64,000 bases of DNA from Polyangiales bacterium (GTDB lineage Bacteria; Myxococcota_A; Polyangia; Polyangiales; Polyangiaceae). The stretch spans positions 300,340 to 364,339 of the forward strand of contig JBBRLQ010000003.1 of assembly GCA_038231275.1 (NCBI GenBank). Direction: 5' to 3'. A model generated the notes under the pieces. It saw nothing but the letters and a program-made list of their open reading frames with translations. It ran no database searches and was not told the DNA's origin. Made by a program: the position numbers and the translations under genes. How positions within the stretch are numbered: the first letter of the stretch is position 1; every line of letters starts with the position of its first letter. Shown one piece after another: positions 1 to 64,000 of the stretch.

Positions 1-650
1 GTCGCGCGCAGCGGCGCTTCTTCCGTCGCCGCGCGCAAATCACCCTCCGCGAGCGCCACCAGCGCGTCGTACGCGAACGGTTCCATGTACGGCTTGAAGA
101 GGTGCATCACCATCCCGGCGGTGCGGAGGATCTCCTCTTGTGTCGTCCCGCGCCCGGCGAGCTCCGAGTACGGAAGACCGAAGAGGCCGATGATCCACGA
201 GCTCTCCAGGAGCGTCATCAAGTCGTCGGGTCCGAGGTTCTTCAAGATGCCGAGCGCGAGGAGCGGAAGGAGCGTGTCCTCGAGCTGCTCGATCCGGATC
301 CTATGAATTTTCCGGTACCGCCGCCGAAGCGTCGCGTCGCTGCGCAGGAGCGCCGGCAGCTCGCGCGCGAAGAAGAGGTACTTCGCGTAGAGACCGAGGT
401 TGCCGGTCAGCATGCGGTGGATGGCGCTCACGCCGGCGTCGGGGTCGAACGTCCACACTTGGTCCGCCTCGACGTTCATGCGATCGAACGCGGCGCGGAT
501 GATCTCTTCCTTGTTCTTGAAGTGGTAGTAGAGGTTCCCCGGGCTCATCTCCAGGTGCGCCGCGATGTGGTTGGTCGTCACCTGCGCGACGCCGGACCGG
601 TTGAAGAGCTCCACGGCGGCGTCGATGATCCGGTCTTTGGTGCCTCGCAC
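1..650 (-). CDS. TetR/AcrR-family transcriptional regulator (C-terminus runs off window start)
   Basis: Reverse-strand translation reads VRGTKDRIIDAAVELFNRSGVAQVTTNHIAAHLEMSPGNLYYHFKNKEEII..., a canonical TetR N-terminal HTH. GTG start near 648-650. The frame has no stop inside the window, so it is absent from the ORF track. Plus ORF 102..728 is its antisense artefact. Confidence 0.75.
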   Translation of the reverse strand, partial: MRGTKDRIIDAAVELFNRSGVAQVTTNHIAAHLEMSPGNLYYHFKNKEEIIRAAFDRMNVEADQVWTFDPDAGVSAIHRMLTGNLGLYAKYLFFARELPALLRSDATLRRRYRKIHRIRIEQLEDTLLPLLALGILKNLGPDDLMTLLESSWIIGLFGLPYSELAGRGTTQEEILRTAGMVMHLFKPYMEPFAYDALVALAEGDLRAATEEAPLRA

Positions 651-689
651 CCGTCTAGAGTAAATGCTCGAACGCCGGTCCGCCAGGCC

Positions 690-905
690 TCACGGGAAGA
701 GATCGAGCGTCACATCGTCGAAGCGTAGCGTGTAGGGGCTCGCGGGACCGGTGACGAGCGCGCCCACGCGAATCGTCGGATCGATCGCCGGCGCCTTCGC
801 GATCCCCGTGCGCAGCGCGATCACGCCGCCGACGCGCACCGTCGCGAGCCCTGCCGCCGCGTCGACCTCGACCTCGATGCGCGTCCACGTGCCGGCGGGA
901 GGCAC
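690..905 (-). pseudogene. 71-aa C-terminal fragment of the CDDFE-motif secreted protein family; possibly a frameshifted continuation of 953..1445
   Basis: W-x-I-E-V-E-V-D ... ATVRVGGV ... YTLRFDDVTLDL mirrors the C-terminal W-x-V-Q-W-Q-Y-D ... AKVWVDGTV ... VDVYLDDLAID of the 8946..9887 protein. It lies 48 nt downstream of 953..1445 in a different frame. Confidence 0.35.
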
Positions 906-952
906 GCGCGCGAGGGGATTGCGCCGCGTCGCGCCAGCGGCAGGCGTCTCGG

Positions 953-1445
953 TCAGCGTCGCGCCCGGGACACCGGATCATCGTCGAGCAAGTACAAGGT
1001 GAGGAGGTGATCGAGGGACAGATCGAGCGTCGCGATCGCGAGTGTGCCCTCGGGCTGCGGATCGTCGGCGTAGACGTCGAAGCCCAGGACGGCGCGCGAG
1101 GCAGTGCCGGTCACCGTCTTGCGCAAGAAAATGGAGCCGAGATCGCCGGGGCCGAGCCTCTTGGTCGTGACGGTGAGCGACGCCGGCGGCGAGACGAACG
1201 CGGCGAGATCGCGCGCCGCGAGGCCCGGTGGAGACTGCTGCACGAGGTCCCATGCCGCGCCGAGGGTCGCGGCCTCGAAGTCGTCGCAGAACGTCGCGCG
1301 CGGCGAGCGTTTCGCGCAAAAGCCCGATCCCGCGTCCCCGCCGTCGTCGGCACCGGCCTCCGGCGTCGCGCGCACGCGTGGCCCGGCGTCGCCGTCGTCC
1401 ACCGCGGCCACGTGCGTCGCGCTGCACCCGAGCGCGAAGATGCAC
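953..1445 (-). CDS. secreted lipoprotein, CDDFE-motif family (paralog of 8946..9887); possibly truncated or frameshifted
   Basis: C-terminal 164 aa of track ORF 953..2095. MRLAVTCIFALGCSATH lipobox signal; FCDDFEAATLGAAWDL matches FCDDFEGYTGAITNAMAVGPW of the paralog. The N-terminal part of the track ORF is an antisense artefact overlapping the acylase. Confidence 0.55.
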
Positions 1446-1461
1446 GTGACCGCGAGGCGCA

Positions 1462-4377
1462 TCAGGGACTGGTCCAGAGCAGGTGGTCCTCGGCCTCCGC
1501 GATCACGTCGGCGCGCGCGAAGGGCATCGGTCGGTTCTGATTCTTCCGCCACCGTTCGGCTTCGTCGCGCATGTGCTTGCTGGTGGTGTACCAGACCTCG
1601 CCGCCCGGGAGCACGTTGCGCGCGACCGGCCCGGTGGGCGTCATGTCGACGACGAGGCGCTGGCTCGGCCCCCCGGTGTAATGGAACTGCGTCGCCGCCA
1701 GCGTGCGCGCGAAGGCTACGTTCGCGACGTCGATGTTGTAGCCGTCGCCGTGACGCGGAAACCCGTCCGGGAAGATCGGATCGCTCGGCGGCGGGATCGA
1801 CAGCGTCGGCCACAGCGGGATGATCGAGTCGAAGCGCACGCGGTGGAGCTTGCCCCAGCGCCAGCCGTTGGTGTCGCTCCCCAAACGCTTGGCGAGCTCG
1901 TCCAGCGTGTCGAGGAGCGCGAGGATGGCCCGTTGATCCCGCGTCTCCGTGACGGCCGCGGTCGCCAGGTCGTCGAACAAGATGCTGTCCTTGAGCGTCG
2001 CGTCGTACGTCTTCAGCGTCGTCGGATCGGGAAGCATCACGTTCGCGAGCGCCACCGACATCTCGAACGCGCGGATGTTGCCCATCGCGGTCCACTCGTC
2101 ACCGAGCACCGCCCACACCATCGCGACCTTCCAGAGGTTGAAGATCGCGGTGGCCTTGCTCGCCGTCGCCTCCTTCGCGTCCGCGAGGAGACTGTCGTCG
2201 TCGAGCGAGACGCCGGCCGCTGCGTCGTAGTCGCTGTCGGTCTTCCACTTGCCGAGCGCGTCGGCGACCTCCGCGATCAGGGCCGGCGAGTAGCGTGCGC
2301 TCGTGACCAGCGCGGTCAAGTCGGGGTGGCTCCCCGGCGTCGTCTTCTCGGCCTGCGCGTGGGCGATCGCATCGAGCAGCTTCGGCGCGAGGAGGCGCCC
2401 GAACGGCGACTTCGCGTCGGCCTGGAACGCGGCCATGTCGTCCATCGTGATCGGGTGGCCTACCGTCTCGATCCGCTCGTGCACGCGCCCAACCCGGAAC
2501 CCCGTGTCCATGAAGCAGCCGGTGTAGATCGGATCGCCGTTCGGGAGCTTGTCGTTCGACGGATCGTTGTCGAGCAGGCCCCCGTACGGATCGCCGTTCG
2601 CGGTGCCGACGTAGTGCTTCGGCGGGTTCTTCACGTGCGGCACGTTCGCCTCGTCCATGAATTTCCCGGTCCACTCGGCGGTGCCGTCGCCGGGGAGGAT
2701 CATGCACGGCAAGGTCCCCGAGTAGGTCGCGGGATTCCACGTGTACGCGGCCTTGTCGCGCAGCGGGATCTGCGACTGCGACGTATAGAAGATGTCTCCG
2801 TGGGTGTCGGCGACGACCCAGTTGAACGGCGCCACCGAGAATTTACGGAAGCCGCTCCGTGCGTCCTCGACGTTCTTGGCTTGGATCACCTTGACGATCG
2901 CGTCCACTTCGGTCGTCGGCCGATCGCCGGTCCATCGCACGCTGAGCGAGCTCGGGAGCGGCGGGTGCACGGCGTGATCGGCGCCGATGTTCGGGATGAT
3001 GTACCCGTGGTGCGGGACGATGAGCACGTCCCACTCGTACGAGCCGCCGCCCGCGATGTTGATCTTCTCGTGCTGCTTGGTGAACGGCACCGGCTGCCCC
3101 TTGAAGACGACGCCGCTTCCGTCGGCGGTGAGCGTCTCCTGGTAGACGTCGGTCACGTCGTAGTTCGCGTCGGTGGCGGCCCACGCGATCGAGTCGTTGA
3201 TGCCGATGACCGCGGCGAACACGCCGGGGAAGCTGACGCCTTCGAAGTTGAGCGGCTGCTTGGGATCGCTCACGTTGATGTGGACCATCCACCACGTCGA
3301 CGGCGCGCTCAGCGAAAGGTGCGGATCGCTGGCGAGCATCGCGTGGCCGGTCGCGGTGAGGCTGGGCCCGACGACCCAGTTGTTCGAGCCGACGTCGGGG
3401 CGATCGCCCACGACATGGCCCGCCGCTTCGAGCGCGGCGTTGAACGCTTCGGTGGCCGCGAGCGTCGCCGCGGGAATGCGCGGCGCTTGCACGGCAGACG
3501 TCGGCGAGGGCGCCGGCTTGCGACTTCGAGCGACGGGCATCTTGGCGAGACCGGTGTCGTTCGGGAGGCCATCCATCGCCGTCGCCGGATCGAGCGGCGC
3601 GAACCGGAACAGATCGACGGGGAGGCCCGCGCGCTTGGCGAGGTTTGGATCGACGGCGCCGGGCGCGAAGGTCGTCTTCACCGCCTGCACCAACTTGGTG
3701 AAACTGATCTCGCTGCCCGAGCCGGTGCTCTGCTGGAGGACGAGGAGTCGCTCGACCGCGAGGACGTCGGCGCCGGTCCACGGCTCGAAGATCTGCTTGC
3801 GGATGCCGAACATCTCGTCGGGGTAGTGCTCTTGGCCGGCGACGACGCGCGCGTTCCACTGGCTGACGCCGTCCGCGTACGCGTCGACCCACGCCTTCAC
3901 GTCGGGCGCGAGCGCGTCGTACATCTGCTTGGCGACGCGCGGCAGGCCGATCGATCGGATCGTGATGTCCTGATCGATGAGCGACGGCGACTGATCGCCG
4001 AGGATCTCTGCGATGCGTCCGGTCGCGATGCGGCGCAAGAACTCGACCTGGAACGTGCGATCGAGCGCGACCTGGTAGCCCTGCACGCGGAACGCGTCCT
4101 CGGCGGTCGTGGCGTAGATGTGGACGACCCCGTACTTGTCGCGCAGAACGTCGACGGCGCCCTTGAGGCCGGTGATGTGCTGTTGGCCGGTCACGGCGGG
4201 AAAGGGAAGGTCGCCGGGCCCCGCGTCGCCTCCATCCGCCGCAGGGCCGGGAACGGTCACGTCGAAGGCGGTCGCGCCCCCGTCCTTTGGCGCGATCGTG
4301 ACGTCGTCCCCACCGCAGGATGCTGCTGAGATTACTAAAAATAACGCGGAAACGGCGAAGGCTGACGTGCGACTCAT
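1462..4377 (-). CDS. penicillin amidase / Ntn-hydrolase family acylase (S45), lipoprotein-type signal
   Basis: 971-aa ORF. N-terminus MSRTSAFAVSALFLVISAASCGG. Internal SDPHLSLSAPSTWWMVHINVS (Ntn-hydrolase nucleophile region) and long similarity to the PGA/AHL-acylase architecture. Confidence 0.8.
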   Translation of the reverse strand: MSRTSAFAVSALFLVISAASCGGDDVTIAPKDGGATAFDVTVPGPAADGGDAGPGDLPFPAVTGQQHITGLKGAVDVLRDKYGVVHIYATTAEDAFRVQGYQVALDRTFQVEFLRRIATGRIAEILGDQSPSLIDQDITIRSIGLPRVAKQMYDALAPDVKAWVDAYADGVSQWNARVVAGQEHYPDEMFGIRKQIFEPWTGADVLAVERLLVLQQSTGSGSEISFTKLVQAVKTTFAPGAVDPNLAKRAGLPVDLFRFAPLDPATAMDGLPNDTGLAKMPVARSRKPAPSPTSAVQAPRIPAATLAATEAFNAALEAAGHVVGDRPDVGSNNWVVGPSLTATGHAMLASDPHLSLSAPSTWWMVHINVSDPKQPLNFEGVSFPGVFAAVIGINDSIAWAATDANYDVTDVYQETLTADGSGVVFKGQPVPFTKQHEKINIAGGGSYEWDVLIVPHHGYIIPNIGADHAVHPPLPSSLSVRWTGDRPTTEVDAIVKVIQAKNVEDARSGFRKFSVAPFNWVVADTHGDIFYTSQSQIPLRDKAAYTWNPATYSGTLPCMILPGDGTAEWTGKFMDEANVPHVKNPPKHYVGTANGDPYGGLLDNDPSNDKLPNGDPIYTGCFMDTGFRVGRVHERIETVGHPITMDDMAAFQADAKSPFGRLLAPKLLDAIAHAQAEKTTPGSHPDLTALVTSARYSPALIAEVADALGKWKTDSDYDAAAGVSLDDDSLLADAKEATASKATAIFNLWKVAMVWAVLGDEWTAMGNIRAFEMSVALANVMLPDPTTLKTYDATLKDSILFDDLATAAVTETRDQRAILALLDTLDELAKRLGSDTNGWRWGKLHRVRFDSIIPLWPTLSIPPPSDPIFPDGFPRHGDGYNIDVANVAFARTLAATQFHYTGGPSQRLVVDMTPTGPVARNVLPGGEVWYTTSKHMRDEAERWRKNQNRPMPFARADVIAEAEDHLLWTSP

Positions 4378-4441
4378 TTACAATGAATACCGCGCGTCGT
4401 CGGCGCGGCACGTCTCATCTTCGGAGCACCGGGGAGCCGCG

Positions 4442-6601
4442 TCACCCCCGCGCGAGCAGGCCCTCCAGCCGCCCGACCGCCGCGGGAACGTCCGGCGTCG
4501 CCGTCAGCATCGGCGCCATCGGATCTCCCTCCGCGCGAAACCGCTCCGGCACCGAGCGGATCGTGAAGCGCGAGGGATCGAGCGACGGCGTGACCTCGTC
4601 CCACTGGAGCGGCGTCGACACCGTCGCTCCCGGGTACGCACGCACCGAGTACGGCGCCACGATCGTGCGCGCAGGGCCGGTCTGACCCGTGTCGACGTAC
4701 ACTTTGTCGCCGCGCTTCTTCACCACGCGCTCCATCGTCGCGGTCTCGGGGTGCTCCTGCACGAGGAGCCGCCCGAGCAAATCCGCGAGCGCGCGCGCCG
4801 TCGGGAACCCCGCGCCCTCACCGAGCGGCACCAGCACGTGCAGCCCCGACTGCCCCGACGTCTTCGGGTATCCGACGAGCCCGATCGCGTCGAGCAGCCG
4901 CCGCAAGGTCAGCGCTTGCGCGATCGCGTTCTCGAGCTTCGCGAGCTTGAGATCGAAATCGATCGTCAAAAAATCGCAGGCGTCGAGGCTCGACCGCTTG
5001 CACGCGAGCACGTGGATCGGAATGCACGCGAGGTTGGCGATGTAGAGGAGGCTCGGAAGATCGTCGACGATGAAGACGCGCTTCTCGCCGCGCTCGCTCT
5101 CCTCGTCGCGCAGCGCGAACGAGCCGACCCACCGCGGCATGCCGGGCGGAACGTTCCACTGGTAGAAATTCTTGCCGTGGATGCCGTCGGGGTAGCGCAC
5201 GACCGCGATGGGCCGCTCCTCCAGGTACGGCAAGATCGCGGGCGCGATCGCTTCGTAATAATCGACGAGATCGCCCTTCGTGTAGCCCTCGTCCTTCCAG
5301 AAGATCTTGTTTCGGTTGGTGACGGGCACGCGCTTGGGCGGGATCGGCGCGGCGGCGTCGGCGTTCTCGACGCCCTTGGTCTCGGTCACGACGAGGAACG
5401 ACGGCGGCGCGTCGTACGGTGCGTCACGGCGGCGCGACAAAATGCCGGGGAGGCCGTGTTCCTTGCAGAATGCAATCAATGGCGCGGCGTCGCCGTCGAA
5501 CGTGTCGGTCGCGCGGAGGACGCCGCGCGCGGGCAGGAGCTTCGTGAGGAGGGCGCGCCGCTTCTCGAGCGGCAAGGGGCGTAGATCGCGCGTGCCGATC
5601 GCGAGGATGTCGCGGACGAGGAACGTGACCGGCGCGTCGAGCACCGCGCCGTGAACGTCGCCGGTGGCTGCGCGCGCGATTCGTTGCGCCAGCCGCGCTG
5701 GGTTGGGCCGCCCGGTCTCGTCGAACGCGACGATCTCGCCGTCGATGACCGCGCCGGTCGGAGGCAGCGCAGTCATCGCGCGCGCGACCTCCGGGTAGAG
5801 CTCGCGCACGTCGCGACCTCCGCGCGCGACGATCGCGTCGTCGTCGATCTTGGCGGCGAGCACCCGCACACCTCCCAGAACGATCTCGTGATCGAAGCCG
5901 GGCCCCGCCGGCGCAGACGTCGCGCGCGCCTCGCCGATCGGAGTGACGGCGAGCGCGTCGACCGTCCCTTCCTTGCCCCCCGCCTTCGCGCCCTCCTCTT
6001 CGAGCTTCGCGCCGCGCTCGGTCGCGCCCGCGAGCTCGTCGATCGTGAGACCGCTGAGCACGCTGCGCGGCAGCTCGGTCACGACGTCGCGCGCCGGATC
6101 CGAGAACGCGTCCTTCTTCTTGAGGAGGAGCCACTCTTTCGGCCCAGCGCCTTTGGTCTGCTTCTTCAGCAGCACGAGCGCGTAGCGTCCGCCGAGCTTG
6201 TAGCCGGTGAGCCAGAAATCCAGCTTCCCCGCGCGGATCCCCTCCTCGGCCGGCGCCTCCAGGTAGTCGACGCGTCCGCGATCCCACACGATCATCGGGC
6301 CGGCGCCGTATTGCCCGTCGGGGATCACGTCCTCGAAGTCGAGGTACTCGAGCGGGTGATCCTCGGTGTGCACGGCGAGGTGCTTGTCCTCGGGCCGGAG
6401 GCTCGGGCCGCGCGGCACCGCGAAGCTCGCGAGCACGTGCCCGATCTCGAGCCGCAGATCGTAGTGCGTCCGCGTCGCGTCATGGAGGTGCACCACGAAG
6501 GCGCCGCGCTTGGTCGGGCCCGCCTCCTCGGGAGGCTCTCCGCCGAAGGGCTCGTTCGTCGCCTCGGCGGAGCGCTTCTTGCGATATTCGCGGAGCTTCA
6601 C
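4442..6601 (-). CDS. ligD: multidomain ATP-dependent DNA ligase LigD (phosphoesterase, ligase and polymerase/primase domains)
   Basis: VKLREYRKKRSAEATNEPFGG...FVVHLHDATRTHYDLRLE is the 3'-phosphoesterase motif. It is followed by a ligase core (AVIDGEIVAFDE) and a C-terminal LigD polymerase domain. GTG start overlaps the MFS stop (GTGA). Upstream track-ORF codons (to 8077) are Arg-rich junk overlapping real genes. Confidence 0.85.
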   Translation of the reverse strand: MKLREYRKKRSAEATNEPFGGEPPEEAGPTKRGAFVVHLHDATRTHYDLRLEIGHVLASFAVPRGPSLRPEDKHLAVHTEDHPLEYLDFEDVIPDGQYGAGPMIVWDRGRVDYLEAPAEEGIRAGKLDFWLTGYKLGGRYALVLLKKQTKGAGPKEWLLLKKKDAFSDPARDVVTELPRSVLSGLTIDELAGATERGAKLEEEGAKAGGKEGTVDALAVTPIGEARATSAPAGPGFDHEIVLGGVRVLAAKIDDDAIVARGGRDVRELYPEVARAMTALPPTGAVIDGEIVAFDETGRPNPARLAQRIARAATGDVHGAVLDAPVTFLVRDILAIGTRDLRPLPLEKRRALLTKLLPARGVLRATDTFDGDAAPLIAFCKEHGLPGILSRRRDAPYDAPPSFLVVTETKGVENADAAAPIPPKRVPVTNRNKIFWKDEGYTKGDLVDYYEAIAPAILPYLEERPIAVVRYPDGIHGKNFYQWNVPPGMPRWVGSFALRDEESERGEKRVFIVDDLPSLLYIANLACIPIHVLACKRSSLDACDFLTIDFDLKLAKLENAIAQALTLRRLLDAIGLVGYPKTSGQSGLHVLVPLGEGAGFPTARALADLLGRLLVQEHPETATMERVVKKRGDKVYVDTGQTGPARTIVAPYSVRAYPGATVSTPLQWDEVTPSLDPSRFTIRSVPERFRAEGDPMAPMLTATPDVPAAVGRLEGLLARG

Positions 6602-7929
6602 GCGAGCGCCGGCGCCTCCACCTTCTTGGGTTGCATCATCCCCACGAGGAGCCATTTGCGCGCGAGGATGAGGCCGATCGGGCTCGTGACGGCGATGACG
6701 GTGTACATCGCCCACATGAGCGCCGTGTTGCGCGGCCCTTCCGCCGGACACAGGCGCTCGAGGACGTAGCCGGAGTAGAACCCGGTCGTCGCCTTTGCCA
6801 AGAACCACGGCAACGTCGCGACGCCCATGAACTGCGCGGCGCGTCCGGCCGGCGCGAGATCGGCGGCGTACTCGTAGAAGCGCGACGACCATAGCGCCTC
6901 GCCGATCGAGAAGACGAAGAAGTAGACGATGAGGAGCGACGCGTGCTCGCCGAAGCAGAGCAGGATGGGGGCGACCGCGCTCACGGCGGTGCCGAGGATC
7001 ATCATCGTGAGGACGTGCCGGTGCTTGGTGAGCGCCGCGAAGATCGGGACGCCGAAGAAGATGATGATCGGGTTCGCCGAGTCGACGAGCCACTCCATGT
7101 GATCGGCGACGTCCTTCGAGTAGGCGCGAAGCATGTACTCCGGCATCGTCAGCCACTGGTGCGCGAAGAGGGTGCGCACCGGCAAGAGCATGAAGATGAA
7201 GAACATGAAACGGGGGTCGCGGAAGGGGGATTTTCCCTCTTCTTTGACGGCGCCGGTGCCTTTGGTCGCGCCGTCGCCTCCCGCCTTCGCGGCGGTCTCG
7301 CGGGGCATCAGGACGAAGACGACGAGCACGGTCGCCGCGGTGACTCCCCAGCACACCCAGTTGACGGCGTTGAAGCCGGAGAGCGCCGACGTCCCGGCAG
7401 CGTGGCGCAAATCGAAGAGCGTGCGCACCTTCGCCGAGACGGGGCCGATGAAGGTGATGCCGAGGTTCGAGATGGCGTAGAGCATCGCGTACCCCATCGA
7501 GCTGTTCTCGGGGGTCGTGAAGCGCTTGATGCCGGCGTACGAGATCGGCACGAGCACGCCGTCGCCGAGTCCGACGATGAGGAGCGATGCCGCCACCGCG
7601 ATCGCGCCGCCCGCGAAGGGCGCCCCTCCGTACACCGCGCGGCCGATCATCGAGATCGCGAGCGCGATGAGGAGGCCGTTGCGAATGCCGAGCTTCTGCT
7701 CCAGCGACTTGCCGACGAAGACCGCCGACAGCGAGATGAGCCCCGTGAAGAGCGACACCCACGTGCTCGCGTGCTCGGGGCGGATGCCGATGTCCTGCGC
7801 CAGGAACGGCTTCATCAGCGGGAGGATCCCGAAGTACGCCGTCGTGTCGAGTGTGTAGGCGAGGATGACGATCCACAGCGCGCGCGGCGCGTGGCGGAGG
7901 GCCTTGAAGGCCCCGAGGAACTCCTTCAC
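6598..7929 (-). CDS. MFS transporter
   Basis: About 444 aa, 12-TM-like hydrophobic profile. GTG start overlaps the SDR stop (GTGA). Ends MMQPKKVEAPALA. Confidence 0.75.
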   Translation of the reverse strand: MKEFLGAFKALRHAPRALWIVILAYTLDTTAYFGILPLMKPFLAQDIGIRPEHASTWVSLFTGLISLSAVFVGKSLEQKLGIRNGLLIALAISMIGRAVYGGAPFAGGAIAVAASLLIVGLGDGVLVPISYAGIKRFTTPENSSMGYAMLYAISNLGITFIGPVSAKVRTLFDLRHAAGTSALSGFNAVNWVCWGVTAATVLVVFVLMPRETAAKAGGDGATKGTGAVKEEGKSPFRDPRFMFFIFMLLPVRTLFAHQWLTMPEYMLRAYSKDVADHMEWLVDSANPIIIFFGVPIFAALTKHRHVLTMMILGTAVSAVAPILLCFGEHASLLIVYFFVFSIGEALWSSRFYEYAADLAPAGRAAQFMGVATLPWFLAKATTGFYSGYVLERLCPAEGPRNTALMWAMYTVIAVTSPIGLILARKWLLVGMMQPKKVEAPALA

Positions 7930-8777
7930 GCGCGCCCCTTCTTCGCCATGTACGCGCGCTTCGCCTTCGCGCCCTTGCGCTCGAGGAGCGGACGGATGCC
8001 GGTCGCCAGGCGCGGGAACACGTACGCCGCCGTCGCCAAACGCCCGCTCGCCGCAGGCACTGCGATCTCGGGCGCACGCGTTCGGATGCACGTGAGCACG
8101 GCGTCGGCGATCTCGTCCGCGGTGCTCATCGGCTGCGAGAAGACGAGCGGCGGCACGTCCTCGACGTCGCCGAAAAACCCGGTGTCGACGGGTCCCGGCG
8201 AGACGCAGCCGGAATGGATACCGGCGGCGGCGAGCTCCTCCAAGATCGCGCGCGCGAAGGCGCGGATGCCGGCCTTCGACGCGCTGTAGGTGGCCTCGCC
8301 GGGGACGGGCACCATTCCCGCCAAGCTCGCGACCTGCACGACGGCGCCGCCCGGGCGCAGGTGATCGAGCGCGGCGCGCGTGAGGAAGATCGGCGCGGTC
8401 AGGTTGGTGGTGACGACGTCGGCGAGCGCTTCGGGCGTGTGGCGCGTGAGCGCGCCGCGGTGGTTCAGTCCCGCGTTGTTCACGAGGATGTCGAGCCCGC
8501 CGAAGCGCTCCGCGACGAGGCCGGGCAAGCGCGCGAGGCTCGCGAAGTCCTTCACGTCGCACGGGAACGCCGCGGCGCTCCCTTCGCGCTTCGCCGAGAG
8601 CTCGCGCGCGATCCGCTCCAGCGTGTCGCGCGTGCGGGCGACGAGTGCCACCTTCGCTCCTTCGGCGACGAGCTTTCGCGCGACGCTCAACCCGATTCCG
8701 CTCGAAGCCCCGGTGACGATCGCGACCTTGCCGTCGAACATGGCAAGCGGAATACCCCGGAACCGGCCCGAAGCCAA
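7926..8777 (-). CDS. short-chain dehydrogenase/reductase (SDR)
   Basis: KVAIVTGASSGIGLSVARKL Rossmann motif, NNAG, and YSASKAG catalytic Tyr-x3-Lys. Confidence 0.85.
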   Translation of the reverse strand: MASGRFRGIPLAMFDGKVAIVTGASSGIGLSVARKLVAEGAKVALVARTRDTLERIARELSAKREGSAAAFPCDVKDFASLARLPGLVAERFGGLDILVNNAGLNHRGALTRHTPEALADVVTTNLTAPIFLTRAALDHLRPGGAVVQVASLAGMVPVPGEATYSASKAGIRAFARAILEELAAAGIHSGCVSPGPVDTGFFGDVEDVPPLVFSQPMSTADEIADAVLTCIRTRAPEIAVPAASGRLATAAYVFPRLATGIRPLLERKGAKAKRAYMAKKGRA

Positions 8778-8945
8778 AGGCCCCGGTCACGGAACACGTG
8801 GAAAGTGCATCGATCGATCACACGTGCGAGATCAAACCGATCAAGCGGCGCCGATCCAGGGGCGGCCGCGCGCGCAACGGGCTGAGAATTTGGCGGGATC
8901 CGCGGCGATCCATCGGTCGGCCCGGCTTCTGCAGCCTGACTTCCC

Positions 8946-9887
8946 ATGCTTTCACGCCCCCGCCTCCTCGCCCTCGCCGCCGTGATGGTCCCGATCGCCG
9001 TTGCGTGCTCCTCCTCTTCTAGCGCGCCGCTAGGCACCTACACGGCAGAGGACGCGGGCGGCGGCGGTCCGACCGACGACAGCGGCGGCGGAGGTGGCAA
9101 CGACAGCGGCGGCGGCGGAGGTGGCAACGACAGCGGCGGAGGCGGCAACGACAGCGGAGGCGGTGGCGACACGGGCACGCCAACGTCGTGCACGGGCCTC
9201 GCGTTCTGCGACGACTTCGAGGGCTACACCGGCGCGATCACGAACGCGATGGCGGTCGGTCCGTGGAAGGCGAGCGTCAGCGGCACCGGCACCGTCATGG
9301 CCGTCGACACGACGAAGCCGCACAGCGGCGCCAAGTCGCTGCACATCACGATCCCTGCGGGCGCCGCGGCGCGCGGAACGCTGAACCAGACCAAGCCCGC
9401 CGGCCTCGTCGCCGGGAACAACCTCTACGGGCGCGCGATGGTCTTTTACTCGGACCAAGGCGGCAACGGCCTCCCGCTCGCCGTTCACTCGTGGCTCTTC
9501 AACGCGTCGGGCACCGGCCTCGCGCCCGACGCGTCGACCGGCAACGTCACCATGAACATGGGCGGCGGCGGCGCGAAGATGCAGCTCAACTACCACCCCG
9601 TCGCCCCCGCCCCGGAGCAGGCCGTGCAGGGTGGGACGATGACCGCGGGCGCGTGGCACTGCGTGCAGTGGCAGTACGACGGCTCGGGGGCACCGCCCGC
9701 CGACACCGCGAAGGTGTGGGTCGACGGTACGGTCGCCGTGGACGTTCCGGCGGCAAAAGGCTGGGCCTTCGCGACCCCGTGGAGCTCGTTCGACTTCGGC
9801 TTCACGCACTACCAAACGCTGGCGAACGGCGTGGACGTCTATCTGGACGATCTCGCGATCGACAAGGCGATGGTGGCCTGCCCGTAG
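8946..9887 (+). CDS. secreted lipoprotein with Gly/Asn/Asp/Ser-rich linker, CDDFE-motif family
   Basis: MLSRPRLLALAAVMVPIAVAC lipobox. GGGGNDSGGGG repeats. C-terminal domain ending VDVYLDDLAID. Paralogous to 953..1445 plus 690..905. Confidence 0.75.
   Translation: MLSRPRLLALAAVMVPIAVACSSSSSAPLGTYTAEDAGGGGPTDDSGGGGGNDSGGGGGGNDSGGGGNDSGGGGDTGTPTSCTGLAFCDDFEGYTGAITNAMAVGPWKASVSGTGTVMAVDTTKPHSGAKSLHITIPAGAAARGTLNQTKPAGLVAGNNLYGRAMVFYSDQGGNGLPLAVHSWLFNASGTGLAPDASTGNVTMNMGGGGAKMQLNYHPVAPAPEQAVQGGTMTAGAWHCVQWQYDGSGAPPADTAKVWVDGTVAVDVPAAKGWAFATPWSSFDFGFTHYQTLANGVDVYLDDLAIDKAMVACP
9056..9170 (+). repeat. in-frame tandem repeat encoding (GGGGNDSGGGG)n linker
   Basis: ggcggcggaggtggcaacgacagc units repeated about 3.5 times. 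Confidence 0.7.
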
Positions 9888-9967
9888 CTCGTCTTTCACC
9901 GCGTGCTGCGGCGCATGGTGCCGCCGCCTGTTGCAAATAGCCTCGCGCTTTCGTACGAGTTTGCGCC

Positions 9968-11905
9968 ATGGCTTCTCCGCTTTCCCCGTTTCGACGCGCC
10001 CTCGTCGCGGCGGCCGCGCACGCGCTCGGCTTGCCGGCGGACGATCTCGCCCAGCTCGAGTCGCAGCTCCGCGTCCCCGAGGCCGGCCGCGGGGATCTCG
10101 CGCTTCCGTGCTTCCAGCTCGCGACGCGCGTGAAGGTTGCGCCGCCGGAGGCCGCGAAAAAGGTGGCGGCGGCGCTCGCGATCGACGCGGCGTACGAGAA
10201 GGTCGAAGCGGTCGGCCCCTACGTGAACGTGTTCCTCGCGTCCGCTCCTCTGGCGAAGGCGATCGTGCCGGCCGCGCGCGAGGCCGGTTTCGGTACGGAC
10301 GACGACGGCGCCGGCAAGACGGTCGTGATCGATTTCTCCTCGCCGAACATCGCCAAGCCGCTCGCCTTCCATCACATCCGCTCCACCGTCATCGGCGCCG
10401 CGGTCAGCCGCCTCCACGTCGCGCGCGGGTATCGCGTCGTCGGCATCAACTACATCGGCGACTGGGGAAAGCAGTTCGGCCTCCTCGCGACCGGCTTCAA
10501 GCGCCTCGGCGATCCCGCCCGCCGCGCCGACGCCAAGCACCTCGTGGAGGTCTACGTCCGCGCGAACAAGGAGGCCGACACCGAGTCGCTGCGCGCCCAA
10601 ATGCGCGCGCCCGAGGAGACGAAGAAGCTCGCGCAAGAGCTCGCGGAGGCGCGAGGTGAGCTCGCGAAGGAGGCCGATCCCAAGGCGAAGAAGAAGCTCG
10701 AGGGAAAGGTGAAGGGGCTCGAGAAGAAGGTCCCACAGGGCGATCTCGCCGCCGCGCTCGCCGTGCTCGAGGAGAAGGCGAAGGCCGCCGCCGCCGAGCT
10801 GCCGTCGGTGGAAGCGCGCGATCAAGAGGCGCGCCTCTACTTCCGCCGCATGGAGCAGGGCGACGCGGAGGCGCTCGCCGAGTGGAGCGAGTTCCGCGCG
10901 ACGAGCATCGCGGAGTTCACGCGCATCTACGCGCGAATGGGCATCGAGTTCTTCGCCTTCGAGGGGGAGAGCAAGTACACGGGCGTCCTCGAGGCGGCCA
11001 TCGAGCAGGTGACGGAGAAGCCCGGCACCAAGATCAGCGACGGCGCGCTCATCGTCGACATGCCCTACGAGCCGGGAGAGCCGCCGGTCCTCCTCAAGAC
11101 GAGGGACGGGACGACGCTCTACATGACGCGCGACATCGCCGCCGCTCTGGATCGCCACGCGCGCTTCGACTTCGCGCGCTCCTTGTACGTCATCGCGCAG
11201 GATCAAGCGCTGCACGTCTCGCAGCTGAAAAAGACGCTCGCGGCGATGGGGCTCGCGTGGTCGAACAAGATGACGCACGTGGCGTTCGGGCGCGTTCACG
11301 GGATGAGCACGCGGCGCGGCAACGTGGTCTTCCTCGACGAGGTGCTCGACGAGGCGGTGGCCAAGGCGCGCGAGATCTGCGAGACGAGCGAGTCGCTGGA
11401 TCGCTCGCGCCTGGACGAGACGGTGGAGGCGATCGGCGTCGGCGCGGTGGTCTTCGGCGATCTGAAGAACCTGCGCGCGTCTGACTACACGTTCAAGCTC
11501 GAGGACGTGATCAACTTCGACGGGCTGACCGGGCCTTATGTGCAATATACACATGCGCGCCTCGCGTCGATCGTACGTAAGGCCGGTGGGCTGCCCGAGT
11601 CGGCCGACGTCGCGCTGCTGACGCTGGCCGAAGAGCGCGCGGTGATGCTGGCCCTCGCCCGGTTTCCCGACGCCGTCGCCGAGGCGTGCGACGCGTTCGA
11701 GCCGTCGCTGGTCACGCGCTGCCTCTTGGACCTGGCGCAAGCGACGAGCCATTTCCTGACGGCGGGAAATCAGGATCGCGCCAAGCGCGTGCTCGTCGAG
11801 GACGCGGCGCTCCGAGGCGCGCGGTTGCTCCTCGTCGATGCGGCGCGCGCGACGCTGGCGAAGGGCCTCGCGCTCCTCGGCGTGCGCGCGCCCGACGCGA
11901 TGTGA
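9968..11905 (+). CDS. argS: arginine--tRNA ligase
   Basis: FSSPNIAKPLAFHHIRSTVIGAAVSRL (class I HIGH region of ArgRS). 645 aa with a charged coiled insertion. Confidence 0.85.
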   Translation: MASPLSPFRRALVAAAAHALGLPADDLAQLESQLRVPEAGRGDLALPCFQLATRVKVAPPEAAKKVAAALAIDAAYEKVEAVGPYVNVFLASAPLAKAIVPAAREAGFGTDDDGAGKTVVIDFSSPNIAKPLAFHHIRSTVIGAAVSRLHVARGYRVVGINYIGDWGKQFGLLATGFKRLGDPARRADAKHLVEVYVRANKEADTESLRAQMRAPEETKKLAQELAEARGELAKEADPKAKKKLEGKVKGLEKKVPQGDLAAALAVLEEKAKAAAAELPSVEARDQEARLYFRRMEQGDAEALAEWSEFRATSIAEFTRIYARMGIEFFAFEGESKYTGVLEAAIEQVTEKPGTKISDGALIVDMPYEPGEPPVLLKTRDGTTLYMTRDIAAALDRHARFDFARSLYVIAQDQALHVSQLKKTLAAMGLAWSNKMTHVAFGRVHGMSTRRGNVVFLDEVLDEAVAKAREICETSESLDRSRLDETVEAIGVGAVVFGDLKNLRASDYTFKLEDVINFDGLTGPYVQYTHARLASIVRKAGGLPESADVALLTLAEERAVMLALARFPDAVAEACDAFEPSLVTRCLLDLAQATSHFLTAGNQDRAKRVLVEDAALRGARLLLVDAARATLAKGLALLGVRAPDAM

Positions 11906-11928
11906 CGCGATGAGGTAGGCTGCGCCGG

Positions 11929-12453
11929 ATGGGAACGCTCACCAACGCGGGGCTGGACGCGCTTCTCGCCGCCGGATGTGGGTGCGGCGGCACGAAGCTC
12001 CACTTCGACACGTACCTCGACGCGCGCTTCTCGCTGCTCGCGGGCGAGCAGTACGGCGCGCTCGAGTGGGCCTACAAAGGGGAGACCTTCCTGGACGGCG
12101 TCTTCGAGATCACGTGTGCCGCGTGCAAGAAGACGCTCTTCTCGTCGGACGTGTGCCCGCGCTGCAACGCCGACCACGCGCTCAAGACCGCCATGGAGTC
12201 TGCCAACGCTCTTCCCGTCCCGCGCGCGTGCCCGCGCTGCGCGACCGAGACGCTCGCCTACACCGCCATGCTCCCCGCGCGCGTCGTCTACGACGGCGGT
12301 CGCGCGCAGAAGGCCCGCACGACCGCGGGGATGGAAGACGACGGCGTCCACGGCCTGCGCGTCGACTGCGCCTCGTGCGGCGTCGTCGCCGAAGCGACCG
12401 GCGCCTGCCCACTCTGCGCCGCGACGGGCCCTCTGCGCTCGCGTCCGGACTGA
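11929..12453 (+). CDS. Cys-rich hypothetical protein (multiple CxxC zinc-ribbon-like pairs)
   Basis: 174 aa with balanced composition. CGCGG, CAAC, CPRC, CPRC, CASC and CPLC motifs. Overlapping alternative frames are Arg-rich junk. Confidence 0.55.
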   Translation: MGTLTNAGLDALLAAGCGCGGTKLHFDTYLDARFSLLAGEQYGALEWAYKGETFLDGVFEITCAACKKTLFSSDVCPRCNADHALKTAMESANALPVPRACPRCATETLAYTAMLPARVVYDGGRAQKARTTAGMEDDGVHGLRVDCASCGVVAEATGACPLCAATGPLRSRPD

Positions 12454-12486
12454 TCATCGAAGCATATTTGTGCTACGATAACGGGC

Positions 12487-12744
12487 ATGAAGAAGCGGCC
12501 CGGTGGAACGGCCCACCTCTCGATCTCACTCCCGCTCGAGGAGGCCAAAATCCTCAAGCGCAGGGCGAAGCGCGTCTACGGAGGCAACGTCTCTCGCGTC
12601 ATCAGCGACGCGATCCGGTACATCGCCTACGAGGAGGGACGTGACGCGCTCATCGCCTCGTTCGGCGGGAAAGGAAAGCCGACGCCCGAGGAGGCGCGAC
12701 GATTCGACGTGGAGTGGGGGCTCTCCTCGAAGAAGTCCGCGTGA
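12487..12744 (+). CDS. vapB: ribbon-helix-helix antitoxin (VapB/CopG-like)
   Basis: 85 aa, MKKRPGG...VSRVISDAIRYIAYEEGRD. Stop overlaps the GTG start of the downstream PIN gene (GTGA). Confidence 0.65.
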   Translation: MKKRPGGTAHLSISLPLEEAKILKRRAKRVYGGNVSRVISDAIRYIAYEEGRDALIASFGGKGKPTPEEARRFDVEWGLSSKKSA

Positions 12745-13121
12745 CCCGAGCCGCGATCACTTTCGACACGGGCGCGATCATCGCGCTCGAGCGGCGAAAG
12801 GAGCGCGCGATGAAGGTCTACGCGCACGCGAAGGAGAGAGGCTTCGTCGTCTCCACCCCCAACGTGACGATCGCAGAGTGGTGGCGCGGCCGAACGGACA
12901 GGCGCGAAGCGGTCTGGCGCGGCCTGCTGATCGAGCCAGCGTCCGATGAGACCGTGAAGCTCGCGGGGCTGGCGCTCGGAAAGGTCCGCGGTGCGACGAC
13001 GATCGACGCGATCGTCGCTGCCTTCGCCGCGCTGCGAACAGGCATCCTCTACACGAGCGACGTCGACGATTTTGCGGCCCTGCAGGCGTTCTTTCCCGCG
13101 CTTCGTGTGTTTGCGATCTGA
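12741..13121 (+). CDS. vapC: PIN-domain ribonuclease toxin (VapC-like)
   Basis: VTRAAITFDTGAIIALERR is the N-terminal acidic PIN motif. Conserved C-terminal YTSDVDDF acidic residues. About 126 aa. Confidence 0.7.
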   Translation: MTRAAITFDTGAIIALERRKERAMKVYAHAKERGFVVSTPNVTIAEWWRGRTDRREAVWRGLLIEPASDETVKLAGLALGKVRGATTIDAIVAAFAALRTGILYTSDVDDFAALQAFFPALRVFAI

Positions 13122-13125
13122 CGAC

Positions 13126-14430
13126 TCACCGCACGTCGAAGACGTAGTCCGTGTCGTAGGTGCGAACGCGCAGAGTGTCGTCCTTCAGCACGAAGTGGTC
13201 GGGGCCGCTGCTCACGGGGATCTTCTGGCGGACTGCGCCGGTCTGGCCGTCGAGGACGAAGACGAAGTCCGGCTCCGCGGTGAAGCCGTAGCCGCACACG
13301 ACGGCGCCGCGAACGACGGCGAAATCGCGGCCGTTGGCGACGAGCGGGGCGCTGTGCCAGACGAGATCGCCGCTGTCGAGGTCGACCGCGGCGACGTACG
13401 CGTTGAGCCCTTTGCTCTCCTTTGCGTAGCCGAGGTTCGTGTGTTCGACGTAGAGGAGGCCGTCCGCGGCGAGCGCGAACATGAGCTCGTAGCTGATGCT
13501 CTCGGTCGCCATCGTGATCGGCGACGTCGTGGTGCCGGAGGGCGTCGTCAGAGACGCCGAGCCGACCACGAGCGCGCCCTTCTTGCTCGCGGCGGGGTGC
13601 GCCCAGGCGGCAAAATCGAAAATCGCGCGGACGTTGCCGGTCGCGGCCTCGAGCACCGACGCGACGCGGCCGCCGTAGATCGCCACGATGAACGGCTTCG
13701 AGTCGATCGCGCGCGTGAGCGGCAACGTGCCGTACATGAGCGGGACGTCGAGGGGGAGCGGGGTTTCCGAGTAGCGCGTGGAGACCGCGAACTCGGTGTA
13801 CACGAAGCCGCGCAGCGATCCCGTGACACCGGCCGAGGCTCCAACCCGCGGCGCGAAGAGGACGTCGTGCGCGGGCGGGACGAAGAGCTCCAGAGACTGC
13901 CCGTTCTTCCGAAACCACTCCTCGTCGTCGGTGACCTTGTTCTTCGACTCCGCCATCTTCACGAGCTTCGGCGCGGGCCGCGCGGGTGCCTTCAGCGGAC
14001 GCGCGAGCGCGTAACCCGACGGCGGCATCGCCATTGTCTTGATCGGGCGCTGCTCCATCGCGCTCTTCGCGGCGCTCTGCTTCTCGGCGATGCGCGACAC
14101 GACGGCGTTGTACGCGTCGACGATCCGGTCCTGATCGGGGTACGCCATCGCGAGGTGACCGAGCCCGCGCTTGGCCTCGTAGAGCCGCCCCGCCTTCGCC
14201 GCGGCCGTCGCGCGCTCGAACTCTTTGCGATCGAGCGGCGCGAGCTCCGGATCGCTGCCCTTGGGTCCGTCCCCATCGTCCGTCGCGATCGGCGCGTCGA
14301 CGGGCTTGGTGGACGGCGGCAGCGGCGGAAGCGCCATCGGCTGCGACAGAGGAGGCGCGGACGGGCGCGATCCGCACGCGACGACCAGAGGAAGAGAGAA
14401 GAGGAACGCCGCTGCCAAGTGCCGTCGCAT
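13126..14430 (-). CDS. hypothetical lipoprotein
   Basis: MRRHLAAAFLFSLPLVVACGS lipobox. 434 aa. The upstream part of the track ORF is junk. Confidence 0.65.
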   Translation of the reverse strand: MRRHLAAAFLFSLPLVVACGSRPSAPPLSQPMALPPLPPSTKPVDAPIATDDGDGPKGSDPELAPLDRKEFERATAAAKAGRLYEAKRGLGHLAMAYPDQDRIVDAYNAVVSRIAEKQSAAKSAMEQRPIKTMAMPPSGYALARPLKAPARPAPKLVKMAESKNKVTDDEEWFRKNGQSLELFVPPAHDVLFAPRVGASAGVTGSLRGFVYTEFAVSTRYSETPLPLDVPLMYGTLPLTRAIDSKPFIVAIYGGRVASVLEAATGNVRAIFDFAAWAHPAASKKGALVVGSASLTTPSGTTTSPITMATESISYELMFALAADGLLYVEHTNLGYAKESKGLNAYVAAVDLDSGDLVWHSAPLVANGRDFAVVRGAVVCGYGFTAEPDFVFVLDGQTGAVRQKIPVSSGPDHFVLKDDTLRVRTYDTDYVFDVR

Positions 14431-14458
14431 GAAGGAGAGCGTGCGATGATCGCGCGAG

Positions 14459-14815
14459 CTACGCAAGCACGCCTTCGAAGGCGATGACCCCGCGCGCGCA
14501 CAGCTCGCAGAGCGCTGCGATCGTCTCGGACTCCGGCAGGCCCGATTCGTCGACGAGGCGCTCGACCGTCGAGCACCCATCGAGGAGCGCCAGGATGAAG
14601 CCCTCACGGTGACCGAGTGGCGGTCCGTCGTAGGCCTGGAGCGAGATCGCGACGCGCGGGATGTCGCTGCGCTGCACGCCGATGAACGGGCCAGAGACCA
14701 TCTCGTCGAACGGTGCGTCGTCGAACGGCGCCTCGTCCGACCAGCTGAACGGACCGGTGTGGATGCGCGCAAACTCGCTCAAGTCGTACGGCAGTGTCGG
14801 CATCTGGTCGCGCAT
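14459..14815 (-). CDS. hypothetical small protein
   Basis: MRDQMPTLPYDL... About 118 aa. The C-terminal region GFILALLDGCSTVERLVDESGLPESETIAALCELCARGVIAF looks wHTH-like. Confidence 0.5.
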   Translation of the reverse strand: MRDQMPTLPYDLSEFARIHTGPFSWSDEAPFDDAPFDEMVSGPFIGVQRSDIPRVAISLQAYDGPPLGHREGFILALLDGCSTVERLVDESGLPESETIAALCELCARGVIAFEGVLA

Positions 14816-14975
14816 TGGGTAGCCCCCTTTCGTCTCGCTTCGACTCGTGGGGTACCTGCCGCGCGCGCGGACATGAAAGAAAACGGTGCAAATGCGGGCG
14901 AGAAGGTGCGACACGGCGCGTCACGCCGGCGAGGGATGGCGCAGCCGAAAAGCCGTGCTAAACCCCGCACTTCCA

Positions 14976-16028
14976 ATGGGCGCACGATTCCTGGTCATGG
15001 GGTGTGGTGGCATCGGCGGCATCGTCGCGGCGCATCTTCACGAGCTTGGTGAGGACGTCGTCGCGGTGACCACGAACCGGGAGATCCACGACGCGGTCGC
15101 CGCGCGCGGCTTCCAGCTTCGCGGCGACGGCGGAAATCGCACGGTACGCGGCCGCGTGTCGCTCGGCGTGCCGGAAGGGGCGAAGTTCGATTTCGTGCTC
15201 TTGGCGACACAGCCTCCGCAGGTCGAGGACGCCGCGCGGACCGCGCTTCCGTCGCTCGCCGACAGTGGCGCGATGGTGTGCTTCCAAAACGGCCTGTGCG
15301 AGGCGAAGGTCGGGGCGATCGCCGGAGCCGAGAGAACCTTCGGTGCGGTCGTCGGCTGGGGCGGCGCGATGCCGGAGCCGGGGCTCTACGATCGCACGGC
15401 GTCGGGCGGCTTCACGCTTGGGCGCATGGACGGCAGGGACGACGCGCGCCTCCACGAGCTCTCACGCGCGCTCGAGCCGGTCGGCCCGTGCGAGCTCACG
15501 CGGAACCTGGCGGGCAAACGCTGGAGCAAGCTCGCGATCAACTGCGCGATCTCGTCGCTCGGAACGATCGGCGGCGATCGCCTCGGCGTGCTCCTCCAGC
15601 GCCGCTTCGTGCGTCGCATGGCGCTCGAGATCATGACCGAGGTCGTCCAGATCGCGCGCCGCGAGGAGGTGCGCCTCGAGAAGGTGAGCGGCACGCTGGA
15701 TCTCGACTGGATCGCGCTCACGGCCGACGAGCGCACCATCGCGGGCTCGCCGGCGCTCCTCGCCAAGCACTCGCTGCTGCTCGCGGTGGGCTTCCGCTTC
15801 CGTCGTATGCGAAGCTCGATGCTGAGCGCGATCGAGCGTGGCCGTCCGCCGGCGGTGGAGTTCTTGAATGGCGAGATCACCGATCGTGCGAAGCGCTACG
15901 GCGTGCCCGCGGTGATGAACGCCGAAGCGCGGCGAATGGTCTGGGAGATCGCGAAGGGCAAAGAGACGCCCGGCCTCTCCACGCTGCGCGGTCTGTTCGA
16001 TCGCACGCGCGGCGTGATGGAGGGGTGA
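14976..16028 (+). CDS. panE: 2-dehydropantoate 2-reductase (ketopantoate reductase, ApbA/PanE family)
   Basis: RFLVMGCGGIGG N-terminal NAD(P) motif. KRWSKLAINCAISSLGTIGG and SSMLSAIERGRPPAVEFLNGEI match the KPR C-terminal domain. Confidence 0.8.
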   Translation: MGARFLVMGCGGIGGIVAAHLHELGEDVVAVTTNREIHDAVAARGFQLRGDGGNRTVRGRVSLGVPEGAKFDFVLLATQPPQVEDAARTALPSLADSGAMVCFQNGLCEAKVGAIAGAERTFGAVVGWGGAMPEPGLYDRTASGGFTLGRMDGRDDARLHELSRALEPVGPCELTRNLAGKRWSKLAINCAISSLGTIGGDRLGVLLQRRFVRRMALEIMTEVVQIARREEVRLEKVSGTLDLDWIALTADERTIAGSPALLAKHSLLLAVGFRFRRMRSSMLSAIERGRPPAVEFLNGEITDRAKRYGVPAVMNAEARRMVWEIAKGKETPGLSTLRGLFDRTRGVMEG

Positions 16029-16076
16029 GCGCAGCCGGTGCGGATCGCGCCGTCGACGCCTCCCGTCGTGCGTCGC

Positions 16077-16364
16077 CTAGCAGCACCCGCCGCCCCGTCG
16101 CGCTTGAACGCGGCGTCGCTCGCGGAGCCATCGCCACTCCGCCCACGCGAGGGCGACGACGCCCGCCGCCGCCACCGCGAAGCCGACCGGTCGCACCCAC
16201 GGCGCGAGGAGGCCCGCGCCGGCCGCACCGATCCCCAGCGCGGAGAGCCACGCGGCCACACAGAGCGGGCACTTCGGCGCGAGCACGAGCGCCGCAATCG
16301 TCCCAACCGTCGTCGCCGCTCCCGACGCGCGTCGGGCGAGCGCGCGCGCGTCAGGCCGGGACAT
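16077..16364 (-). CDS. small membrane protein with intramembrane CPLC motif
   Basis: MSRPDARALARRASGAATTVGTIAALVLAPKCPLCVAAWLSALGIG... Two predicted TM helices. Immediately downstream of the DUF899 gene. Confidence 0.4.
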   Translation of the reverse strand: MSRPDARALARRASGAATTVGTIAALVLAPKCPLCVAAWLSALGIGAAGAGLLAPWVRPVGFAVAAAGVVALAWAEWRWLRERRRVQARRGGGCC

Positions 16365-17049
16365 CGTACGCGTCCCGCAAGCGCAGCCAGCCCATCGGCT
16401 TGTCGCCCTCGTCGCGTCCCTTCGGCGCGAGATCCATGAGCGCATAGGCGGCGTTCATCGGCTCGAGGCCGCGGCCGAACGTCGAGTAGGTGTGGAGCAC
16501 GCTCCCGGCGTCATCTCGATAGAACACGCTGAATCCCGGCAAATCGGTCGCCCCGCCCGTCTTCGGCGCGTAGTTGTACGACGCGCCCGCGCTTCCGGGC
16601 TCGAAGGACACCTGGAAGTCGGCGTTGAAATCCGTGCGGCCCGACGACACCCAGGTGAACGTCCACCCGAGGCGCTTCTTGAAGGCGTCGAGCTTGGCGA
16701 GCGGCGCGCGCGACACGGCGATCATCGTGATGTCGCGGTGCGCGAGGTGAACGACGTCGCGCTCGAAGTTGTCCGCCCAGAACGAGCAGGATTTGCAGCC
16801 CAGCTCCCAGTCGGGCGCGAACATGAAGTGGTAGACGATGAGCTGCGAGCGGCCCGCGAAGAGCGTCTCGAGCGTCTCCTCGCCCTTCGGTCCGTCGAAG
16901 ACGTACGGCTTCTCGACGCGTCGCCACGGCAGCGCGCGCCGCGCTTTGCTCAGCTCGTCGCGCGCCCGCGTCATCTCCTTCTCGCGGACGAGGAGCTCCT
17001 TGCGTGCGCGATGCCACTCGGCGTTTCCCACCACGGCGTTGTTCTTCAT
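16351..17049 (-). CDS. DUF899 thioredoxin-like family protein
   Basis: MKNNAVVGNAEWHRARKELLVREKEMTRARDELS...LIVYHFMFAPDWELGCKSCSFWADNF matches the DUF899 family signature. Confidence 0.7.
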   Translation of the reverse strand: MKNNAVVGNAEWHRARKELLVREKEMTRARDELSKARRALPWRRVEKPYVFDGPKGEETLETLFAGRSQLIVYHFMFAPDWELGCKSCSFWADNFERDVVHLAHRDITMIAVSRAPLAKLDAFKKRLGWTFTWVSSGRTDFNADFQVSFEPGSAGASYNYAPKTGGATDLPGFSVFYRDDAGSVLHTYSTFGRGLEPMNAAYALMDLAPKGRDEGDKPMGWLRLRDAYDVPA

Positions 17050-17199
17050 CGGAGCCTCCGTCTTCGGTTTCGTCCCGCCGCGGGGCGGCGCCTCGCGGTG
17101 ATCCATTCCTACGGCGCGCGACCGGGGGGCAGGGAGTAACAACTTCGGCGCGATCCGCCGCGGCGGTGCGCTGTTCCCCTGGAAGAACGCGTGCTCTAG

Positions 17200-18429
17200 A
17201 TGGAAGAGATGGACCCCGACCTCGACTCGGCAGCGCGGGCGTTGGCCGTCGCCGATCCGTTGGGGGCGCTGAGGCACGTCGCGCTCCGCGAGGATCCGCC
17301 GGCGCTCGCGATTCGTGGCGTGGCGATGGCGCAGCTCGGAGACTACGCCGTGGCGCGGCGGCTCCTCGCGCGCGCGGGGAAGGCGTTCGCGGTAGGAAAT
17401 CCGGTGGCGCGTGCGCGCTGCATCGCCGCGCAAGCCGAGGTCGCGCTCGCGTCGCGCGATCTGTCGGGCGCGGGTCGGCTGCTCGACGCGGCGGCGCGCG
17501 CGCTCGACGCGACGGGAGACGTCGCGAATGCGGCGTTCGTACGCATCCAAATGGCGCGCCGCCTCGTGCTGCTCGGGCGCTCGCGTGACGCGTCGCGCGT
17601 CCTCTTGGCCCTGGACCTGCGTCGCGCGTCGCCTCATCTCGCCGCGCTGTCCGAGCTGACACGTGCTGCGATCGCGGTGAGGTCTCTTCAGGCGGTGGAC
17701 GCGCGGAGCTCTCTGTCGCGCGCGCTCGGGGCGGCGCGCGCGGCGAAGATTCCCGCGCTCGTCGCCGAGGTCGAGGTCGCGATGCAGAGTCTGGACGTGC
17801 CGGTCGCGCGCGCGGGACGAGACGGCGACGCCCGGCGGCTCGGCCTCGCGGAGGTCGAGGCGATCGTTCGTTCAGGTGCGCTCGTCGTCGACGCGTGCCG
17901 GCGCGAGGTGCGCGCAGGGTCGACCGTCGTGTCGCTCGTGACGCGTCCCGTCCTCTTCGCGATCGCGACGACGCTCGGGGAGGCCGCGCCGGCAGAGGCG
18001 ACACGCGAGGGCCTCTTCCTCGATGCGTTTGGCGCGAAGAGATCGAACGACTCGCTCCGCGCGCGCCTCCGCGTCGAGGTGGGCCGTCTTCGCCTCGCGG
18101 TCGCCGCGATCGCCGAGGTTCGCGCGACGCCGAACGGTTTCGCGTTGTCCCCGCGCCGCGGCGATCGTGTGCACGTCCTCTTGCCTCCCGCGCCCGGCGC
18201 CGCGAGTCCGGTGCTCGCGCTCCTCGGGGCGGGCGAGTCGTGGTCGACCTCTGGCCTCGCCGCCGCGCTCGGGCAGAGCCAACGCACGGTGCAGCGGCTT
18301 CTCGGCGCGCTCGAGGCAGAGGGCAAGGTGCAAGCGGTCGGCGCCGGGCGCAGCCGCCGATGGATCGCTCCGCCGCCCGCCGGATTCGCGACGACGTTGT
18401 TACTCGTCACTCGGGCGCCGCGGGTGTAG
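17200..18429 (+). CDS. hypothetical regulator with C-terminal wHTH
   Basis: 409 aa, Ala/Leu/Arg-rich. TVQRLLGALEAEGKVQAVGAGRSRRW near the C-terminus. Minus-strand ORFs covering this region are Arg/Ser-rich junk. Confidence 0.5.
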   Translation: MEEMDPDLDSAARALAVADPLGALRHVALREDPPALAIRGVAMAQLGDYAVARRLLARAGKAFAVGNPVARARCIAAQAEVALASRDLSGAGRLLDAAARALDATGDVANAAFVRIQMARRLVLLGRSRDASRVLLALDLRRASPHLAALSELTRAAIAVRSLQAVDARSSLSRALGAARAAKIPALVAEVEVAMQSLDVPVARAGRDGDARRLGLAEVEAIVRSGALVVDACRREVRAGSTVVSLVTRPVLFAIATTLGEAAPAEATREGLFLDAFGAKRSNDSLRARLRVEVGRLRLAVAAIAEVRATPNGFALSPRRGDRVHVLLPPAPGAASPVLALLGAGESWSTSGLAAALGQSQRTVQRLLGALEAEGKVQAVGAGRSRRWIAPPPAGFATTLLLVTRAPRV

Positions 18430-18438
18430 GCCAAAGAG

Positions 18439-19092
18439 GTGACGCGCAAGGCCCCCAAGACTGCCGAGAGACCGGCCGAGGTCGTCCACGAATTCGGCCC
18501 ATTTTCCGGCATTTCGAACATCGGCGGCGTGACCTTCGACGGCAAGGACGTCTGGTTCGCGAGCGGCGAAAAAATTCAATCGCTGGACCCCGCCACCGGC
18601 GCGACCGGCCGCTCGCTCCCGGTCCGCGCCGACGCAGGCACCGCCTTCGATGGGCATCACCTGTTCCAGATCGCGGGCGGCGCCATCCAAAAAGTGGATC
18701 CGAAGTCTGGGCGGGTGGTCGCGACGATCCCGGCGCCGGAGGGCTCTCTCGCCGGCCTCACCTGGGCAGAAGGAACGCTCTGGGTCGCGATGCACCGCGA
18801 GCGCAAGATCCACCAGATCGACGCGACGACCGGCGCCGTCCTTCGTACCGTGACCTCCGATCGCTTCGTCACCGGCGTCAGCTTCGTCGACGGAGATCTT
18901 TGGCACGGCACCTGGGAAAACGAAGCGAGCGATCTTCGACGCATCGATCCGTCGTCGGGCGAAGTGCTCGAGCGCCTGACGATGCCCGCCGGACGAATGG
19001 TCTCCGGCCTCGAGTCAGACGGCGACGAGCGCTTCTTCTGCGGTGGCGGAACGAGCGGCAAGCTCCGCGTCGTGCGCCGCCCGAAACGATAG
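18439..19092 (+). CDS. hypothetical beta-propeller-like protein
   Basis: 217 aa with good composition. Repeated G..W / DG motifs. Confidence 0.55.
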   Translation: MTRKAPKTAERPAEVVHEFGPFSGISNIGGVTFDGKDVWFASGEKIQSLDPATGATGRSLPVRADAGTAFDGHHLFQIAGGAIQKVDPKSGRVVATIPAPEGSLAGLTWAEGTLWVAMHRERKIHQIDATTGAVLRTVTSDRFVTGVSFVDGDLWHGTWENEASDLRRIDPSSGEVLERLTMPAGRMVSGLESDGDERFFCGGGTSGKLRVVRRPKR

Positions 19093-19098
19093 TCTCGC

Positions 19099-20034
19099 TC
19101 ACGCGCGCAGGACGAGCGCCTTCGGCACGCACGTGATGGTCGCCGGCAATCCCCCGAGCGGCTCGCCGTCCACGTCGAGGAGGAAGCGATCGGCCACGTC
19201 CGCGTTCTCGAGCCGCAGGACGATTTTGCTGCACCGGAGGTGCGTGGTCGTCTCGTCCTTCAGATGCTCGCCCTTGTAGATCTTGCCTGAGCGGAGCGCG
19301 AAGCCGAGCTTACTCGGCGCGTCCATCGACACGACCTCGAAGATGCCGTCGTCCGGCTTCGCCATCGGTGCGACGTGCATGCCCGAGCCGAAGTACTGCC
19401 CGTTGCAGATCGCGATCATGATCGCCGAGAGCGTCACGTCGCGCGTCTCGCCTTCGTGCGTTACGGTGCACCGCAATCGCCCGCGCGCCGAGTTGACGAG
19501 CGCCTTCAGCGACGCGCCGAAATAGGCTGCTTTTCCCCCGGCGGCGCGCGACGCGGTGGCGACGTACTTGTCGACGAGGCCGCCCATGCCGACGCTCGTA
19601 ATGTTCACGAAGTAGCGCTCGCGCGTCTCGGTCTTCTCGCCTTCGGCGGCGTACGACAAGAGGCCGACGTCGAGGGTGCGCTCCTTCTTGCTCGCGAGGG
19701 CCTCCAGGTATTTGTCGAGGCGGTGCTCGAGGCCCAGCGTCTTGCGAAAGTCGCCGCCGGTGCCTTGGCCGATCATCCCGATGCGCGCGTCCTTCTTCGC
19801 GAGCATGAGGCCGCCTGCCACCTCGTTGAACGTGCCGTCGCCGCCCACCGCGACCACGAGCTCCGCGCCGGCCTCTGCGGCCTCTCTCGCGAGATCGATC
19901 GCGTGACCGCTTCGCTCGGTGTGGAGGATCTCCGCGGCGCCGAGCGCGCGCTCCACCGCCGGCCGCATCTCCTCCCAGACCTTGCCCGTCTTCCCGCCGC
20001 CGGAGCGAGGGTTGACGATCAAGACCGGCTTCAC
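19099..20034 (-). CDS. diacylglycerol/lipid kinase catalytic-domain protein (DagK/YegS family)
   Basis: VKPVLIVNPRSGGGKTGKVWEE...LVVAVGGDGTFNEVAGGL is the DAGK_cat signature. GTG start overlaps the epimerase stop (GTGA). Confidence 0.8.
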   Translation of the reverse strand: MKPVLIVNPRSGGGKTGKVWEEMRPAVERALGAAEILHTERSGHAIDLAREAAEAGAELVVAVGGDGTFNEVAGGLMLAKKDARIGMIGQGTGGDFRKTLGLEHRLDKYLEALASKKERTLDVGLLSYAAEGEKTETRERYFVNITSVGMGGLVDKYVATASRAAGGKAAYFGASLKALVNSARGRLRCTVTHEGETRDVTLSAIMIAICNGQYFGSGMHVAPMAKPDDGIFEVVSMDAPSKLGFALRSGKIYKGEHLKDETTTHLRCSKIVLRLENADVADRFLLDVDGEPLGGLPATITCVPKALVLRA

Positions 20035-21050
20035 GAGACGCTCGCCTCGCTCATCTGCTGCGGCCAGACGACCCCCCGGGCGCGCAAATCCTTCACCGTG
20101 TCGGCGAGGGTCGCGATCGGATCACGCGGCGACCAACCGAGCTCGGTCTCGGCGCGCGACGCGTCGAGGTACCAATAGTACTGGGCCATGTCCAAGCTCG
20201 TCGCGTCGACCGGCATCGGGACGCCCATCCTGTCGGCGGCGAGCGAGAGGTACTTCGCGCCCCACCGCGTCAAGGTTGGGACACGAGGCATGCGCGCCAT
20301 CGGCCCGCGGACGCCGCTCACGCGCCCGAGCCGCGCGAAGAATTCCGCGAGCGTGAGGTTGCAGGCGCCGACGAGGTAGCGTTGCCCCGCCTGCCCGCGC
20401 TCCATGGCGAGGCACATCGCCTCCGCGGCGTCGCGCACGTCGACGTACGACAATCCGCCCGGCGGAATCGCGGGGAGACGCCGCTCGAGGTACAAGCGAA
20501 CGTCCTCTGTCGACGAGCCGCGCTGATCTCCGGGTCCGAGGAGCAACGTCGGATTGACGCTGATCACCTCGAAATCAAGCCCATTTCGCTCGAGCGCAGC
20601 GGTCTCGGCGAAGAGCTTCGAGCGGTAGTAGGGCCATCGCTGGAGGAGGCCGAGCGGGACCTCGTCGTCTTCGCACGCGATGTGATCCGGATCGTCGCTC
20701 ACGGCGACGGTGCCGCTCGACGACGCGATCACGCACCGCTTCACGCCCGATGCCTTGGCGGCGTCGAGCGTCGTCTTCGTCCCCTCGACGTGGAGGCGGT
20801 ACAGCTCCTCGGCGTCCTTGGGGCGACGCGACACGAGGCCTGCGCAATGGAAGAGACCGATGCACCCGTCGGCCGCGGCGCGCACGCTCGCGCCGTCGAG
20901 CACGTCGCCACGCGCGACCGTGACGCCGAGGTCTTCGAGCTCCGGCTCGTCGCTTCTGCACAGTGCAACGATCTCGTGGCCACGTGCCTTCAGCGCGTGG
21001 ACGAGGTGCGTGCCGAGAAATCCCGTGGCGCCGGTGACGAGGTACCGCAT
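20031..21050 (-). CDS. NAD-dependent epimerase/dehydratase (extended SDR, 3-beta-HSD-like)
   Basis: MRYLVTGATGFLGTHLVHAL, and YYRSK (Y-x3-K). Confidence 0.8.
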   Translation of the reverse strand: MRYLVTGATGFLGTHLVHALKARGHEIVALCRSDEPELEDLGVTVARGDVLDGASVRAAADGCIGLFHCAGLVSRRPKDAEELYRLHVEGTKTTLDAAKASGVKRCVIASSSGTVAVSDDPDHIACEDDEVPLGLLQRWPYYRSKLFAETAALERNGLDFEVISVNPTLLLGPGDQRGSSTEDVRLYLERRLPAIPPGGLSYVDVRDAAEAMCLAMERGQAGQRYLVGACNLTLAEFFARLGRVSGVRGPMARMPRVPTLTRWGAKYLSLAADRMGVPMPVDATSLDMAQYYWYLDASRAETELGWSPRDPIATLADTVKDLRARGVVWPQQMSEASVS

Positions 21051-21076
21051 TTTCGCTCCGCTCCGCTTTGCTTCAC

Positions 21077-24000
21077 TCACAGGTTGAACACCTTCTGGAA
21101 TGTCTGGAGCAGCTCTACGTCGTTCGATTTGATCGCGCCGCTCAGGAACTCCGCGGCCCCCGGCGTGTAGGACTCGCGGACGATCTTCGTGAAGATCTCC
21201 GCGCTCGTCTTGAGCACGCAGTCGGCGGTGCCGCCGTCGGGCTTGCCGGCCTTGATTTCGCACGTCTCGGCGGACACCTTCACAGTCCACTTCGCCTGCG
21301 CGTCCTGACCGAGGGTGAAGTAGTACGACACCGGGCGATCGACGGCCTTCGGCATGAACTTGGTGCCGAGCTCGTTGAAGAGCGTGACGAGCGGGTGAAT
21401 TACTACCTCCTCCGGCACGTCCCCGCGCGGCGTCATGCGCGCGAGATCGAAGATGCGCCCTTCGCGCAGCGCGACGACGGCGAGACGCGCGAGCTTCGCG
21501 GCTTCCCGCGCGGCGTCGGCAGGCGTCATGCCCTCGGTCATTCGGCGCATGTCTTGAACGCACAGGGGCGGTCCGATGCGCGCCGTGATGTCGCGCTTGC
21601 GCGGCAAGAGCACCGAGCCCTTGGGCAATGCGTCGCGCGTGCCCGAGAGGTACACGGGCAGGATGTCGACCCCGTAGTGCATTGCGAGGTGGCCGACGAG
21701 CGGCTTGAACTCCTGCACCTCGCCGTCGGAGCTGCGGGTCCCCTCCGGGAAGATGAGCATCGTGCGGCCCTCTTCGAGAACCTGCGCGGCCTGGCGCTCG
21801 GCCTGACGGAGCGTGCCCTTGCGATCGAGCGCGCGCAGGTTCGTGAAATTCTCGAAGAACGCCTTTCGCAGCCCGTTGCCCTCGAAGAAGTAGTCCTGCG
21901 CCGCGAGCGACACGATGTCCTCGCCGTAGGTGCCGAGGGCGTGGCGCACGAAGCCCATGTCGAGGTGCGACGCGTGGTTCGAGACGACGATCGTGTTGCG
22001 GTTGTGCGGGATGAACGCGCGGCCGTAGACCTTCGAGGTCATCACGCCGCCGTAGAACGCGTCCTGCGCCTTGCCGATGAGGCGCTTTCCGAGGTCTTTC
22101 ACCTCGGGCGGCAGCTCGGAGACGAGCTCGAAGCCGCGCTTCTTCTCGTCCTTGTCGCGCCCTTCGATCGTCTTGGTGCGGCTGGGGACGATCGATTTTC
22201 GGCCCTGCACGAGCGCCTCGACCTCGTGCACCGTGAGGCACGCCTGGAGGCCGGACGGCTCCACCGCGCCGTATTTTGCCTCGAGCGCGACGAGCAGCTC
22301 CGTCATCGTGAGCGAGTCGAAGGCGAGATCGCCGAGGAGCGTCATCCCGCTCGAGATGTCCGCCACGTCCTTGCCGCGCACCGCCGCGATCGCGCGCTTC
22401 ACGCCGCTCACGTGCGCGTCGTCGTCTTGGGGGCGCGCCGAGCCTGCGATCGTGCGAAGGAGGATCTGGCGGACCTCCTTGCGCTTCACCTTGCGCGTCG
22501 TCGTGCGCGGGAGCACCGCATCGACGAAATGGACGACTGCCGGCTGCTGCCCGTACGGGAGCTTTCCGAACGCGTCGCGCAGCGATTTACTCGCGCGATC
22601 GAGGCGCGCGGCGCGATCGATCGTGTCGTCCTTCGTCGGCACCGCGAGGCACGCGATGCGCTCGCCGCCGCTCGGCGCGTCGACGCCGACCAGCGCGAGC
22701 TCGTCGATGTGCGGGACCTTGCCGACCCTCGCCTCGAGGTCGTCGGGGTAGATGTTCTCGCCGCTCGCGGTGACGATGACGTCCTTCGAGCGCCCCACGA
22801 TGATGAGCCGGCCTTGGCGATCGAGCTTGCCGAGATCTCCGGTCTTGAGCCAGCCGTCGGCGGTCATGACCTCGGCGGTCGCGGCGTCGTCGGTGTAGCC
22901 GGCCATCACGTTGGGGCCCTGCGCGAGCACCTCGCCGACGCCGCTCTCGTCCGGCTCGTGGATCTTGATCTTCACGCCGGGGACCGGCTTGCCGACCTGT
23001 CCGGCCGGCGATTTCGGCGAAGGTTTGGTGACAGTCAGCACCGGCGCCGCCTCGGTGAGGCCGTAGCCCTCGGTGAGGTGGAGGCCGAGCCCTGCGAAAA
23101 GCTTCTGCGTGTCCTTCGGAAGCGCCGCACCACCGCTGATCAGGTACTTGATGTTGCCGCCGAGGCCCTCGTGAACGGCGCCGAAGAGGATCTTGCCGGC
23201 GTCGAGGCCGAGGTTCTTGCCGATGAGGCGATTGAGCTCGGCGGCCCAATGGAAGATCGTCTCGACCGCCGGCCCCTTCTCTTTCACCTGCGCGACGATG
23301 CGCCGCTCGAGGAGCTGCCACAGCGCAGGCACGCCGACCATCGCGGTGATTCGCCCGGCCTTCAGCCCTGCGGTCACGCGCTCGCCGTTCAGCTCGTCGA
23401 CGTACACGATGCGCGCGCCGCGCGAGAACGGGAGGAGGAGGCCGCACGTGAACTCGAACGTGTGGTGCAGCGGCAGGACGCTGAGGACGCGATCCCCGCC
23501 ATTTAGCGGAAAAATAGGGGCGAGCGACGCGATCAGTGAGACGAAGTTGCCGTGCGTGAGCCGAACGCCCTTTGGCGTTCCAGTGGTGCCGCTCGTGTAG
23601 ATGAGGCTCGCGACGTCGCCCGGGAGGACGTCGACGTCGGGCGCCGCGAGCGTCGCATCCTCTTCCGTAAACGCGTGCAGATTCTCCTCATCGAGGACGA
23701 CCTTCGCGCCGCTCTCGCGCAGAACGTTCGCGCGTGCCGCGTCGTCCATCGCCGAGTCGATCGGCACGGCGACGGCGCCGGCGCGCATGATTCCGAAGTA
23801 CGCGATGGCCCAGTCAGGATGGTTCGGCGCGCAGATGGCGACGCGATCACCCTTGGTGACGCCGGCGCTCGCGAGGCGAGAGGCAACCGCGTTGCTGCGA
23901 TGGAGGACGTCGCGGTACGTGACGCGCGAGAGGCCGTCCTTTTCCATCCGCTGCAGCGCGAGCCCGAGATCGTGCCGCTCGGCCATCTCGGCGACGAGCG

Positions 24001-25717
24001 TGACCAACGTCTCGTGCGCCTTGTGCGCCTGCATCTCCTTCGCGATCTTCTTCTCGAGGACCGGCAGGACGCGCTTCTCCATCCCGGGGAGGTTCACCTC
24101 GTGCATCCAGTGCGCCCAGTCGATCGTCTCGGGCTGCCACGGGAGCTTCGCTTTGTCCTCGTCCGAGAGGCGCGCGTACGCGGCGCGCACGTTGGCGCTC
24201 GAGAACGGGCCTTTGCTCATCGACATGAACGGCGCGAACAGGCGCAAAATGTCGGCGATCTTGTCTTCCTGGTACGCGATGCCTTCGAGGGCCTTGGCCA
24301 TCGGCCGGAGCGCCGGCGCCGTCTTCATCACGCTCGCCAGCGCGCGGCTCGCCTTCGAGATCGCGGGGCTGCTCGTCTGCTCGAACGTCTCGCGCGAAAC
24401 GAACACCGGCTCGATGTGGCCCTGCACGAAGTTCCAGAGCGGGTTGCCCTTGCCCTTCCTCTGGAAGTGCTTTCGCTTGTAGAGGCCGATGAGCTCGCCG
24501 AGGCGGACCGCGGTGGCGGGGTTCGTGTCGCTGACGCCGAACTGGTAGACCGGCTTCTGCGAGCCCTCGAGCAGCTCGGCGAGCGCGATGAGCATTCCCG
24601 CGCAGACCATGTCGGTCGGGATGAAATCCAGGACGGTGTGCGCCGCCGGGATGACCATCTGCCCCTTCATGATGAGGAACGTGATCGGCGCGCTCGTGCC
24701 GATGCCCTCGTTCCAGCCCGGGAACGGGAACGCGATGCACGTCTCGCAGCACGCGGGCCGCACGATCGTGAACGGAAGACCGCTCCGCGTGACGACCTGC
24801 TCGCCGATGCTCTTCGTGTACGTGTAGATGTTCGGCCAGCCCCAGTGCGTCGCGCGGTCCTTGCCGCTCTCGACGAGCTGCGCCTCGACCCACTTGCGCG
24901 TCACGCGATCGAGCTCGGCCTCGAACGGCGCGCCATGCTGGGGCTCGCCGCGCTTCTCGAGGCTCGCCTTGGCGGTCTCGGTGAACTCGGAGACGCGAAA
25001 CGCGTCCTCCGCGCGGTGCTTGGCCTGCGCGATGAGCTCGAGGCACTCGGCGATCTCGCGGTTCGGGTCCCACGCGTCCACCGGCAGCTCGTCGAAGCGC
25101 GGGAAGGGGCGCTCGAACGGATCGACCTCCGGCACGAAGCCGTCGCGATCGCCGCACACGTAGCACGTGCTCGTGTGCATGAGCGGCGCGCCGCCGAGCT
25201 CCTTGCAGAGTGCAACCAAATTTTGCGCGCCGAAGGCGTTTGCCTCGATCGACTCGTCGAGCGGCGGGTTGAAGTCGACGACGCCCGCGACGTTCACGAC
25301 CGCGTCGATGGTGCCGCGCAGCTCGGCGATGACTTCAGCTTTGATCCCGCAGTTGGGGAGACCCATGTCGCCGTCGATGGGGACGATCTTCTCGCGGAGG
25401 AACGCCTCGAAGCCGTCGCCGTAGCGATCGCGCAGCGGCTGGAGCGCCTCGCTCGTGGCGACCTGCGCCCAGAACCGCTCGTCGCTCGACTGCACGGCGT
25501 TCGAGCGCACGAGCATGTAGAGCTTCCCGAGCGTCGGGTAGCGGTCGAGGAGCATGCACCAGAAGACCTTGCCGAGGAACCCGGTGCCGCCGAGGATCAC
25601 GAGGCGCGCGCCGCCGTACATCGCGCTCGGATCGAGCTCGGGCGTGGTCGTGCCGCTCCCGTACGCGCCGTTCGCGCCGTTGGCGACGCCGTTGACGCCG
25701 TTTTCGTGACCGCTCAT
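21077..25717 (-). CDS. multifunctional lipid-biosynthesis enzyme (ElbD-like): fatty acyl-CoA reductase, acyl-AMP ligase, ACP, 1-acylglycerol-3-phosphate acyltransferase and SCP2 domains
   Basis: N-terminal LVILGGTGFLGK...YTYTKSIGE (FAR NAD-binding). LIYTSGTTGTPKGV, GYGLTEAAPV and GWLKTGDLG (AMP-binding). LGDLAFDSLTMTELL (phosphopantetheine Ser). VSNHASHLDMGF plus IFPEGTRS (PlsC HX4D / EGTR). C-terminal SCP2-like ...CVLKTSAEIFTKIV...FLSGAIKSNDVELLQTFQKVF. Confidence 0.85.
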   Translation of the reverse strand: MSGHENGVNGVANGANGAYGSGTTTPELDPSAMYGGARLVILGGTGFLGKVFWCMLLDRYPTLGKLYMLVRSNAVQSSDERFWAQVATSEALQPLRDRYGDGFEAFLREKIVPIDGDMGLPNCGIKAEVIAELRGTIDAVVNVAGVVDFNPPLDESIEANAFGAQNLVALCKELGGAPLMHTSTCYVCGDRDGFVPEVDPFERPFPRFDELPVDAWDPNREIAECLELIAQAKHRAEDAFRVSEFTETAKASLEKRGEPQHGAPFEAELDRVTRKWVEAQLVESGKDRATHWGWPNIYTYTKSIGEQVVTRSGLPFTIVRPACCETCIAFPFPGWNEGIGTSAPITFLIMKGQMVIPAAHTVLDFIPTDMVCAGMLIALAELLEGSQKPVYQFGVSDTNPATAVRLGELIGLYKRKHFQRKGKGNPLWNFVQGHIEPVFVSRETFEQTSSPAISKASRALASVMKTAPALRPMAKALEGIAYQEDKIADILRLFAPFMSMSKGPFSSANVRAAYARLSDEDKAKLPWQPETIDWAHWMHEVNLPGMEKRVLPVLEKKIAKEMQAHKAHETLVTLVAEMAERHDLGLALQRMEKDGLSRVTYRDVLHRSNAVASRLASAGVTKGDRVAICAPNHPDWAIAYFGIMRAGAVAVPIDSAMDDAARANVLRESGAKVVLDEENLHAFTEEDATLAAPDVDVLPGDVASLIYTSGTTGTPKGVRLTHGNFVSLIASLAPIFPLNGGDRVLSVLPLHHTFEFTCGLLLPFSRGARIVYVDELNGERVTAGLKAGRITAMVGVPALWQLLERRIVAQVKEKGPAVETIFHWAAELNRLIGKNLGLDAGKILFGAVHEGLGGNIKYLISGGAALPKDTQKLFAGLGLHLTEGYGLTEAAPVLTVTKPSPKSPAGQVGKPVPGVKIKIHEPDESGVGEVLAQGPNVMAGYTDDAATAEVMTADGWLKTGDLGKLDRQGRLIIVGRSKDVIVTASGENIYPDDLEARVGKVPHIDELALVGVDAPSGGERIACLAVPTKDDTIDRAARLDRASKSLRDAFGKLPYGQQPAVVHFVDAVLPRTTTRKVKRKEVRQILLRTIAGSARPQDDDAHVSGVKRAIAAVRGKDVADISSGMTLLGDLAFDSLTMTELLVALEAKYGAVEPSGLQACLTVHEVEALVQGRKSIVPSRTKTIEGRDKDEKKRGFELVSELPPEVKDLGKRLIGKAQDAFYGGVMTSKVYGRAFIPHNRNTIVVSNHASHLDMGFVRHALGTYGEDIVSLAAQDYFFEGNGLRKAFFENFTNLRALDRKGTLRQAERQAAQVLEEGRTMLIFPEGTRSSDGEVQEFKPLVGHLAMHYGVDILPVYLSGTRDALPKGSVLLPRKRDITARIGPPLCVQDMRRMTEGMTPADAAREAAKLARLAVVALREGRIFDLARMTPRGDVPEEVVIHPLVTLFNELGTKFMPKAVDRPVSYYFTLGQDAQAKWTVKVSAETCEIKAGKPDGGTADCVLKTSAEIFTKIVRESYTPGAAEFLSGAIKSNDVELLQTFQKVFNL

Positions 25718-25724
25718 CGTCCCC

Positions 25725-27305
25725 TCACACCGTCACGTCCGCCATGACGATGGGCGGCATGTGCATCATCGTGATCTCGGGGCTCGGGCCGTGGTGGCTC
25801 TGCGCCATCTCGAGCGCCTCCGGCATCGAGCGCGCGGTCTGGTAGCCGAGGAGCTTGGGGATGTACTCGTTGTCGGCGCCGACGACGATGACGCGCCCGA
25901 GGTGCTGCCGACCGGCCTCGCCCCAGTACCACATGAAGAACGGGTGAGCCGGGTGGTACGCGTGGCCCGAGCGGTACTTCTGGATGAGCGCGGGGTTCGA
26001 CGCGAACTTCTTCTCGAAGCGCTTGTGCAGCTCGAGCCCGTCACGCGTCTCCGGGAGGAGGTTGTGGACGAACTCGATGTACGGAGCGTGGTGCTCCTTG
26101 TCGAACTGATCGGTGCACGGGTGCGTGACGATCATCGTGCCGCCCTTTTTGACGAGCGGCGCGTTCCTGTACATGTTGAAGAGGTACCCCTCGGCCATCA
26201 CGCTCACGAGGAGCGGATTGAGGAACGAGTTCACGTTGTACGGGCTGATGAACGGGATGCCGGTGACGAGCACGTCGGCCTGGCCGCGAATGGGCACCGA
26301 GTACTGCTCGTAGCACTTGGCGAGCGTGTGCGGATGGACCGCCTCCGTCTCGCCCGCGAAGACGCCGGTGATGCCGTACGGGCTCGGGACCTTCTGGAAG
26401 ATCGCCTGACGCGCGGGCTGCGGGAGCTTGTCGAGCGTGAAGCGAAGCGCGCGGAGGGCGGTGCGCTCGCTGCCCGAGAGATCGTCCTCGTTCTTGTGCA
26501 AGAACTCGAGCGGCCGATCGAACATGCGGTTGTTCACCGTGGTCTCGATCGTGAACACGTTGAGCGTCTTGTTGGCGAGCCGCCCCATCCGCTCGACGCT
26601 GGTCGCGAGCGCGGAGCTCGACGGGTCCATGTACGAGTGGCAGTTGCGCATCGTCTGCGGCGTGTGGTGCGCCTGGAGCGAGCGGTACCCGCACAGGCCG
26701 ACCGCGACGGACTTGTGACCGCCGTCCATCGGCACGAGGTTGAGGTTCACGTAGATGAGGAGATCCGACTCGACCGCCTTGCGATTGAGCTCGACGACCT
26801 CGCCCATTTCGGTCGTGCCGAGCTCCTTCATCCCCTTCGCGTCTTCCGCGTCGTGGTTGTAGAGGCGGTGCGGGTAGTACTTGGAGTGGATGCGATCGCC
26901 GACGATGTGGCGGATCTCTTCCGACGTCATGCGACGGTGCACGCTCGTCGCGATGATCATCTCGACGTCCTCGACGCCGTGATCGGCCAGCATTTCGAGG
27001 ACGATCGTGAGCACGCGCTCGCGCACGTCGGGGCGGCGCATCGGCGGGAGCGGGAGCGAGATGTCGTCGATGGCGATGACGACCTTCATCCCGGGGCGGA
27101 GCTTCGCGTGGAGCGGGTCCGAGCCGTGAGGGTGGTTTAGCGCGTAGCGAATCGCCGCATCGGGATCCTTCAGCGCGGCGAGCGGCGCGCGCGGGTAGAT
27201 GACGCGCGTGCCGGCCGGCATGTCGACCTCCACCAGCCTGTCGCCGGCGAAGATGGTGCGCGGCGCGCTCTTGCGGTCGAGGGTGACGACGAGGGGGTGG
27301 GTCAT
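25725..27305 (-). CDS. LarA-like (lactate racemase / DUF2088 family) protein
   Basis: MTHPLVVTLDRKS... 526 aa with LarA-type layout. 7-nt gap to the ElbD-like start. Its ATG overlaps the HAD stop (ATGA). Confidence 0.6.
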   Translation of the reverse strand: MTHPLVVTLDRKSAPRTIFAGDRLVEVDMPAGTRVIYPRAPLAALKDPDAAIRYALNHPHGSDPLHAKLRPGMKVVIAIDDISLPLPPMRRPDVRERVLTIVLEMLADHGVEDVEMIIATSVHRRMTSEEIRHIVGDRIHSKYYPHRLYNHDAEDAKGMKELGTTEMGEVVELNRKAVESDLLIYVNLNLVPMDGGHKSVAVGLCGYRSLQAHHTPQTMRNCHSYMDPSSSALATSVERMGRLANKTLNVFTIETTVNNRMFDRPLEFLHKNEDDLSGSERTALRALRFTLDKLPQPARQAIFQKVPSPYGITGVFAGETEAVHPHTLAKCYEQYSVPIRGQADVLVTGIPFISPYNVNSFLNPLLVSVMAEGYLFNMYRNAPLVKKGGTMIVTHPCTDQFDKEHHAPYIEFVHNLLPETRDGLELHKRFEKKFASNPALIQKYRSGHAYHPAHPFFMWYWGEAGRQHLGRVIVVGADNEYIPKLLGYQTARSMPEALEMAQSHHGPSPEITMMHMPPIVMADVTV

Positions 27306-28015
27306 GACAACAGCTCCCGAACGGTTCCAGTGAGGCCCCTCTTCGGGCGCGATTCCTTCTCGAGGCGGACGATCGGCCATCCGTACGCGTTCGCGAGGCG
27401 CTCGAGCTTCGCGTCGGGGTTCACGGCGGCGGGGTGGCCGACGACCGAGAGCATCGGCACGTCGGAGTAGCTGTCGGAGTACGCGAAGCAGTCGTCGAGA
27501 TCGTGGCCCTTCAACTTGGCGTGATCGCGGATGAGGCGCGCCTTCTCGGGACCGGCGACGACGGGACGCAGCAGCCGCCCGGTCGCGTAGTGGTCCTTGA
27601 TCTCGAGGCGGTTCGCGATGACCGTATGCGCGCCGAGGAATGCGGCGAGGCGGCCCATCAAGAAATCGAGCGCGCCCGACACGAGGACCACCTCGTGGCC
27701 TTGGTCCACGCACGTCTGCACGAGATCGCGCGCGTGGGGGAAGAGCGCGCGCTTGATGACGGCGTCGAACGTCTCGTCGGCGAGGCAGTGGAGCCGATCC
27801 TCGCTCATCCCTTCGTACGCGCTGAACAGCATCTCGTTGAAGAGGCGTCGATCGCGCATCTCGGCGAGCACCAGCTGCGGCGCCCTCACGGCTGTGCGCG
27901 CGAGCTTGCCGAGGCTGCGAAGCGGATTCTGTTGATTCAGAAGATAGAAAATCGTCGGATGGAGCAAGTTCGTCGTGAGGAGGGTGCCGTCCACGTCGAA
28001 GTAACTTGCTGCCAT
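27302..28015 (-). CDS. HAD-superfamily hydrolase (subfamily IB / PSPase-like)
   Basis: MAASYFDVDGTLL (DxDGT motif I), then CFAYSDSYSDVPML and GHPAAVNPD (motifs III/IV). Confidence 0.8.
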   Translation of the reverse strand: MAASYFDVDGTLLTTNLLHPTIFYLLNQQNPLRSLGKLARTAVRAPQLVLAEMRDRRLFNEMLFSAYEGMSEDRLHCLADETFDAVIKRALFPHARDLVQTCVDQGHEVVLVSGALDFLMGRLAAFLGAHTVIANRLEIKDHYATGRLLRPVVAGPEKARLIRDHAKLKGHDLDDCFAYSDSYSDVPMLSVVGHPAAVNPDAKLERLANAYGWPIVRLEKESRPKRGLTGTVRELLS

Positions 28016-28039
28016 GATGGGGCGTGGGGTTTCGCGCGC

Positions 28040-28110
28040 CGACAGGCCTTTGTCAATGCGTCGGGTGTTACGCGGGAAAATGAGGGGTCCCCGGGTCGTC
28101 CCCGGTCCGT
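28040..28110 (-). terminator. candidate intrinsic terminator after lipoprotein gene 28125..29273
   Basis: On the minus-strand transcript, GC-rich imperfect hairpin (ccggggacgacccgggg) followed by TCATTTTCC. A T-run is rare in this 70% GC sequence. Confidence 0.25.
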
Positions 28111-28124
28111 CTCTGACCCCGACC

Positions 28125-29273
28125 TCAGCCCCCGCACTTGCCCAAATGCGCGCCAATTTGGAGTGGCGCGAGGTCGACCGAGTGGCCGTTCGCGAGGAAA
28201 GGGATGTGCGGCTTGATTTCGATCTGCGCGATGTCTTTCGGCGCGACTCCGTTCGCGAACAGGAACACCGGGGCCGTGAAGGCCGTAAGCGTGTAGCTCA
28301 TTCCGTTGCCGGAGAGGTTCTGGCTGCCCGCCGGATACGTGAAGACCCAGTGCGCGTCGTTCTGCTGGCCGTGCATGTTGCCGACCCGGTACATGTCGAT
28401 GTTGCCGTCTTTTGCGCCAAAAAACGGGTTCTTCGCCCCCATCGCCGTGAGAGACGGGTACGTCTTTCCGCCGATCTTCACGTCCTTGTCGAAGTTGTCG
28501 ATCGTGCCGCTGAGATCGTACGTGTCGGCGTCCTTCAAGACCTTGCCGCCGGTGTAATCGGAGAGCGCGGGGTGCTTGCCGATGCCGTCGAAGGTGACGT
28601 GGATCGCGACGCGCTTGGTCTCGTCGAAGTTCTTGGTGAGGGGCCCGCCGCCGGTCGGCGTGGCGAGGCGCTCGGAGACCGTTCCGTCCCAAGTCCCGAG
28701 CAAACGGCTGTCGATCGCGCAGCCGTCGAGCTCGACGACCGGGCGCGCGGTCTTGATGTGAATCGCGGTAGCCGCGCCATGCGGCGAGTCCACCGCACCG
28801 CCGAGAGTGCCGGTGAACTGATAAATCGTGAGCGCCATGCGGTTGGTCGGCGCGTGCATCGTCTTCGGGAGCTTCTTCGCGCCGTCGGCGTAGGCGATGG
28901 GCGCGTTGGCGCTGTCGACCGGGAGGTAGAGCTTTCCATCGCGGTCCCAAAGCACGAACGCGCCGGAAAAATCCGTGGGAACAGAGGCGCCGGCGTAGAG
29001 CGAGATCGTTCCGCTGCTCGTCTTGTCGGCCGGAAGACGCACCGCTGGGGCCGCGTCGAAGGGCTGCGCGCAGGCGAGGATTGTGTCGCCGGCGCCGTTC
29101 TTCGTGACGGTCCCGGTCTGGCAGGCCTTGGCTTCCTCGGCCGAGGGGGGCGTGCTCGCGGTGACGTCGCTGTCGTCGCCGGCTGCCGAATCGCCGCTCC
29201 CGGAGCCGCACGCGGTGGCGGCGAACGCGAGGAGAGAGAGAAGGGGAAGGATGGACGCGCGCACGGAGATCAC
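28125..29273 (-). CDS. hypothetical lipoprotein
   Basis: VISVRASILPLLSLLAFAATACGSGSG lipobox signal. 383 aa secreted protein. Confidence 0.65.
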   Translation of the reverse strand: MISVRASILPLLSLLAFAATACGSGSGDSAAGDDSDVTASTPPSAEEAKACQTGTVTKNGAGDTILACAQPFDAAPAVRLPADKTSSGTISLYAGASVPTDFSGAFVLWDRDGKLYLPVDSANAPIAYADGAKKLPKTMHAPTNRMALTIYQFTGTLGGAVDSPHGAATAIHIKTARPVVELDGCAIDSRLLGTWDGTVSERLATPTGGGPLTKNFDETKRVAIHVTFDGIGKHPALSDYTGGKVLKDADTYDLSGTIDNFDKDVKIGGKTYPSLTAMGAKNPFFGAKDGNIDMYRVGNMHGQQNDAHWVFTYPAGSQNLSGNGMSYTLTAFTAPVFLFANGVAPKDIAQIEIKPHIPFLANGHSVDLAPLQIGAHLGKCGG

Positions 29274-29440
29274 CTCGTGTCTCCGTGGTGCAACGGAGAT
29301 GCCAGGTAACCTACATGTAATCTCAAGTAGGTACCGTCGCATTTCGAGGAAAGTGAATCGCTGAGGATCCAGCTTCGGCGTCCATGCCCGCACCGCGCCG
29401 GCTTACCGGCTAGGGCTTCACGCCCGCGCGGGCTCGTTCA

Positions 29441-29500
29441 AATAGGGACCAAGTTGTAATACAAATTGGTAATACAACTTTTGCCCCGATGTTTGGGTTG
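29441..29500. promoter_or_regulatory. AT-rich island with direct repeat TTGTAATACAA / TGGTAATACAA
   Basis: tcaaatagggaccaagttgtaatacaaattggtaatacaacttttgcc stands out against the 70% GC background. Lies in the 330-bp gap upstream of lipoprotein 28125..29273 and downstream of MFS 29607..30920. Confidence 0.4.
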
Positions 29501-29606
29501 GCGTGCGCGCGCAAGCCGTCGCTTGCGCAGGCCACCACGTGGGTTCGCCCGCTCGTAGTTCCGCCATGGCCCAGGACGACGGATGGCGCAAAGTCCCCCG
29601 ACCAGA

Positions 29607-30920
29607 TCATCGTGAGCCTCCCTGCAGGACCTCGCCCGATGCGACACGCACGCCCTCATCGGCGAGCGGCTCCGCGCGAAAGAGCAGCGCGAAGAGGAGC
29701 GCGCCGACGCCGCTCACCGTGGCGGTGAGGACGAACGCGGCGGTGTACGTGCCCGTCACGTCGACGAGCCAGCCGGTGACCGCGACGCCGATCACGCCGG
29801 GGATCGTCGCGATCGTGTTGCTCACGCCGTTGAGGAGCGACGCGTGTCGCGGGGCCACGTCCATGATGCCTGGCGCGTAGCCGCACGACACGAGCCCCTG
29901 GATGCCCGTCGCCGCGCAAATCAGCACGAGCGCCGCGCCTGCCGATTGAACGTTCTTCAGCGCGAGGAGGAACACCGCAGATACGAGCAGCCCGGTGCAT
30001 TGCATGATTTTGCGCGTCCGCGTGGCGCTCACCCCGCGCGCGATCATGCGATCGGCGACCGACGCGGAGAAATGGATGACGACGAACATCGAGAGCCACG
30101 GCGCCGCCGAGAAGAGGCCGGCGTTGACGATGCTGAGGTGCTGCACGTCGCGGAAGTAACTGGGGAGCCAGGAGAGTAAGACGTAGAGGTTCCACGTGGC
30201 GGCGAAGTGGCCGACGATCACGGCGAGGACTTGGGGGCGCACGAGGAGGCGGCGCCAGGGCACCGGGGCGCGTGTGCCCCTGGGCAACGGCGGCGGGAGG
30301 AGGCCGCGCTCTTCCTTCGCGACGCGCGGATCGGAGTGCGGATCGTTGTGCACTTGCGTCAGCCAGACCGCGACCCATACGAGGCCTACCGCGCCGAAGG
30401 AGTAGAACGCCATCGGCCAGCCGAAGTGGCCGACGAGCCAGCCGGTGACCATCGTGCCGAGGACGGTACCGAGCGGAATTCCGCTGAGGAGGCGCGCGAT
30501 CGCTCGGCTCCTCTCGGTCGCCGGCACCCACCGGCCAAACATCTCGTAGCTGGCCGGGAAGAGGCCGGCTTCGCCGATGCCCATCCCGACGCGCGCGACG
30601 AGGAGCGCGCCGAACGAGAGGCTCGCGGCGAGCGGGGTCGCGAGCGTGAAGAGCGACCACGCGAGCACCGAGAGGCCGAGCACGCGTTTGCCGCCGAAGC
30701 GGCTCGCCAGCCAGCCGCTCGCGAACATGAAGAGGAGGTAGCCCACGAAGAACGCCGAGAGGACGAGGCCCTTCTCGGTCTGCGACCAGCCGAGCTGCTC
30801 CTTCATCGCGACGGCGGCCACCGAGATGTTGACGCGATCGGTGTACCCGACGACGACACCGAGGAACGCCATCCCGACCACGACGTGACGTCGCGGCACG
30901 CCCCTCGGGGGGGCGCTCAA
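29607..30920 (-). CDS. MFS transporter (anion:cation symporter-like)
   Basis: 437 aa, 12 TM-like segments. GWLASRFGGKRVLG and ARVGMGIGEAGLFPA are MFS motifs. ATG overlaps the DnaJ-TPR stop. Confidence 0.8.
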   Translation of the reverse strand: MSAPPRGVPRRHVVVGMAFLGVVVGYTDRVNISVAAVAMKEQLGWSQTEKGLVLSAFFVGYLLFMFASGWLASRFGGKRVLGLSVLAWSLFTLATPLAASLSFGALLVARVGMGIGEAGLFPASYEMFGRWVPATERSRAIARLLSGIPLGTVLGTMVTGWLVGHFGWPMAFYSFGAVGLVWVAVWLTQVHNDPHSDPRVAKEERGLLPPPLPRGTRAPVPWRRLLVRPQVLAVIVGHFAATWNLYVLLSWLPSYFRDVQHLSIVNAGLFSAAPWLSMFVVIHFSASVADRMIARGVSATRTRKIMQCTGLLVSAVFLLALKNVQSAGAALVLICAATGIQGLVSCGYAPGIMDVAPRHASLLNGVSNTIATIPGVIGVAVTGWLVDVTGTYTAAFVLTATVSGVGALLFALLFRAEPLADEGVRVASGEVLQGGSR

Positions 30921-32698
30921 GGCTTCTTTTTCTTTGGGAGCGCGGCGGAGAGCTCTTTGGCGCGCGGATCGTTCGGCGCGAGCTCCAGCGCGCGCGCGGC
31001 TTGGCTCGCGGCGCGCGTGAAGAGCTTCGCGGCGAGGTAAATCTCGCCGAGGGTCACGTGGTAGGTCGCGTTCGTGGGTTGCGCCATGAGCGCTTGTTCA
31101 GCGAGCTCCGCGGCGTGGTGGAGGTCGCCGCCGCTCAAGCGCAGCGCGTTCGCGGCGCGATCGGCGAGTGTCGCGTCCGGTCGCGCCGCGTTGGCTTTTC
31201 CGAAATACGTCGCGGCGTCTCCCCAGCGCTGCTCTTTCTCGGCGGCGCGTGCGCGGGCGACGCTCTTGTCGAAGTGCCGCGTCTTCGCGATCTCCTCGAT
31301 GGCGACGAGCTTCTTGCGGATCGCGGGATCTTCGCTGTTCTGGAGCGCGAGGCGGTAGTTGTTCGCGGCGCTCACGACGTCGTCCTTGCGGAGTGCCTCT
31401 TCGGCGGCGCTCAGGAAGATCTCGACGCGCCGCTGCGTCTCGCTCTGCTTCGCGGCCGCGTAGAGCCGGCGCATCGCGTCGTCCGAGCTCGGCGCCGTCC
31501 GCTCTGCCGGAGGAGCGAAGATGCGTGGCGCCGACGCCGGCGGCGGCGCGAGCGACGCAGGAGCCCTGACCGGAGAGGAGACGGGAGCCGAGGGCGCCGA
31601 GGGAGCAGACCGCGCCGGACCCGACGGAGCAGATGGAGCGGGCGCAGGCGCGGGCGCGGAGACGAGCACGCCCATGGGAGGCGGAGGGTCCGGCATCTTC
31701 GCGGGAGGGGGCGCGGTGACCGCCTTCATCTTGCGGCTGTTTCTCTGCGGCGGCGCGCCCATCTTGCCGGACGGGCGCCGCTGCGGTGGCTTCGGCGCGG
31801 GCGGCAACCGCGCGTCGTACGCCGCGCGGAGCTCCTTCTGCGTGAGCGTGTCGTGCGCACGCGTGATGTGCTCGAAGATCCGTCCGAGCGGCACGCGCGC
31901 GTCCCCCAGCCTCTTGCCGAAGTAGCGATCGGGATGGAACTTCGCAGCCAACGCGAAGTAGGCGCGCTTGATCGTCTTCTTGTCGGCGTCGCGCTCCACC
32001 TCGAGGAGCGCGTAGTGATCGATCCCGCCGAGCTTCTCCTCGAATGCGATGATGCGCGCGCGCGTAGCCTCGTCGAGGTCGGATTTTCCGTCGTCGTCGG
32101 GCGCAACGGCGCGGACTCGGATGGACCGCATCGACGCCATCGAAGGGCGCGAGCTCCGACGTTCGACGCGCGCGGAGGGACGCGTGCTGACGGAGGGACG
32201 CGTGCTCGCGGAGGGACGCGTGCTGACGGAGGGACGCGTGCTCGCGGAGGGACGCGTGCTGACGGAGGGACGTGTGCTGACGGAGGGACGCGTGCTGACG
32301 GAGGGACGCGTGCTCACCTGCGGGCGCGCGCTGGGACCAAAAGCGGGACCCGGACGCGCGCTCTTGTTCGGCGTGGAGGGGCGCGCGCTCTTTGCCGGCG
32401 TGGAGACGGCCTGCGGGCGCATGCTCTTCGCCGGCGCGGGGGGCGGCTTCTTCTCCGAAACGATGGCCCTCAGCGGGGTGCGCTTGATCGGGCGCGCGTC
32501 CTCGGTCTCCGCCGCCCCCAGCTCCCTGAGCCGCGCGGCGATCTTCGCCGTCTCCGCGAACTCGAGCGCCGTGATCGTCGCGATCTCCTCGAGCGTCATC
32601 CGCCCGTCGATTTGCGAGAGGACGAACGCCTCCACCGCGCCGAGCGGCAGCGCCTTCATGTCGCACTCGACTCGCTTCAGGATCGTGTTCCGATACAT
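30917..32698 (-). CDS. DnaJ (J-domain) protein with Pro/Ser/Thr tandem repeats and C-terminal TPR repeats
   Basis: HYALLEVERDADKKTIKRAYFALAAKFHPDR is the J-domain HPD. (RPSVST)n repeats. C-terminal TPR-like helices. Confidence 0.75.
   Translation of the reverse strand: MYRNTILKRVECDMKALPLGAVEAFVLSQIDGRMTLEEIATITALEFAETAKIAARLRELGAAETEDARPIKRTPLRAIVSEKKPPPAPAKSMRPQAVSTPAKSARPSTPNKSARPGPAFGPSARPQVSTRPSVSTRPSVSTRPSVSTRPSASTRPSVSTRPSASTRPSVSTRPSARVERRSSRPSMASMRSIRVRAVAPDDDGKSDLDEATRARIIAFEEKLGGIDHYALLEVERDADKKTIKRAYFALAAKFHPDRYFGKRLGDARVPLGRIFEHITRAHDTLTQKELRAAYDARLPPAPKPPQRRPSGKMGAPPQRNSRKMKAVTAPPPAKMPDPPPPMGVLVSAPAPAPAPSAPSGPARSAPSAPSAPVSSPVRAPASLAPPPASAPRIFAPPAERTAPSSDDAMRRLYAAAKQSETQRRVEIFLSAAEEALRKDDVVSAANNYRLALQNSEDPAIRKKLVAIEEIAKTRHFDKSVARARAAEKEQRWGDAATYFGKANAARPDATLADRAANALRLSGGDLHHAAELAEQALMAQPTNATYHVTLGEIYLAAKLFTRAASQAARALELAPNDPRAKELSAALPKKKKP
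32170..32330 (-). repeat. 18-bp in-frame tandem repeat (about 9 copies) encoding (S/A)TRPSV
   Basis: gacggagggacgcgtgct / cgcggagggacgcgtgct units repeated head-to-tail. Confidence 0.8.
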
Positions 32699-32785
32699 CG
32701 CGCGTCGCCTACCGAGGCAGACCTCCGATCGGCGATCCTACCGGACGCTGCGCCCACCTCCAGCTCCATGTGGAGGGCGGGCCGG

Positions 32786-33607
32786 TCAGGCTTGCGCTTC
32801 TTCGACCGCTCGAGCGGGCTCGGGCGAGGTCTCGGTGACGGTCGCCGGCGGCGCGAATCCGCGGAGCGCCCACAGCCCGCGCTGCGCTTCCTCCATCCGC
32901 GCGCGCACCGCGTCGGCGAGCGCCTGCGGGCCGTCGTAGTCCTTCGGGTGCACGGGATCGAGGATGCGCACCCGGATCTTCAGCGTGCCCCACTGGCGGA
33001 GGACCGCGTCCTTCGGCAGCGCCTCGCGCGAGCCGTCGATGACGACCGGCACGACCGGCACGTCCGCGTCCGCGGCCAGCCGGAACGCGCCCGGCTTGAA
33101 CGGGAGCATGACGCCGCTCTTCGAGCGCGTGCCCTCCGGGAACATCATGATCGACACGCCGCGCTTCAGCCACGACAGGCACGTCGCGAACATCGCCTTC
33201 ACGCTCTCTGGATCGCCGCGGCGGAGGCGAATGTAGCGGTTGAAGTACATGTTCCAGCCGATGAACGGCACGTAGAAGTTCTCGTGCTTGGAGACGAACT
33301 TGAACGGGAGCATCAGCGCGAAGATGATCGCGATGTCCCCCGCCGAGAGGTGGTTTGACGCGTAGACATAGGCCTTGCTGCGGTCGATCTTCTCTTTGCC
33401 CTGCACGTCCATCCGCCACAGCGGGTTCACCCACATGTGCTGCGCGCACCAGAAACACGTGTAGAGGTGGAGCGCGCGGCCGTTCGGATCGAAGGGCAGC
33501 GTGACGAGCCAGATCACGAGCGCCGGGCCGAAGAAGATCGGCAGCGCCAGGACGATCCACGTCCAGAAGCACACGGTGTGAAGGATCGTGTGGAGCGTGC
33601 GCAGCAT
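32786..33607 (-). CDS. plsC: 1-acyl-sn-glycerol-3-phosphate acyltransferase (PlsC/LPLAT family), membrane-anchored
   Basis: MLRTLHTILHTVCFWTWIVLALPIFF TM. NHLSAGD (HX4D). MFPEGTRS. Confidence 0.8.
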   Translation of the reverse strand: MLRTLHTILHTVCFWTWIVLALPIFFGPALVIWLVTLPFDPNGRALHLYTCFWCAQHMWVNPLWRMDVQGKEKIDRSKAYVYASNHLSAGDIAIIFALMLPFKFVSKHENFYVPFIGWNMYFNRYIRLRRGDPESVKAMFATCLSWLKRGVSIMMFPEGTRSKSGVMLPFKPGAFRLAADADVPVVPVVIDGSREALPKDAVLRQWGTLKIRVRILDPVHPKDYDGPQALADAVRARMEEAQRGLWALRGFAPPATVTETSPEPARAVEEAQA

Positions 33608-33674
33608 CGAGGGGCCACATTTGTGCCACGAGGTCGGGGGGTACGCCAAGGGCGACGTGCATGCCCTCGCCACG

Positions 33675-34316
33675 TCACCCGAGCTTCAAATTGCGGGCGG
33701 CTTTGCATTGGGCGCGGCTCAGGTCCACCCCGATCGCGTCGAGCCCCAGCTCGTTGGCGACGGCGAGGACCGTTCCGTGGCCGCAGAACGGATCGACGAC
33801 CACCGTGGTCGCGGTCTCTTGCTGGAGAAATCGGCAGGCGGCGCGGCACGCCTCGACGCCCATCGCACGGCTCCAGGTCATCACGCCGGCGTCGGGGAGG
33901 ACGTCGGCCGCCCCATGCCGAGGAGGCGGCCGCTCCGCGCGCGCGACGCAAAGCATGTGCGAATACGTCGCGCGCCCGAACGAAACGGTGCCTGCCGGCT
34001 TGCGGCAGACGATCTTGTGCCAAACGAGCGATGCGCCCTCCTCCTCTAGTGCGCGGTGCACGAGGTAGCCCTTGTCGACCCAGGTGCCCTTTCGCCGCAG
34101 ATCGCTCTGGAAAAAGACCGCGACGCCGTCGTCGGGAATCCAGCGGATCACGCGCCGCGCCGCGTCGACGAACCACGCGCGCCACCCGTCGTAGCCGAGC
34201 TTCGGCACTTCGGACGCGTCGGGCAGCGACGTGACGACGCTCGCGCCCGCCGGCGCCGCGGTCTCGGTGAGCCACACGAGCGCGTCGGCGTGGACGACCT
34301 CGCGGCGAGGCGTCAC
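33675..34316 (-). CDS. SAM-dependent methyltransferase, DNA methylase N-4/N-6 domain-like (orphan)
   Basis: VVVDPFCGHGTVLAVANELGLDAIGVDLS resembles motif I (DPFxGSGT) of PF01555-type MTases. N-terminal VVTSLPDASE is a possible degenerate DPPY motif. Confidence 0.5.
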   Translation of the reverse strand: MTPRREVVHADALVWLTETAAPAGASVVTSLPDASEVPKLGYDGWRAWFVDAARRVIRWIPDDGVAVFFQSDLRRKGTWVDKGYLVHRALEEEGASLVWHKIVCRKPAGTVSFGRATYSHMLCVARAERPPPRHGAADVLPDAGVMTWSRAMGVEACRAACRFLQQETATTVVVDPFCGHGTVLAVANELGLDAIGVDLSRAQCKAARNLKLG

Positions 34317-34326
34317 GGGCGAGGCG

Positions 34327-36072
34327 TCACTTCACGCCGACGTCCTTCGGCGGCACGAGGAAGAGGACGCTGCGCTTGTCGAGCTTGGTGTTGCCGGGCA
34401 GCCCCACGACGTCGATGAACGCGTTGAAGAACTGCGCGCCTTCCTTGGGCGGCACGATCGTGTTCTCCGCGGGGATGATCTCGAAGCACACCGGCGTGCC
34501 GGTGACGACGGCGACGAACACGTCGTCGTAGCCGAGCGCCGGGTTGCTCTTCTTCGTCGGGTGCGCGGGGCAGCCGGACGCGGGATCGCCTTCGCTCATC
34601 GCACGAAGCTGCTTGATGAACTTCGTCGCGTCGACGCCGGCGGGGTTGGCCGGATCGTTCGACGGGATCGCGGTGACGTCGAAGCTGGCGCCGACGCTGA
34701 TCGCCTGGATGGCCTTGACGATGCTCTGATCGAGCCCGTTGCCGTTCTGGATCGTGAAGTTGAGTCGGCACGTACCTCCGGGACCGCTGGGCGCCTGCGC
34801 AGCGCCCCCGAGGCCGGTGCAGCACTGACCCGCGCCGCACGTGCCGCCGAACGCCGCGGGCGGGACGTTGCTCTGCGTCGCGTCGGAGAGGTTGTTCGAG
34901 TCCTCGTGCCGGTTCGACGCCGCGCCGTCCTCGTCGACGACGCCGACGAACTTGGTGTGGCTCGTCGCGAACGCGGTCTTGAGCTGCGTGTACGTCGGCG
35001 CCGCGAAGTTGTAGGCGCTCGGGCTCGTCGGATCATCGCCGACGTCGTAGTTGTGCCACGAGGCATCGGTGATCCCGACGACCACGCGGAACGCGCCGCC
35101 GCGGAAATCGACGCCCCCTTCGGTCCCCGGCGCGGGCGCGTGCGCGGCGACCGAGCCTCCCGGCCACGCGAGCGCCTGACCGGTGAGGATGTAGAACATC
35201 GACGGGATCTGCGCCTCCGGATCGTCGCCGCCGCTCCCGAGGCTGTAGTTGTTCACGGCGGCCTGCGCGGCCGCGGCGTTCGTCGTGATGGTCTGCCAGA
35301 CCTTGACCGGATAGTCGCCGGCACTGCCGAACCCGTTGACCGGGTAGTCGCGGTGGTCGACGATCGCGAGGCCGACGTCGGGGATCGCGTTCTTCAGGCC
35401 GTCGATGATGCCGCCGGCCTTCGACAGGTTCGCCTTCAGGTTGGCGATCGAGCCGCTCATCGAACCGGTCGTGTCCTGGAGGATCGCGACGTCGACCTGC
35501 TTGAGCGTCGTGGCGAACTTGAGGACGTCGCGCGACGGGTAGGGCGCATCCAAGTACGGCTCGACGAAATAAAAGTCGCGCTGGTCGCCGGTTTTACGAA
35601 GGACCACCAGCGTCAGGTTCGCTTCGCCGACCTCGCCGCGCGCGGACGCGTGGATCTTCGTGGTCAAGCCGAGCGCGCCGTTGGGAAGCGCGGTCAGCGA
35701 CGTGAAGGTGGCGCCGGTGAACGAGCCGACCGGATCGACGAGCGACAGGGCCATCTCGCCGGTGACGTCGGAGGTGGTGCCGTCGCGCGCGTGGAGCGTC
35801 CCGGTGTAGGCCTGCGTCCCGGCGGCGATCGGCTTCTTCGCGGTGTCCACGAACAGCGTGGCGTTCGACGGGACGAGGACGACGCGGTTGTCGCCGAGCG
35901 ATCCGTCGCCGCCGAGCAGAGGTCCGCCGTCGTCCGCGATTCCGCTCTCCGAGCCGCCGTCGGCCCCGCCGCCTGGCTCCAGGAAACCCGCGCCGCCTTT
36001 ACCGCCCCCGCACGCCGCGAAGGCGAGCGCGAAGACACCGAGCGAGGCGAGGCATGCGGTCGTACGCGTCAA
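34327..36072 (-). CDS. secreted lipoprotein with von Willebrand factor A (VWA) domain
   Basis: TTG start with strong SD (AGGAGGTG, 6-nt spacer). Signal (M)TRTTACLASLGVFALAFAACGGG. VDVAILQDTTGSMSGSI is MIDAS-like DxTGS. Confidence 0.7.
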   Translation of the reverse strand: MTRTTACLASLGVFALAFAACGGGKGGAGFLEPGGGADGGSESGIADDGGPLLGGDGSLGDNRVVLVPSNATLFVDTAKKPIAAGTQAYTGTLHARDGTTSDVTGEMALSLVDPVGSFTGATFTSLTALPNGALGLTTKIHASARGEVGEANLTLVVLRKTGDQRDFYFVEPYLDAPYPSRDVLKFATTLKQVDVAILQDTTGSMSGSIANLKANLSKAGGIIDGLKNAIPDVGLAIVDHRDYPVNGFGSAGDYPVKVWQTITTNAAAAQAAVNNYSLGSGGDDPEAQIPSMFYILTGQALAWPGGSVAAHAPAPGTEGGVDFRGGAFRVVVGITDASWHNYDVGDDPTSPSAYNFAAPTYTQLKTAFATSHTKFVGVVDEDGAASNRHEDSNNLSDATQSNVPPAAFGGTCGAGQCCTGLGGAAQAPSGPGGTCRLNFTIQNGNGLDQSIVKAIQAISVGASFDVTAIPSNDPANPAGVDATKFIKQLRAMSEGDPASGCPAHPTKKSNPALGYDDVFVAVVTGTPVCFEIIPAENTIVPPKEGAQFFNAFIDVVGLPGNTKLDKRSVLFLVPPKDVGVK

Positions 36073-36082
36073 GGTGCACCTC

Positions 36083-36123
36083 CTGTCCAAGAAGCACCAA
36101 GAACCTAGCTCCTTTGGACAGAG
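36083..36123 (-). promoter_or_regulatory. 5'-UTR inverted repeat CTGTCCAA-N22-TTGGACAG abutting the SD of the VWA lipoprotein gene
   Basis: On the mRNA strand the 3' arm UUGGACAG runs directly into AGGAGGUG. An 8-bp stem could partly occlude the SD. Confidence 0.35.
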
Positions 36124-36147
36124 ACGGCACGCGCGACGGGAATTTTG

Positions 36148-37026
36148 TCACGCCGCGTGTTTCGCCTCGTAGGCGTCGCGGGCCTGGCGCGCTTCGTCGC
36201 CGCCGTTCGAGCCGCCGGCGACGAGGCGCGTGTCGTCGGCGTGCATCTTTCGCATCATCCACGCGGCGAGCCAGCGCCCCAGCGTCGGGAAGGCCCGCGA
36301 GAGCCAGAGGCTCCGCGGGTAGACGATCTCGCGGGTCTCCCTTTCGAGGCCGCGGACCATCAGGCGAGCGAGCGTCTCGACGTTGCCGGGCGGCGTGAAG
36401 GCGAGCGCGGCGTCGGTGCCGTCGATCTGTCGCGCCTCGGCGAGCATGCCGGTGTCGACCGGGCCCGGGAGGACGAGCATCACGTTCACGCCGCTGCCGC
36501 GAAGCTCCATGCGGAGCGCGTCGGTGGCGGTGGCGATCGCGGACTTCGACGAGCCGTAGTGGCCGGCCATCGGGAAGGGGAGGACGCCGCCCATCGACGC
36601 GACGTTGACGATCGCTCCCTTGCCGTTCGCTTTCATGTCGGGGACGAGCGCGGCGGCGAGGGCGACGGCGGACCAGTAGTTCGTCTCGAACATCGCGCGC
36701 GCGACCTCGCCGTCGGCGCCGACCCACTGCGAGGCCGCCATCCCGACGCCGGCGTTGTTGACGAGGACGTCGACGTGTCCGAGCACGTCGCGCGCGCGCT
36801 TCGCGAGGTCGGTGGCGGCGCCGCGCTTGGAGAGATCGGCCGGGAGGACGTGCGCTTGACCGCCGGCGACGCGAATCTGAAGGGCCAGCTGCGTGAGCGC
36901 GTCCTCGCGGCGTGCGGAGAGGGCGACCGTCGCGCCGGCGCGCCCCAGCGCCTTCGCCAGGCCCCATCCGATGCCGCTCGAGGCGCCCGTCAGCAAGACC
37001 GTTTTTCCGCGCAAATCGAAGCTCAT
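36148..37026 (-). CDS. short-chain dehydrogenase/reductase (SDR)
   Basis: KTVLLTGASSGIGWGLAKAL, NNAG, and YGSSK (Y-x3-K). Confidence 0.85.
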   Translation of the reverse strand: MSFDLRGKTVLLTGASSGIGWGLAKALGRAGATVALSARREDALTQLALQIRVAGGQAHVLPADLSKRGAATDLAKRARDVLGHVDVLVNNAGVGMAASQWVGADGEVARAMFETNYWSAVALAAALVPDMKANGKGAIVNVASMGGVLPFPMAGHYGSSKSAIATATDALRMELRGSGVNVMLVLPGPVDTGMLAEARQIDGTDAALAFTPPGNVETLARLMVRGLERETREIVYPRSLWLSRAFPTLGRWLAAWMMRKMHADDTRLVAGGSNGGDEARQARDAYEAKHAA

Positions 37027-37147
37027 GATGCCTTCCCCTCGCCGTACTCGTGTCGTTGGTTAGGATGCGTAGTGACCGAAACGCGTTTCGGGTCATTCGC
37101 GCCACACTCCAGAGGAAGGGGCGCGGGCCTCGGCGCGTAGGAGGACG

Positions 37148-38135
37148 CGTGCGCGCCAGGGCCGTCGGTCTCCTCAGCTTCGTTCTCGCGACGGCCGCGC
37201 TGCCGGCCGCCGCGCAACCTCGCGACGCGGCAGGGGCCGAGGTGCTCTACCGCGCGGGGCGTGAGGCCGCGCGGCGCGGCGACTGGGCGACCGCCTGCGC
37301 GAAGCTCGCGGAGAGCCAGCGCCTCGATCCGGCGCCCGGGACGCTCCTGAACCTCGCCGACTGCGAAGAGCACCGCGGCCACCTCGCGCAAGCGTGGCAA
37401 GAGTTCGTGCAAGCGCAGTCGCAGCTGCCGAAGGGCGACTCGCGCGGCCCGTACGCGAAGAGCCGCGCGGACGCCGTCGAGAAGAGGCTGCCGCACCTCA
37501 GCGTTCGCCTCGAGGCCGGCGTGCCCGCGGGGACGCACGTCGTGCGCGACGATCAAGAGCTCGGCGCTGCGTCGCTCGGCGTCTCGATGCCCGTCGATCC
37601 GGGCGATCATGTCCTCCTCGCGCGCGCCGACGGGCACATCGACGGTCGCGCGCAGGTCACGCTCGCCGAAGGCGAGTCGCGTGAGATCACGCTCGCCCTC
37701 GGACCTCTGAGCACCGTCACGCCGGCCGTACCCGTCGCACGTCCTGCGATCGGCGCTCCCGCGACGATGCCCGCGCCGCCGACGACGTACACGCCGGTCG
37801 TTCCGCCGGAGAAGAAGGGGGCGCCGACGTTCGCGTACGCGCTCCTCGGCGTCGGCGCGGTGGGCATCGGCGTTGGAACCGTCGCCGGCGTGCTCGCGCT
37901 GTCGCGCGCAGGCACGGTGAAGGACGCGTGCGGCCCCGACTACAAGACGTGCACCCCCGCGTCGGTCGACGCCGCGAAGGACGGCAAGACGTTCACGACG
38001 GCGAGCACGATCGGCTTCGTGGCGGGCGCGGTCTTCGCGGGCGCGGGGCTCTACTTCTTGCTCGCGCCCTCGTCGTCGTCGAAGACCGCGCTCACCGTCG
38101 CGCCGAACGGAGCCGCGCTCTCGGGGGCATTCTGA
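37148..38135 (+). CDS. secreted/membrane-anchored hypothetical protein with N-terminal TPR-like region and C-terminal TM helix
   Basis: GTG start. Signal VRARAVGLLSFVLATAALPAAAQP. C-terminal FVAGAVFAGAGLYFLLA. Stop overlaps the ATG of the RCC1 gene (TGATG). Confidence 0.55.
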
Positions 38136-39463
38136 TGCGCGTTCGCAGCTTCTCCCTCGTCTTCGCGCTCCTTCCGATCGCGAGCGCTGCACCCCTCGCC
38201 GGGTGCGGGCTCCTCGTGGGCGTCGACTGGGATCGCGTCGCGCAAACCGACGCAGGGAACACCGTCTATCTGCCCGACGGCGCGCCCGCTCCGCCTGGCT
38301 ACATCCCGCCCGGCACCGATGGCGGAGGCGACGGCGGAGATGGCGGAGGAGTCGGCGGCGACAGCGCTCCTCCGACGTGCTCGCCTCCGAAGATCACCTG
38401 CGTGCAGGGATGCTGCGACGACGACGTCGATCCGGGCCTCCCGACCGCGGTGACCGCCGGACAGAGCAACACGTGCGCGGTGACCTCTACCGGCAAGGTC
38501 CGCTGCTGGGGCTCGAACGTCGTCGGACAGCTCGGGCGCGGCTCCGGCCCTGACTCGCTCGTCCCCAAGACCGCCTATGGAATGCCCTCGGGCGCGACGC
38601 AGGCGATCATCGGCTCCGCGCACGGGTGCGCCGTCGTCGGCAACCTGGTCGGATGTTGGGGCGCCAACGGCAGCGGACAAGTCGGCTTCGACGGCACCCC
38701 CGCGTCGCTCGGCCTCGAGACGCCCGGCCGCGTCCAGAAGATCACAGGCAGTGTCATCACCCTCGCCGTCGGCTCGAATTTCAGCTGCGCCACCGTCGAC
38801 GGCACCGCGTACTGCTGGGGCGACAACGCCGACGGCCAGCTCGCGACCGATCCGAGCACCTACCGCTCGAGCACGCCGCTCACGATCGCGCAGCTCGGCT
38901 CCGGCGTTCAGTCGGTCGGCGCCGGGAACAACGAAGCGTGCGCGGTCGTCGCGGGCGGTGGCGTCACGTGTTGGGGCGGCTCGAACAATCCTCCTACGCC
39001 GGTCGCCGGAATCACCGGCGCGAGCAAGATCGCCGTCGCGCCCCTCTTCAAGTGCGCGCTCGCCGGCGGCACCGTCCTCTGCTGGGGGGACAACTTCTAC
39101 GCCGAGCTCGGAAACAACTCGTCCGACTGGGTCACGCCGAAGCCGCCGACCGGCTTGCCCACCGACGTCACCCAGCTCGCCATCGGCGGCACGCACGGCT
39201 GCGCGCTCTCGTCGGGCGAGATCTGGTGCTGGGGCAACAACCCCTACGGCGAGCTCGGGCGCGATCCCGTCAGCGTCTCGAAGGCGCTCCCCGCGAAGGT
39301 GCCCGGCGTCACCGGCGTCATCGGCATCGCCGCCGGCGATAACCACACGTGCGCGCTCCTCGGCAACAACACGCTCAAGTGCTGGGGCAGCAACGGCGTC
39401 GGTCAGCTCGGAAACGGCACGAAAGACAGCGGTCCCACGCCGGTCACGGTCACCTGGCCGTAG
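38135..39463 (+). CDS. RCC1-repeat beta-propeller lipoprotein
   Basis: MRVRSFSLVFALLPIASAAPLAGC lipobox. At least seven repeats of C(A/W)GxNxxGQLG. Confidence 0.8.
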   Translation: MRVRSFSLVFALLPIASAAPLAGCGLLVGVDWDRVAQTDAGNTVYLPDGAPAPPGYIPPGTDGGGDGGDGGGVGGDSAPPTCSPPKITCVQGCCDDDVDPGLPTAVTAGQSNTCAVTSTGKVRCWGSNVVGQLGRGSGPDSLVPKTAYGMPSGATQAIIGSAHGCAVVGNLVGCWGANGSGQVGFDGTPASLGLETPGRVQKITGSVITLAVGSNFSCATVDGTAYCWGDNADGQLATDPSTYRSSTPLTIAQLGSGVQSVGAGNNEACAVVAGGGVTCWGGSNNPPTPVAGITGASKIAVAPLFKCALAGGTVLCWGDNFYAELGNNSSDWVTPKPPTGLPTDVTQLAIGGTHGCALSSGEIWCWGNNPYGELGRDPVSVSKALPAKVPGVTGVIGIAAGDNHTCALLGNNTLKCWGSNGVGQLGNGTKDSGPTPVTVTWP

Positions 39464-39524
39464 ACCTGGGCGCAGACCTGGCCGTCGCCGCGAAAAAGGG
39501 TGATACCGTCGGTTTTGCCGCCGC

Positions 39525-42305
39525 ATGGTCAAGCGCAAGGTCTCCCTCAACGGCGACGGTCCGAGCCCGGGCACTCTCGGCGCGGGGGACAAGACCGCGC
39601 GTGACGGCGCGAGCGCGGCGCCGTCGAACGTCGTCCTCGAGCTGTTCTTCGACACCGGTCTCGTCTTCCACGAGGTGCCGCTCCCGAACGGCCTTCCCGA
39701 CATCGTCAGCGGCTTCATGGTGATGAAGGACGCCGTCCAGCGCGGCGGCGCCGACACCTTCAGCGTGCGTCGCGCCGCCGCGGGCGAAGAGCCCGACGTC
39801 GAGGTCAGCGCGGTCGAGCACCTGTCGGAGCTGATGAACCGCTGGCTCCCGGTGCCCTACCAGCTCTCGTGCCCGTACGCCGTCCAAGTGTTCTTGTCCG
39901 GCAGCGACGAGGGCGTGCGCGCGATGCTCGCGATCGACACGTACGCCGAGCCCGACTCGAAAGGACGTCACCTCGATCCGAAGATCGACGAAGGCCGCCC
40001 GTTCCGTCCGCTCGATCGCACCGAGCACGCGCAGTTCCTCGACCAGACCGAGACGCGCGAGCTCGTTCGCAAGCTCGAGAAGACCGGGATGGAGAAGGCG
40101 CTCTTCAAGGTCGCCGCGCTCCTCGAGACGATCGGACCGATGCTCCCGCGCCTCCAGCTCCACACGCTTCAGTCGCGCCCGCAGATCCCGGTGTCGCTCG
40201 TCGTCGACTTCGGCAACTCACGCTCGACGGCGGTGCTCTGCGAGGCGCGCGAGAAGGGGATGTTCGCCATCCCGCTCGAGATGCGCTCGTCGCAGAATCC
40301 GTTCCTCGTTCACGAAGAGACGTTCGACTCGCGCGTCACGTTCCTCCCGAGCGCGTTCGACAAATCGGTCTTCCCGGTCGGCGTCGCCGAGTCGTTCGCG
40401 TCGCCGTCGATCGTGCGCATGGGCCGCGAAGCGCTCGATCGCGCGCTCGAGACGCCGCACCGCTACCAGTGCACCCTCTCCGGCCCCAAGCGCTATTTGT
40501 GGGACCACCGCCAGACCGACGACCGCTGGTATTTCGCGGCAAAACAGGACGCCGAGTACAAACCCGTCTTCGGGCGCATCCTCAAGTACGTCCCCGAGGA
40601 GCACGGCGGGCTCATGCTCCGCCAGGACGGCCCCGCGGTCCCCGCCGATCCGCGCTACGCCCCGCGCGCCGTCATGCTGTTCGCCGTCGCCGAGATCCTG
40701 GCGCAGGCCTACGCCCAGATCAATTCGCCATCCTACCGCGCCTTCCAGGGCAAAGAGCAGAACGGGCGCGTCCTCAAGCACGTCGCGTTCACCTTCCCGT
40801 CGGCGATGCGCAAAGAGGAGAAGGACGTCTACGAGGCGCTCGTCCGCAACGCCGTCATCCTCGCGTCGTACGTCCTCAACATCCGCCCCGAGCACCAGCC
40901 CAACTTCACGCCCGACGGTGGGCAGGGGCGCTACGACGATTTTCTCTTCGTCGACGAGGCCCTCGCCGCGCAGATGGTCTACGTCTTCCAGGAGGTCTCG
41001 CAGAGCTACTCCGGCAGCATGGAGGACTTCGTCGGCGTCTACGGCCAGAAGCCGGGCTCGGTGCGCATCGCGTCGGTCGACATCGGCGGCGGCACGAGCG
41101 ACGTGATGATCGCCGAGTACGAAGACAAGATGGCCGGCGCCGGCACCAGCCTGTCGATCAAGAAGCTGTTCCAGGACGGCGTCTCGATCGCCGGCGACGA
41201 GGTTTGCCGCGCGATCGTCGAGGACGTGGTCTTCTCGCAGATCCTCCAGCAGCTGCCCACGGCCGGCGCGCGCGCGAAGCTGGTGCATCTCTTTGGCGAG
41301 GGCGACGCCGGGCACGGACACTCGTGGCGAACGCTGAAGGCCAAGCTGGTCCCGTATTTTTGGCTGCCCCTCGCGCGCTGCTACTGGGCGCTCGCCGAGG
41401 GGTTCGAGATCCCCGAGCACAACGACGAGAAGCTCTACAGCGTCGACGAGATCTTCCGCGTCTTCCAGAGCCCCGCGTACTCGCACGCCGTCCTCGCCGA
41501 GGCCGATCGCTTCCTCGCCGAGACCGTCCCCGAGTTCCCGGGCCTCCTCAATTTGTTCTTCCGCATGGGTCGCGCCGAGGTCGAGCGCGCGATCGAGGGC
41601 GTCCTCCGCGAGCCGCTCCGTCGCTACGCCGACATCATCGCGCAGTTCGACGTCGATCTCCTCGTCCTCGCGGGCCGCACCTCGGCGCTCAAATGCGTGC
41701 GCAACATCTTCGTCCGCGAGATGCCGGTCGCCGCGCCGCGCATCAAAAACATGTCGAGCTACAAAGTCGGCGACTGGTACCCGGCGAAGTGGCAGGCCCT
41801 CGGCTTCATCAAAGATCCGAAATCGACGGTCACAGCGGGCGCGACGGTGCTGCACCTCGCGAGCAAGAATCGTCTGCCCGGGTTCTCGCTCGACGGCATC
41901 ACGGAGCTCGTACAAAAGCCGATCTACGGCCTTTATCAAGACGTCGAGCCGCACATCAGCTACGCGAACGAGCTCTTCAAGAAGGGCAAAATCTCGGACC
42001 CGGTGCCGTACACGACCGGGATGGTGATCGGCTTCCGCAACGTCGCGTCACAAGAGATGGACGGCTCGCCGCTCTTCGAGGTGCACCCCGCGAACAAAGA
42101 CGTCGAGCAGGCGCTCCTCGAAGATCGCGTCGCGCTCAAGTTCGAGCTGACCGACAAGGGGCAGATCTTGGTCAACGACGTCGTCTCGCAGAAGGACGTG
42201 TACTCGTTCGGCAAGGACGACTTCACGCTCATGCTGAAGACGGTGACGAGCGATCGCTACTGGCTCGACACCGGCGTCTTCAAGAACGTGACGAAGTACC
42301 TCTAG
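39525..42305 (+). CDS. large actin/Hsp70-superfamily (ASKHA) ATPase-like protein; architecture reminiscent of the SrfB family
   Basis: 926 aa. VVDFGNSRSTAV (phosphate-1 DxGxS/T) and ASVDIGGGTSDVMIAE (phosphate-2 DxGGGTxD) are spaced as in actin-fold ATPases. No signal peptide. Confidence 0.55.
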   Translation: MVKRKVSLNGDGPSPGTLGAGDKTARDGASAAPSNVVLELFFDTGLVFHEVPLPNGLPDIVSGFMVMKDAVQRGGADTFSVRRAAAGEEPDVEVSAVEHLSELMNRWLPVPYQLSCPYAVQVFLSGSDEGVRAMLAIDTYAEPDSKGRHLDPKIDEGRPFRPLDRTEHAQFLDQTETRELVRKLEKTGMEKALFKVAALLETIGPMLPRLQLHTLQSRPQIPVSLVVDFGNSRSTAVLCEAREKGMFAIPLEMRSSQNPFLVHEETFDSRVTFLPSAFDKSVFPVGVAESFASPSIVRMGREALDRALETPHRYQCTLSGPKRYLWDHRQTDDRWYFAAKQDAEYKPVFGRILKYVPEEHGGLMLRQDGPAVPADPRYAPRAVMLFAVAEILAQAYAQINSPSYRAFQGKEQNGRVLKHVAFTFPSAMRKEEKDVYEALVRNAVILASYVLNIRPEHQPNFTPDGGQGRYDDFLFVDEALAAQMVYVFQEVSQSYSGSMEDFVGVYGQKPGSVRIASVDIGGGTSDVMIAEYEDKMAGAGTSLSIKKLFQDGVSIAGDEVCRAIVEDVVFSQILQQLPTAGARAKLVHLFGEGDAGHGHSWRTLKAKLVPYFWLPLARCYWALAEGFEIPEHNDEKLYSVDEIFRVFQSPAYSHAVLAEADRFLAETVPEFPGLLNLFFRMGRAEVERAIEGVLREPLRRYADIIAQFDVDLLVLAGRTSALKCVRNIFVREMPVAAPRIKNMSSYKVGDWYPAKWQALGFIKDPKSTVTAGATVLHLASKNRLPGFSLDGITELVQKPIYGLYQDVEPHISYANELFKKGKISDPVPYTTGMVIGFRNVASQEMDGSPLFEVHPANKDVEQALLEDRVALKFELTDKGQILVNDVVSQKDVYSFGKDDFTLMLKTVTSDRYWLDTGVFKNVTKYL

Positions 42306-42319
42306 AGAAGGAGTCGCGC

Positions 42320-42940
42320 GTGAACGATCCGGCGATTCGCACGCTCCTCGACGCGCTCGCCGGCGTCGTCGACGCGGAGGCGCTGAAGGCCGAGATGCGC
42401 GCGTACCTCGGCGATGCGCCGGTCGCGTCCGAGAAGCCAGCGCCGGCGGAAGGGAGCGGGCGCTTTCTCTTGCAGGACATCTTGGACGACTCGATCTTGG
42501 GCGCGAAGTCCGGGGACAAATCGTTCCCGCTGCGCCTCCTCTTCAGCGAGCTCGCGACGCGCGCGGGTGAGCAAAAGGAGGAGACCGCGTTCACGCTGCT
42601 CTGCGCGCTCAACGTGTACTTCCGCGTCGACGCCGACGACGAAGTGAAGATGCGCCTCGGCCACGAGGTGAGCCGCCTCTATTACCGCTTCATGGACGAG
42701 GCGCGCCCCGAGGGGCTCGCGCCGGTGCAAGTGTCGGGGCTCGTCGCGGCGCTTCTCTCGACCGAGCTCTCCCGCGTTCGCCTCGAGGCGGTCGATCACG
42801 CCGCGACGTTCGACTCGCAGACGCACGAGCGCGCCCCAGGCTCCGATCCCGCCTCCGGCACGGTGCGGCGGCCCCTCTCGTTCTTGTGCCGCGTCACGCA
42901 GACGGGGATGGTCCGCATCAAGGCCAGCGTCGCGACCTAA
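42320..42940 (+). CDS. hypothetical protein (206 aa), apparently translationally linked to the upstream ATPase-like gene
   Basis: GTG start 14 nt after the upstream stop with AGAAGGAG SD. Balanced composition. Confidence 0.5.
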   Translation: MNDPAIRTLLDALAGVVDAEALKAEMRAYLGDAPVASEKPAPAEGSGRFLLQDILDDSILGAKSGDKSFPLRLLFSELATRAGEQKEETAFTLLCALNVYFRVDADDEVKMRLGHEVSRLYYRFMDEARPEGLAPVQVSGLVAALLSTELSRVRLEAVDHAATFDSQTHERAPGSDPASGTVRRPLSFLCRVTQTGMVRIKASVAT

Positions 42941-42993
42941 ATCGAGAAAAAGACGACCGACGGCTTCACAAACCCCTGCGCGCGGCGTCTGCC

Positions 42994-43665
42994 ATGGCGA
43001 GGGGGGCAGCCTTGGACGACGATCGACCATCCGAGCCCCCGGCCATCGGCAAGCTCGTCATGCTGCGCCCGCAGCCGGGGCTGCCGAACCGGGAGGACAG
43101 CGAAAAGAGAATCCGCACGCTCGTAGAGGCGGGGGACCTCGGCACCGCGGTGACTGGGTCGCTCCGGCTCTACGGGGCCGAGGTGTATGGGTTCATCGCC
43201 GCGCTCATCGAGGTGCCGGCGTTCGCGCGCCAGGTGTACGTGGCGATGGGGGAGCTGGTGTGGGCCGGCCTCCCGATGTTCGAGTGGCGCTGTGACTTGC
43301 GTACGTGGATGTACGGCATCGCGCGGCGGTCGATCGCCAGATACCGCGCCGAGTACGGATCGCCGACCAACGTGCTCTTCACCGAGGCGCCCCGGGCTCC
43401 GAGCTCGGGGCCGGTCCGCCAAAAGGCGTTCCGCGGCCTCGTCGCTGGCCTCCGCCGGAAGCTCGCGCCCGAAGAGCGGGAGCTCCTCATCTTGCGCGTG
43501 GACCGCCGGCTCTCCTGGTGGAGCATCGCCGTCACGAGCATCGGCGAGGGCGCCGGGGACGACGCGCTCGCCCGCGAAGAGCGCCGCCTCCGGGTGGCCC
43601 TCGCCTGTCTTCGGGAGAAGCTCGCCCAGATCGCCAAGGAGCACGGTATCCTCGCCGCGCGGTAA
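42994..43665 (+). CDS. ECF-family RNA polymerase sigma factor
   Basis: FEWRCDLRTWMYGIARR (region 2.x) and ELLILRVDRRLSWWSIA (region 4 HTH). Stop lies 5 nt before the kinase ATG. Confidence 0.7.
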   Translation: MARGAALDDDRPSEPPAIGKLVMLRPQPGLPNREDSEKRIRTLVEAGDLGTAVTGSLRLYGAEVYGFIAALIEVPAFARQVYVAMGELVWAGLPMFEWRCDLRTWMYGIARRSIARYRAEYGSPTNVLFTEAPRAPSSGPVRQKAFRGLVAGLRRKLAPEERELLILRVDRRLSWWSIAVTSIGEGAGDDALAREERRLRVALACLREKLAQIAKEHGILAAR

Positions 43666-43670
43666 GGCCG

Positions 43671-45752
43671 ATGAGAGGGGACAACGCAAACCGGACGCCC
43701 GAGGTTCTCTCCTCGGGCGGGGAGTACGACGACTTCCTTCAGGCGGTCGCGCACGCGCCGGCGCGCAAGCCTCCGCCGGACGTGCCGCTCGGGAGCCGCT
43801 GGGGCGACGGGGATCGCTACATCCTCGAGCGCCGCCTCGGTCGCGGCGGAATGGGCATCGTGTACGCCGCGACGGACACGCTCCTCGGCCGGCTCGTCGC
43901 GCTCAAGGTGCTCGACGGTCAGGTCGCCAGCGAGGTCGGCGCGCACGCGCTCCTCCGTGAGGCGCGCCTCGCCGCGCGGATCGAGCACGAGCGCGTCGCG
44001 CGCGTCTACGACGTGGGAGAGCACGAGGGGTCGCTCTTCGTCGCGATGGAGTTCGTGCGCGGGCAGACGCTGCGCACGTGGATGACGGGGCGCCGCGTCG
44101 AGCGCCCGCACGCGATCTCGATCGCGACGCAGATCGCCGAGGGCCTCGCCGCGCTCCACGAGACCGTCGTGATCCACCGGGATTTGAAGCCCGAAAACGT
44201 GATGCTGTCCGAGCAGGGCGGCGTGAAGCTCCTCGATTTCGGGCTCGCGCGGCACGCGGCGGAGGCGGCGGAGGCGGCAGCGGCCAGTGCAGCGGGGGTG
44301 GCAGGGCAGGGCGAGGCGCGGCCCGAGACGCGCCGCAGCGTCATCTCGGGCACGCCTGGATACATGGCGCCGGAGCAGCGCAACGGAGCGCCGAGCGATC
44401 CGCGCATCGACGTCTACGCGCTCGGCGTCGTCCTCTACGAGCTCGTGTGCGGCGAGCGTCCATTTCGCGGGCGCACGCTCGAAGAGATCTTCGCAGCAGC
44501 GCAGCGCCCGCTCCTCTTCGACGGGGAGTCGTGGCAGGGCACCGCGCCGGCGCTTCGCGCGTTCATCGCAAAAGCGGTCGCCGTGGATCCGCGCGAGCGC
44601 TACGCGGACGGAGTCTCCGCGCTCGTGGCCCTGCGTGCGCTCGTGGGTCCCTTCGCCGCAGTCCCGATCCCGGAGACGTTCTCGCAGCTGGGCATCGCGC
44701 CGACGATCTCCGTGCCGTACGAGCCGCAAGCGCCCGCTGCGCCTGCCAAGCGCCGCTGGAAGACTTGGAAGACGATGGTCGCCGCAGCGCTCGTCGTTGG
44801 CCTCGGCGTCGGCGTCCTCACGGGCGCGCGCGCACGAAGGAGCGGCCTCGCGCTTCTGCCTCCGCCGCCGGGCATGGCGTGGATCGACGTCGGCACGATC
44901 GAGGTCGGCCGCTCGCGCGCGCAGATCGAGCGCGAATGCGCGGAGATCGGCCCGACCTGCAACAAAGAGCGGATGGAGCGCGAGATCCCCGCCGCCTCCG
45001 CGATCGTCGCGCCGTTCGCGATCGATCTCCACGAGCTTACCAACCAGGAGCTCGCCGACGCGCTCACCAACATGAACCCGATGCTCGTCGTGAGCGACGA
45101 CGACGAGGAGCACTACCCGCGCTACGTGAAATGGGCGCAGGTCGTGGGGCGCAGCGAGGTGCTCGTCGATCTCCATCGGCGTCGCGGCGGCGTGCAGTTC
45201 ACCGAGAGCAAGCGCGCGATGCGGCCGACCAAGAGCTTCGAGCCGGCCCCGGGGCACGAGCGTGAGCCTGCCGTGCAGGTGACGTGGTTCGGCGCGCGCG
45301 CGGTGTGCGCGGCGCTCGGCAAGCGCCTGCCGACGGAAGACGAGTGGGAGGCGGCGGCGCGCGGTCGGGAGGATCGCCGCTTTCCGTGGGGAAACGAGCT
45401 CCCGCGCTGCAACGGCGTCGTCGTTCCGCGTGACGGGCTCGTGCCGATGGATCCGTCGTGCCCGGAGTCGGTCTCGCTCCGCGCCGTCGGCGAAGCGTCG
45501 CAGGACGTGACGCCACAGGGCGTCCTCGACCTCGGCGGCAATGTCACGGAGTGGACCGACTCGGCGTACGTCGAGGGAAACCGCGCCGAGCGCGTGGAGT
45601 CGACGCGCGCCGATCTCCCGAAGGTGATTCGCGGGGGCTCGTGGGCGGCGTCGCTCCTCGCCCGCACGAGCGGCCGAACGCGCCGCGCCGCCGACTTTCT
45701 CGGTGGGAACTTGGGCTTTCGGTGCGCCGTGAGCCGCGACTCGAAAAAATAG
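43671..45752 (+). CDS. Ser/Thr protein kinase, single TM, with C-terminal FGE-sulfatase (SUMF1-like) domain
   Basis: RRLGRGGMGIVYAATD, VALKVL, HRDLKPENVM, DFGLAR and GTPGYMAPE are Hanks subdomains. TM WKTMVAAALVVGLGVGVLTG. C-terminal RGGSWAAS...GFRCA is the FGE-sulfatase motif. Confidence 0.85.
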   Translation: MRGDNANRTPEVLSSGGEYDDFLQAVAHAPARKPPPDVPLGSRWGDGDRYILERRLGRGGMGIVYAATDTLLGRLVALKVLDGQVASEVGAHALLREARLAARIEHERVARVYDVGEHEGSLFVAMEFVRGQTLRTWMTGRRVERPHAISIATQIAEGLAALHETVVIHRDLKPENVMLSEQGGVKLLDFGLARHAAEAAEAAAASAAGVAGQGEARPETRRSVISGTPGYMAPEQRNGAPSDPRIDVYALGVVLYELVCGERPFRGRTLEEIFAAAQRPLLFDGESWQGTAPALRAFIAKAVAVDPRERYADGVSALVALRALVGPFAAVPIPETFSQLGIAPTISVPYEPQAPAAPAKRRWKTWKTMVAAALVVGLGVGVLTGARARRSGLALLPPPPGMAWIDVGTIEVGRSRAQIERECAEIGPTCNKERMEREIPAASAIVAPFAIDLHELTNQELADALTNMNPMLVVSDDDEEHYPRYVKWAQVVGRSEVLVDLHRRRGGVQFTESKRAMRPTKSFEPAPGHEREPAVQVTWFGARAVCAALGKRLPTEDEWEAAARGREDRRFPWGNELPRCNGVVVPRDGLVPMDPSCPESVSLRAVGEASQDVTPQGVLDLGGNVTEWTDSAYVEGNRAERVESTRADLPKVIRGGSWAASLLARTSGRTRRAADFLGGNLGFRCAVSRDSKK

Positions 45753-45764
45753 GAGAATCGAACG

Positions 45765-46121
45765 ATGTCCGCGAAGAAATCGAAGAAGACCACCAAGAGC
45801 CACGCGATCCTCTCTCTTCGCCCGCGCCCGTTGCCTCCGGGCAAGCGCGCGACGATCGCGACGAAGTCCGGCTTGCCGACGTGCATCGTCCTCGCGCCGG
45901 TCGGCGTGGGCCCCAAGGGCGGGATCGCCTTCGCGATCGCGCTTCGCGTCGGTCCGTCCGCCGGCAAGGTGACCTTCGTGCCGCGAGGCAAAGAGACGCT
46001 CGTCGTGGACGCGAAGGAGAGCCCGTCCGCCGCCGCGCTGCAGGCCTTCCTGCGCAAGGTCTGGGACAAGAAGGGCGGGGAGCCGCCGATCGTCGTCGAC
46101 AACAGTCACGGCCACTCCTAG
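45765..46121 (+). CDS. hypothetical small basic protein (118 aa)
   Basis: MSAKKSKKTTKSHAIL... SD AGGAGAA upstream. 12-nt gap from the kinase and 8-nt gap to the peptidase-like gene. Confidence 0.5.
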   Translation: MSAKKSKKTTKSHAILSLRPRPLPPGKRATIATKSGLPTCIVLAPVGVGPKGGIAFAIALRVGPSAGKVTFVPRGKETLVVDAKESPSAAALQAFLRKVWDKKGGEPPIVVDNSHGHS

Positions 46122-46129
46122 GCGCACCC

Positions 46130-47158
46130 ATGAGCCAACGCTGGTCGCTCCTCCTCTACATGACCGCGAGCCCGCGCCTCGCGCCGCACGCGCAGGACAC
46201 GTTGAAGCGCCTCGCCGCCGCGCAGCCCCCCACTGGGCTCGATATCTCGGTGCAGCTCGACGCGCGCGGAAAGAAAAAGCCGGCCCGCTACCGTATCGTC
46301 AATCGACGGGCCGTCCAGGAGCCGTCCTCGTGGCGGTACCGTCCGCGCGTCGCGCTGCGCGACTTTCTCGATTGGGGCCTCCCGAAGGGGAAAAAAGGGC
46401 GGTCCGCGCTCGTCATGTGGGGCGAGGGGGGCGGCTGGATTTACCCCGCGGGCCTCTACGACGCGCCGGGTCGCGCGCTCATCGACGCCCAGCTCCACGA
46501 CGCGATCGCAGGATCGCACGCGGGCCGTGTCGACGTGCTCGGCTTCGACGCGTGCCTCATGGGCATGGTCGAGATCCTCTACGGCGCGCGCGATCTCTGC
46601 CGCGCGCAAGTCTCGTCCGAGACGTTCGTCCCGCTCTCGGGGTGGCCGTACCGCGCGATGCTCGAGGCGCTGGTGCGCAAGCCCGCGACGACCGGCGTGG
46701 CGTGGGCCGAGCGCGTCGTGCCGTGCGTGAAGACCGTGCGCGCGTCGTCGACGTTGGCCGCGTTCGACGCCGCGCGCGCCGACGCCGTGGCCGCCGCCTT
46801 TCGCGTGCTCGCGCGAGAGCTCCGGCGCGTCCCCGCCGCTGCCCGCCCCGAGCTCGCCCGCGCCCGCGCAGACATGCTGCACGTCGGCAACCCGTACTTC
46901 GTCGACGTCCTCTCGATGCTCCGCTCGATCGAGCGCTGCGTCGCCGATCGCAAGGTCGCCGCCGCCGTCATCAAGGTGCGCCGCGAGATCGTCCGCGCGC
47001 GCCTGGCGGTCGCCTCCTCCGGCTCCGACAACCGCGCGATGACCGGCCTCTCGATCTTCTTCCCCGAGACGAAGACGACTTTCCTCGCGCCGTATCAGGA
47101 GCTCGCGTTCGCCAAGAAGACCGGCTGGGGGGCGTTCCTCACCCGCTACCTCAAATGA
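46130..47158 (+). CDS. clostripain-like (peptidase C11 / caspase-fold) protein; expected catalytic His position appears to be Glu
   Basis: LVMWGEGGGW ...(about 50 aa)... VDVLGFDACLMGMVE. The FDACLMG block matches the C11 catalytic-Cys motif. The usual HG(x)G block reads GEGGG. No signal peptide. Confidence 0.55.
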   Translation: MSQRWSLLLYMTASPRLAPHAQDTLKRLAAAQPPTGLDISVQLDARGKKKPARYRIVNRRAVQEPSSWRYRPRVALRDFLDWGLPKGKKGRSALVMWGEGGGWIYPAGLYDAPGRALIDAQLHDAIAGSHAGRVDVLGFDACLMGMVEILYGARDLCRAQVSSETFVPLSGWPYRAMLEALVRKPATTGVAWAERVVPCVKTVRASSTLAAFDAARADAVAAAFRVLARELRRVPAAARPELARARADMLHVGNPYFVDVLSMLRSIERCVADRKVAAAVIKVRREIVRARLAVASSGSDNRAMTGLSIFFPETKTTFLAPYQELAFAKKTGWGAFLTRYLK

Positions 47159-47801
47159 GACCGCGCTCTTTGCCGCGCGCGTGCAGGCGCTCGCGCACCA
47201 GCTGAAAGCGCTTTCGCAGGCGCGCGGCGTGCTGCGCGAGCGCGCGATCGTCGAGCGTGCCACCGTCGGGCACGAGGATCGCTGCCACGTCCCGCCACGC
47301 GAGCGCGCGGTCCACGCGGAGGACCAGCAGCGCGCGATCGTCCTCCGGTAGCTCGTCGCGCAAGCGCTGCAGCTCGCTGCGCTTCTCGGTGCGAAGGGCC
47401 GAAGCGGTCTCGGTGCGGATGCGCGTCGCCAGCTCCTCGACCTCCGTGAAGCTCGCCACGTGCACCTCGTGCCGGGCGTGCCGCGCTTCCCGCCGTCGCA
47501 CGCTCACCGACGCGTTGCGCGCGAGGAGGTAGCACCACGTCCGCACCGAGCACCGCCACTCGAAGGTCGCGAAGGTCTGCCACAGGCGCTCCGCGAACAA
47601 GGAGAACGCGTCGTCGGCGAAATCGGCGTCTTGGTGGAGCGCCACGAGGAACCCGAACACCTCGGCGCCATGCCGTTGCAACGTCGTCGCCAACGCCGCC
47701 CGATGATCTCCGGCCGCCCAGGCGGCGCGGATCGCGGAGTCGTCGTCCTCGCGGCGCCCTTCGGCCATGATCCGGCGAACGGTACCATTTTCGCGCGCCA
47801 T
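47151..47801 (-). CDS. ECF-family RNA polymerase sigma factor (paralog of 42994..43665)
   Basis: FEWRCSVRTWCYLLARN and ALLVLRVDRALAWRDVA. 3' end overlaps the 3' end of the C11-like gene (convergent). Confidence 0.7.
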   Translation of the reverse strand: MARENGTVRRIMAEGRREDDDSAIRAAWAAGDHRAALATTLQRHGAEVFGFLVALHQDADFADDAFSLFAERLWQTFATFEWRCSVRTWCYLLARNASVSVRRREARHARHEVHVASFTEVEELATRIRTETASALRTEKRSELQRLRDELPEDDRALLVLRVDRALAWRDVAAILVPDGGTLDDRALAQHAARLRKRFQLVRERLHARGKERGLI

Positions 47802-47830
47802 CGTTCTGCGCCGATGTGGGTTAGATTGGC

Positions 47831-49126
47831 GTGACAGCGATGAGCGACAAACCCGTCTGGCTCCCCAACCTCGTCGGCGGCGTCTCCATCTGGAAGCTCG
47901 CGCCTGATCTCAACGAGGCGAAGTTCATGGACGGGCGGCTGCTCGTCCCCGAGACCGAAGGGACCGACAGCCTCCCGTCCAAGGTTCGCTGGGACGTCGC
48001 CGATCTCGTGCCGCTGAAGGAGGCGCGCGCCGCTCATGCGGCCGATGTCGACGGAGCCATCCGCGATTTCTTCGCGTGCCTCGAGCTCGTGAAAATAGCG
48101 CTCTCGAGCGAGGCGAGCGGGTACGCAAAATACAAGGACGCCTTCACGGTCCCGAGCCTCGACGCCGAAGACGGCGCCAGCTACTTCTTTTCGCCGCGCG
48201 AGAAGAAGCTCAAGGTGATCAACTGGGGCGCGAGCCCGCGCGCGATCGCCGGGAGCGCGGAGCTCTTCTTCGGATACCAGGCGTTCGACAAGCTCGCGCG
48301 TGAAGCAAGCGCCGCCGCCGCCCTTGGTGGCGCGACCGCGGTCGCCGGGGCACCGTCCGCTCCGGTCGCGGCAGTGGCTCCGGTCGCGCCCGCGCCTGCC
48401 GCTGCGACGGCGGCGAAAGAAGAAGAGGAGAAGAAGAAGGAAGACGAGAAGAAGAAGGAAGACGAGAAGAAGAAGGAAGACGAGCAGAAGCGCCCGTGGT
48501 GGATCTGGCTCCTCGTCGTCCTCGGCCTCCTCGCCGTCATCCTCCTTGTCCTCTTTCTGTTGAAGGCGTGCGACAAGCCGCGCGTCATGGACGGCGCCGA
48601 CGCGCAGACGGACGCGCTCGCCGACGTCACCACGGCCGCGAACGGTGAGGCGGGCTCGGAGGGCGGGCTCGACGGGACGACCGACGCGCGCGCGGACGCA
48701 GGCGCCGACGCCGGCGACGCGAAGAGCGACGCCGCCGACGCCAAGTCCGACGCCGCAGACGCGAAGGCCGACGCGGCCGACTCCGGCAAAGACGCTGCGG
48801 CGAAGGACGCGGGCCGTGGCGGAGGAGGGGGAGGCGGAGGGGGAGGCGGAGGTGGCGGCGGAGGCGGCGGCGGTCACACGTTCAAGATCATCCCCAAGGG
48901 CGGCGGCGCGCCGATCGAGATCGACGGCGATCGCCTCCCGCACCGCACGCACTTCCATCCCGACGCCGTCAAATGGCGCGTCGAGGCGGGGCGCGAGCTC
49001 CTCGTCGACGGTCAGCCTGCCGACGGCACGGGCGACACGTTCGATGTCTTCCTGAAGCCCGGCGCCTCGTTCGGCGGCATTCGCGTCAGCTGGCAAGACG
49101 CCGCAGGGAAGTGGCACCTGCACTGA
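47831..49126 (+). CDS. hypothetical single-pass membrane protein with extreme low-complexity extracytoplasmic region
   Basis: N-terminal globular part, TM WWIWLLVVLGLLAVILLVLFLL, then (KKKEDE)3, (DAADAKS)n and a 21-residue poly-Gly run before a C-terminal domain. Confidence 0.55.
   Translation: MTAMSDKPVWLPNLVGGVSIWKLAPDLNEAKFMDGRLLVPETEGTDSLPSKVRWDVADLVPLKEARAAHAADVDGAIRDFFACLELVKIALSSEASGYAKYKDAFTVPSLDAEDGASYFFSPREKKLKVINWGASPRAIAGSAELFFGYQAFDKLAREASAAAALGGATAVAGAPSAPVAAVAPVAPAPAAATAAKEEEEKKKEDEKKKEDEKKKEDEQKRPWWIWLLVVLGLLAVILLVLFLLKACDKPRVMDGADAQTDALADVTTAANGEAGSEGGLDGTTDARADAGADAGDAKSDAADAKSDAADAKADAADSGKDAAAKDAGRGGGGGGGGGGGGGGGGGGGHTFKIIPKGGGAPIEIDGDRLPHRTHFHPDAVKWRVEAGRELLVDGQPADGTGDTFDVFLKPGASFGGIRVSWQDAAGKWHLH
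48424..48483 (+). repeat. 24-bp in-frame tandem repeat x3 encoding KKKEDE
   Basis: gaagaagaaggaagacgag x3. Confidence 0.8.
48814..48877 (+). repeat. poly-glycine codon run (about 21 Gly)
   Basis: ggcggaggagggggaggcggagggggaggcggaggtggcggcggaggcggcggcggt. Confidence 0.8.
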
Positions 49127-49188
49127 CGTCGACGACACGGACGTGACGACCCTCCCAAGGCGAGCCCGTCTCGCGGGTCGTACGTCCG

Positions 49189-49848
49189 ATGGCCTACCGC
49201 GACGAGCTCGAGGCGCTTCGGAGCCGCGAAGAGGCCCTCGTCCGTGAGCTCGAAGAGACGCGACGCCTCCGCGTGGCGAGCGAGCGGCGCACCCTCCCGG
49301 TCCTCGAGCAGCTCCGTGTGGCGAGCCCCTGTCCGTCGAAGTGGGAGGACATGATCGGCGACGAGCGGGTCCGCTTCTGCGGATCGTGCGCGAAGAACGT
49401 GTACGACCTGTCGGCGATGAGCCGCGCCGAGGCCGAAGACTTCGTCGCGCGGCACTCTCCGTCGGAACGCGCGGGAAAAGAAGGCGTTTGCGTCACGTTT
49501 CGCCGCCGCGCCGATGGCAAGGTGCTGACGGCCGACTGCCCCGTCGGCGTGCGTCGTCGTCGCTTCGGGATCGGCGTCATCGCGTTCGCCGCCGCCGCCA
49601 GCGCCGCGGCGTTCGGCGTGGTCGTAGAAGATCGCGACTCGGGCGTCGCGCGGCCTAGCCTCGAGCGGCACTGCCCCGCCCACAAGACCGCCGATCACAG
49701 GACCGAGAGGAGTGATGAGTCGCCGTCGATCGGCGACGATGGCAACACCGTCACGACGGGGCTGATCATGGGCGATCCGCCGAAGCCGAGCGGACGCACG
49801 ACGGGCTGCCTCTGCCAACCCGGCGATCCGCTCTGCAGCTGCCTCTAG
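49189..49848 (+). CDS. hypothetical protein with N-terminal coiled region and Cys-rich zinc-ribbon-like segment
   Basis: 219 aa. CPSKWEDM...RFCGSCAKNVYD and C-terminal CLCQPGDPLCSC. 3' end overlaps the kdpD 3' end. Confidence 0.5.
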   Translation: MAYRDELEALRSREEALVRELEETRRLRVASERRTLPVLEQLRVASPCPSKWEDMIGDERVRFCGSCAKNVYDLSAMSRAEAEDFVARHSPSERAGKEGVCVTFRRRADGKVLTADCPVGVRRRRFGIGVIAFAAAASAAAFGVVVEDRDSGVARPSLERHCPAHKTADHRTERSDESPSIGDDGNTVTTGLIMGDPPKPSGRTTGCLCQPGDPLCSCL

Positions 49849-52565
49849 GAGAGGGACGGCGGCGCCAGCTCCGGCGGATCGCCTTCGAGCGGCAGCGTGA
49901 AGCGAAAGCGCGCGCCTCCTCCGTCTCGGTTCTCCGCCCAAATCCGACCGCCGTGCGCCTCGACGACGCCCTTGCAGATCGCGAGCCCGAGCCCCGCACC
50001 GCCGGTCTTGCCCTCGCGCGTCAGTCGGAAGAATTTCTCGAACACGCGCGTGAGCTCGTCGGCGGGCACGCCGGGACCGCGATCGGCGATGTCGACCGTG
50101 ACGACGCGTTCCTTCCCCTCGCCGCTCGCGCGCGCGACGAGCTCGATAGGGCTCCCCTGCGGCGTGTACTTCGCTGCGTTCTCGAGGAGGTTGATGAGGA
50201 CTTGCTCGAGCAGCACCGCGTCGATCGGCACGAGCGGAAGACCGGTGGGGAGATCGACCTTCACCTCGCGCTGCCCCAGGCGATCCTCCACGCGCCCCAG
50301 GGCGGCGCCGACGATCTCCTCGAGTGGCTGCCATTCCTTGGTGACGCGGAGCGCGCCGGACGCGAGTCGGGTCATGTCGAGGAGGTTTCGAACGAGCCGC
50401 GTGAGGCGGAGCGTCTCCTCGTGGATCGTCTCGAGGAGCTCGCGGCGGGCGTGCGCCGGCAACGTACCTTCGTCTTCCAAGAGGCTGCTCGCCGCGCCGG
50501 TGACGACGGCGAGTGGCGTCCGCAGATCGTGCGAGACGGAGCTGAGGAGCGAGCTGCGTAGGCGCTCGGCCTCGATCTCGAGCTGCTTCTTCTGCGCATC
50601 GCCCGCGAGCTGCACGCGCTCGATCGCCGCGGCCACCTGGCTCGCGAAGAGCTCGAGCAACCTGCGCTGCTCCGGATCGACGAAGCGCCGCGGATCCGTC
50701 GGCTGCATCCCGAGCACGCCCACCTTCCCCTGCGGTCCGCGGAGGGGGAGCGCCAGCGCGTCCGCGCTCGGCAACGTGTCGGTGGCGAGCCCCGCCGCCT
50801 GCTCGTGCTCCCACACCCACGCGACCACGCCCGCGACCTTTTCGTCGGGAACGAACGACCACGGATCTTCGAAGGTCGATTTTGGCGTGCCGTCGGGCCC
50901 CGGCAAGAGGATGGCGACGCGGCTGTCGAAGATGTCGTGGAGGTGACGCGTCGCAGCGGCGACGAGAGGCTCCATCGAACGTGCGATCGCCAGATCGCGG
51001 GTCATCGCATAGAGGATCGCCGTTCGCTGCTCGCGTTGCCGTGCGGCGTCGGCCTGCTCGCGAATCCGCTTGGCCAGCCCGCTGATCACGAGCGCGACGA
51101 CGAACATGACGCCGAACATCACGACGTGGCGGAAATCGGTGACCGCGAAGCTGAAGTACGGCGGCACGAAGAAGAAATCGACGGTGAGGACGCTCAGGAC
51201 CGTGGCCAAGAGCGACGCGGCGTATCCGAAGCGCATCGCGACGAGCACGACCGCGAGGAGGTGGACCATGACGATGTCCGGGAGCTGCGACTGCCCGAAC
51301 AGCAGCCAGCTCGCGAGGACCGCGCACGCCACCATCGCCGCGCTCGCGAAGTAGGGCACCGCCGACGTTCGCGAAGAGCTCGTCGTGTCCGCGCGCGTGC
51401 GGGCGGCCGCGCCGTCGCCGTCCGCGTCCGACTCACCGGAAATGACATAGACGTCGATCCCCTCGCTGGCGCGGACGATCTGGTCGAGGAACGACGCGCG
51501 CAAGATCTCCCGCCACCGCGGGTAGGTCGGACGGCCGACGACGATCTTGGTGACGTTGCGCGAGCGCGCATAGCGCAGCGTCTCTTCTGCGGCGTTGGCC
51601 CCGCTGAGCGTCACGACCTCCGCGCCGAGCTGCTCGGCAAAGCGAAGGTTGGTCGCGACGCGCGCGCGATCCGCGCCTGGCAGCCGGAGCGCGGCGGGCG
51701 TCTCGATGTACGCCGCGATCCACTCCGCACGAAGCTCCGTCGCCATGCGCCGCGCCGCGCGAGCGAGGCGAATCGAGGAGGGGCTCGGGCTCAGGCACAC
51801 GAGCAGCCGCTCTGCGACCGGCCACGCGCGATCGATGCCGTGCGCGCGCTGGTATACGCGCATCTGCTCGTCGACGCGCGCCGCCGTACGACGCAAAGCC
51901 AGCTCGCGAAGCGCGATGAGGTTCCCCTTCTGGAAGAAGTGATCGATCGCGCGCCGCGCCTGCTCGGGCAGATACACCTTGCCGTCCGCGAGGCGCTCGA
52001 GCAGCTCGTCCGGCGGCAGATCGATGATGCGCACGTCGTCGGCGGCCTCGAGCACCGAGTCCGGCACCGTCTCCCGCACGACGACGCCGGTGATCTGCGC
52101 GACGACGTCGTTCAGGCTCTCGAGGTGCTGGACGTTGAGCGTCGTGTAGACGTCGATGCCGGCGCCCAAGATCTCCTCGACGTCCTGCCATCGCTTGGGA
52201 TGGCGCGAGCCCTCGACGTTGGCGTGCGCGAGCTCGTCGATCAGTACGATCCCCGGCTTTCGCGCGAGTATGGCGTCGGTGTCGAGCTCCTCGAGCGGCA
52301 CGCCCTTGTGGTCGATCTTCTTCTTCGGCAGCAGATCGAGGCCGATGCAGAGCGCGGCGGTGTCGTAGCGGCCGTGCGTCTCCACGACGCCGATCACCAC
52401 GTCGCGCTTCAAATCGCGCTCCGATCGCGCCGCCTCGAGCATCGCGTACGTCTTCCCGACGCCCGGCGCGGCGCCGAAGAAGACGGTCAGCTTGCCGCGC
52501 TTGGCCCGCGACGCCTCGGCCTGCACACGGCGCAGGAGCTCGTCGGGATCCGGACGCGCGACCAT
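49845..52565 (-). CDS. kdpD: osmosensitive K+ channel sensor histidine kinase KdpD
   Basis: N-terminal GKLTVFFGAAPGVGKTYAML (KdpD P-loop domain). Usp-like region. 4 TM. SVSHDLRTPL H-box. C-terminal HATPase (GLGLAICKGVVEAHGG). Confidence 0.9.
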   Translation of the reverse strand: MVARPDPDELLRRVQAEASRAKRGKLTVFFGAAPGVGKTYAMLEAARSERDLKRDVVIGVVETHGRYDTAALCIGLDLLPKKKIDHKGVPLEELDTDAILARKPGIVLIDELAHANVEGSRHPKRWQDVEEILGAGIDVYTTLNVQHLESLNDVVAQITGVVVRETVPDSVLEAADDVRIIDLPPDELLERLADGKVYLPEQARRAIDHFFQKGNLIALRELALRRTAARVDEQMRVYQRAHGIDRAWPVAERLLVCLSPSPSSIRLARAARRMATELRAEWIAAYIETPAALRLPGADRARVATNLRFAEQLGAEVVTLSGANAAEETLRYARSRNVTKIVVGRPTYPRWREILRASFLDQIVRASEGIDVYVISGESDADGDGAAARTRADTTSSSRTSAVPYFASAAMVACAVLASWLLFGQSQLPDIVMVHLLAVVLVAMRFGYAASLLATVLSVLTVDFFFVPPYFSFAVTDFRHVVMFGVMFVVALVISGLAKRIREQADAARQREQRTAILYAMTRDLAIARSMEPLVAAATRHLHDIFDSRVAILLPGPDGTPKSTFEDPWSFVPDEKVAGVVAWVWEHEQAAGLATDTLPSADALALPLRGPQGKVGVLGMQPTDPRRFVDPEQRRLLELFASQVAAAIERVQLAGDAQKKQLEIEAERLRSSLLSSVSHDLRTPLAVVTGAASSLLEDEGTLPAHARRELLETIHEETLRLTRLVRNLLDMTRLASGALRVTKEWQPLEEIVGAALGRVEDRLGQREVKVDLPTGLPLVPIDAVLLEQVLINLLENAAKYTPQGSPIELVARASGEGKERVVTVDIADRGPGVPADELTRVFEKFFRLTREGKTGGAGLGLAICKGVVEAHGGRIWAENRDGGGARFRFTLPLEGDPPELAPPSLS

Positions 52566-52612
52566 CGACGGACTTATAGCAGGCCGACGATCGCGCCGCG
52601 CCGCGCGCTCCG

Positions 52613-53113
52613 TCAGCGGGAGGTTTGTGTCAAGGCGCGCGCGCGCCGCAACGCTTCACGCGCAGACTCGGGGCTGGCGGCGCGCACGTCGATCACGACA
52701 GTCGTGCCTGCGGTGCGCTCGTCCATCTGGAGGCGGCCGATCTCGGGTGGGCAGACCTCGCCGTCCGCGCACGGGACGCGGCGCGTGAGGTGGCACTCGA
52801 GGACATGCCAGATCGACGCCGGCGACACGCCGTCGATCTGGCGCACGTACACGGTCGCCCCTTCCAGCCTCGGCGGCTCCTTCTGCGAGACCTCGATCTT
52901 GAGCGGCTCTACGCGAACAATCGCGTCCTTGAAGCCGAGCGGTCCCCCGGCGCTTGCGTCCTCCCAGACGTCGGCGCACGCGGTCACATCGGCGCGGCCC
53001 GGGGTCGTCGCCGGCCGATCGCACGCGGCGATCGCGCACCACGCGATGGACGAGGCGACGGCCACGACGCGGCTTGCTAGGGTGATTGCATGGATCGCGG
53101 ACGTCGAGCCCAC
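52613..53113 (-). CDS. small hypothetical lipoprotein
   Basis: GTG start. Signal ...VVAVASSIAWCAIAACD. GC3 above 90%. The N-terminal extension in the track ORF (to 53605) is Gly/Arg-rich antisense of the plus gene. Confidence 0.5.
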   Translation of the reverse strand: MGSTSAIHAITLASRVVAVASSIAWCAIAACDRPATTPGRADVTACADVWEDASAGGPLGFKDAIVRVEPLKIEVSQKEPPRLEGATVYVRQIDGVSPASIWHVLECHLTRRVPCADGEVCPPEIGRLQMDERTAGTTVVIDVRAASPESAREALRRARALTQTSR

Positions 53114-53620
53114 GGCCTTCCGTCGATCGCGCGCGTCGCCCCTTGCGCGATTCTCGCCGCGTGCGCCGCGTGCGCCGCCTTCGTCCCCGACAGTCGAACA
53201 CCGACCGATCGCGCGCGCGAGCTGGACGCGAAGTGCGTCGGCGCCAGCGAGGCCGACGTCGCGCCGCTCCTCTCCGCCGCCAACGTCGACTCCGTCGAGC
53301 CCGCGTACTCCTACGTGAGCGGCGGTCCCAACGGCCGCGACGCGCACCTCCGCGGCGCGCGCATCCGCGTGAAGCCCCTCCCCGGCGCCACCCGCGAGTC
53401 GATCTCGCGGAGCCTCCAGTGCCACCAAGCGCGGGTCGTCACCGGCGCCGTCACCGCGGCCGCCGCCGATCCCTACACGCTCCCCGCCCGCTGGCTCACG
53501 ATCGAGGTCGAGTCCGAGTCCGACGCGTTCGCGGTCCTCGCCCTTACCGACGATCTCGCCGATGCGCGTCGCGTCCTCGAGCGTGCGCGGTTCTTCGCGG
53601 GGCATCGCCGGTCACCCTGA
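53090..53620 (+). CDS. small hypothetical lipoprotein (divergent; 5' end overlaps 52613..53113)
   Basis: MDRGRRAHGLPSIARVAPCAILAACAAC lipobox. GC3 about 95% across 176 codons. Confidence 0.55.
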   Translation: MDRGRRAHGLPSIARVAPCAILAACAACAAFVPDSRTPTDRARELDAKCVGASEADVAPLLSAANVDSVEPAYSYVSGGPNGRDAHLRGARIRVKPLPGATRESISRSLQCHQARVVTGAVTAAAADPYTLPARWLTIEVESESDAFAVLALTDDLADARRVLERARFFAGHRRSP

Positions 53621-53899
53621 GCCGCCGGCGTCGGCCGGGCCGTCGGGCAGCCCTGCATCGACCGCGGGGCATCCGGCGCCGTTGCAATAGGGGTTGCCGC
53701 TCTTCGTCGGATCGGAGGGGCAGCAGTAATTCTCGGCGCACGTCGAGGGCTGCTGGCAAGTGAGCCCCTCGTCGCAGTCGTTGTGGCTGAGCGCGGGATT
53801 GCACCGCTCTCCTTCGCGACCTCCATCGCACCCGCTCTCGGCGAGAACGAGCGCGAGCGCGACGGAGACCAGCGATACGGCGATGTTCGTTCGGTTCAT
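53612..53899 (-). CDS. small Cys-rich secreted protein (about 95 aa, 10 Cys)
   Basis: MNRTNIAVSLVSVALALVLAESGC then CDGGREGERCNPALSHNDCDEGLTCQQPSTCAENYCCPSDPTKSGNPYCNGAGCP. 9 nt downstream of the OM-protein gene. Confidence 0.55.
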   Translation of the reverse strand: MNRTNIAVSLVSVALALVLAESGCDGGREGERCNPALSHNDCDEGLTCQQPSTCAENYCCPSDPTKSGNPYCNGAGCPAVDAGLPDGPADAGGSG

Positions 53900-53907
53900 G
53901 GGGGGCC

Positions 53908-55368
53908 TCAAAACCGCACCAAAAGGGACGCGATCATGCGCGTGTCGGACTTCACGAGGTCCGGGCGCCAGCCTGTCGGCGACGTCGTCGTCGTGTACCC
54001 GTCGGGCGACGTGACGCCGCCGTGGCCCGCAAAATACGGATCGGCCGATTGCCGGCGGTTGAATTCCAGGCCGTAGGTGACCTGCTCGCTCGGCATGTAT
54101 TGAAACCCCGTCGAGTAGTCGAACGCGTCGAACGTGGTGCCCTGGTTGAGCGGGAACGGCGACGTCGCCGCCGGGACGTTGACCGGTTGCCCGATGCCCG
54201 ACGGCGTGGCGTTGCCGGTCGGCCCGAGCACGAGATAGCGCCCGGGGTTGTGCATCACCCCGCCGCCCATCGTCCACGCGAAGTGCCCCTCGAAGAACGA
54301 GAGGCGGTTATAGAGCATCGCGCTCAAGAACTGCTGCTGGCACGGATCGGCCGTCGTGCACGTCGTCGGATCGGACGAATGCTTGCCGCCGAAGGGCGTT
54401 ACGCCGTCCCCGTTTTCACCGCCGATGTCCGCCGTGAGCGAGAACGCGGCGCGATGCAAGAGCTTGTTGTCGGGCGCGCTGAAGTACCGAATCTGCAGAC
54501 TGTTGTCGCTGTGGAAGCGCATGCGACCGGGGGTGTCCTGCGTGTCCCACCCGACGTAGTCGTTCGACAGGAACGAGAGCCACTCCACGGGCCGATAGAG
54601 GATCTGCGCGCCGAAGCCCGGCATCTCGTTGAACCTGCCGTACGTCTGCCATCCGTTGATGAGCCACGGCTCGATCTTGAGCTTGTCGCTCGTGAAGACC
54701 TGCATGCGGATGCCGTTGAAGAACCACGGCGTGTTGTCCGAGGTGAACGACGGCAGGTACATCCAGTTCTCGAAGTTGTCGTACGAAAAGAGGCCGACGT
54801 ACGACATGAAGATGCCGGCATCGAGGTTGATGCCGTTCAGCGCGTCGAAGTGGTAGCCGCCGTAGGCCTCGCTGATGTAGCGGAGCGCCGTCTGCAAATC
54901 GAACTGGCCACGGTTGGTGCTGAAGTCGTTGCGCGGGACGAGCGTGGAGCGGACGCCGAACTGCGTCATGAGGCGCGCGCGCGCGTGCTCGTAGTGGAAG
55001 TCGCCGCCGAAGCCGACGAAGGCGAGCGTGATCTCGTTGTTGCGCGAGAGCGCGGTCGAGCCGACGACGGTGTTGTCGATGGGGCGATTCGTCGACGCCG
55101 TGTAGTTTACGTCCAGGAGGAAATCGGCCGTAAAATACGGCGTGTCGAGCACTTTCTTGTGCTGCCGACTGCTCCCGTTCAGCCAGGTGAAGTCGCCGAA
55201 CGCGAACGGCTCGGCGGGCTTCTCCTCTGTCGGCGCCGGAGTCGGAGTCGGAGTCGGAGTCGGCGTCGGATCCTCGGCGGGCTCCTGCGCGTGTGCGGGA
55301 TGGACGGTGGTGAGGGCGCACGCAAGGGCGGCCGAGCGGAGGCGCCGGCCGCGAAGGCGAACGGGCAT
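53908..55368 (-). CDS. outer-membrane beta-barrel protein (porin-like), N-terminal (PT)n linker
   Basis: Signal LRSAALACALTTVHPAHAQEP. PTPTPTPTPTPAPT. Alternating amphipathic strands rich in Y/F/W/G/N. C-terminal ...ASLLVRF, the terminal-Phe OMP signature. Confidence 0.7.
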   Translation of the reverse strand: MPVRLRGRRLRSAALACALTTVHPAHAQEPAEDPTPTPTPTPTPAPTEEKPAEPFAFGDFTWLNGSSRQHKKVLDTPYFTADFLLDVNYTASTNRPIDNTVVGSTALSRNNEITLAFVGFGGDFHYEHARARLMTQFGVRSTLVPRNDFSTNRGQFDLQTALRYISEAYGGYHFDALNGINLDAGIFMSYVGLFSYDNFENWMYLPSFTSDNTPWFFNGIRMQVFTSDKLKIEPWLINGWQTYGRFNEMPGFGAQILYRPVEWLSFLSNDYVGWDTQDTPGRMRFHSDNSLQIRYFSAPDNKLLHRAAFSLTADIGGENGDGVTPFGGKHSSDPTTCTTADPCQQQFLSAMLYNRLSFFEGHFAWTMGGGVMHNPGRYLVLGPTGNATPSGIGQPVNVPAATSPFPLNQGTTFDAFDYSTGFQYMPSEQVTYGLEFNRRQSADPYFAGHGGVTSPDGYTTTTSPTGWRPDLVKSDTRMIASLLVRF

Positions 55369-55438
55369 CCTCGAAGGCTACGGACGGGCGCGTAAAGACA
55401 GCGTCAAGACGGGCCGCGTAACCGCTAAGAAAGAGTTA

Positions 55439-55852
55439 ATGCCGCAGGCCGGACGCACTATGCTCGGCACCATCATGAGGGGAAACACAAACGCCGATCT
55501 CATGGGCTTGTCGCTGGAGGAGCTCGTCTCGGAGCTCGAAGCGTTCTACGAGCTCTCCACCGACATGGTGTCCGTCTCCTCCGCCGACGGCCGCTTCCGC
55601 CGCGTCAACCGCGCATGGGAAAAGGCCATCGGCCACCCCGCCGGCGAGATCGCCGGCAAGCGCTGGCTCGACTTCGTGCACCCCGACGACGTGCAGAAGA
55701 CGATCGACGCGGCGCGCAGCTTGTCGGCGTCGGATCTGGCGGAGTTCCAGAACCGCTACAAGCACCAGGACGGCCACTGGGTCACGCTCTCGTGGCGGTC
55801 GACGGCGTGGTCGGGCGGGCTCACCTACGCGATCACCCGTGTCGTCGGCTGA
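55439..55852 (+). CDS. stand-alone PAS-domain protein
   Basis: 137 aa. LEELVSELEAFYELSTDMVSVSSADGRFRRVNRAWEKAIGHPAGEIAGKRWLDFVHPDD is a PAS fold. Confidence 0.65.
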   Translation: MPQAGRTMLGTIMRGNTNADLMGLSLEELVSELEAFYELSTDMVSVSSADGRFRRVNRAWEKAIGHPAGEIAGKRWLDFVHPDDVQKTIDAARSLSASDLAEFQNRYKHQDGHWVTLSWRSTAWSGGLTYAITRVVG

Positions 55853-55897
55853 TCCAATTTCCCGGTAGTCGCAACCATTCCGCGTCATCATGACGCG

Positions 55898-57154
55898 ATG
55901 GACGCCGTCGGCACAGATCCGATCGCAGGGCTTGCGCTCGGGCTGACGGTCATCCTGGTCGCCGCCAAGACGGCGGGGCACGTCGCGATTCGCGTCGGCG
56001 CGCCGGCGGTGCTCGGAGAGCTCCTCGTCGGGATCGCGCTCGCCGCAGTTCCGGGCGTCCCGTTCCTGCACGCGATCGGACAGAGCCCCGAGATCGACAC
56101 GCTCTCGCGCCTCGGCGCGCTGCTGCTGGTCTTCGAGGTGGGCCTCGTGCTCACGGTGCGTGAAATTCTGGACGTCGGCGTGTCGTCGATCCTCGTCGCG
56201 GTAGTGGGCACGGCCGCTACGTTCGTCCTCGGATGGTCTTTGAGCGCGTGGCTCTTGAGCGGCCAGCCAAGCCACGTGCCCGTCTTCGTCGGCGCGGCGG
56301 TCACCGCCACGAGCATCGGCATCACGGCGCGCGTGCTCAAGGATCTGGGGCAGGCGCCAACGCGTGAGGCGCGGATCGTCCTCGGCGCCGCGGTGCTCGA
56401 CGACATCATCGGGCTTGTCGTGCTCACCGTCGTCAGTGGCTGGATCGCGAGCAAGACCGTCGGCGCGGCGGCGAGCGCGCCCTCGGTGGCCGTCGTCGTC
56501 GGCAAGAGCGTGGCGTTTCTTGGCCTGTCGATCGTGCTTGGAATGCGCCTCGCGCCGCGTCTCTTCGAGTGGGCCGCGCGTCTGCGGAGCGACGGCGCGC
56601 TCGTCGCGGTGGGCCTGGCGTTCTGCTTCGGCCTCTCGTGGGCGGCGAGCGTGATGGGCCTCGCCGCGATCATCGGCGCGTTCGCCGCGGGGCTGATCGT
56701 CGAGGAGTCGCACTCGCAGCGCTTCGTCGCGCGCGGCGAGCGCACGCTGGCGGTGCTCATCGAGCCGATCGCGTCGTTCCTCGTGCCGGTCTTCTTCGTC
56801 GTGATGGGGATGCGCACGCGCCTCGAGGTCTTTCGACAGCCCGCGGTGCTCGTCTTCGCGCTCGGGCTCACGCTCGCCGCCATCCTCGGAAAGCTCGGCG
56901 CCGGCCTGTCGGTGGGCAAGCGCGCGGACGGCCTCTCCATCGGCATCGGGATGATCCCGCGCGGCGAGGTGAGCCTCGTCTTCGCGAGCCTGGGGCTTTC
57001 GCTCGGCGCGATCGACTCCAGCATCTACTCGTCGCTCGTCGTCGTCGTGATCCTGACCACGCTCGTGACGCCCGCCATGCTCAAGTGGAGCCTCCGGCGC
57101 CGCCGCGACGCCGAGCTCTCCCGCGCGCCTACCTCACCGGGAAACGCAGCGTGA
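55898..57154 (+). CDS. cation:proton antiporter (CPA1/CPA2, Na+/H+ exchanger family) without KTN domain
   Basis: 418 aa, about 12 TM. LGELLVGIALA...SRLGALLLVFEVGL, the NhaP/KefB-type N-terminal motif. Confidence 0.75.
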   Translation: MDAVGTDPIAGLALGLTVILVAAKTAGHVAIRVGAPAVLGELLVGIALAAVPGVPFLHAIGQSPEIDTLSRLGALLLVFEVGLVLTVREILDVGVSSILVAVVGTAATFVLGWSLSAWLLSGQPSHVPVFVGAAVTATSIGITARVLKDLGQAPTREARIVLGAAVLDDIIGLVVLTVVSGWIASKTVGAAASAPSVAVVVGKSVAFLGLSIVLGMRLAPRLFEWAARLRSDGALVAVGLAFCFGLSWAASVMGLAAIIGAFAAGLIVEESHSQRFVARGERTLAVLIEPIASFLVPVFFVVMGMRTRLEVFRQPAVLVFALGLTLAAILGKLGAGLSVGKRADGLSIGIGMIPRGEVSLVFASLGLSLGAIDSSIYSSLVVVVILTTLVTPAMLKWSLRRRRDAELSRAPTSPGNAA

Positions 57155-57175
57155 CGGTGGTCGCGTGCTTCCCCT

Positions 57176-57343
57176 TTAGCGCATCCGAACGCGCCCTCGT
57201 GCGAGCGCACACGGCAAGAATACCAGCGCCATCGTCGCCAGCGTGTCGATCGCGCCGAAAGTCTGCCCACCGGACAGCGCCGTGAGGAGGTGAATGAAGC
57301 TCACGACCCACAAGACCGTGAACGGCATCACGAGATCGCGCAT
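57176..57343 (-). CDS. possible 55-aa small hydrophobic protein
   Basis: MRDLVMPFTVLWVVSFIHLLTALSGGQTFGAIDTLATMALVFLPCALARGRVRMR. GC3 about 84%. Sits in the convergent gap between the CPA gene and kdpE. Confidence 0.3.
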   Translation of the reverse strand: MRDLVMPFTVLWVVSFIHLLTALSGGQTFGAIDTLATMALVFLPCALARGRVRMR

Positions 57344-57448
57344 CCCGCCGCCGGAGCGTCGTCCGGAAGATTCAGGGGGGCTGGCGCTTCGACAATGTCC
57401 CACGCGTTGAAGCGTAGGAGCGGCCGCATCAAGAAGACGTAAAGGTGC

Positions 57449-58159
57449 TCACGCCTCGGTCTTGAACCGGTAGCCGACGCCCGGCTCGGTCGCGAGGTAC
57501 TTCGGACGCGCTGCGTCGTGCTCCAGCTTGTGGCGCAGCTGGGTCATGTAAACCCTTAGGTACTGCGTCTGCGTCGCGTACGACGGTCCCCACACTTCCT
57601 TCAAGAGCTGGCGGTGCGTGAGCACGCGCCCGGCGTTCTTCATGAGGTACGTCACGAGCTTGTACTCGATCGGTGTGAGGTGCACCTCCACCTCGGCGAG
57701 ATGAACCGACCGCTTGTCGAGGTCGAGCCTAATGTCGCCGACGACGATGACGGGCTCGGTCGTCGCCACGCCCGCACGCGCGGCGTGACGCAGCGCCACG
57801 CGAATGCGCGCCATCAGCTCGCCGGTTCCGAAGGGCTTCGTGAGGTAGTCGTCCGCGCCTTCGTCGAGCGCGCGCACTTTGTCCTCCTCCTGCCCACGCG
57901 CCGACACGACGATGATCGGCGCCTTCATCCACTCCCGCAGCTTGCGCGCGACCTCGAGCCCGTCCATGTCCGGCAGGCCGAGATCGAGCAGCACGAGCTC
58001 GGGGTTGTGTCCCTTGGCGAGCGTCAGCGCCTCCTCGCCCGACACGGCCTCGACGACGCGATACCCGTGGGTCGTGAGCGATGTCCGAAGAAACCTGCGC
58101 ATTTGCGCCTCGTCTTCGACCACCAAGAGGACTTGTTCGAGATCAGCCACGTCGTCCAC
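57449..58159 (-). CDS. kdpE: OmpR-family response regulator KdpE
   Basis: LLVVEDEAQMRRFL...LVLLDLGLPDMDG (receiver, Asp). C-terminal winged helix LTPIEYKLVTYLMKNAGRVLTHRQLL...GYRF. Confidence 0.85.
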   Translation of the reverse strand: MDDVADLEQVLLVVEDEAQMRRFLRTSLTTHGYRVVEAVSGEEALTLAKGHNPELVLLDLGLPDMDGLEVARKLREWMKAPIIVVSARGQEEDKVRALDEGADDYLTKPFGTGELMARIRVALRHAARAGVATTEPVIVVGDIRLDLDKRSVHLAEVEVHLTPIEYKLVTYLMKNAGRVLTHRQLLKEVWGPSYATQTQYLRVYMTQLRHKLEHDAARPKYLATEPGVGYRFKTEA

Positions 58160-58177
58160 TACCCGTGATCATCGTTC

Positions 58178-58195
58178 GCATAAAGAAAGCATAAA
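58178..58195. promoter_or_regulatory. direct repeat GCATAAA-N4-GCATAAA (11-bp period) in the kdpE/kup divergent intergenic region
   Basis: cGCATAAAgaaaGCATAAAattg is AT-rich within a 70% GC context. 11-bp spacing suits an OmpR/KdpE-family tandem half-site. Confidence 0.45.
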
Positions 58196-58256
58196 ATTGC
58201 ACCGACCTCGGCAAGATCGCCGAGCACGCTTCGCCGCGGTGGCAACGTTCCTTTCG

Positions 58257-60227
58257 ATGTCCACCGCGGCCCGAGCCTCGTCTCCAAGTATCGATGCAGC
58301 ACCTCACCCCGTCTCCGCCATGCGCGTGCTGGTGTGGGGCGCGCTTGGCGTCGTCTTCGGCGACATCGGCACGTCGCCGCTCTACGCGATGTCGGAGACC
58401 GTCTCGTCGCACCTGATGGCCATGCACGGCCTGAAGGAGAAGGTGACGATGAGCTTTGGCCAATACTATGGCCGTGACGAGGTGCTCGGCTGGACGTCGC
58501 TCTTCATCTGGGCGATCGCGCTCGTCGTCACCCTCAAGTACGTCGTGCTCATTATGCGCGCCGACAACGAGGGCGAAGGCGGCATGTTCTCCATCCTCGC
58601 CCTCCTCAAGTCGAAGGCGGCGAAGCTCTTCACGATGAAGGGGATGTCGGTCATCGTCGCGATGGCGGTGCTCGGCTCGGGGATGGTCCTCGGCGACGGA
58701 GTCATCACGCCGTCCTTGTCGATCATGTCGGCGTGGGAGGGGCTCGAGGTCGTGACCCACAGGTGGTCGCCGTACATTCCGTGGCTGTCGGTCGTGACGC
58801 TGATCGCGCTGTTCGGCATCCAGCGCTTTGGGACGCATCGTGTCGGCGCCGTCTTCGCGCCGGCGATGGGGATGTGGTTTTTGACCCTCGCCGTGATGGG
58901 CGCGTACTCCTTCTCGAAGCACCCGGAGATCATCGCGGCCATCAACCCGATGCACGCCGCCGCGTACATCGTGAAGTTCCCGAAGGCGACGCTCTACGTC
59001 ATCGGCTCGGTCGACCTCTGCATCACCGGCTGCGAGGCGCTCTTCGCGGACATGGGCCACTTCAGCCGGCCCGCCGTGCGCCGCGCCTGGTATTGGGTCG
59101 TCTGGCCCGCGCTCATCTTGAACTACCTCGGCCAGGGCTCGCGCATGCTCGACCCCACGCCGATCGTCGACGGCAACGTGTTCTACGCGCTCGTCCCGTC
59201 GTCGCCGGGGTTCGTGTACCCGCTCGTCATCATCAGCTGGCTCGCCACCGTCATCGCCAGCCAGGCCCTCATCTCCGGCGCCTTCTCGCTCGTGAACCAG
59301 GCGATGCAGCTCGGCCTGTGCCCGCGCGTCAGCGTCGTGCACACGAACAAGGAGATGGAGGGGCAGATTTACATCCCCGAGGTGAACTGGATTTACCTCG
59401 CGCTCTGCATCGGGCTGGTGCTGCTCTTCAAGAGCTCGCACGCGCTCGCGCCGGCGTACGGTCTCGCGGTCACCGGCACGATGGCCTTCACGACGATCCT
59501 CTTTTACATGGTGGCCACGCGCGTCTGGAAGTGGAACCCCATCGCCATCGGCGCGGCGTGCACGGGCCTCATCCTCGTCGACATCGCGTTCTTCCTCAGC
59601 AACGCGACGCAGTTTTTCGCGGGCGGCTACATCACGATCCTGATCGCGATCGCGACCGCCTTCATCTTTCTCACGTGGCGCAAGGGGCGCGCCGCGCTCG
59701 CCGAGGTGCTGCAAAACGCGGCGCTCCCGATGGATCTCTTTCTCTCGAGCATCCACGAAGAGAAACCCCATCGCGTGAAAGGCACCGCGGTCTTCATGAC
59801 GAGCAACGTCGGAGTCCCGCACTCGCTCGTTCACTATTTCAAGCACTCAAAGACGCTGCACGAGAACATCCTCTTCCTCACCGTGCAGACCAAGCACGTC
59901 CCCGAGGTGAAGGAGTCCGAGCGCATCGACGAGGTGATCGACTACGGCGACGGTCTGCACGGCGCGAAGGTCGTCTACGGCTTCATGGAGACGCCGGACA
60001 TCCCAAAAATCCTCGGCGCGATGAACGCGCACGGCGTGAAGGTGGACGCGCGCGACGTTTCGTATTTCCTCGGGCGCGAGTCGCTGGTCTTCACCGGCAA
60101 ATCCAAGATGAGCCTCCCCCGCAAGGTGTTCTTCAAGATGCTTAGCCAGAACGCCGTCGCGGCATCGGCCTTCTTCAAGCTGCCCCCGGGGCGCGTCGTC
60201 GAGCTTGGCATCCAAGTCGAGATCTGA
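58257..60227 (+). CDS. kup: Kup/HAK/KT family K+ uptake transporter
   Basis: VLVWGALGVVFGDIGTSPLYA and LKYVVLIMRADNEGEGGMFSILAL, the Kup N-terminal signature. 12 TM. Cytosolic C-terminal domain. Confidence 0.85.
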   Translation: MSTAARASSPSIDAAPHPVSAMRVLVWGALGVVFGDIGTSPLYAMSETVSSHLMAMHGLKEKVTMSFGQYYGRDEVLGWTSLFIWAIALVVTLKYVVLIMRADNEGEGGMFSILALLKSKAAKLFTMKGMSVIVAMAVLGSGMVLGDGVITPSLSIMSAWEGLEVVTHRWSPYIPWLSVVTLIALFGIQRFGTHRVGAVFAPAMGMWFLTLAVMGAYSFSKHPEIIAAINPMHAAAYIVKFPKATLYVIGSVDLCITGCEALFADMGHFSRPAVRRAWYWVVWPALILNYLGQGSRMLDPTPIVDGNVFYALVPSSPGFVYPLVIISWLATVIASQALISGAFSLVNQAMQLGLCPRVSVVHTNKEMEGQIYIPEVNWIYLALCIGLVLLFKSSHALAPAYGLAVTGTMAFTTILFYMVATRVWKWNPIAIGAACTGLILVDIAFFLSNATQFFAGGYITILIAIATAFIFLTWRKGRAALAEVLQNAALPMDLFLSSIHEEKPHRVKGTAVFMTSNVGVPHSLVHYFKHSKTLHENILFLTVQTKHVPEVKESERIDEVIDYGDGLHGAKVVYGFMETPDIPKILGAMNAHGVKVDARDVSYFLGRESLVFTGKSKMSLPRKVFFKMLSQNAVAASAFFKLPPGRVVELGIQVEI

Positions 60228-60262
60228 CCGAGAAATCTGGGCTGTGCGTCGCCGGGCGGTGT

Positions 60263-62857
60263 TTGCCGTATACTTCGGCCGACATGCCCGACGACATGCC
60301 CCCGGTGATCCAGACCCTCGAGCGCGCGATCGCCGACGCGAGCGGCTCGGTCGATCCCACGAGCGACGCCGCGGACGAGCACGCGCGCGCGCTGAAAGAT
60401 CTCGGCGTGCGCGCGCGGAAGCTCGCGGGCGCGTGGGGGAGGCCTCCGTGCCTGGGATTCTTCGGTCCGTCGCAGGCGGGAAAATCGTTCCTCGTCGGCG
60501 CGCTGCTCTCGCACGAGCTCGGCTCGCTCGAGGTGCAGTGTCCGTCGCGCGTGCTCGATTTTTTGAAGGAGATCAATCCGGCGAAGGGCGTCGAGTCGAC
60601 AGGCGTGGTCACGCGCTTCTCCACGCAACCGCCGACGGGGCAAAAGGCGCTGACGCACGGCGACTTTCATTGCCAGCTTCTCTCGCTCGAGCTCGTCCTC
60701 GAGTCGCTCGCGACGGGCTTCCTCGTCGAGTGCACGTCACCGGCCGTCGATCCCGAGCGGGTAGAGAAGTGCCTGCGCGACGCACGTCTCCAGGCCGGCC
60801 CCGCGGCCCCCGCCGTCTACCTCGAGGCCTGGGAAAACGTCTGGCACGATCTCAACAAGAAGTACCAAGACCGCCACCCGTACCTGAACGATCTGCGCCG
60901 GCAGCGCGCGATCGTCGACGGCGCGTGGATGAAGGAGGTGAAGACGGCGTCTGGATGGCTCCTCGTCTTCTCGCTCTTGTGGGGCGGCCCCGGACACGCC
61001 GCCGATCTCGACGCGGTGCTTCGTCTCCTCGTTCAAGGTCTCGACGCCGTCGGCCACGCGCGCACCGTCGAGGTCGGCCTCGAGCACGTGCGCGCCTCCA
61101 CTGGCGGCGTGAGCGTCATCGACGCGGGGTGTCTCAACTCGCTCGGCTCCGGCAAGACGCCGGTGCGTGTCTTCGCGCAAGACGGCGCGTCTCCCGGCCG
61201 CGAGGTCGCCGTCGAGCCGGGAGTCCTCTCCGCGCTCATCGCCGAGATCCGTTTGCCCCTGAAGCCCGTCGCCGGGTCGCTCCTCGACAAGGTCGATATC
61301 CTGGATTTCCCCGGGGGTCGCGCGCTCAAGGGCATCAACGGCTTCGGCCGCGCCGAGCTGAACACGAACAAGCTCGAGAACGCCGTCGAGGTCTACAAGC
61401 GCGGCAAGCTCACGTTCCTCTTCGAGCAGTTCTCGCTCGATCGCGAGATCACCGCGCTCTGCCTCTGCTCGCCAGGCCCGACGAAGCCCGAGGCCGTGCA
61501 GCTCCAGTCGCAGGTCGAGAGCTGGATCCAGACGCGCTACGGCGCCCCGTCGCCGACCTCGCCTCAGGAGGTCGACGATCCGAGCCTTTTCATCGCGCTC
61601 ACGAAATACGACATGAGCCTCGGCGCGCTCCGCAGCGACAACGCGAAGGATCGCTGGGACTCGCGCGTGCAGGAAGCGTGCGTCGACTTCTGGGCGAAGA
61701 GCGGCAACTCGTGGATCACCAACTGGGGCGCCCGCGGCGCGCCGTTCGCGAACATGTTCTGGATCCGCAACCCGTACGCCGATCAGATGCAGAGCCTGAA
61801 ACCCGGCACGCCGGACTACGGGACGATCAAGAACGGCTACATGGAGTCGCGCGCGGTGCAGCGGCACCTCAAGTCGTTCGCCGACAAGTGGACCGCGGTC
61901 GAAGGCGACGACGAGGCCGCGAAGCTCCCGAAGAGCGGCGTGCCCCTCCTCGCGCAGAGCCTCCGGCGCAAGCTCAGCGAGGACGTGAAGGCCGCCGAGC
62001 TTCGCGCCGAAGCGAGGGCCATCCGCGCCGAGCTCCTCACCGTGCTCAAGGCGATGACCCCGTCGAAGGACGCGGCCGAAGAACGCGCGCGCATCCTGGA
62101 GAGCGCGCAGGCGCTGGTCGGCGCGGTCGGCAAGGAGATGAGCCGCAAGTGCAGCGGCGCCGTCTTCGGCGACTTGTTCCGCGAGATCGTACCGGCCGAG
62201 CAGGAGATCGAGCACGAGGTCCGCAAGGCCTACGGAGCCGTCGCGGCGATGTCGATCAAGACGAGCGACAAGGTGAAGAAGGTCCTCGTCCACATCCTCA
62301 AGTGGTGGGTCGCCGAGGGCGTCGCGCGCGTTCGCCGCAGCCAGCTCCAGATCCCGGCGTCGCTGGTCGACGTCTTCGTGCGCGAGGTGTGCACGTCGAA
62401 GCTCCTCCTGCCGGTGCTCGGTAACGCGATTTACCCCTATTTTTCTCGTAACGTCGTCGACACGAGCATCGTCGCGACGATCATCCAAGTGAAGGTCAGC
62501 GACGCGATGCTCGCGCTCTTCTCCGCCGGCGAGCGCCAGACGCCGCAGATCCCCGCGCGCCTCTCGTACTCCGAGAGCACGGGCACCGGTACCGCAACGT
62601 CCGGCGCGCTGGAGACGGGCGCGATCGACTGGAGCAACGTCGACTTCGAGGAGGATCCGACCAAGAGCGAGCGCCTCTCGAGCGTCGAGCTGGTGTTCGC
62701 GGGGAGCCGTCACTGGCGGCGCTGGAGCGGCGGGCTCGGCGACTTCTATTTGAAGAGCCGCGGTGGCCAGGCCAAGGTCGCGCCCGACGATCCGCGCGTG
62801 CAGCGCCTCGTGGCGGTGCTGCACGAGGTGGAGAAGGTGCATGTCGCGCCCGCATGA
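60263..62857 (+). CDS. large P-loop NTPase (GTPase-like G1/G3 motifs), possibly SrfC-like
   Basis: 864 aa. LGFFGPSQAGKSFLVGALL (Walker A / G1 GxxxxGKS). KVDILDFPGGRA (DxxG, dynamin-like DxPG). Long alpha-helical C-terminal region. No signal peptide. Confidence 0.5.
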   Translation: MPYTSADMPDDMPPVIQTLERAIADASGSVDPTSDAADEHARALKDLGVRARKLAGAWGRPPCLGFFGPSQAGKSFLVGALLSHELGSLEVQCPSRVLDFLKEINPAKGVESTGVVTRFSTQPPTGQKALTHGDFHCQLLSLELVLESLATGFLVECTSPAVDPERVEKCLRDARLQAGPAAPAVYLEAWENVWHDLNKKYQDRHPYLNDLRRQRAIVDGAWMKEVKTASGWLLVFSLLWGGPGHAADLDAVLRLLVQGLDAVGHARTVEVGLEHVRASTGGVSVIDAGCLNSLGSGKTPVRVFAQDGASPGREVAVEPGVLSALIAEIRLPLKPVAGSLLDKVDILDFPGGRALKGINGFGRAELNTNKLENAVEVYKRGKLTFLFEQFSLDREITALCLCSPGPTKPEAVQLQSQVESWIQTRYGAPSPTSPQEVDDPSLFIALTKYDMSLGALRSDNAKDRWDSRVQEACVDFWAKSGNSWITNWGARGAPFANMFWIRNPYADQMQSLKPGTPDYGTIKNGYMESRAVQRHLKSFADKWTAVEGDDEAAKLPKSGVPLLAQSLRRKLSEDVKAAELRAEARAIRAELLTVLKAMTPSKDAAEERARILESAQALVGAVGKEMSRKCSGAVFGDLFREIVPAEQEIEHEVRKAYGAVAAMSIKTSDKVKKVLVHILKWWVAEGVARVRRSQLQIPASLVDVFVREVCTSKLLLPVLGNAIYPYFSRNVVDTSIVATIIQVKVSDAMLALFSAGERQTPQIPARLSYSESTGTGTATSGALETGAIDWSNVDFEEDPTKSERLSSVELVFAGSRHWRRWSGGLGDFYLKSRGGQAKVAPDDPRVQRLVAVLHEVEKVHVAPA

Positions 62858-63956
62858 GGACGCGGCGACCCCTTCCGCCGACGCGGAGGGCCTGCCGTCG
62901 ATCGACGAGCTCGCGGCGGCCGGCGACACCGAGAAGCTCCTCGAGCTCGCGAAGGGCTACCGCACCACGCGCGATCTGAAGGCGTGCCTCGCGTGCTACG
63001 AGGCGGCGGCGAAGCTGGGGAGCGCGGAGGCCGAGCACGCGGTGGGGCTCTTCCTCCTCTCGGGCGGCGTCGTGCCGAAGGACGAAAAACAGGCGGCATC
63101 CCTCTTCCGAAGCGCCGCCGACAAAGGGCACCTCCCTTCGCGCGTCTACGTCGCGAACCTCTACGAGCTGGGCCTGCACTACAAGCAAGACGCCGCGAAA
63201 GCCGACGTCTGGTACAGGAACGCCGCCCGCACCGCGCAGATCACCGAGGAGCCGGACAGCTACGGCTACGCGTACGAGATGGCCGAGCTCGGCTGCGTCC
63301 GCTACTGCCTCAAGGTCATCGCCGATCCAGAGACGACCGACGACGATCGCGTGCATTTTGCACGCAAAGCGAAGGCCTACGGATACCGCGAAAAAGGGCG
63401 GGAAACGGCGCCGCCGCCCGAGCCAGTCGCCACACTCGACGACACGATCACCAAGCCCGAGCGCCCCCCGCAAGCGAAGCCGAGCACGCCGCCCGCGGCC
63501 GACGAAAAAGAGACGGCGCCGAAAAAAGAGAAGACGAAGAGCGCGGCCTCCTCGTCGCTCACGATCGGCGCGGGGCTCGTCGCGTTCCTATGGGCAACGC
63601 TGCTCGTGGGCGCGGCGGTCGGCGCCGGGTATCTCGGCCTCGAAGGCGTGCGCCTCCTCGTCGCCAAGTACGGTCCGATCCTCGGCGCGCACGAAGAGCG
63701 CATCGTCCTCGGCGTCGCGGCGGGGCTCGCCGTGCTTGGGGCGCTCATGGTCTACACCTTCAAGAGCGTCTTCCAGGCGACCCTCGCCGCCGCGCTCTTC
63801 GCGGGGCTCGGGTGGTTCGTCTGGCGCGCCCCCAACCTCCACCTTTTTCACCTCCAGATCGCCCAGGCCATCGCCTTCGGGATCGCGGGATTTCTCGCGG
63901 CGTTGCTCCTCAAAGGCCTCGGCGGGGGCGCGAAACGACGGAACGATCGTCGGTAG
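62840..63956 (+). CDS. Sel1-like/TPR repeat protein with C-terminal multi-TM anchor
   Basis: AEAEHAVGLFLLSGGVVPKDEKQAASLFRSAADKGHLPSRVYVANLYELGL (Sel1 repeats). C-terminal hydrophobic helices. Start overlaps the upstream gene by 18 nt. Confidence 0.6.
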
Positions 63957-64000
63957 ATCGCACTTTTTCCAAATCCGCGCGAAGATGGACGCCGGATGCA

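What the first reader, a model, noticed from the sequence alone, without database searches (positions are those of the whole stretch)
19099..28015. Five-gene lipid operon around a 1546-aa FAR / acyl-AMP ligase / ACP / AGPAT / SCP2 megasynthase with a LarA-like partner
The ElbD-like multidomain enzyme matches the architecture reported for myxobacterial ether-lipid (alkylglycerol/plasmalogen-type) biosynthesis. Here it additionally carries a C-terminal SCP2 sterol-carrier-like domain. It is translationally coupled in the order HAD phosphatase (ATGA), LarA-like protein (7-nt gap), megasynthase, 3-beta-HSD-like epimerase (GTGA), lipid kinase. A LarA (lactate-racemase-fold, nickel-pincer-cofactor) homologue inside a lipid operon is unusual, and no larB/C/E lie in the window. 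It could act on a 2-hydroxy/glycerol stereocentre of the lipid headgroup, or be a cofactor-independent relative.
Basis: partly seen in the sequence, partly recalled or inferred. Interest (0 to 1): 0.65.

Follow-up and report, generated by a model that had tools for sequence, protein, structure and literature searches.

The report
Myxobacterial elbBCDE ether-lipid operon
This is a Polyangiales myxobacterium's copy of the already described elbB-elbE ether-lipid gene cluster; the "odd" lactate-racemase-like gene is its regular member ElbC, whose function has never been studied and whose nickel-pincer-type active site suggests a testable way these bacteria could make ether bonds.

Summary
Five co-directional, tightly packed minus-strand genes lie at 19099-28015: HAD phosphatase, LarA homologue, a 1546-aa FAR/acyl-AMP ligase/ACP/AGPAT/SCP2 enzyme, an extended SDR and a YegS-type lipid kinase.

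It is not a new system. The first four genes are orthologues of Myxococcus xanthus elbB, elbC, elbD and elbE (43, 53, 41 and 42% identity, same order). That is the published ether-lipid operon (MIBiG BGC0000871).

The LarA-like gene is ElbC (MXAN_1529). Ether-lipid papers call it "unknown function". A 2020 supplement lists it as LarA-homologue "Group 15, unknown function".

ElbC keeps the nickel-pincer-cofactor residues (Asp81, His123, Lys198, His214). It lacks the second catalytic histidine and the carboxylate-binding Arg and Lys. It is therefore unlikely to be a 2-hydroxyacid racemase.

Its relatives sit next to FAR, HAD and AGPAT genes in Actinobacteria too.

Differences from M. xanthus: no elbA, an SCP2 domain fused to ElbD (seen in 22 Polyangiales loci), and a fifth kinase gene (6 of 17 informative loci).

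No larB, larC or larE lies in the window; the rest of the genome could not be checked.

I propose that ElbC transiently oxidises the glycerol backbone. This is inference only.

The parts
27302..28015 (-). elbB orthologue: HAD-IB phosphatase, 237 aa, first gene of the conserved unit
   Evidence: Pfam HAD E 2e-36. TIGR01490 scores 135.4 bits against a cut-off of 98.3. DVDGT motif at residues 7-11. 43% identical to M. xanthus ElbB. Lies directly upstream of the LarA homologue in 68 of 77 informative loci.
25725..27305 (-). elbC orthologue: LarA-superfamily protein, 526 aa (LarAH Group 15; NCBIfam LarAH14/15/16 family). Its start overlaps the elbB stop (ATGA).
   Evidence: NF052592 scores 828.5 bits against a cut-off of 740. 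53% identical to MXAN_1529/ElbC over 519 aa. AlphaFold2 model has pLDDT 89.5. Best structural match is 9q3k, E 3.6e-35, TM 0.77/0.84. Asp81, His123, Lys198 and His214 are invariant in 40 homologues.
21077..25717 (-). elbD orthologue: 1546-aa multidomain enzyme, 7 nt after the elbC stop
   Evidence: 41% identity to M. xanthus ElbD over 1466 aa, 1033 bits. Pfam architecture. Catalytic motifs.
24065..25600 (-). ElbD residues about 40-551: fatty acyl reductase (FAR) domain
   Evidence: NAD_binding_4 E 7e-45 and a weak Sterile hit. PDB 7eoz, fatty acyl-CoA reductase, E 5.5e-42. GGTGFLG and YTYTK motifs.
22490..23935 (-). ElbD residues about 595-1076: acyl-AMP/acyl-ACP ligase (ANL) domain
   Evidence: AMP-binding E 1.7e-78 and AMP-binding_C. 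TSGTTGTPKG, GYGLTE and GDLGKLDRQGRLIIVGRSKD motifs.
22211..22402 (-). ElbD residues 1106-1169: acyl carrier domain
   Evidence: PP-binding scores 22.9 bits against a cut-off of 20.8. DSL serine motif at 1134-1136.
21647..22033 (-). ElbD residues 1229-1357: AGPAT/GNPAT-type acyltransferase domain
   Evidence: Acyltransferase E 1.4e-19. HASHLD and FPEGTR motifs.
21080..21397 (-). ElbD residues 1441-1546: C-terminal SCP2-like lipid-binding domain, absent from M. xanthus ElbD
   Evidence: The alignment to M. xanthus ElbD stops at residue 1435. The domain is conserved in 22 Polyangiales ElbD homologues. Pfam SCP2 scores 23.1 bits for the isolated domain, and 21 of 22 homologues hit it. The profile hits 1IKT at E 8.9e-6.
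20031..21050 (-). elbE orthologue: extended SDR (NAD-dependent epimerase/3-beta-HSD type), 339 aa, 26 nt after the elbD stop
   Evidence: Epimerase E 4.1e-31 and 3Beta_HSD E 4e-19. 42% identical to M. xanthus ElbE but only 30% to ElbA. Directly follows ElbD in 19 of 20 informative loci.
19099..20034 (-). YegS/BmrU-family soluble lipid (diacylglycerol-type) kinase, 311 aa. Its GTG start overlaps the elbE stop (GTGA). Last gene of the unit; not present in the M. xanthus operon.
   Evidence: DAGK_cat E 1.2e-29 and YegS_C E 1.1e-27. TIGR00147 scores 131.7 bits against a cut-off of 118.65. GGDGT motif. Follows ElbE in 6 of 17 informative loci. Absent downstream of elbE in M. xanthus. The next gene, ending at 19092, is convergent.
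28016..28124 (-). 109-nt intergenic region upstream of elbB: probable promoter region (unverified). TTGACA at 28056-28051.
   Evidence: Sequence read. The consensus scan found no full sigma-70-like site. The upstream gene (28125-29393) has no orthologue in any of the 80 related loci, so the conserved unit starts here.

Best explanation
The region is the elbB-elbC-elbD-elbE ether-lipid operon of a Polyangiales (Labilithrix-like) myxobacterium. It is extended by a lipid kinase gene and carries an SCP2 domain on ElbD.

Steps taken from work on M. xanthus and from the domain content:
- The ElbD ligase domain activates a fatty acid and loads it on the ElbD carrier domain. Both activities were shown in vitro for M. 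xanthus ElbD.
- The FAR domain reduces the carrier-bound acyl group to a fatty aldehyde or alcohol. An i15:0 aldehyde is present in the wild type and absent in elbD mutants.
- The AGPAT domain acylates a glycerol-phosphate backbone. The product is a 1-O-alkyl-2-acyl glycerophospholipid.

Inferred here (about 0.3 probability for the specific chemistry):
- ElbC is a LarA-fold enzyme that carries the lysine-tethered nickel-pincer nucleotide cofactor but has only one catalytic histidine and no carboxylate-binding residues.
- ElbC uses the cofactor as a bound hydride store. It transiently oxidises the C2 hydroxyl of the glycerol(-phosphate) backbone to a ketone.
- The ketone activates C1 for ether formation with the FAR product. 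The hydride is then returned, either to the same carbon or to the hemiacetal/oxocarbenium carbon. Overall this is a redox-neutral, AGPS-independent etherification.
- ElbE (SDR) would reduce any alkyl-dihydroxyacetone-phosphate that is released.
- ElbB (HAD) and the kinase would interconvert the phosphorylated and free alkyl(acyl)glycerols.
- The SCP2 domain would hold the hydrophobic intermediate or hand the product to the membrane.
For: Operon identity:
- Window proteins are 43, 53, 41 and 42% identical to M. xanthus ElbB, ElbC, ElbD and ElbE, in the same order. The M. xanthus locus was fetched and compared.
- The locus-tag mapping elbA-E = MXAN_1531 to MXAN_1527 comes from PMC13012113.
- The genetics and biochemistry of ElbD are summarised in PMC9131029.
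- Co-transcription is likely: ATGA and GTGA overlaps, gaps of 7 and 26 nt, and no terminator-like site in the intergenic gaps.

ElbC as a LarA-type, probably cofactor-bearing enzyme:
- The NCBIfam 'NPN-dependent hydroxyacid isomerase, LarAH14/15/16' model scores 828.5 bits for the window protein and 848.8 bits for ElbC.
- All 19 significant structural matches of the model are LarA-family proteins.
- Asp81, His123, Lys198 and His214 are invariant in 40 sequences that are 52-95% identical to the window protein.
- ElbC is the most conserved gene of the cluster.

Not a hydroxyacid racemase:
- The His174 equivalent is missing (Val or a gap). The Arg75 equivalent is Leu84 (alignment).
- Dataset S2 of PMC7583248 lists Group 15 with a gap at H174, L or V at R75, a gap at Q295 and N at K298.
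- The related Frankia LarAH14 was inactive on seven hydroxyacid substrates.

Link to glycerolipid and fatty-alcohol chemistry beyond the myxobacteria:
- Table S1 of PMC7583248 associates Groups 14, 15 and 16 with AGPAT, HAD, thioester reductase, acyl-CoA synthetase and SDR COGs.
- I confirmed this in two loci that encode relatives of Frankia LarAH14. L083 has a FAR-HAD fusion, a Zn-ADH, a LarA homologue 45% identical to the window protein, and an AGPAT. L084 has FAR, a LarA homologue, an AGPAT and an SDR.

The pathway needs an unknown ether-forming step. The ElbD route works without AGPS, and its steps up to the alkyl ether lipid are described as unknown (PMC9131029).
Against: - There are no lipid or expression data for this organism, and ElbD is only 41% identical to the characterised protein.
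- ElbC has never been mutated or assayed.
- In M. xanthus, an elbB insertion (expected to be polar on elbC) was partly rescued by elbD alone. This argues that ElbB and ElbC are not strictly essential.
- Some sponge-symbiont elb-like clusters contain only elbD and elbB homologues (bioRxiv 10.64898/2026.06.23.733905).
- In Sorangium, Polyangium and Minicystis, elbD is not within 10 kb of elbB-elbC.
- The cofactor genes larB, larC and larE are not in the window, and I could not check the rest of the genome.
- About half of the 50%-identity cluster representatives of the wider family have lost the Asp-His-Lys-His set. Family membership alone therefore does not guarantee catalysis.
- The hydrogen-borrowing chemistry has no precedent in the LarA family.
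Confidence: 0.8

Rival explanations
1. ElbC is a true epimerase or racemase of the glycerol C2 stereocentre. It would interconvert sn-1 and sn-3 forms of an alkyl- or acyl-glycerol(-phosphate), or set the configuration of the backbone used for ether lipids.
For: LarA enzymes invert secondary-alcohol stereocentres through a bound hydride (PMC7583248 and PMC11770544). The gene context is glycerolipid. The carboxylate-binding residues are lost, which fits a non-acid substrate.
Against: Inversion by the accepted mechanism needs two catalytic histidines on opposite faces. The His174 equivalent is absent here and in all of Groups 14 and 15. Single-histidine relatives are thought to be unidirectional at best or to perform other chemistry (PMC12611868; PMC13524815). 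No paper I read reports a need for backbone inversion in this pathway.
Confidence: 0.15
2. ElbC is catalytically silent or independent of the cofactor. It would be a scaffold or lipid-binding partner of ElbB and ElbD that merely retains the LarA fold.
For: No larB, larC or larE lies in the window. Frankia LarAH14 showed no activity. Many members of the wider family have lost the Asp-His-Lys-His set (Group 16). An elbB insertion mutant was partly rescued by elbD alone.
Against: The cofactor-tethering Lys198, the nickel ligand His214, the ribose-binding Asp81 and the catalytic His123 are invariant in 40 myxobacterial sequences that have otherwise diverged to 52% identity. The protein is more conserved than the enzymes around it. 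Its nearest solved relative, LarA_Sp, was obtained with bound cofactor (PMC12611868).
Confidence: 0.15
3. ElbC acts on a soluble 2-hydroxyacid or sugar-acid unrelated to lipids, and its position in the operon reflects only co-regulation. NCBIfam labels the family a 'hydroxyacid isomerase'.
For: The NCBIfam name. All characterised LarA homologues act on 2-hydroxyacids. The nearest solved relatives are suspected carbohydrate enzymes.
Against: Both carboxylate-binding residues (the Arg75 and Lys298 equivalents) are replaced. The association with FAR, HAD and AGPAT genes is kept in two phyla, with different gene fusions. No sugar or organic-acid gene lies in the conserved unit, and the flanking genes are not conserved.
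Confidence: 0.08
4. In this lineage the cluster makes something other than membrane ether lipids. Candidates are free fatty alcohols, wax esters or neutral alkylglycerols for storage. The SCP2 domain and the kinase would then mark a diverged function.
For: FAR domains also serve wax and alcohol synthesis. The SCP2 fusion and the kinase are absent from the characterised M. xanthus operon. The review states that CarF, the vinyl-ether desaturase, is restricted to Cystobacterineae, so plasmalogens are unlikely here.
Against: The whole FAR/ligase/ACP/AGPAT core, ElbB, ElbC and ElbE are orthologous and collinear with M. xanthus. AGPAT, HAD and a lipid kinase all point to glycerolipid products. [quoted passage not shown]
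Confidence: 0.1

Closest known systems
Myxococcus xanthus elbABCDE operon (MXAN_1531 to MXAN_1527; MIBiG BGC0000871; Lorenzen et al. 2014, as reviewed in PMC9131029)
   Same: The order HAD, LarA homologue, ElbD, SDR is the same, all co-directional and tightly spaced. Identities are 43, 53, 41 and 42%. ElbD has the same FAR/ligase/ACP/AGPAT core.
   Different: There is no elbA here; elbA is dispensable in M. xanthus. ElbD carries an extra C-terminal SCP2 domain of about 106 aa. A YegS-type lipid kinase is translationally coupled after elbE, whereas M. xanthus has a divergent gene there.
LarA-homologue Groups 14, 15 and 16 of Desguin et al. 2020 (PMC7583248), equal to NCBIfam NF052592
   Same: The window protein passes the family cut-off. 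It shares the group's signature: Asp72, His108, Lys184 and His200 equivalents are present, while His174, Arg75, Gln295 and Lys298 equivalents are absent. MXAN_1529 and a Sorangium cellulosum protein are listed in Group 15.
   Different: None in kind; it is simply another member. The group's function is listed as unknown, and the only member tested (Frankia LarAH14) was inactive. Note that the 'LarAH15' of PMC11770544 is a Phytophthora gluconate epimerase. Its catalytic pocket is described as gluconate-epimerase-like, so it does not appear to correspond to Group 15.
Single-histidine LarA-like enzymes LarA_Sp and LarA_Bw (PDB 9Q2U/9Q3K and 9Q3J; PMC12611868)
   Same: They are the nearest solved structures (sequence E 5e-32; Foldseek E 3.6e-35, TM 0.77/0.84). 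They are long-form LarA proteins of about 500 aa with one catalytic histidine. They retain the cofactor lysine and aspartate, and their substrate is unknown.
   Different: Identity is only about 20%. They have Asn at the His174 position, whereas this family has Val or a gap. They have Lys where this family has Leu84. Their gene context is glycolysis and sugar metabolism, not lipid.
AGPS/GNPAT/FAR aerobic ether-lipid pathway (mammals; M. xanthus MXAN_1676 to MXAN_1674)
   Same: The end product class is the same (1-O-alkyl glycerolipids), and it also uses FAR and a GNPAT/AGPAT-type acyltransferase.
   Different: No AGPS-type flavoenzyme turned up in the Pfam scans of about 50 ORFs across the window. 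The ElbD route works without AGPS in M. xanthus. A LarA-type protein has no counterpart in the AGPS pathway.
elb-like gene clusters of sponge symbionts and Acidobacteriota (bioRxiv 10.64898/2026.06.23.733905)
   Same: They contain ElbD and ElbB homologues with neighbouring phospholipid genes, including diacylglycerol kinases.
   Different: Several of those cluster families keep only elbD and elbB, and some have elbD split into two ORFs. The paper does not mention an SCP2 domain or a LarA-type gene.
Clusters around relatives of Frankia LarAH14 (L083 from GCA_030447445.1; L084)
   Same: A LarA homologue 45% identical to the window protein is co-directional with homologues of the ElbD FAR domain, ElbB and the ElbD AGPAT domain.
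   Different: There is no ligase or ACP module. FAR is fused to HAD instead of to the AGPAT. A Zn-dependent alcohol dehydrogenase takes the place of, or accompanies, the SDR.

Membership tests
elb ether-lipid biosynthesis operon (M. xanthus elbA-E) | ElbD orthologue with FAR, acyl-AMP ligase, ACP and AGPAT in one polypeptide | tested here: met
   41% identity over 1466 aa, 1033 bits, to M. xanthus ElbD. Pfam architecture. Catalytic motifs.
elb ether-lipid biosynthesis operon (M. xanthus elbA-E) | Collinear elbB (HAD), elbC, elbD and elbE (SDR) on one strand | tested here: met
   Same order, with overlaps or gaps of 26 nt or less. Each protein's best match in the M. xanthus locus is its positional counterpart.
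elb ether-lipid biosynthesis operon (M. xanthus elbA-E) | elbA (a second SDR) upstream of elbB | tested here: not met
   The upstream gene (28125-29393) is a Pfam-less putative lipoprotein. elbA is reported to be dispensable for ether lipids, so this does not exclude membership.
elb ether-lipid biosynthesis operon (M. xanthus elbA-E) | The cluster is required for alkyl or alkenyl ether lipid production | not testable with these tools
   Needs deletion mutants and lipidomics in the source organism.
LarA superfamily, LarAH14/15/16 family (NCBIfam NF052592) | Score above the curated family cut-off | tested here: met
   828.5 bits against a cut-off of 740. M. xanthus ElbC scores 848.8 bits.
LarA superfamily, LarAH14/15/16 family (NCBIfam NF052592) | LarA two-domain fold | tested here: met
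   AlphaFold2 pLDDT 89.5, pTM 0.90. All 19 Foldseek hits with E of 0.001 or lower are LarA-family structures.
Nickel-pincer-nucleotide (NPN) dependent LarA enzymes | Cofactor-binding and catalytic residues: equivalents of Asp72, His108, Lys184 (thioamide tether) and His200 (nickel ligand) | tested here: met
   Asp81, His123, Lys198 and His214 are present and invariant in 40 homologues. Dataset S2 of PMC7583248 gives D, H, K and H for Group 15.
Nickel-pincer-nucleotide (NPN) dependent LarA enzymes | Second catalytic histidine (His174 equivalent), needed for racemisation or epimerisation | tested here: not met
   Val or a gap at that position in the alignment to LarA_Sp and Mar2. A gap in Dataset S2 for Groups 14 and 15. 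Also stated in PMC12611868.
Nickel-pincer-nucleotide (NPN) dependent LarA enzymes | Residues that bind the 2-hydroxyacid carboxylate (Arg75, Lys298, Gln295 equivalents) | tested here: not met
   Leu84 aligns with Arg75. Group 15 has L or V, N and a gap at these three positions.
Nickel-pincer-nucleotide (NPN) dependent LarA enzymes | Cofactor biosynthesis genes larB, larC and larE present in the genome | tested here: inconclusive
   None among about 50 ORFs covering the 64-kb window. They are not listed among the COGs associated with Group 15 within three genes on either side.
Nickel-pincer-nucleotide (NPN) dependent LarA enzymes | Bound nickel-pincer cofactor and isomerase activity | not testable with these tools
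   Needs purified protein. The only tested relative, Frankia LarAH14, was inactive on seven hydroxyacids.
SCP2 sterol/lipid carrier domain (Pfam PF02036) | Score above the Pfam gathering cut-off and similarity to solved SCP2 domains | tested here: met
   The isolated domain scores 23.1 bits against a cut-off of 21.3, and 21 of 22 orthologous domains hit the family. The profile hits the MFE-2 SCP2-like domain 1IKT at E 8.9e-6. In the full-length scan the score is only 17.7 bits. The single-sequence structure model was too poor to use (pLDDT 46.6).
YegS/Rv2252/BmrU lipid kinase family (TIGR00147) | Score above the cut-off, DAGK catalytic domain with the GGDGT motif | tested here: met
   131.7 bits against a cut-off of 118.65. 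DAGK_cat and YegS_C domains. GGDGT at residues 64-68.
AGPS-dependent ether-lipid pathway | Alkylglycerone-phosphate synthase (FAD-linked oxidase) encoded in or near the cluster | tested here: not met
   No such family appeared in the Pfam scans of about 50 ORFs across the window.

The most novel reading that the evidence does not exclude
ElbC is a nickel-pincer-cofactor enzyme that catalyses the long-sought AGPS-independent ether-bond-forming step. It borrows a hydride from C2 of the glycerol(-phosphate) backbone, couples the resulting ketone or enol to the fatty aldehyde or alcohol made by the ElbD FAR domain, and then returns the hydride. If so, it would be the first LarA-family enzyme shown to act on a lipid or other non-hydroxyacid substrate, and the first nickel-dependent step in membrane-lipid biosynthesis. 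It would be shared by Myxococcota and Actinobacteria.
Probability: 0.2. Interest if true: 0.85.

Novelty: new member of a known kind. Interest (0 to 1): 0.45.

Why it matters
The locus itself is an orthologue of a published operon, so it adds little on its own. The value is in a connection that neither field seems to have made.

I found no paper containing both "lactate racemase" and "ether lipid". Ether-lipid papers call ElbC a protein of unknown function. The LarA literature lists it as an unassigned group and records its lipid-gene neighbours only in a supplementary table.

How the ElbD route makes the alkyl ether bond without AGPS is an acknowledged open question. ElbC looks cofactor-competent, has one catalytic histidine, lacks carboxylate binding, and is linked to FAR, HAD and AGPAT genes in two phyla. 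That makes it a concrete candidate for the missing step, and the idea is directly testable.

The SCP2 fusion and the coupled kinase may also help to work out the order of intermediates.

Tried and rejected
- **Source look-up.** The exact-sequence look-up of the window's LarA homologue found nothing. The organism is known only as Polyangiales, Labilithrix-like, from 85-87% identity to metagenome-assembled genomes and 95% to P0001.
- **Genome-wide larB/larC/larE.** I could not test this. Desguin et al. 2014 is not held. The JBC 2024 supplement gives LarA-homologue prevalence only (15 of 17 Myxococcota genomes).
- **A possible LarE next to elbB-elbC in Sorangium and Polyangium.** The PAPS-reductase-family gene directly upstream was considered as a LarE-like sulfur insertase. 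I rejected this because it passes the CysH equivalog model (156.2 bits against a cut-off of 154).
- **Promoter and terminator scan of 18.8-29.7 kb.** It found no sigma-70-like site and only weak terminator-like hits inside coding sequence. It is uninformative for a 69% G+C myxobacterium.
- **Structure of the SCP2 domain.** The single-sequence model had pLDDT 46.6 and I did not use it for fold search.
- **RNA features.** Rfam gave no hit. ARAGORN reported one 94-nt 'tRNA-Ala' inside an ORF, probably false.
- **Flanking genes.** The lipoprotein, MFS transporter, DnaJ-TPR protein, PlsC, beta-propeller protein and DUF899 protein were tested as possible operon members. None has an orthologue in the 80 related loci.

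Full report
**1. What is in the sequence**

The window has about 69% G+C. Five genes lie on the minus strand between 19099 and 28015:
- HAD phosphatase, 27302-28015, 237 aa.
- LarA-like protein, 25725-27305, 526 aa.
- Multidomain enzyme, 21077-25717, 1546 aa.
- Extended SDR, 20031-21050, 339 aa.
- Lipid kinase, 19099-20034, 311 aa, GTG start.

The junctions are tight:
- HAD and LarA-like gene: ATGA overlap.
- LarA-like gene and megasynthase: 7-nt gap.
- Megasynthase and SDR: 26-nt gap.
- SDR and kinase: GTGA overlap.

The next gene downstream is convergent and ends at 19092. A 109-nt spacer precedes the HAD gene. The terminator-like hits on the minus strand lie inside coding sequence, not in the gaps between genes.

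Only the SCP2 call was marginal, at 17.7 bits against a cut-off of 21.3 in the full-length protein.

**2. It is the elb operon**

The review PMC9131029 describes the M. xanthus ether-lipid operon elbA-E:
- elbA: SDR, dispensable.
- elbB: HAD phosphohydrolase.
- elbC: unknown function.
- elbD: FAR / acyl-CoA synthetase / ACP / AGPAT.
- elbE: SDR.

PMC13012113 maps these genes to MXAN_1531 through MXAN_1527. I recovered MXAN_1529 from the protein database (P0121) and fetched its locus (L081).

BLASTP of the window proteins against that locus gave these matches:
- HAD to ElbB: 43%.
- LarA-like to ElbC: 53% over 519 aa.
- Megasynthase to ElbD: 41% over 1466 aa, 1033 bits.
- SDR to ElbE: 42%, against only 30% to ElbA.

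Order and orientation are identical. That test fails: the similarity runs end to end.

**3. The 'unusual' LarA partner is ElbC**

Dataset S2 of Desguin et al. 2020 (PMC7583248) lists MXAN_1529, and also a Sorangium cellulosum protein, as LarA-homologue 'Group 15, unknown function'. Both the window protein and ElbC pass the NCBIfam model 'NPN-dependent hydroxyacid isomerase, LarAH14/15/16 family', with 828.5 and 848.8 bits against a cut-off of 740.

The gene is a hallmark of the cluster, not a local oddity:
- It has more than 476 relatives in the species-level genome collection. The best 80 are all Polyangiales or unclassified myxobacterial and deltaproteobacterial MAGs.
- It is the most conserved gene of the unit, at 70-87% identity. 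ElbD is at 49-66%, and HAD, ElbE and the kinase range from 46 to 77%.
- HAD lies directly upstream in 68 of 77 informative loci.
- ElbD lies directly downstream in 17 of 59 loci that have at least 5 kb of downstream sequence, and further downstream in 9 more. It is not within 10 kb in Sorangium, Polyangium or Minicystis. [quoted passage not shown]
- COG3875 (LarA homologues) occurs in 15 of 17 Myxococcota genomes (PMC11770544).

**4. What kind of LarA protein it is**

An AlphaFold2 model built on 40 homologues is confident (pLDDT 89.5, pTM 0.90). All 19 significant Foldseek hits are LarA-family structures. The best are the recently solved 'single catalytic histidine' enzymes 9Q3K and 9Q3J (E 3.6e-35, TM 0.77/0.84). 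They are also the best sequence hits in the PDB (E 5e-32).

I mapped residues through the HMMER alignments, using the numbering in PMC12611868.

Retained:
- The ribose-binding Asp (Asp81).
- The catalytic His (His123, in SVHRR).
- The cofactor-tethering Lys (Lys198, in GGHK).
- The nickel-ligand His (His214).

These four are invariant in 40 myxobacterial sequences spanning 52-95% identity.

Missing:
- The second catalytic His (LarA His174), replaced by Val or a gap.
- The Arg that binds the cofactor phosphate and the substrate carboxylate (LarA Arg75), replaced by Leu84.

Dataset S2 gives the same pattern for Group 15 and adds a gap at Gln295 and Asn at Lys298. PMC12611868 states that Groups 14 and 15 lack the His174 equivalent.

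The protein therefore looks competent to bind the cofactor. It does not look like a two-base racemase, nor like a binder of a 2-hydroxyacid carboxylate. Frankia LarAH14, the only member of these groups ever assayed, was inactive on seven hydroxyacid reactions.

In the wider family there are 344 cluster representatives at E of 1e-30 or lower. Only 30 of 70 full-length sequences (68 representatives plus the window protein and M. xanthus ElbC) keep the Asp-His-Lys-His set. Both the window protein and ElbC are among those that do.

**5. Family-wide gene context**

Table S1 of PMC7583248 associates these COGs with the three groups:
- Group 14: AGPAT (COG0204, 88%), HAD (COG0560, 88%), COG1063 (88%) and thioester reductase (50%).
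- Group 15: SDR (COG0451, 150%), HAD (100%) and long-chain acyl-CoA synthetase (75%).
- Group 16: AGPAT and HAD (100% each).

I checked this independently. Relatives of Frankia LarAH14 led to two loci:
- L083 (GCA_030447445.1) has a co-directional run: a FAR-HAD fusion protein, a Zn-dependent alcohol dehydrogenase, a LarA homologue 45% identical to the window protein over its full length, and an AGPAT.
- L084 has FAR, a LarA homologue, an AGPAT and an SDR.

The same four activities therefore travel together in two phyla: FAR, HAD, LarA homologue and AGPAT. They are fused differently in each. FAR is joined to the AGPAT (with ligase and ACP) in ElbD, and to HAD in the LarAH14-type cluster. That is good comparative evidence that the LarA homologue works in the same fatty-alcohol/glycerolipid pathway.

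**6. What differs from M. xanthus**

- *No elbA.* The upstream gene is a Pfam-less putative lipoprotein that is not conserved in related loci.
- *An SCP2 domain on ElbD.* The alignment to M. xanthus ElbD ends at residue 1435. The remaining roughly 110 residues are conserved in 22 Polyangiales ElbD homologues, with the motif ADCVLKTS...F..IVRE.YTP...F.SG..KSN. The isolated domain passes the Pfam SCP2 cut-off, 21 of 22 homologues hit SCP2, and the profile hits the SCP2-like domain of human MFE-2 (1IKT, E 8.9e-6).
- *A fifth gene.* A YegS/BmrU-type lipid kinase is translationally coupled to elbE. It follows elbE in 6 of 17 informative loci and is absent from M. xanthus. Diacylglycerol kinases next to elb-like clusters have been noted in sponge symbionts.

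None of the genes flanking the five has an orthologue in the 80 related loci. The conserved unit is therefore 19099-28015.

**7. Cofactor genes**

Pfam scans of about 50 ORFs covering nearly the whole window found no larB (AIR-carboxylase-like), larC (DUF111) or larE. The rest of the genome could not be examined, for the reasons given under 'tried and rejected'. The invariance of the tethering lysine and the nickel histidine is indirect evidence that the cofactor is available.

**8. How it most likely works**

Established for M. xanthus:
- ElbD is required for alkyl and vinyl ether lipids, independently of AGPS.
- Its ligase and ACP activities were shown in vitro.
- An i15:0 aldehyde depends on elbD.
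- The steps up to the alkyl ether lipid are unknown.
- CarF makes the vinyl ether afterwards, and CarF is restricted to Cystobacterineae. This Polyangiales organism would therefore be expected to make alkyl ethers rather than plasmalogens.

Inferred:
- ElbC supplies a 'hidden redox' step on the C2 hydroxyl of the glycerol backbone.
- With one catalytic base and a tethered hydride acceptor, it could oxidise C2 transiently.
- That would activate C1 for exchange or condensation with the FAR product. The hydride would then be returned without inversion. Overall this is a redox-neutral substitute for the AGPS reaction.
- ElbE, ElbB, the kinase and the SCP2 domain fit around this as ketoreductase, phosphatase, re-phosphorylating enzyme and lipid chaperone.

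I give the specific chemistry about 0.2-0.3. I give the broader claim, that ElbC is a catalytically active, cofactor-dependent enzyme of this lipid pathway, about 0.5.

Counter-evidence:
- An elbB insertion, presumably polar on elbC, was partly rescued by elbD alone.
- Some elb-like clusters contain no elbC.
- elbD is unlinked to elbB-elbC in many Polyangiales.
- No activity has ever been shown for this LarA group.

**9. Known or new**

The operon, its gene order and the role of ElbD are published. The LarA affiliation of MXAN_1529 and its lipid-type neighbours are on record, but only in supplementary tables. The locus is therefore a new member of a known kind, with lineage-specific additions (the SCP2 fusion and the kinase).

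What I did not find anywhere in the searchable library is the connection between the two literatures. No paper contains both 'lactate racemase' and 'ether lipid'. ElbC appears with ElbD in only one paper, as 'unknown function'. The only paper with 'nickel-pincer' and 'Myxococc' is a taxonomic count. That connection, not this particular locus, is the interesting product of the analysis. It applies equally to M. xanthus, where it can be tested.

**10. Caveats**

- The source organism is not identified. The best matches are P0001 (95%) and a Polyangiales metagenome-assembled genome (87%).
- Residue equivalences rest on sequence alignments and a published table, not on a superposition I could inspect.
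- The library search covers open-access papers only. The original Lorenzen et al. 2014 paper was not read directly.
- 'LarAH15' in PMC11770544 is a Phytophthora gluconate epimerase. Its catalytic pocket is described as gluconate-epimerase-like, so it does not appear to correspond to 'Group 15' of the 2020 paper.

Noticed in passing
window 32786-33685 (-): A separate PlsC-type 1-acylglycerol-3-phosphate acyltransferase lies about 5 kb upstream of the operon (Pfam Acyltransferase E 5.4e-29; TIGR00530 98.5 bits, just under its cut-off). It has no orthologue near the cluster in the 80 related loci. Its only weak matches there are to the ElbD AGPAT domain.
   Followed up: partly
L083 4443-10515 (GCA_030447445.1); L084 5165-12261: Loci encoding relatives of Frankia LarAH14 carry a FAR-HAD fusion protein (781 aa), a Zn-dependent alcohol dehydrogenase, the LarA homologue and an AGPAT in one co-directional run. 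The fusion pattern ties the HAD phosphatase to the fatty-acyl reductase. The gene caller split the LarA homologue into two ORFs in both loci, although tblastn gives one continuous 531-aa alignment in L083.
   Followed up: partly
70 aligned full-length sequences (P0241-P0390 subset plus the window protein and M. xanthus ElbC): Only 30 of the 70 aligned long-form LarA homologues keep the Asp-His-Lys-His cofactor and catalytic set. The rest carry varied substitutions, as in Frankia Group 16. This suggests repeated decay into non-catalytic paralogues.
   Followed up: partly
L027 8267-9133 (Sorangium cellulosum So ce56); L043 8322-9104 (Polyangium fumosum): Where elbD is unlinked, a PAPS-reductase-family gene sits directly upstream of, and co-directional with, elbB-elbC. 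It passes the CysH equivalog model, so it is probably ordinary sulfate assimilation rather than a LarE-like sulfur insertase.
   Followed up: yes
window 39504-42305 (+) and 60146-62857 (+): An SrfB-family 'virulence factor' (E 1.5e-113) and a PF10139 'putative bacterial virulence factor' (E 4.1e-82) are both present but lie about 18 kb apart. The genes between them are unrelated: signalling, potassium transport and a porin.
   Followed up: no
window 43296-45752 (+): A Ser/Thr protein kinase is fused to a C-terminal FGE-sulfatase (formylglycine-generating-enzyme-like) domain.
   Followed up: no
window 49845-52655 (-), 57449-58168 (-), 57849-60227 (+), 55853-57154 (+): A full-length KdpD-type sensor kinase has no kdpABC genes in the window. 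Nearby are an OmpR-type response regulator, a Kup potassium transporter and a Na+/H+ exchanger. The stop-to-stop ORFs of the regulator and Kup overlap, so the Kup start must lie further downstream than the ORF start.
   Followed up: no
window 4442-8077 (-): A LigD-type non-homologous end-joining enzyme (phosphoesterase, ATP-dependent ligase and primase-polymerase domains) occupies the C-terminal two-thirds of a 1211-aa ORF. My GC3 filter did not pick up this ORF, and its N-terminal roughly 500 residues have no Pfam match.
   Followed up: no
window 47635-47728 (-): ARAGORN reports a 94-nt tRNA-Ala(GGC) inside an ORF. Rfam finds no tRNA there at the gathering threshold. It is probably a false positive.
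   Followed up: partly
window 28125-29393 (-): The gene just upstream of the operon encodes a 422-aa protein with a lipoprotein-like signal (LLAFAATAC) and no Pfam or NCBIfam match. It has no orthologue in the 80 related loci.
   Followed up: partly
window 16351-17871 (-) versus 17200-18429 (+): Two long ORFs with coding-like GC3 overlap on opposite strands. Only the C-terminal half of the minus-strand ORF (DUF899, E 2.3e-88) has a family match, so the true gene boundaries here are unclear.
   Followed up: no

Follow-up and report, generated by a model that had tools for sequence, protein, structure and literature searches.

The srfABC system, known from Salmonella, Xenorhabdus, and Haemophilus, comprises the proteins SrfA, SrfB (PF07520), and SrfC (PF10139), the domain layout of the first of which has been described (bioRxiv 10.64898/2026.09.18.752743). 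Kinase-associated ECF sigma factors, including ECF43 (EcfP/PknT and EcfK/PknS), ECF59-62, ECF217, ECF267, and ECF283, form a second group of described systems, and in ECF43 activation of such sigma factors by direct phosphorylation is established (PMC13147305, PMC7826278). Relatives of both, together with a protein resembling the C11/clostripain peptidases, are encoded in a 64-kb stretch of DNA from a Polyangiales bacterium, hereafter the window. An initial annotation had singled out eight co-directional genes in this stretch as a single module uniting an actin-fold ATPase, a caspase-fold protein, a kinase, and a sigma factor. The 10.6-kb run is very probably a composite of three unrelated units, in which a five-gene cassette, most likely a kinase-controlled ECF-type sigma module, lies inside a split srf operon (Table 1).

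Table 1. Positions of genes and other features in and around the eight-gene run, numbered from the first nucleotide of the window.
Feature	Position	Strand	Description and basis
Protein A	37149..38135	+	328 aa; gene calling, profile search
Protein B	38135..39463	+	RCC1-repeat (beta-propeller) lipoprotein; RCC1-like domain match
SrfB-like ATPase	39525..42305	+	926 aa; PF07520
Protein D	42320..42940	+	206 aa; conserved partner 3' of SrfB in Polyangia
Cassette-bearing insertion, ~4.9 kb	42941..47822		Comparison with L079 and other Polyangia loci
ECF-type promoter-like motif TCACAA-N14-CGTC	42966..42989	+	Alignment of window, L080, and L083
Sigma E	43012..43665 (alternative start ATG 42994)	+	217 aa; paralogue of sigma I
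Ser/Thr kinase with FGE-sulfatase-like domain	43671..45752	+	693 aa; Pkinase and FGE-sulfatase
P118	45765..46121	+	Small protein, basic N-terminus; gene calling
C11-like protein	46130..47158	+	342 aa; PF03415
Sigma I	47151..47801	-	216 aa; TIGR02937
SrfA-like membrane protein	47840..49126	+	428 aa; synteny, layout
Second interruption of srf-type operon, ~11 kb	49189..60227		Gene content; synteny in relatives
SrfC-like protein (Virul_Fac)	60263..62857	+	864 aa; PF10139
Sel1-repeat protein	62841..63956	+	371 aa; PF08238

All eight annotated plus-strand genes were recovered from third-position GC together with a codon log-likelihood caller, as was the convergent minus-strand gene; the first gene begins one nucleotide later than the 37148 originally given. 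The gaps along the run are -1, 61, 14, 53, 5, 12, and 8 nt, the 53 nt between D and sigma E becoming 71 nt with the TTG start of the latter, and the close pairs noted at the outset (a TGATG overlap of the A stop with the B start, 5 nt from sigma E to the kinase, and 8 nt from P118 to the C11-like gene) are all present. Such tight co-directional spacing is the norm for this genome and nothing special about the eight-gene run: same-strand gaps over the window have a median of 25 nt, 26 of the 35 do not exceed 61 nt, and on the minus strand just upstream 12 genes form another run.

Conservation was surveyed by searching 78 SrfB loci with every window protein (tblastn). In approximately 36 of 43 related Polyangia loci SrfB and D are followed directly by homologues of the genes at 47840-49126, 60263-62857, and 62841-63956, and all five are contiguous in MAGs of Labilithrix, Polyangiaceae, Sandaracinaceae, and Sorangium. 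The SrfB-like gene and D are thus placed at the head of an operon of five genes whose conservation extends across Polyangia, with the SrfA-like gene third, the SrfC-like gene fourth, and the Sel1-repeat gene fifth, and this operon represents a variant srfABC system. As in that system, the SrfB-like and SrfC-like proteins exceed the Pfam thresholds (PF07520, E 1e-113; PF10139, E 4e-82), a membrane protein of SrfA layout is present, and the SrfB-, SrfA-, and SrfC-like genes are contiguous in relatives of the window. The two differ in gene order, which is SrfB, D, SrfA-like, SrfC, Sel1 rather than A-B-C, and in the addition of the conserved protein D and the Sel1 protein. D lies directly 3' of SrfB in 39 loci; it has no known domain and no match in Pfam, NCBIfam, or PADLOC, and was not found in the sampled canonical Proteobacterial SrfB-SrfC loci. 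The SrfC-like gene adjoins the SrfB cluster in 58 loci, and the Sel1-repeat gene lies 3' of it in 25 Polyangia loci.

The SrfB-like protein, whose homologues across Polyangia are 60-68% identical to it, has a first stretch of ~200 residues that falls outside the Pfam model match, unlike its srfABC counterparts. Motifs of the phosphate-1, phosphate-2, and adenosine types are present, as in Hsp70/DnaK-type ASKHA ATPases, and DFGNSRS, DIGGGTSD, and LAGRTS can be read in its sequence; the top Foldseek matches of its model, which is of moderate confidence (pLDDT 64), are all Hsp70, Hsp110, or DnaK structures (E 3e-12). Compared with these it shows ~10-12% identity, large insertions, extra N- and C-terminal domains, and low full-chain TM scores (0.2-0.3), and no J-domain or GrpE partner was identified. 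Together with the profile match, the modelled fold supports a predicted Hsp70/ASKHA-fold ATPase-like protein, in line with the original actin-fold call. The SrfA-like protein consists of a conserved N-domain, a low-complexity linker predicted to be disordered, one TM helix, and a C-terminal beta domain, the same layout as SrfA; its gene directly follows D in ~20 loci (>50% query coverage) and in the closest relative, L079. Homology to SrfA is hinted at by this match in layout and, weakly, by sequence comparison (hhalign E 7e-4, probability 26%; NF040486 E 1.8e-4), and the C-terminal domain reads as having no FLNGxW/four-Cys lipocalin signature.

In the present genome the srf-type operon is split by two insertions and so stands in three pieces. 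Since in L079, with an SrfB 90% identical, the homologue of the SrfA-like gene begins 15 nt after the D stop, the stretch between these two genes in the window is a lineage-specific insertion, and its right junction retains the ancestral TAGATTGG...ATG spacer. At this position the cassette is absent from ~36 other Polyangia loci. The second interruption encodes a KdpD-like kinase, a porin, a PAS protein, a Na+/H+ exchanger, an OmpR-type regulator, and a Kup K+ transporter, and in relatives the SrfC-like gene directly follows the SrfA-like gene with no such interruption. That the cassette instead belonged to the operon from the start and disappeared from every other lineage is scarcely credible: only its shared orientation and tight fit between operon genes favour this history, which would need independent, precise losses in the Labilithrix, Polyangiaceae, Sandaracinaceae, and Sorangium lineages and leaves aside the copies in non-srf contexts. 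The data point to a cassette restricted to a shallow clade on the SrfB phylogeny.

Upstream of SrfB, proteins A and B had both been described as lipoproteins, with TPR and RCC1 repeats, respectively. This holds for B, which has the lipobox LAGC and an RCC1/RCC1-like domain (E 3e-56); in A, the TPR match scores 17 bits, short of the cut-off of 27, and no lipobox Cys was found, the protein having a signal-peptide-like N-terminus and two hydrophobic segments at its C-terminal end. No homologue of A adjoins SrfB in any of the 78 loci, B is kept upstream of SrfB only in L079 (70% identity), and the TPR-like/RCC1 pair is syntenic only in this closest relative. These two envelope proteins are local neighbours only, outside both conserved units.

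A single signalling or conflict module comprising all eight genes, with ATPase, kinase, sigma, and caspase-fold protein acting together, is very improbable. It draws on the shared direction and the short gaps (-1 to 61 nt), which reflect the genome norm, and on some distant, His-intact C11 homologues that adjoin Hsp70-like ATPase genes (L087), so that ASKHA-C11 pairings do exist elsewhere. The gene order is, however, not conserved across the 78 SrfB loci, and the block is absent from them and from the closest relative; no sigma, kinase, P118, or C11 gene lies beside SrfB in any of the 78, nor does tblastn find a co-linear STK-FGE gene there. PADLOC matches reflect generic kinase-domain similarity only. 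The grouping of SrfB with the cassette in the initial annotation also dissolves, as SrfB and D belong to a different five-gene operon and the cassette occurs without SrfB in L080-85 and has a promoter-like motif of its own.

The cassette is an independent conserved unit, separate from the SrfB pair. Its gene order (sigma E, kinase-FGE, P118, C11-like, and convergent sigma I) is conserved as a unit in L080-82, L083, L084, and L085, with different flanks and C11 identities of 61-78%, and it occurs in at least three other genomic contexts; some 6-8 copies are known, all on short metagenomic contigs. Upstream of sigma E, the window, L080, and L083 all keep TCACAA and GCGTC unchanged in an alignment 63% identical overall, and TCACAA-N14-CGTC has a single exact match in the window. 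This pattern suggests that the motif may act as an ECF-type promoter belonging to the cassette. Read-through from the srfB promoter may also occur, because the cassette has the same orientation.

Since the cassette lies immediately upstream of the SrfA-like gene in both the window and L080-82, it may be functionally tied to the srf genes in these lineages. Recruitment of the cassette as a srf regulator, with sigma I or sigma E driving the divergently oriented SrfA-like gene and the downstream SrfC-like genes and the insertion being a functional rewiring rather than a neutral landing, is nonetheless unlikely. The two lineages keep 38-56 nt between the sigma I and SrfA-like starts, an FGE-family enzyme has been reported to flank canonical srfABC in Haemophilus and Xenorhabdus (bioRxiv 10.64898/2026.09.18.752743), and an STK-FGE gene lies just downstream of the operon in one Polyangiaceae locus (L001). 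Against this, the cassettes of L083, L084, and L085 sit in unrelated contexts, the cassette is missing from ~36 srf operons, one ancestral insertion may account for both the window and L080-82, and a search of the window found no TCACAA-N14-CGTC before the SrfA-like gene.

The sigma and kinase genes of the cassette resemble the kinase-associated ECF systems in that a sigma gene directly precedes the gene for a membrane-spanning Hanks kinase whose sensor domain is extracytoplasmic, and no anti-sigma factor is recognisable. The kinase carries Pkinase (E 2e-50, residues 51-311) and FGE-sulfatase (E 5e-34, residues 401-686) domains separated by a single TM segment (residues 368-386), as annotated, and its VALK, HRDLKPEN, DFG, and APE motifs are intact; it reads as a Hanks-type Ser/Thr kinase with a predicted extracytoplasmic FGE-sulfatase-like domain. 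Sigma I matches TIGR02937 (sigma70-ECF; 49.1 bits against a cut-off of 42.9), overlaps the convergent C11-like gene by 8 nt, and keeps its place as last gene in all cassette copies; the two sampled homologues of its type outside the cassette both adjoin Pkinase genes, consistent with the sigma-kinase pairing first proposed. Sigma E is 34% identical to sigma I (E 3e-30) and shares its FEWRC motif, in agreement with the paralogy first annotated. Its start is likely TTG 43012, which aligns with the ATG of L080. An ECF assignment for this plus-strand gene is upheld through its paralogue but not by profiles: sigma E has no Pfam match, only sub-threshold NCBIfam sigma matches, and none of its eight orthologues matches Pfam. 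By its sequence it appears to be a divergent ECF-like sigma factor. The acidic contact residues of region 2.2 are lost, as in kinase-associated ECFs, the segment reading PAFARQVY. It departs from them in being too divergent to match Sigma70_r2 and, compared with ECF43, in having no QTTA or conserved Thr at the phospho-site; the cassette further adds the second, convergent paralogous sigma and the conserved P118 and C11-like genes.

P118 belongs to no known family, with no match in Pfam, NCBIfam, or PADLOC and four relatives among 1.84 billion representative proteins, and is present in every cassette copy. The C11-like protein matches Peptidase_C11 (PF03415, E 3e-21), and the top Foldseek matches of its model (pLDDT 84) are all C11 proteases (E 3e-16, TM ~0.7). 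The fold it shares with this family (PmC11 3UWS, 6MZO, iotapain 6NAG, and clostripain 9CIP) bears out the proposed caspase-type fold. Its clade is tiny, with ~6 sequences in 5.8 billion. As in C11 peptidases, the catalytic Cys (Cys142) and neighbouring Asp are kept in FDAC, but an invariant Glu (Glu99, in WGEGGGW) aligns with the catalytic His of distant homologues and of PDB 6mzo, a replacement already noticed in the initial annotation. The loop between the two sites is shorter than in C11 peptidases, with low model confidence; ASPRL stands in place of the N-terminal GDN(N/D)L motif, and the lack of a signal peptide predicts a cytoplasmic location. The clade shows no variation at residues 97-110 and 134-144, and it can be argued from this strict invariance of the Glu99 and Cys142 blocks that the site is still used, catalysis being among the options. 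A proteolysis-gated sigma switch, in which the C11-like protein uses an unusual Glu/Cys site to process P118 or one of the sigma factors, would fit the intact modelled fold, the constant co-occurrence of P118 8 nt upstream, and the invariance of Cys142, Asp140, and the whole WGEGGGWIYPAGLY block at 61-78% overall identity. This role is nevertheless unlikely: none of the six members keeps the His that serves clan CD peptidases as general base, the shortened loop is the autoprocessing-site loop of PmC11-type enzymes, and a Glu/Cys dyad is not known from any clan CD enzyme. It is more probable that neither P118 nor the C11-like protein acts by proteolysis and that both are binding or regulatory partners.

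For the cassette as a kinase-controlled sigma module, the membrane kinase would sense an extracytoplasmic cue through its FGE-like domain and phosphorylate the divergent and presumably co-transcribed sigma E, perhaps together with sigma I. Because sigma E has lost the acidic RNA polymerase-contact residues of region 2.2, it would need phosphorylation before it could bind the polymerase, after which transcription would begin at the conserved TCACAA-N14-CGTC in front of the cassette, with P118 and the cytoplasmic C11-like protein, bearing Glu99 and Cys142, serving as cassette-specific accessory or output proteins.

The same eight plus-strand genes and convergent sigma factor gene proposed in the initial annotation are recovered by third-position GC profiles and by a codon log-likelihood caller trained on the window. 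Raw lists of open reading frames are full of spurious frames because the G+C content of the window is about 69%. From gene A to the C11-like gene, successive plus-strand genes are separated by -1, 61, 14, 53, 5, 12, and 8 nt. The median same-strand gap across the window is 25 nt and a run of 12 minus-strand genes lies directly upstream of the cluster, so that tight co-directional packing is no signal in itself. The likely start of sigma E is the TTG at 43012, which aligns with the ATG of an orthologue and has a ribosome-binding site (GAGGGG). Nearly all of the domain calls stood up to profile searches, including the RCC1 repeats of protein B, whereas the description of A as a TPR lipoprotein did not, its TPR match being sub-threshold and its sequence having no lipobox. 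Elsewhere in the window, a 1546-aa multidomain protein (NAD_binding_4 reductase, AMP-binding, PP-binding, and acyltransferase domains) adjoins a protein with a LarA-like N-terminal domain at 21077-27305 on the minus strand, which may be a locus for lipid or fatty-alcohol biosynthesis. The match of a 213-aa open reading frame on the minus strand (33675-34316) to the N6_N4 DNA methylase profile is confined to the final ~36 positions of that profile, and the frame may encode a truncated or divergent methyltransferase.

Features of the cluster, the srf-type operon, and the second interruption, in window positions
Feature	Coordinates	Strand	Setting
A	37149-38135	+	
B	38135-39463	+	
C (SrfB-like)	39525-42305	+	srf-type operon
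D	42320-42940	+	srf-type operon
Sigma E	42994 or 43012-43665	+	cassette
Kinase	43671-45752	+	cassette
P118	45765-46121	+	cassette
C11-like	46130-47158	+	cassette
Sigma I	47151-47801	-	cassette
SrfA-like	47840-49126		srf-type operon
KdpD-like sensor kinase	49845-52565	-	second interruption
BBP2 porin	53908-55368	-	second interruption
PAS protein	55460-55852		second interruption
Na+/H+ exchanger	55898-57154		second interruption
OmpR-type response regulator	57449-58159	-	second interruption
Kup K+ transporter	58320-60227		second interruption
SrfC-like	60263-62857		srf-type operon
Sel1	62841-63956		srf-type operon

Protein C matches the SrfB profile (PF07520) over profile positions 220-991 with a score of 381 bits (cut-off 27.1; E 1e-113). 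A PDB sequence-profile search with the SrfB alignment gave no meaningful matches, and fold comparison was used instead. The AlphaFold2 model is of moderate quality (pLDDT 64), and its top 50 Foldseek matches in the PDB, with low TM scores, are all Hsp70-family proteins (Hsp70, Hsp110, and DnaK; best E 3e-12). The sequence carries the ASKHA-type motifs DFGNSRS, DIGGGTSD, and LAGRTS. The earlier description of C as an actin-fold ATPase is upheld by these matches and motifs and can be narrowed to Hsp70-like. Close SrfB-like homologues number in the hundreds and are 60-68% identical over their full length (Labilithrix, Polyangiaceae, Sandaracinaceae, and Sorangium MAGs). When 78 SrfB loci with 10-kb flanks were searched with every window protein, only five were found to recur beside SrfB, contiguous and in fixed order, namely SrfB itself, D, the SrfA-like protein, the SrfC-like protein (PF10139, E 4e-82), and the Sel1 protein. 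In 58 of the 78 loci the SrfC-like gene adjoins the SrfB cluster without a break; in the window the two lie ~17 kb apart. The same srf layout recurs on an independent metagenomic contig, where Pfam identifies the SrfC family. Protein D (206 aa) has no detectable family. The SrfA-like protein comprises an N-domain, a low-complexity linker, a single transmembrane helix, and a C-terminal beta domain, and has a Y..x..V(I/L)xxWG motif in common with SrfA, to which its overall sequence similarity is weak (NF040486, 21 bits against a cut-off of 150, E 1.8e-4; hhalign E 7e-4, probability 26%). A KE-rich repeat (KKKEDEKKKEDEKKKEDE) stands just before the helix and a run of ~23 glycines after it.

In Salmonella, Xenorhabdus, and Haemophilus the srfABC genes encode a three-protein system of debated function, one description of which is that of a tripartite toxin (PMC6950479; bioRxiv 10.64898/2026.09.18.752743). 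The Polyangia five-gene operon is a variant of this system, from which it differs by the extra 206-aa protein and the Sel1 protein. An FGE-family enzyme is reported to be encoded beside canonical srfABC loci (bioRxiv 10.64898/2026.09.18.752743). At one Polyangiaceae locus (L001, 16934-19051) the Sel1 gene that ends the srf operon is followed directly by a gene for a Ser/Thr kinase with an FGE-like C-terminal domain. This placement may be coincidence, given the numbers of kinases in myxobacteria. The SrfB-like gene aligns in at least two frames in three loci (L028, L034, and L042), which suggests frameshifts or assembly errors; the gene of L042, a locus labelled Alphaproteobacteria, is broken into many fragments and could be a pseudogene.

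The initial annotation had combined the ATPase, caspase-fold protein, kinase, and sigma factor into a single putative signalling or conflict module, a reading that is refuted by synteny. Homologues of sigma E, P118, the C11-like protein, and sigma I are absent from the flanks of all 78 SrfB loci, and conservation of the eight-gene order was not found in any of them. Kinase matches do occur in these loci, scattered and not co-linear, as is expected of myxobacteria, with their many kinase genes. No homologue of A or B lies beside SrfB either, with the sole exception of B upstream of SrfB in L079, the closest relative, whose SrfB is 90% identical to that of the window and which has no insert. The D stop codon of L079 is followed by 15 nt and then by the start of the SrfA-like homologue, which is 71% identical overall; its linker differs, yet its first 59 residues are identical. 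The ancestral stop-plus-spacer preserved in L079 reads TAGATTGGGCGGACAAGGATG, and the right junction in the window reads TAGATTGGCGTGACAGCGATG. Because the L079 junction runs from D straight to the SrfA-like gene, the segment ~42941-47822, comprising sigma E, the kinase, P118, the C11-like gene, and sigma I (the cassette), is an insertion that parts D from the next gene of the operon. Its borders have no convincing direct or inverted repeats, only TA(A/G)AT(C/T)G microhomology at both junctions, and neither an integrase nor a transposase came up when the cassette and adjacent genes were scanned with Pfam. A similar octamer stands at both borders (TAAATCGA on the left; TAGATTGG or TAGATTGA on the right), at 42938-42945 and 47820-47827 in the window and at ~1260 and ~6120 in L080, another carrier of the cassette. 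When the sequence upstream of the L080 cassette was compared with gene D as a possible remnant of it, only ~18 nt were similar, and ~10 nt to the left of the left border resemble the D 3' end. These resemblances could be the footprint of a target site or of microhomology, or could be due to chance.

A second interruption of ~11 kb (49189-60227) separates the SrfA-like and SrfC-like genes, and with two interruptions the ancestral operon is split in three within the window. The genes of this second segment suggest K+/osmotic homeostasis. The anatomy of the cluster and the family assignments are confirmed, and what remains is a split srf-type operon with an inserted, rare kinase-plus-ECF-sigma variant, both being variants of known themes. 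A reading as known anti-phage defence was also rejected; PADLOC, run on the nine proteins, returned generic kinase-domain matches only (PD-T4-6, mad6, and MkoA) and none for the other eight.

The cassette is found in few other places. In a collection of 5.8 billion proteins, just five are close relatives of the C11-like protein, and a metagenome scan for further cassette copies yielded one short extra contig (L086). Every carrier contig encodes sigma E, the kinase-FGE protein, P118, the C11-like protein, and convergent sigma I in identical arrangement, truncated contigs showing only the part that they cover. Identity of the C11-like protein to that of the window is 78% in L080-82, 61% in L083, and 64% in L084 and L085. 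In L080-82 the SrfA-like gene again follows the cassette and D does not precede it. The cassette of L083 has a DUF7009 gene on one side and an unrelated small gene on the other, and those of L084 and L085 are followed by a membrane-protein gene that is RND-efflux-like by eye. A regulatory tie, particular to this lineage, of the cassette to the SrfA-like gene beside it would be in keeping with the first of these neighbourhoods and not with the others, and is considered unlikely. Upstream of sigma E, TCACAA and GCGTC blocks 14 nt apart are invariant in three lineages, and the motif has a single exact match in the window. If transcription began near 42996, both the ribosome-binding site (GAGGGG) and the TTG start would be correctly positioned. 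The motif looks like an ECF-type promoter, probably autoregulated, that would give the cassette its own transcription signal. A scan of 36900-49300 for consensus promoters and terminators found nothing above shuffled expectation.

The two sigma factors are paralogous (34% identity, E 3e-30). Sigma I scores 49.1 bits against TIGR02937 (cut-off 42.9); sigma E reaches 15.2 bits against the ECF sigma model, below the cut-off, has no Pfam match, and is assigned as a putative ECF-like sigma factor from its paralogy to sigma I. A gap of 5 nt separates sigma E from the kinase gene downstream, whose product has Pkinase and FGE-sulfatase profiles above threshold, a single hydrophobic transmembrane segment (368-386) between the two domains, and intact catalytic motifs (VALK, HRDLKPEN, DFG, and APE). 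No anti-sigma domain was detected in the cassette by profile searches. Several groups of ECF sigma factors that are encoded beside Hanks-type kinases have no anti-sigma factor and are switched on by direct phosphorylation, which makes up for the lack of acidic RNAP-contact residues from region 2.2 or from the linker, as in the ECF43 pairs EcfP/PknT and EcfK/PknS (PMC7826278; PMC13147305). The cassette resembles the ECF43 type in its co-encoded Hanks-type kinase, in having no anti-sigma domain, and in the loss of the acidic DxxD from sigma E, where DxxDxxQE-type residues of region 2.2 are replaced by AFAR(Q/D/E)VY. It differs in that the phospho-acceptor Thr (QTTA) is absent from sigma E, and because this hallmark is absent only the mode of action is proposed here, not ECF43 membership. 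A short, Ser/Thr/Pro-rich linker is kept among sigma E orthologues. Sigma I retains acidic region 2.2 residues (ADDAF) and belongs to a family of ~30 sequences in Myxococcota, members of which adjoin Pkinase genes in both contexts sampled (L091 and L092). In the proposed mechanism, the extracytoplasmic FGE-like domain of the kinase would sense a cue, the kinase would phosphorylate sigma E and perhaps sigma I, and phosphorylation would lead to sigma-dependent transcription of the cassette.

The distinctive components of the cassette are P118 and the C11-like protein, the latter predicted to be cytoplasmic. The assignment of the latter to the C11/caspase fold is borne out by its match to Peptidase_C11 (PF03415, 76.8 bits, cut-off 25.8, E 3e-21) and by a good model (pLDDT 84, pTM 0.87), whose ten best Foldseek matches in the PDB are all C11 peptidases with TM scores of ~0.7 (including 6mzo, 6n9j, 6nag, 9cip, and 3uws). 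Alignment to homologues and to PDB 6mzo also bears out the change from His to Glu with an intact FDAC block. Glu99 (WGEGGGW) occupies the catalytic His column in all six members of the clade, the His (HG) is kept in the distant homologues P0126-P0129 and in 6mzo (WShGtGW), and Cys142 of FDAC is invariant in all ten aligned sequences. The loop that links these His and Cys positions is shortened. The site is under selection despite the broken canonical dyad, because the two longest invariant stretches in the six-member clade, residues 97-110 and 134-144, are the two active-site blocks. P118 has four relatives among 1.84 billion representative proteins (exhaustive HMMER) and no informative family. 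Candidate roles for the two proteins are those of a pseudo-protease that binds or regulates, a peptidase with an atypical Glu/Cys site, or an anti-sigma-like factor. Distant, His-retaining C11 homologues have conflict-system-like neighbours at two loci, of which L087 (4323-7239) has an Hsp70/MreB-like ATPase together with a trypsin-like protease and a weak match to CHAT, and L089 (1815-6866) has a TPR-CHAT protein; the pairing of an ASKHA ATPase with a C11 protein in L087 is unrelated to the window SrfB.

Literature searches on FGE-sulfatase with kinase and ECF, on Peptidase_C11 with Pkinase, and on SrfB with Hsp70 found nothing relevant. The cassette might be a type of signalling unit not described before, in which the C11-like protein, its Glu/Cys site repurposed, and its small partner P118 would stand between a receptor Ser/Thr kinase and a pair of paralogous ECF-like sigma factors, serving as scaffold, adaptor, or anti-sigma-like regulators. 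In this lineage such a unit would have entered the srf operon and would control it; this full reading is considered unlikely. Recognition of the insertion averts a false lead, the proposed ATPase/caspase/kinase/sigma system being an accident of insertion. The srf operon variant found across Polyangia shows that srf genes also occur outside host-associated Proteobacteria. The very rare kinase-plus-sigma cassette, whose most conserved residues fall within the modified active site of its caspase-fold protein, is a candidate for how kinase-regulated sigma factors gain accessory regulators and how clan CD folds become repurposed.

Follow-up and report, generated by a model that had tools for sequence, protein, structure and literature searches.

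In Escherichia coli the sensor kinase KdpD and the response regulator KdpE are treated as a near single-target regulatory system for kdpFABC, and the KdpE box, oriented toward kdpF, reportedly lies around -72 to -50. In pho-box promoters an OmpR-family regulator binds an 18-bp direct-repeat box and activates transcription in the class II manner, replacing the -35 element. The KdpE site of E. coli comprises the half-sites TTTATA and TTTACA separated by a 5-bp spacer, with residues R193, R200 and T215 of KdpE involved in its recognition (PMC3264566). The sole known substrate of the Ser-kinase domain of KdpD is Ser162 of KdpB (PMC11018627). The kdpDE genes can sit apart from kdpABC (PMC3937525), and decay can affect some kdp genes and leave others in place (PMC6584805). 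KdpDE pairs that have other targets, or that have no pump beside them, include those of Francisella, of Vibrio cholerae (VC_A0531/0532, flanked by non-kdp genes) and of Caulobacter, where ChIP-seq has found KdpE bound at many promoters besides kdp (bioRxiv 10.1101/2023.07.05.547876). The same study reported no KdpE dependence of kup, suggested that low K+ lowers kup expression through an unidentified mechanism, and credited ChvGI with positive control of kup.

In this work we have analyzed a kdp locus in a 64-kb stretch of Polyangiales DNA (the window), which is a variant of the known KdpDE system. It shares with the E. coli system orthologous KdpD and KdpE proteins, their domain order, their catalytic, Walker and DNA-contact residues, and predicted sites in which 5 bp separate two T-rich half-sites of 6 bp. 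It differs in that kdpFABC is not nearby, that kdpE and kdpD each form a transcription unit of their own with 4.9 kb between them, that the boxes lie directly upstream of predicted -10 elements, and that kup, a porin and a small membrane protein are predicted as targets. Unlike in the systems named above, the loss of the pump is documented here by direct comparison with close relatives, and the retained predicted targets are K+-related transporters with canonical KdpE boxes. The explanation that we favour, with moderate confidence, is that the locus is a pump-less derivative of the Polyangia kdp supercluster in which an intact KdpDE pair would act on the remaining boxes.

The sensor pair and the genes between kdpD and kdpE

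A first-pass annotation of the window had placed kdpD and kdpE on the same strand with seven genes between them, and kdpE divergent from kup across 97 bp. The coordinates agree with both statements, and domain composition and sequence identity identify KdpD and KdpE as intact orthologues. The genes are as follows:

kdpD, 49845-52565, minus strand: intact sensor histidine kinase of 906 aa with an N-terminal KdpD (atypical Ser-kinase) domain
TATAAG, 52573-52578, minus strand: -10-like element 7 nt upstream of the kdpD ATG
lipoB, 52613-~53110 (start approximate), minus strand: small lipoprotein-like gene directly upstream of kdpD, with a lipobox in its translation
lipoA, 53090-53620, plus strand: small lipoprotein gene whose 5' end abuts or overlaps lipoB
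Cys-rich lipoprotein gene, 53612-53899, minus strand: small; in this clade's kdp loci it regularly accompanies the porin
Porin gene, 53908-55368, minus strand: outer-membrane porin of the BBP2 (OmpL-like) type, carrying a signal peptide (PF07642, 1.2e-34)
PAS gene, 55460-55852, plus strand: single-domain PAS protein of 130 aa (Pfam and NCBIfam PAS), first gene of a PAS-CPA2 pair
CPA2 gene, 55898-57154, plus strand: putative NapA-like CPA2 cation/proton antiporter, membrane domain only (PF00999, 7.6e-56)
Small ORF, 57176-57403, minus strand: two-TM protein of 75 aa, counterpart of the small proteins with a PYR(S/T) motif in relatives
kdpE, 57449-58159, minus strand: OmpR-family response regulator (Response_reg and Trans_reg_C), the KdpE orthologue
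kup, 58257-60227, plus strand: Kup/HAK/KT K+ transporter (PF02705, 2.5e-152; PF22776, 4e-38; NCBIfam Kup)

The kdpD product contains, complete and in order, the Pfam domains KdpD (PF02702, with Walker A and B motifs), Usp, the four-TM DUF4118, GAF, HisKA (including the phospho-accepting His) and HATPase_c. Over 899 aa the protein shares 45% identity with KdpD of E. coli. Its NCBIfam KdpD score (947 bits) falls below a cut-off of 1123 that is tuned to enteric proteins. Conserved residues include H679, the N, G1 and G2 boxes, the Walker A GKT (G37-K38-T39), D110/E111 and R191. The N-terminal Ser-kinase domain is fully intact and is the best-conserved domain of the protein, which is compatible either with a recent deletion of the pump genes or with a second kdpFABC elsewhere.

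KdpE, starting at GTG 58159 or GTG 58150, is 54% identical to its E. coli counterpart, and its top NCBIfam match is KdpE (278 bits against a cut-off of 325; next family, 200). Residues D59, S86, Y105, K108, R202, R209 and T224 correspond to D52, S79, Y98, K101, R193, R200 and T215 of E. coli, so that the DNA-contact residues (the last three) are all kept. Neither kdpD nor kdpE contains a frameshift or a stop. The genes of the locus are under purifying selection throughout (dN/dS 0.08-0.35), with values of 0.21-0.23 for kdpD against relatives and 0.08 for kdpE against the related locus L162. The TATAAG element probably serves as kdpD's own promoter, giving a leaderless or short-leader transcript; TAGAAT or TACAAT stands 6-9 nt ahead of the kdpD start in L162, L169, L170 and L167.

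The locus is not a canonical contiguous kdpFABCDE operon, since kdpD and kdpE are separated by 4883 bp (52566-57448) and kdpA, kdpB and kdpC are absent from the 64 kb. Three of the seven genes in the gap (lipoA, PAS and CPA2) lie on the strand opposite to kdpD and kdpE. Both lipoA, which overlaps the 3' end of the Cys-rich lipoprotein gene by 9 nt, and lipoB are coding by their GC3 frame profiles; they are 76% and 46% identical to their L162 counterparts, the latter of which lies upstream of kdpF. A paralogous relationship between the two was considered and rejected (BLASTP E=0.09, not significant). Homologues of the Cys-rich lipoprotein come after the porin in L005, L162, L163 and L168, and a homologous porin adjoins kdpD in 18 of 80 KdpD loci, which marks the window protein as a kdp-linked BBP2/OmpL-like porin. 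The exact PAS product is a called gene in a public protein collection and shares 77% identity with the PAS protein that L163 encodes between Kup2 and CPA2. The antiporter scores 140 bits against TIGR00932 (cut-off 238), and its residues 16-402 align full-length (E 1.6e-49) with its only solved relatives, 4BWZ, 5BZ2 and 5BZ3, labelled Na+/H+ antiporter, which we take to be Thermus thermophilus NapA. Like NapA it has no RCK/KTN domain; the clade differs from NapA in placing the CPA2 gene within a Kup2-PAS-CPA2 operon inside a kdp locus. The small ORF is 51% identical to a 75-aa gene product of L162 and has diverged (dN 0.40), the PYR motif of relatives being missing. The Kup product has both K_trans and K_trans_C domains and scores 553 bits against NCBIfam Kup (equivalog cut-off, 883); the start MSTAA is common to the window, L162 and L005.

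A search of the whole window for Rfam families, directed at riboswitches and known RNAs in the intergenic regions, gave zero matches.

Loss of kdpFABC in the window and in related loci

The absence of KdpFABC pump genes from the window, noted in the first-pass annotation, held up in tblastn searches with KdpA, KdpB and KdpC of E. coli and of two relatives, which, with the threshold relaxed to E<=10, still detected neither the genes nor relics of them anywhere in the window. The same annotation had seen a 4.9-kb insert between kdpD and kdpE, and here the comparison with relatives points the other way. The kdp superclusters of related Polyangia (L162, L163, Labilithrix L005, L020 and L166) have the same gene order and orientation as the window. 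The nearest is L162 (Ga0654460_0001107), with identities of 92% for KdpE, 92% for the porin, 86% for kup, which is likewise divergent from kdpE, and 85% for CPA2. In L162 and L163 (Ga0683571_0002752) the order and orientation of kdpE, the small ORF, CPA2, the porin, the Cys-rich lipoprotein, lipoA/lipoB, kdpD and the divergent kup match those of the window. The genes in the gap are thus syntenic: both relatives have the porin, the Cys-rich lipoprotein, the lipoA/lipoB pair, the small ORF and CPA2 at the corresponding positions, and L163 has PAS there too. An origin of the supposed insert from a mobile element or by horizontal transfer was rejected on the same synteny, on the absence of flanking IS-like repeats and on the lack of a marked break in composition.

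Because L162 and L163 have the same split layout with kdpFABC lying between lipoB and kdpD, the comparison indicates that the split kdpE...kdpD layout is ancestral and that the derived event is a clean deletion of ~4.9 kb comprising kdpFABC and its promoter. The deletion point is marked by a short remnant:

Deletion scar, 52566-52612, minus strand: 47 bp from the lipoB stop to the kdpD start

In the relatives, kdpFABC with the promoter box of kdpF (~4.9 kb) stands at this position. In blastn, nucleotides 1-114 of L162 match 52452-52565 and nucleotides 5011-7644 match 52627-55269. Alignment across the junction revealed a ~16-nt resemblance to the 3' tail of kdpC, which is weak evidence in GC-rich DNA.

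The ancestral layout, as seen in close relatives, would have comprised kdpE with the small ORF (and a HATPase gene), an oppositely oriented Kup2-(PAS)-CPA2 group, and the porin, Cys-rich lipoprotein, lipoA/lipoB, kdpFABC and kdpD genes, with a second kup divergent from kdpE. The deletion took out the kdpF promoter box, kdpF, kdpA, kdpB and almost the whole of kdpC, so that lipoB now adjoins kdpD. Three elements of the relatives are lacking from the window, namely kdpFABC with its own box, Kup2 upstream of (PAS-)CPA2 with a strong forward box, and a HATPase_c gene that follows the small ORF; the loss of Kup2 and that of the HATPase gene were separate events.

Two related loci have lost pump genes at the same position, and sequence comparison indicates that their deletions are independent of that in the window. 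In L169, kdpA codons ~394-407 are fused in frame to kdpC codons ~139-190, without kdpB; the kdpA'::'kdpC fusion has been confirmed in the DNA and is present in 2 samples. In L168 a 37-codon kdpC relic stands ahead of kdpD-kdpE-porin. A natural before-and-after series is thereby available, with a locus that has the pump, one that has the fusion without kdpB, and one from which the pump is fully excised. A scan of JGI metagenomes with KdpE found no contig sharing the pump-less arrangement. A single CPA2 gene near kdpE was observed in that scan (L144), in a different context. In L002, whose KdpD is the nearest one of the species collection, the gene after kdpD is, as in the window, the convergent w49189 homologue and not kdpE.

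KdpE-type boxes and predicted promoters

The repeat GCATAAA-N4-GCATAAA, which the first-pass annotation had likened to tandem OmpR/KdpE half-sites, was found at exactly 58178-58195. Read on the minus strand it consists of two TTTATG half-sites with an 11-bp period, comparable to TTTATA/TTTACA of E. coli, and is a very good KdpE-type site as judged from its sequence. Two further boxes of this type accompany it:

Box W1, 58178-58195, minus strand: TTTATGCTTTCTTTATGC, in the kdpE/kup spacer
Box W2 and predicted promoter, 57411-57443, minus strand: W2 at 57426-57443, TTTACGTCTTCTTGATGC; predicted -10 element TACGCT at 57411-57416
Box W3 and predicted promoter, 55375-55407, minus strand: W3 at 55390-55407, TTGACGCTGTCTTTACGC; TAGCCT at 55375-55380
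AACGTT, 58244-58249: -10-like element 7 nt upstream of the kup start

Compared with the site definition in PMC3264566 (two 6-bp T-rich direct repeats of the TTTATA/TTTACA type, 5 bp apart, with the first two T invariant), W1 (TTTATG-CTTTC-TTTATG), W2 (TTTACG-TCTTC-TTGATG) and W3 (TTGACG-CTGTC-TTTACG) all qualify as predicted KdpE sites. Matches to the pattern TTTAYR-N5-TTTAYR with at most one mismatch number 3 in the window, where 0.04 would be expected; every one lies in this locus and on the minus strand. A weight matrix built from relatives only, whose boxes were initially chosen by eye, ranks W1 (23.4 bits), W2 (22.8 bits) and W3 (17.0 bits) as the first, second and third sites of the window, the null maximum being 14.1 +/- 2.0; W3 on its own is inside the range of null maxima (largest, 19.8). 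When one locus at a time was left out, the matrix recovered new boxes before kdpF, the porin, a small ORF-kdpD unit, Kup and KimA-like genes. In the relatives the same boxes stand ahead of kdpF (L162, L165, L020 and others), the porin, Kup, Kup2-PAS-CPA2 and KimA-like genes.

W1 and W2 are kept in L162 and W2 in L163, and both relatives have porin-oriented TTAACG-N5-TTAACG boxes. W2, its -10 element and the GTG of the small ORF are conserved in these two genomes as in the window, three genomes in all. The spacing is regular: W2 is followed by 9 nt, TACGCT, 7 nt and the small-ORF GTG at 57403, and W3 by 9 nt, TAGCCT, 6 nt and the porin ATG. The same geometry (box, 9 nt, TAnnnT, 6-7 nt, start codon) recurs across loci, and the small ORF starts 21-22 nt past a KdpE box in the window, L162, L163, L005, L019 and L020 (twice). 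With W2 and W3 placed in this fixed geometry ahead of the small ORF and of the porin, more genes than kup and the CPA exchanger fall within the predicted regulon.

These predicted promoters resemble the class II promoters of the PhoB/pho-box type, in which an 18-bp two-repeat box ends ~9-10 nt upstream of the -10 element and a -35 consensus is missing. They differ in regulator and signal, and in that the -10 element is only 6-7 nt before the start codon, which would imply leaderless mRNAs. The sequences suggest that KdpE promoters of this clade are PhoB-like and -35-replacing with leaderless transcripts, unlike the E. coli paradigm. A scan of 52400-58400 for sigma-70 consensus promoters found none, which fits activator-dependent promoters and is not positive support for them.

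W1 is more ambiguous in its target, because it lacks the box/9 nt/TAnnnT geometry for kdpE and is in reverse orientation relative to kup. Its use as a class II site for kdpE is not favoured by the sequence: TCACGG stands in place of TAnnnT 9 nt downstream of the box, and the alternatives GATGAT and TAGTGG are out of register. In L162 the box (21.3 bits) is kept along with the 18 nt separating it from the kdpE GTG; this part of the spacer is ~95% identical between the window and L162, as against ~72% for the mid-spacer and ~81% for coding DNA. The distance from W1 to the kup ATG is 61 nt in the window, and the corresponding distance is 60 in L162, 53 in L005 and, by direct count on the sequence, ~57 in L020.

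Regulatory model and alternative explanations

In the pump-less derivative that we favour, KdpD would sense K+ limitation and phosphorylate KdpE; KdpE~P would then bind the three 18-bp boxes left, each with two TTnAYG-like half-sites at an 11-bp period. W2 and W3, 9 nt upstream of their TAnnnT elements, would act as pho-box-like, -35-replacing sites, probably giving leaderless transcripts. The most likely role of W1 would be to activate kup from upstream, at about -70 with AACGTT taken as the -10 element; it may also autoregulate kdpE. At low K+ the cell would thereby induce not an adjacent Kdp ATPase but Kup, the porin/lipoprotein pair and the small membrane protein. Binding of KdpE to the boxes, the direction of regulation and the transcription starts are all predictions in this model. 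The first-pass annotation had proposed that KdpDE may control kup and the CPA exchanger rather than a Kdp pump. Control of kup is plausible, given the site, the KdpE residues and the conservation. Control of CPA2 in the window is weakly indicated, because the relatives' Kup2-(PAS)-CPA2 operon stands behind a strong forward box, whereas in the window Kup2 is lost and this box has degenerated to an 8.9-bit remnant. Part of the regulon may be decaying, as the small ORF has lost its PYR motif and its HATPase partner is gone.

A rather less probable reading is that a Kdp pump is encoded elsewhere in the genome, either relocated or as a second, divergent kdpFABC, and is the main object of control by KdpDE in trans, the window then being just the regulatory half of a system in two parts. 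The intact KdpD residues that act on KdpB, in the best-conserved domain of the protein (PMC11018627), would be accounted for, and multiple copies of kdpD and kup may occur within a single region of a Polyangia genome (two kdpD in L005, two kdpE in L072). Against it, kdpB and kdpC adjoin kdpD in every locus of an 80-locus sample that has a full 10-kb upstream flank, and two other relatives also lack pump genes at this position. Comparison with the L162 KdpB covered the best 120 relatives (at least 79% identity), among which no NCBI-only KdpB rose above a plateau of 80-86% that spans many taxa, a result that argues only against an orthologous kdpB of at least 87% identity; of the six source-genome proteins that were tested, four occur in the same protein collection, and the two NCBI-only KdpB candidates tested belong to other assemblies. 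Absence of the pump from the remainder of the genome as well is a tentative part of the favoured model. A bolder version of that model, which we propose only tentatively, makes the genome pump-free and KdpDE a general K+-limitation regulator of secondary transport that has outlived the Kdp ATPase, with Kup, the porin/lipoprotein pair, the small protein and perhaps CPA2 as targets. If so, the recurrent independent deletions in the window, L169 and L168 would reflect selection against an ATP-driven pump, and the Ser-kinase domain of KdpD would need a substrate or role besides KdpB.

It is improbable that the whole locus is decaying after the loss of the pump, with kdpD, kdpE and the boxes as recent functionless relics. 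Three separate losses (kdpFABC, Kup2 and the HATPase gene), the degenerate PAS-CPA2 box and the diverged small ORF would fit such decay, but kdpD and kdpE are unbroken with all catalytic and DNA-contact residues conserved, the dN/dS of kdpE is 0.08, W1 and W2 score level with the best boxes of pump-bearing relatives, and L168 likewise kept kdpDE and the porin after its independent deletion. There is very little to be said for the 11-bp-period repeat being a chance AT-rich element or the site of another OmpR-family regulator, even though AT-rich stretches are common in promoters of GC-rich genomes and many regulators of this family use 10-11-bp direct repeats. The three such sites in the 64 kb all flank kdpE, the small ORF or the porin, their half-sites are almost the same as the ones that KdpE of E. 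coli recognizes, the motif precedes kdpF in relatives and the site is kept in L162. Moreover, in tblastn with E. coli Kdp proteins the only match of KdpE (OmpR-family) in the window at E<=1e-3 is kdpE itself.

In the pump-less derivative of the supercluster, then, the sensor, the regulator and canonical KdpE boxes are retained before other K+-related genes. Should expression data confirm the predicted targets, the myxobacterial KdpDE regulon for K+ would be wider (Kup, KimA-like, CPA2 and porin genes) and would suffice to hold KdpDE under selection without the pump, and the role of the KdpD serine kinase in the absence of KdpB would become testable.

Organization of the kdpD-kdpE locus and its layout in close relatives

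The nearest relatives of the window (G+C ~70%) place it in the Polyangia (Myxococcota). Its kdpD and kdpE lie on the same strand, separated by 4883 bp and seven genes, and kdpE is divergent from kup across a 97-bp spacer, all as described in the first-pass annotation, coordinates included. The lack of KdpFABC genes noted there was borne out as well, since tblastn with KdpA, KdpB and KdpC of E. coli and of two myxobacterial relatives gave zero matches across the 64 kb with the threshold relaxed to E ≤ 10.

Genes of the kdp locus in the window
49845-52565, minus strand, kdpD (KdpD domain, Usp, DUF4118, GAF, HisKA, HATPase_c: the complete KdpD architecture)
kdpD-kdpE interval, minus strand, lipoB, small lipoprotein gene (coding according to the GC3 profile)
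kdpD-kdpE interval, plus strand, lipoA, small lipoprotein gene (coding according to the GC3 profile)
kdpD-kdpE interval, minus strand, Cys-rich lipoprotein gene
kdpD-kdpE interval, minus strand, BBP2 porin gene (signal peptide present)
kdpD-kdpE interval, plus strand, PAS protein gene (130 aa)
kdpD-kdpE interval, plus strand, CPA2 antiporter gene
57176-57403, minus strand, small two-TM ORF (75 aa)
57449-58159, minus strand, kdpE (OmpR-family regulator, best NCBIfam match KdpE)
58257-60227, plus strand, kup

The products of kdpD and kdpE are 45% (899 residues) and 54% identical to their E. coli counterparts, and with dN/dS values of 0.21 and 0.08, respectively, both genes are intact and under purifying selection. 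KdpD, KdpE, Kup, CPA2 and the BBP2 porin all belong to known families. The unusual feature is the configuration, in which a canonical KdpDE pair and canonical KdpE-type boxes occur without an adjacent pump. The two small lipoprotein genes (52613-53620) are on opposite strands with 5′ ends that abut or overlap (~53090-53110), the 3′ end of lipoA overlaps the Cys-rich lipoprotein gene by 9 nt (53612-53620), and lipoA and lipoB show no significant similarity. In the porin gene a 12-nt tandem repeat (55229-55270) encodes a (Thr-Pro)n linker right behind the signal peptide.

A search with the CPA2 protein identified a protein 85% identical (P0002) on the JGI contig Ga0654460_0001107 (L162), which derives from a close relative of the window genome (identity of 92% for KdpE, 92% for the porin, 86% for Kup and 87% for the KdpD N-terminus). 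Read in the direction of the window minus strand, the gene order of L162 is kup divergent from kdpE-small ORF-HATPase_c gene, then CPA2 and Kup2 (a second kup) in the opposite direction, then porin-Cys-rich lipoprotein-(lipoA)-lipoB-[box]-kdpF-kdpA-kdpB-kdpC-kdpD. Contig Ga0683571_0002752 (L163) has the same layout, with an operon Kup2-PAS-CPA2 (PAS 77% identical to that of the window) and additional genes between kdpC and kdpD. This shared layout indicates that the kdpE-kdpD split is ancestral in the group, as is the position of the porin, lipoprotein, CPA2, PAS and small ORF genes within it. The first-pass reading of the interval as a 4.9-kb insert was thus wrong, and the window arrangement is best described as derived by deletion.

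By this comparison the window differs from its relatives by three losses: kdpFABC with its box promoter, Kup2 and the HATPase_c-only gene. The segment 115-5010 of L162 with kdpFABC and the box promoter corresponds to just 61 bp in the window, where the 47-bp lipoB-kdpD spacer retains a stretch of about 16 nt that resembles the end of kdpC; Kup2 is absent upstream of PAS, and only a 39-nt remnant of the HATPase_c gene is left (57129-57167). No IS-like repeats flanking the three losses were found.

Pump loss in other relatives and the question of a relocated kdpB

Direct evidence of pump excision comes from close relatives, and related genomes carry deletions of their own. A Logan contig seen in two samples (L169) encodes a KdpD 83% identical to that of the window and shares the two genes downstream of kdpD (w49189 and w47831); at 1-213 an in-frame fusion joins kdpA codons ~394-407 to kdpC codons ~139-190, and an intact kdpD comes directly after it. 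The fusion, confirmed at the DNA level against three related loci (L162, L163 and L165), implies that kdpB was deleted there. In the more distant relative GCA_936402815.1 (L168, KdpD 64% identical) kdpC survives as a 3′-end relic of 37 codons (9860-9970); behind it come kdpD-kdpE-porin-Cys-rich lipoprotein-lipoA, and kdpA and kdpB are both missing from the 10 kb to either side. Locus L167 (KdpD 82% identical) has the order kdpC end, inserted protease gene, box, kdpD; the M50-like metalloprotease gene (HELGH motif) occupies ~115-770, and a KdpE-type box and TACAAT precede kdpD. Among 80 KdpD loci, one genome per species, kdpB and kdpC were present on the fetched stretch in 65, and the other 15, which lack kdpB, are all cut off on the upstream side. 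Sequence comparison points to recurrent pump loss, with independent parallel deletions in related genomes.

A pump relocated within the genome would also leave the window without kdpFABC. Since KdpE and the porin are 92% identical to those of L162, an orthologous KdpB would be expected at ≥90% identity to the L162 protein. The public protein collection includes the KdpD, porin, PAS and CPA2 proteins of the window as NCBI sequences; when it was searched with L162 KdpB, no NCBI-only protein stood above the general 80-86% identity plateau among the matches listed, and the two NCBI-only matches tested were both from other assemblies. This argues against a relocated orthologous kdpB and does not bear on a more divergent second copy. 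The N-terminal domain of E. coli KdpD has been shown to phosphorylate Ser162 of KdpB (PMC11018627). The window KdpD has this domain in fully intact form, better conserved than the rest of the protein, as would fit a recent deletion or, alternatively, a KdpB encoded elsewhere. Placement of kdpDE away from kdpABC (PMC3937525) and additional KdpE targets in Caulobacter (bioRxiv 10.1101/2023.07.05.547876) have already been reported, and our literature search found no report on myxobacteria.

Predicted KdpE boxes and promoter geometry

The direct repeat GCATAAA-N4-GCATAAA reported in the first-pass annotation is present at 58178-58195 and reads on the minus strand as TTTATG-CTTTC-TTTATG, next to TTTATA-CTTTT-TTTACA for the E. 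coli KdpE site, which is oriented toward kdpF. The E. coli half-sites with their 5-bp spacer, and the requirement of R193, R200 and T215 of KdpE for DNA binding, have been described (PMC3264566); these residues are retained in the window KdpE as R202, R209 and T224. When one mismatch was permitted, TTTAYR-N5-TTTAYR matched three times in the whole window (0.04 expected), each time on the minus strand and within the kdp locus. The repeat is plausibly a KdpE-type box and one of three.

Predicted KdpE-type boxes in the window
W1, 58178-58195, minus strand, kdpE/kup spacer
W2, 57426-57443, minus strand, 5 nt past the kdpE stop codon, ahead of the small ORF
W3, 55390-55407, minus strand, 21 nt ahead of the porin ATG

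With a weight matrix built only from kdp-locus sites of the relatives, W1 (23.4 bits), W2 (22.8) and W3 (17.0) were the top three sites of the window; the null maximum was 14.1 ± 2.0, and the largest null value 19.8. The training sites were initially chosen by eye, and leave-one-locus-out scans recovered many sites beyond those.

From W2 the minus strand runs through 9 nt, TACGCT and 7 nt more to the small-ORF GTG; behind W3 come 9 nt, TAGCCT and 6 nt before the ATG of the porin gene. This spacing, with TAnnnT 9 nt behind the box and the start codon 6-7 nt further on, is repeated ahead of the small two-TM ORFs of L005 (Labilithrix), L162, L163 and the related loci L019 and L020 (twice), as well as Kup in locus L166; box-9 nt-TAnnnT also precedes kdpF (L162, L020) and Kup2 (L162, L163), there with a leader. 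This geometry implies that the box would span roughly -39 to -22. In PhoB promoters the pho box takes a -35-replacing position, and the predicted W2/W3-type boxes resemble it in this placement, unlike the E. coli kdp promoter, whose KdpE box sits upstream. With the -10-like element so close to the start codons, the mRNAs would be leaderless or near-leaderless; transcripts are predicted to begin no more than a few nt from 57403 (small ORF) and 55368 (porin), and that of kup near 58257. A scan for consensus sigma-70 promoters found none in the kdp locus region.

With respect to kdpE, W1 falls outside this geometry, since TCACGG is the hexamer found 9 nt downstream of it. Its distance to the kup ATG is 61 nt, and reverse boxes (by orientation to the downstream gene) are found 60 (L162), 53 (L005) and about 57 nt (L020) from kup starts; a -10-like AACGTT 7 nt ahead of the kup ATG is kept in L162. 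kdpD is probably expressed from a -10-like element of its own, 6-9 nt before its start (TATAAG in the window, TAGAAT or TACAAT in relatives).

Putative KdpE targets and neighbouring genes

In the proposed scheme, binding of phosphorylated KdpE to W2 and W3 at low K+ would turn on the small ORF and the porin-Cys-rich lipoprotein unit, and on W1 the regulator would act on kup, kdpE, or both. Kup as a KdpE target is supported by the reverse boxes and by forward boxes, which L005 has 36 nt before the kup ATG, L162 and L163 before Kup2, and L166 before Kup, and by the position of kup as the final gene of the porin-kdpFABC string of L005. These boxes and the E. coli-like half-sites make the earlier proposal of KdpDE control of kup through the repeat plausible. 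The Caulobacter study reports no KdpE dependence of kup. The proposal that KdpDE also controls the CPA exchanger is weaker in this genome because the strong forward box behind which CPA2 lies with Kup2 in relatives is reduced to an 8.9-bit remnant before PAS; the PAS-CPA2 pair would be expected to show little or no response to K+ limitation. KdpDE may, as the first-pass annotation also proposed, serve such targets in place of a Kdp pump. The nearest solved relatives of the window CPA2 are Na+/H+ antiporter entries 4BWZ/5BZ2, which represent NapA of T. thermophilus.

KimA-like APC transporter genes of relatives are also preceded by boxes. In the related loci L007 and L072, two forward boxes and one reverse box lie between kdpE and the gene; L019 has a single forward box, 53 nt ahead of the start. 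These boxes suggest that the KdpE regulon of Polyangia covers K+ uptake broadly. KimA (6S3K, E 4e-54) is the one solved relative of these transporters.

KimA-like APC transporter genes
L007, 4849-6942
L072, 10255-12354
L019, 20906-22687

The two-TM small proteins form a family of 75-114 aa with no Pfam match, usually starting xxPYR(S/T) (HCRS replaces PYRS in the window) and encoded ahead of kdpD, porin or HATPase_c genes. Every gene listed starts 21-22 nt past a predicted KdpE box.

Two-TM small-protein genes
Window, 57176-57403
L005, 19542-19766
L020, 9645-9989 and 14901-15209
L019, 13523-13789
L162, 12020-12247
L163, 283-510 and 15571-15906

In relatives the gene after the small ORF encodes an HATPase_c-only protein of ~190-257 aa (L162 11226-11975; L163 528-1301 and 15831-16589; L166 10041-10625), and one L163 copy directly precedes kdpD. 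These proteins may be partners of the small membrane protein.

Convergent with kdpD, the gene at 49189-49848 (w49189) has no Pfam match and encodes a Cys-rich tail, TTGC(L/M)CQPGDPLCSCL, conserved in the window and the related locus L002; L002, L167, L169 and L170 have homologues in the same convergent orientation behind kdpD, from which an additional hybrid kinase gene separates the L167 copy. The kdp locus is flanked by an SrfB-family gene (PF07520, 39504-42305) and a PF10139 gene (putative bacterial virulence factor, 60263-62857), 18 kb apart, the latter followed by a Sel1-repeat gene (62763-63956). Other genes of the window encode a Ser/Thr protein kinase fused to an FGE-sulfatase domain (43296-45752), typical of myxobacteria, a protein with a weak Sigma70_r2 (ECF-like) match (47151-47801) and a 1551-aa multidomain enzyme with reductase (NAD_binding_4), AMP-binding, PP-binding and acyltransferase domains (21077-25732).
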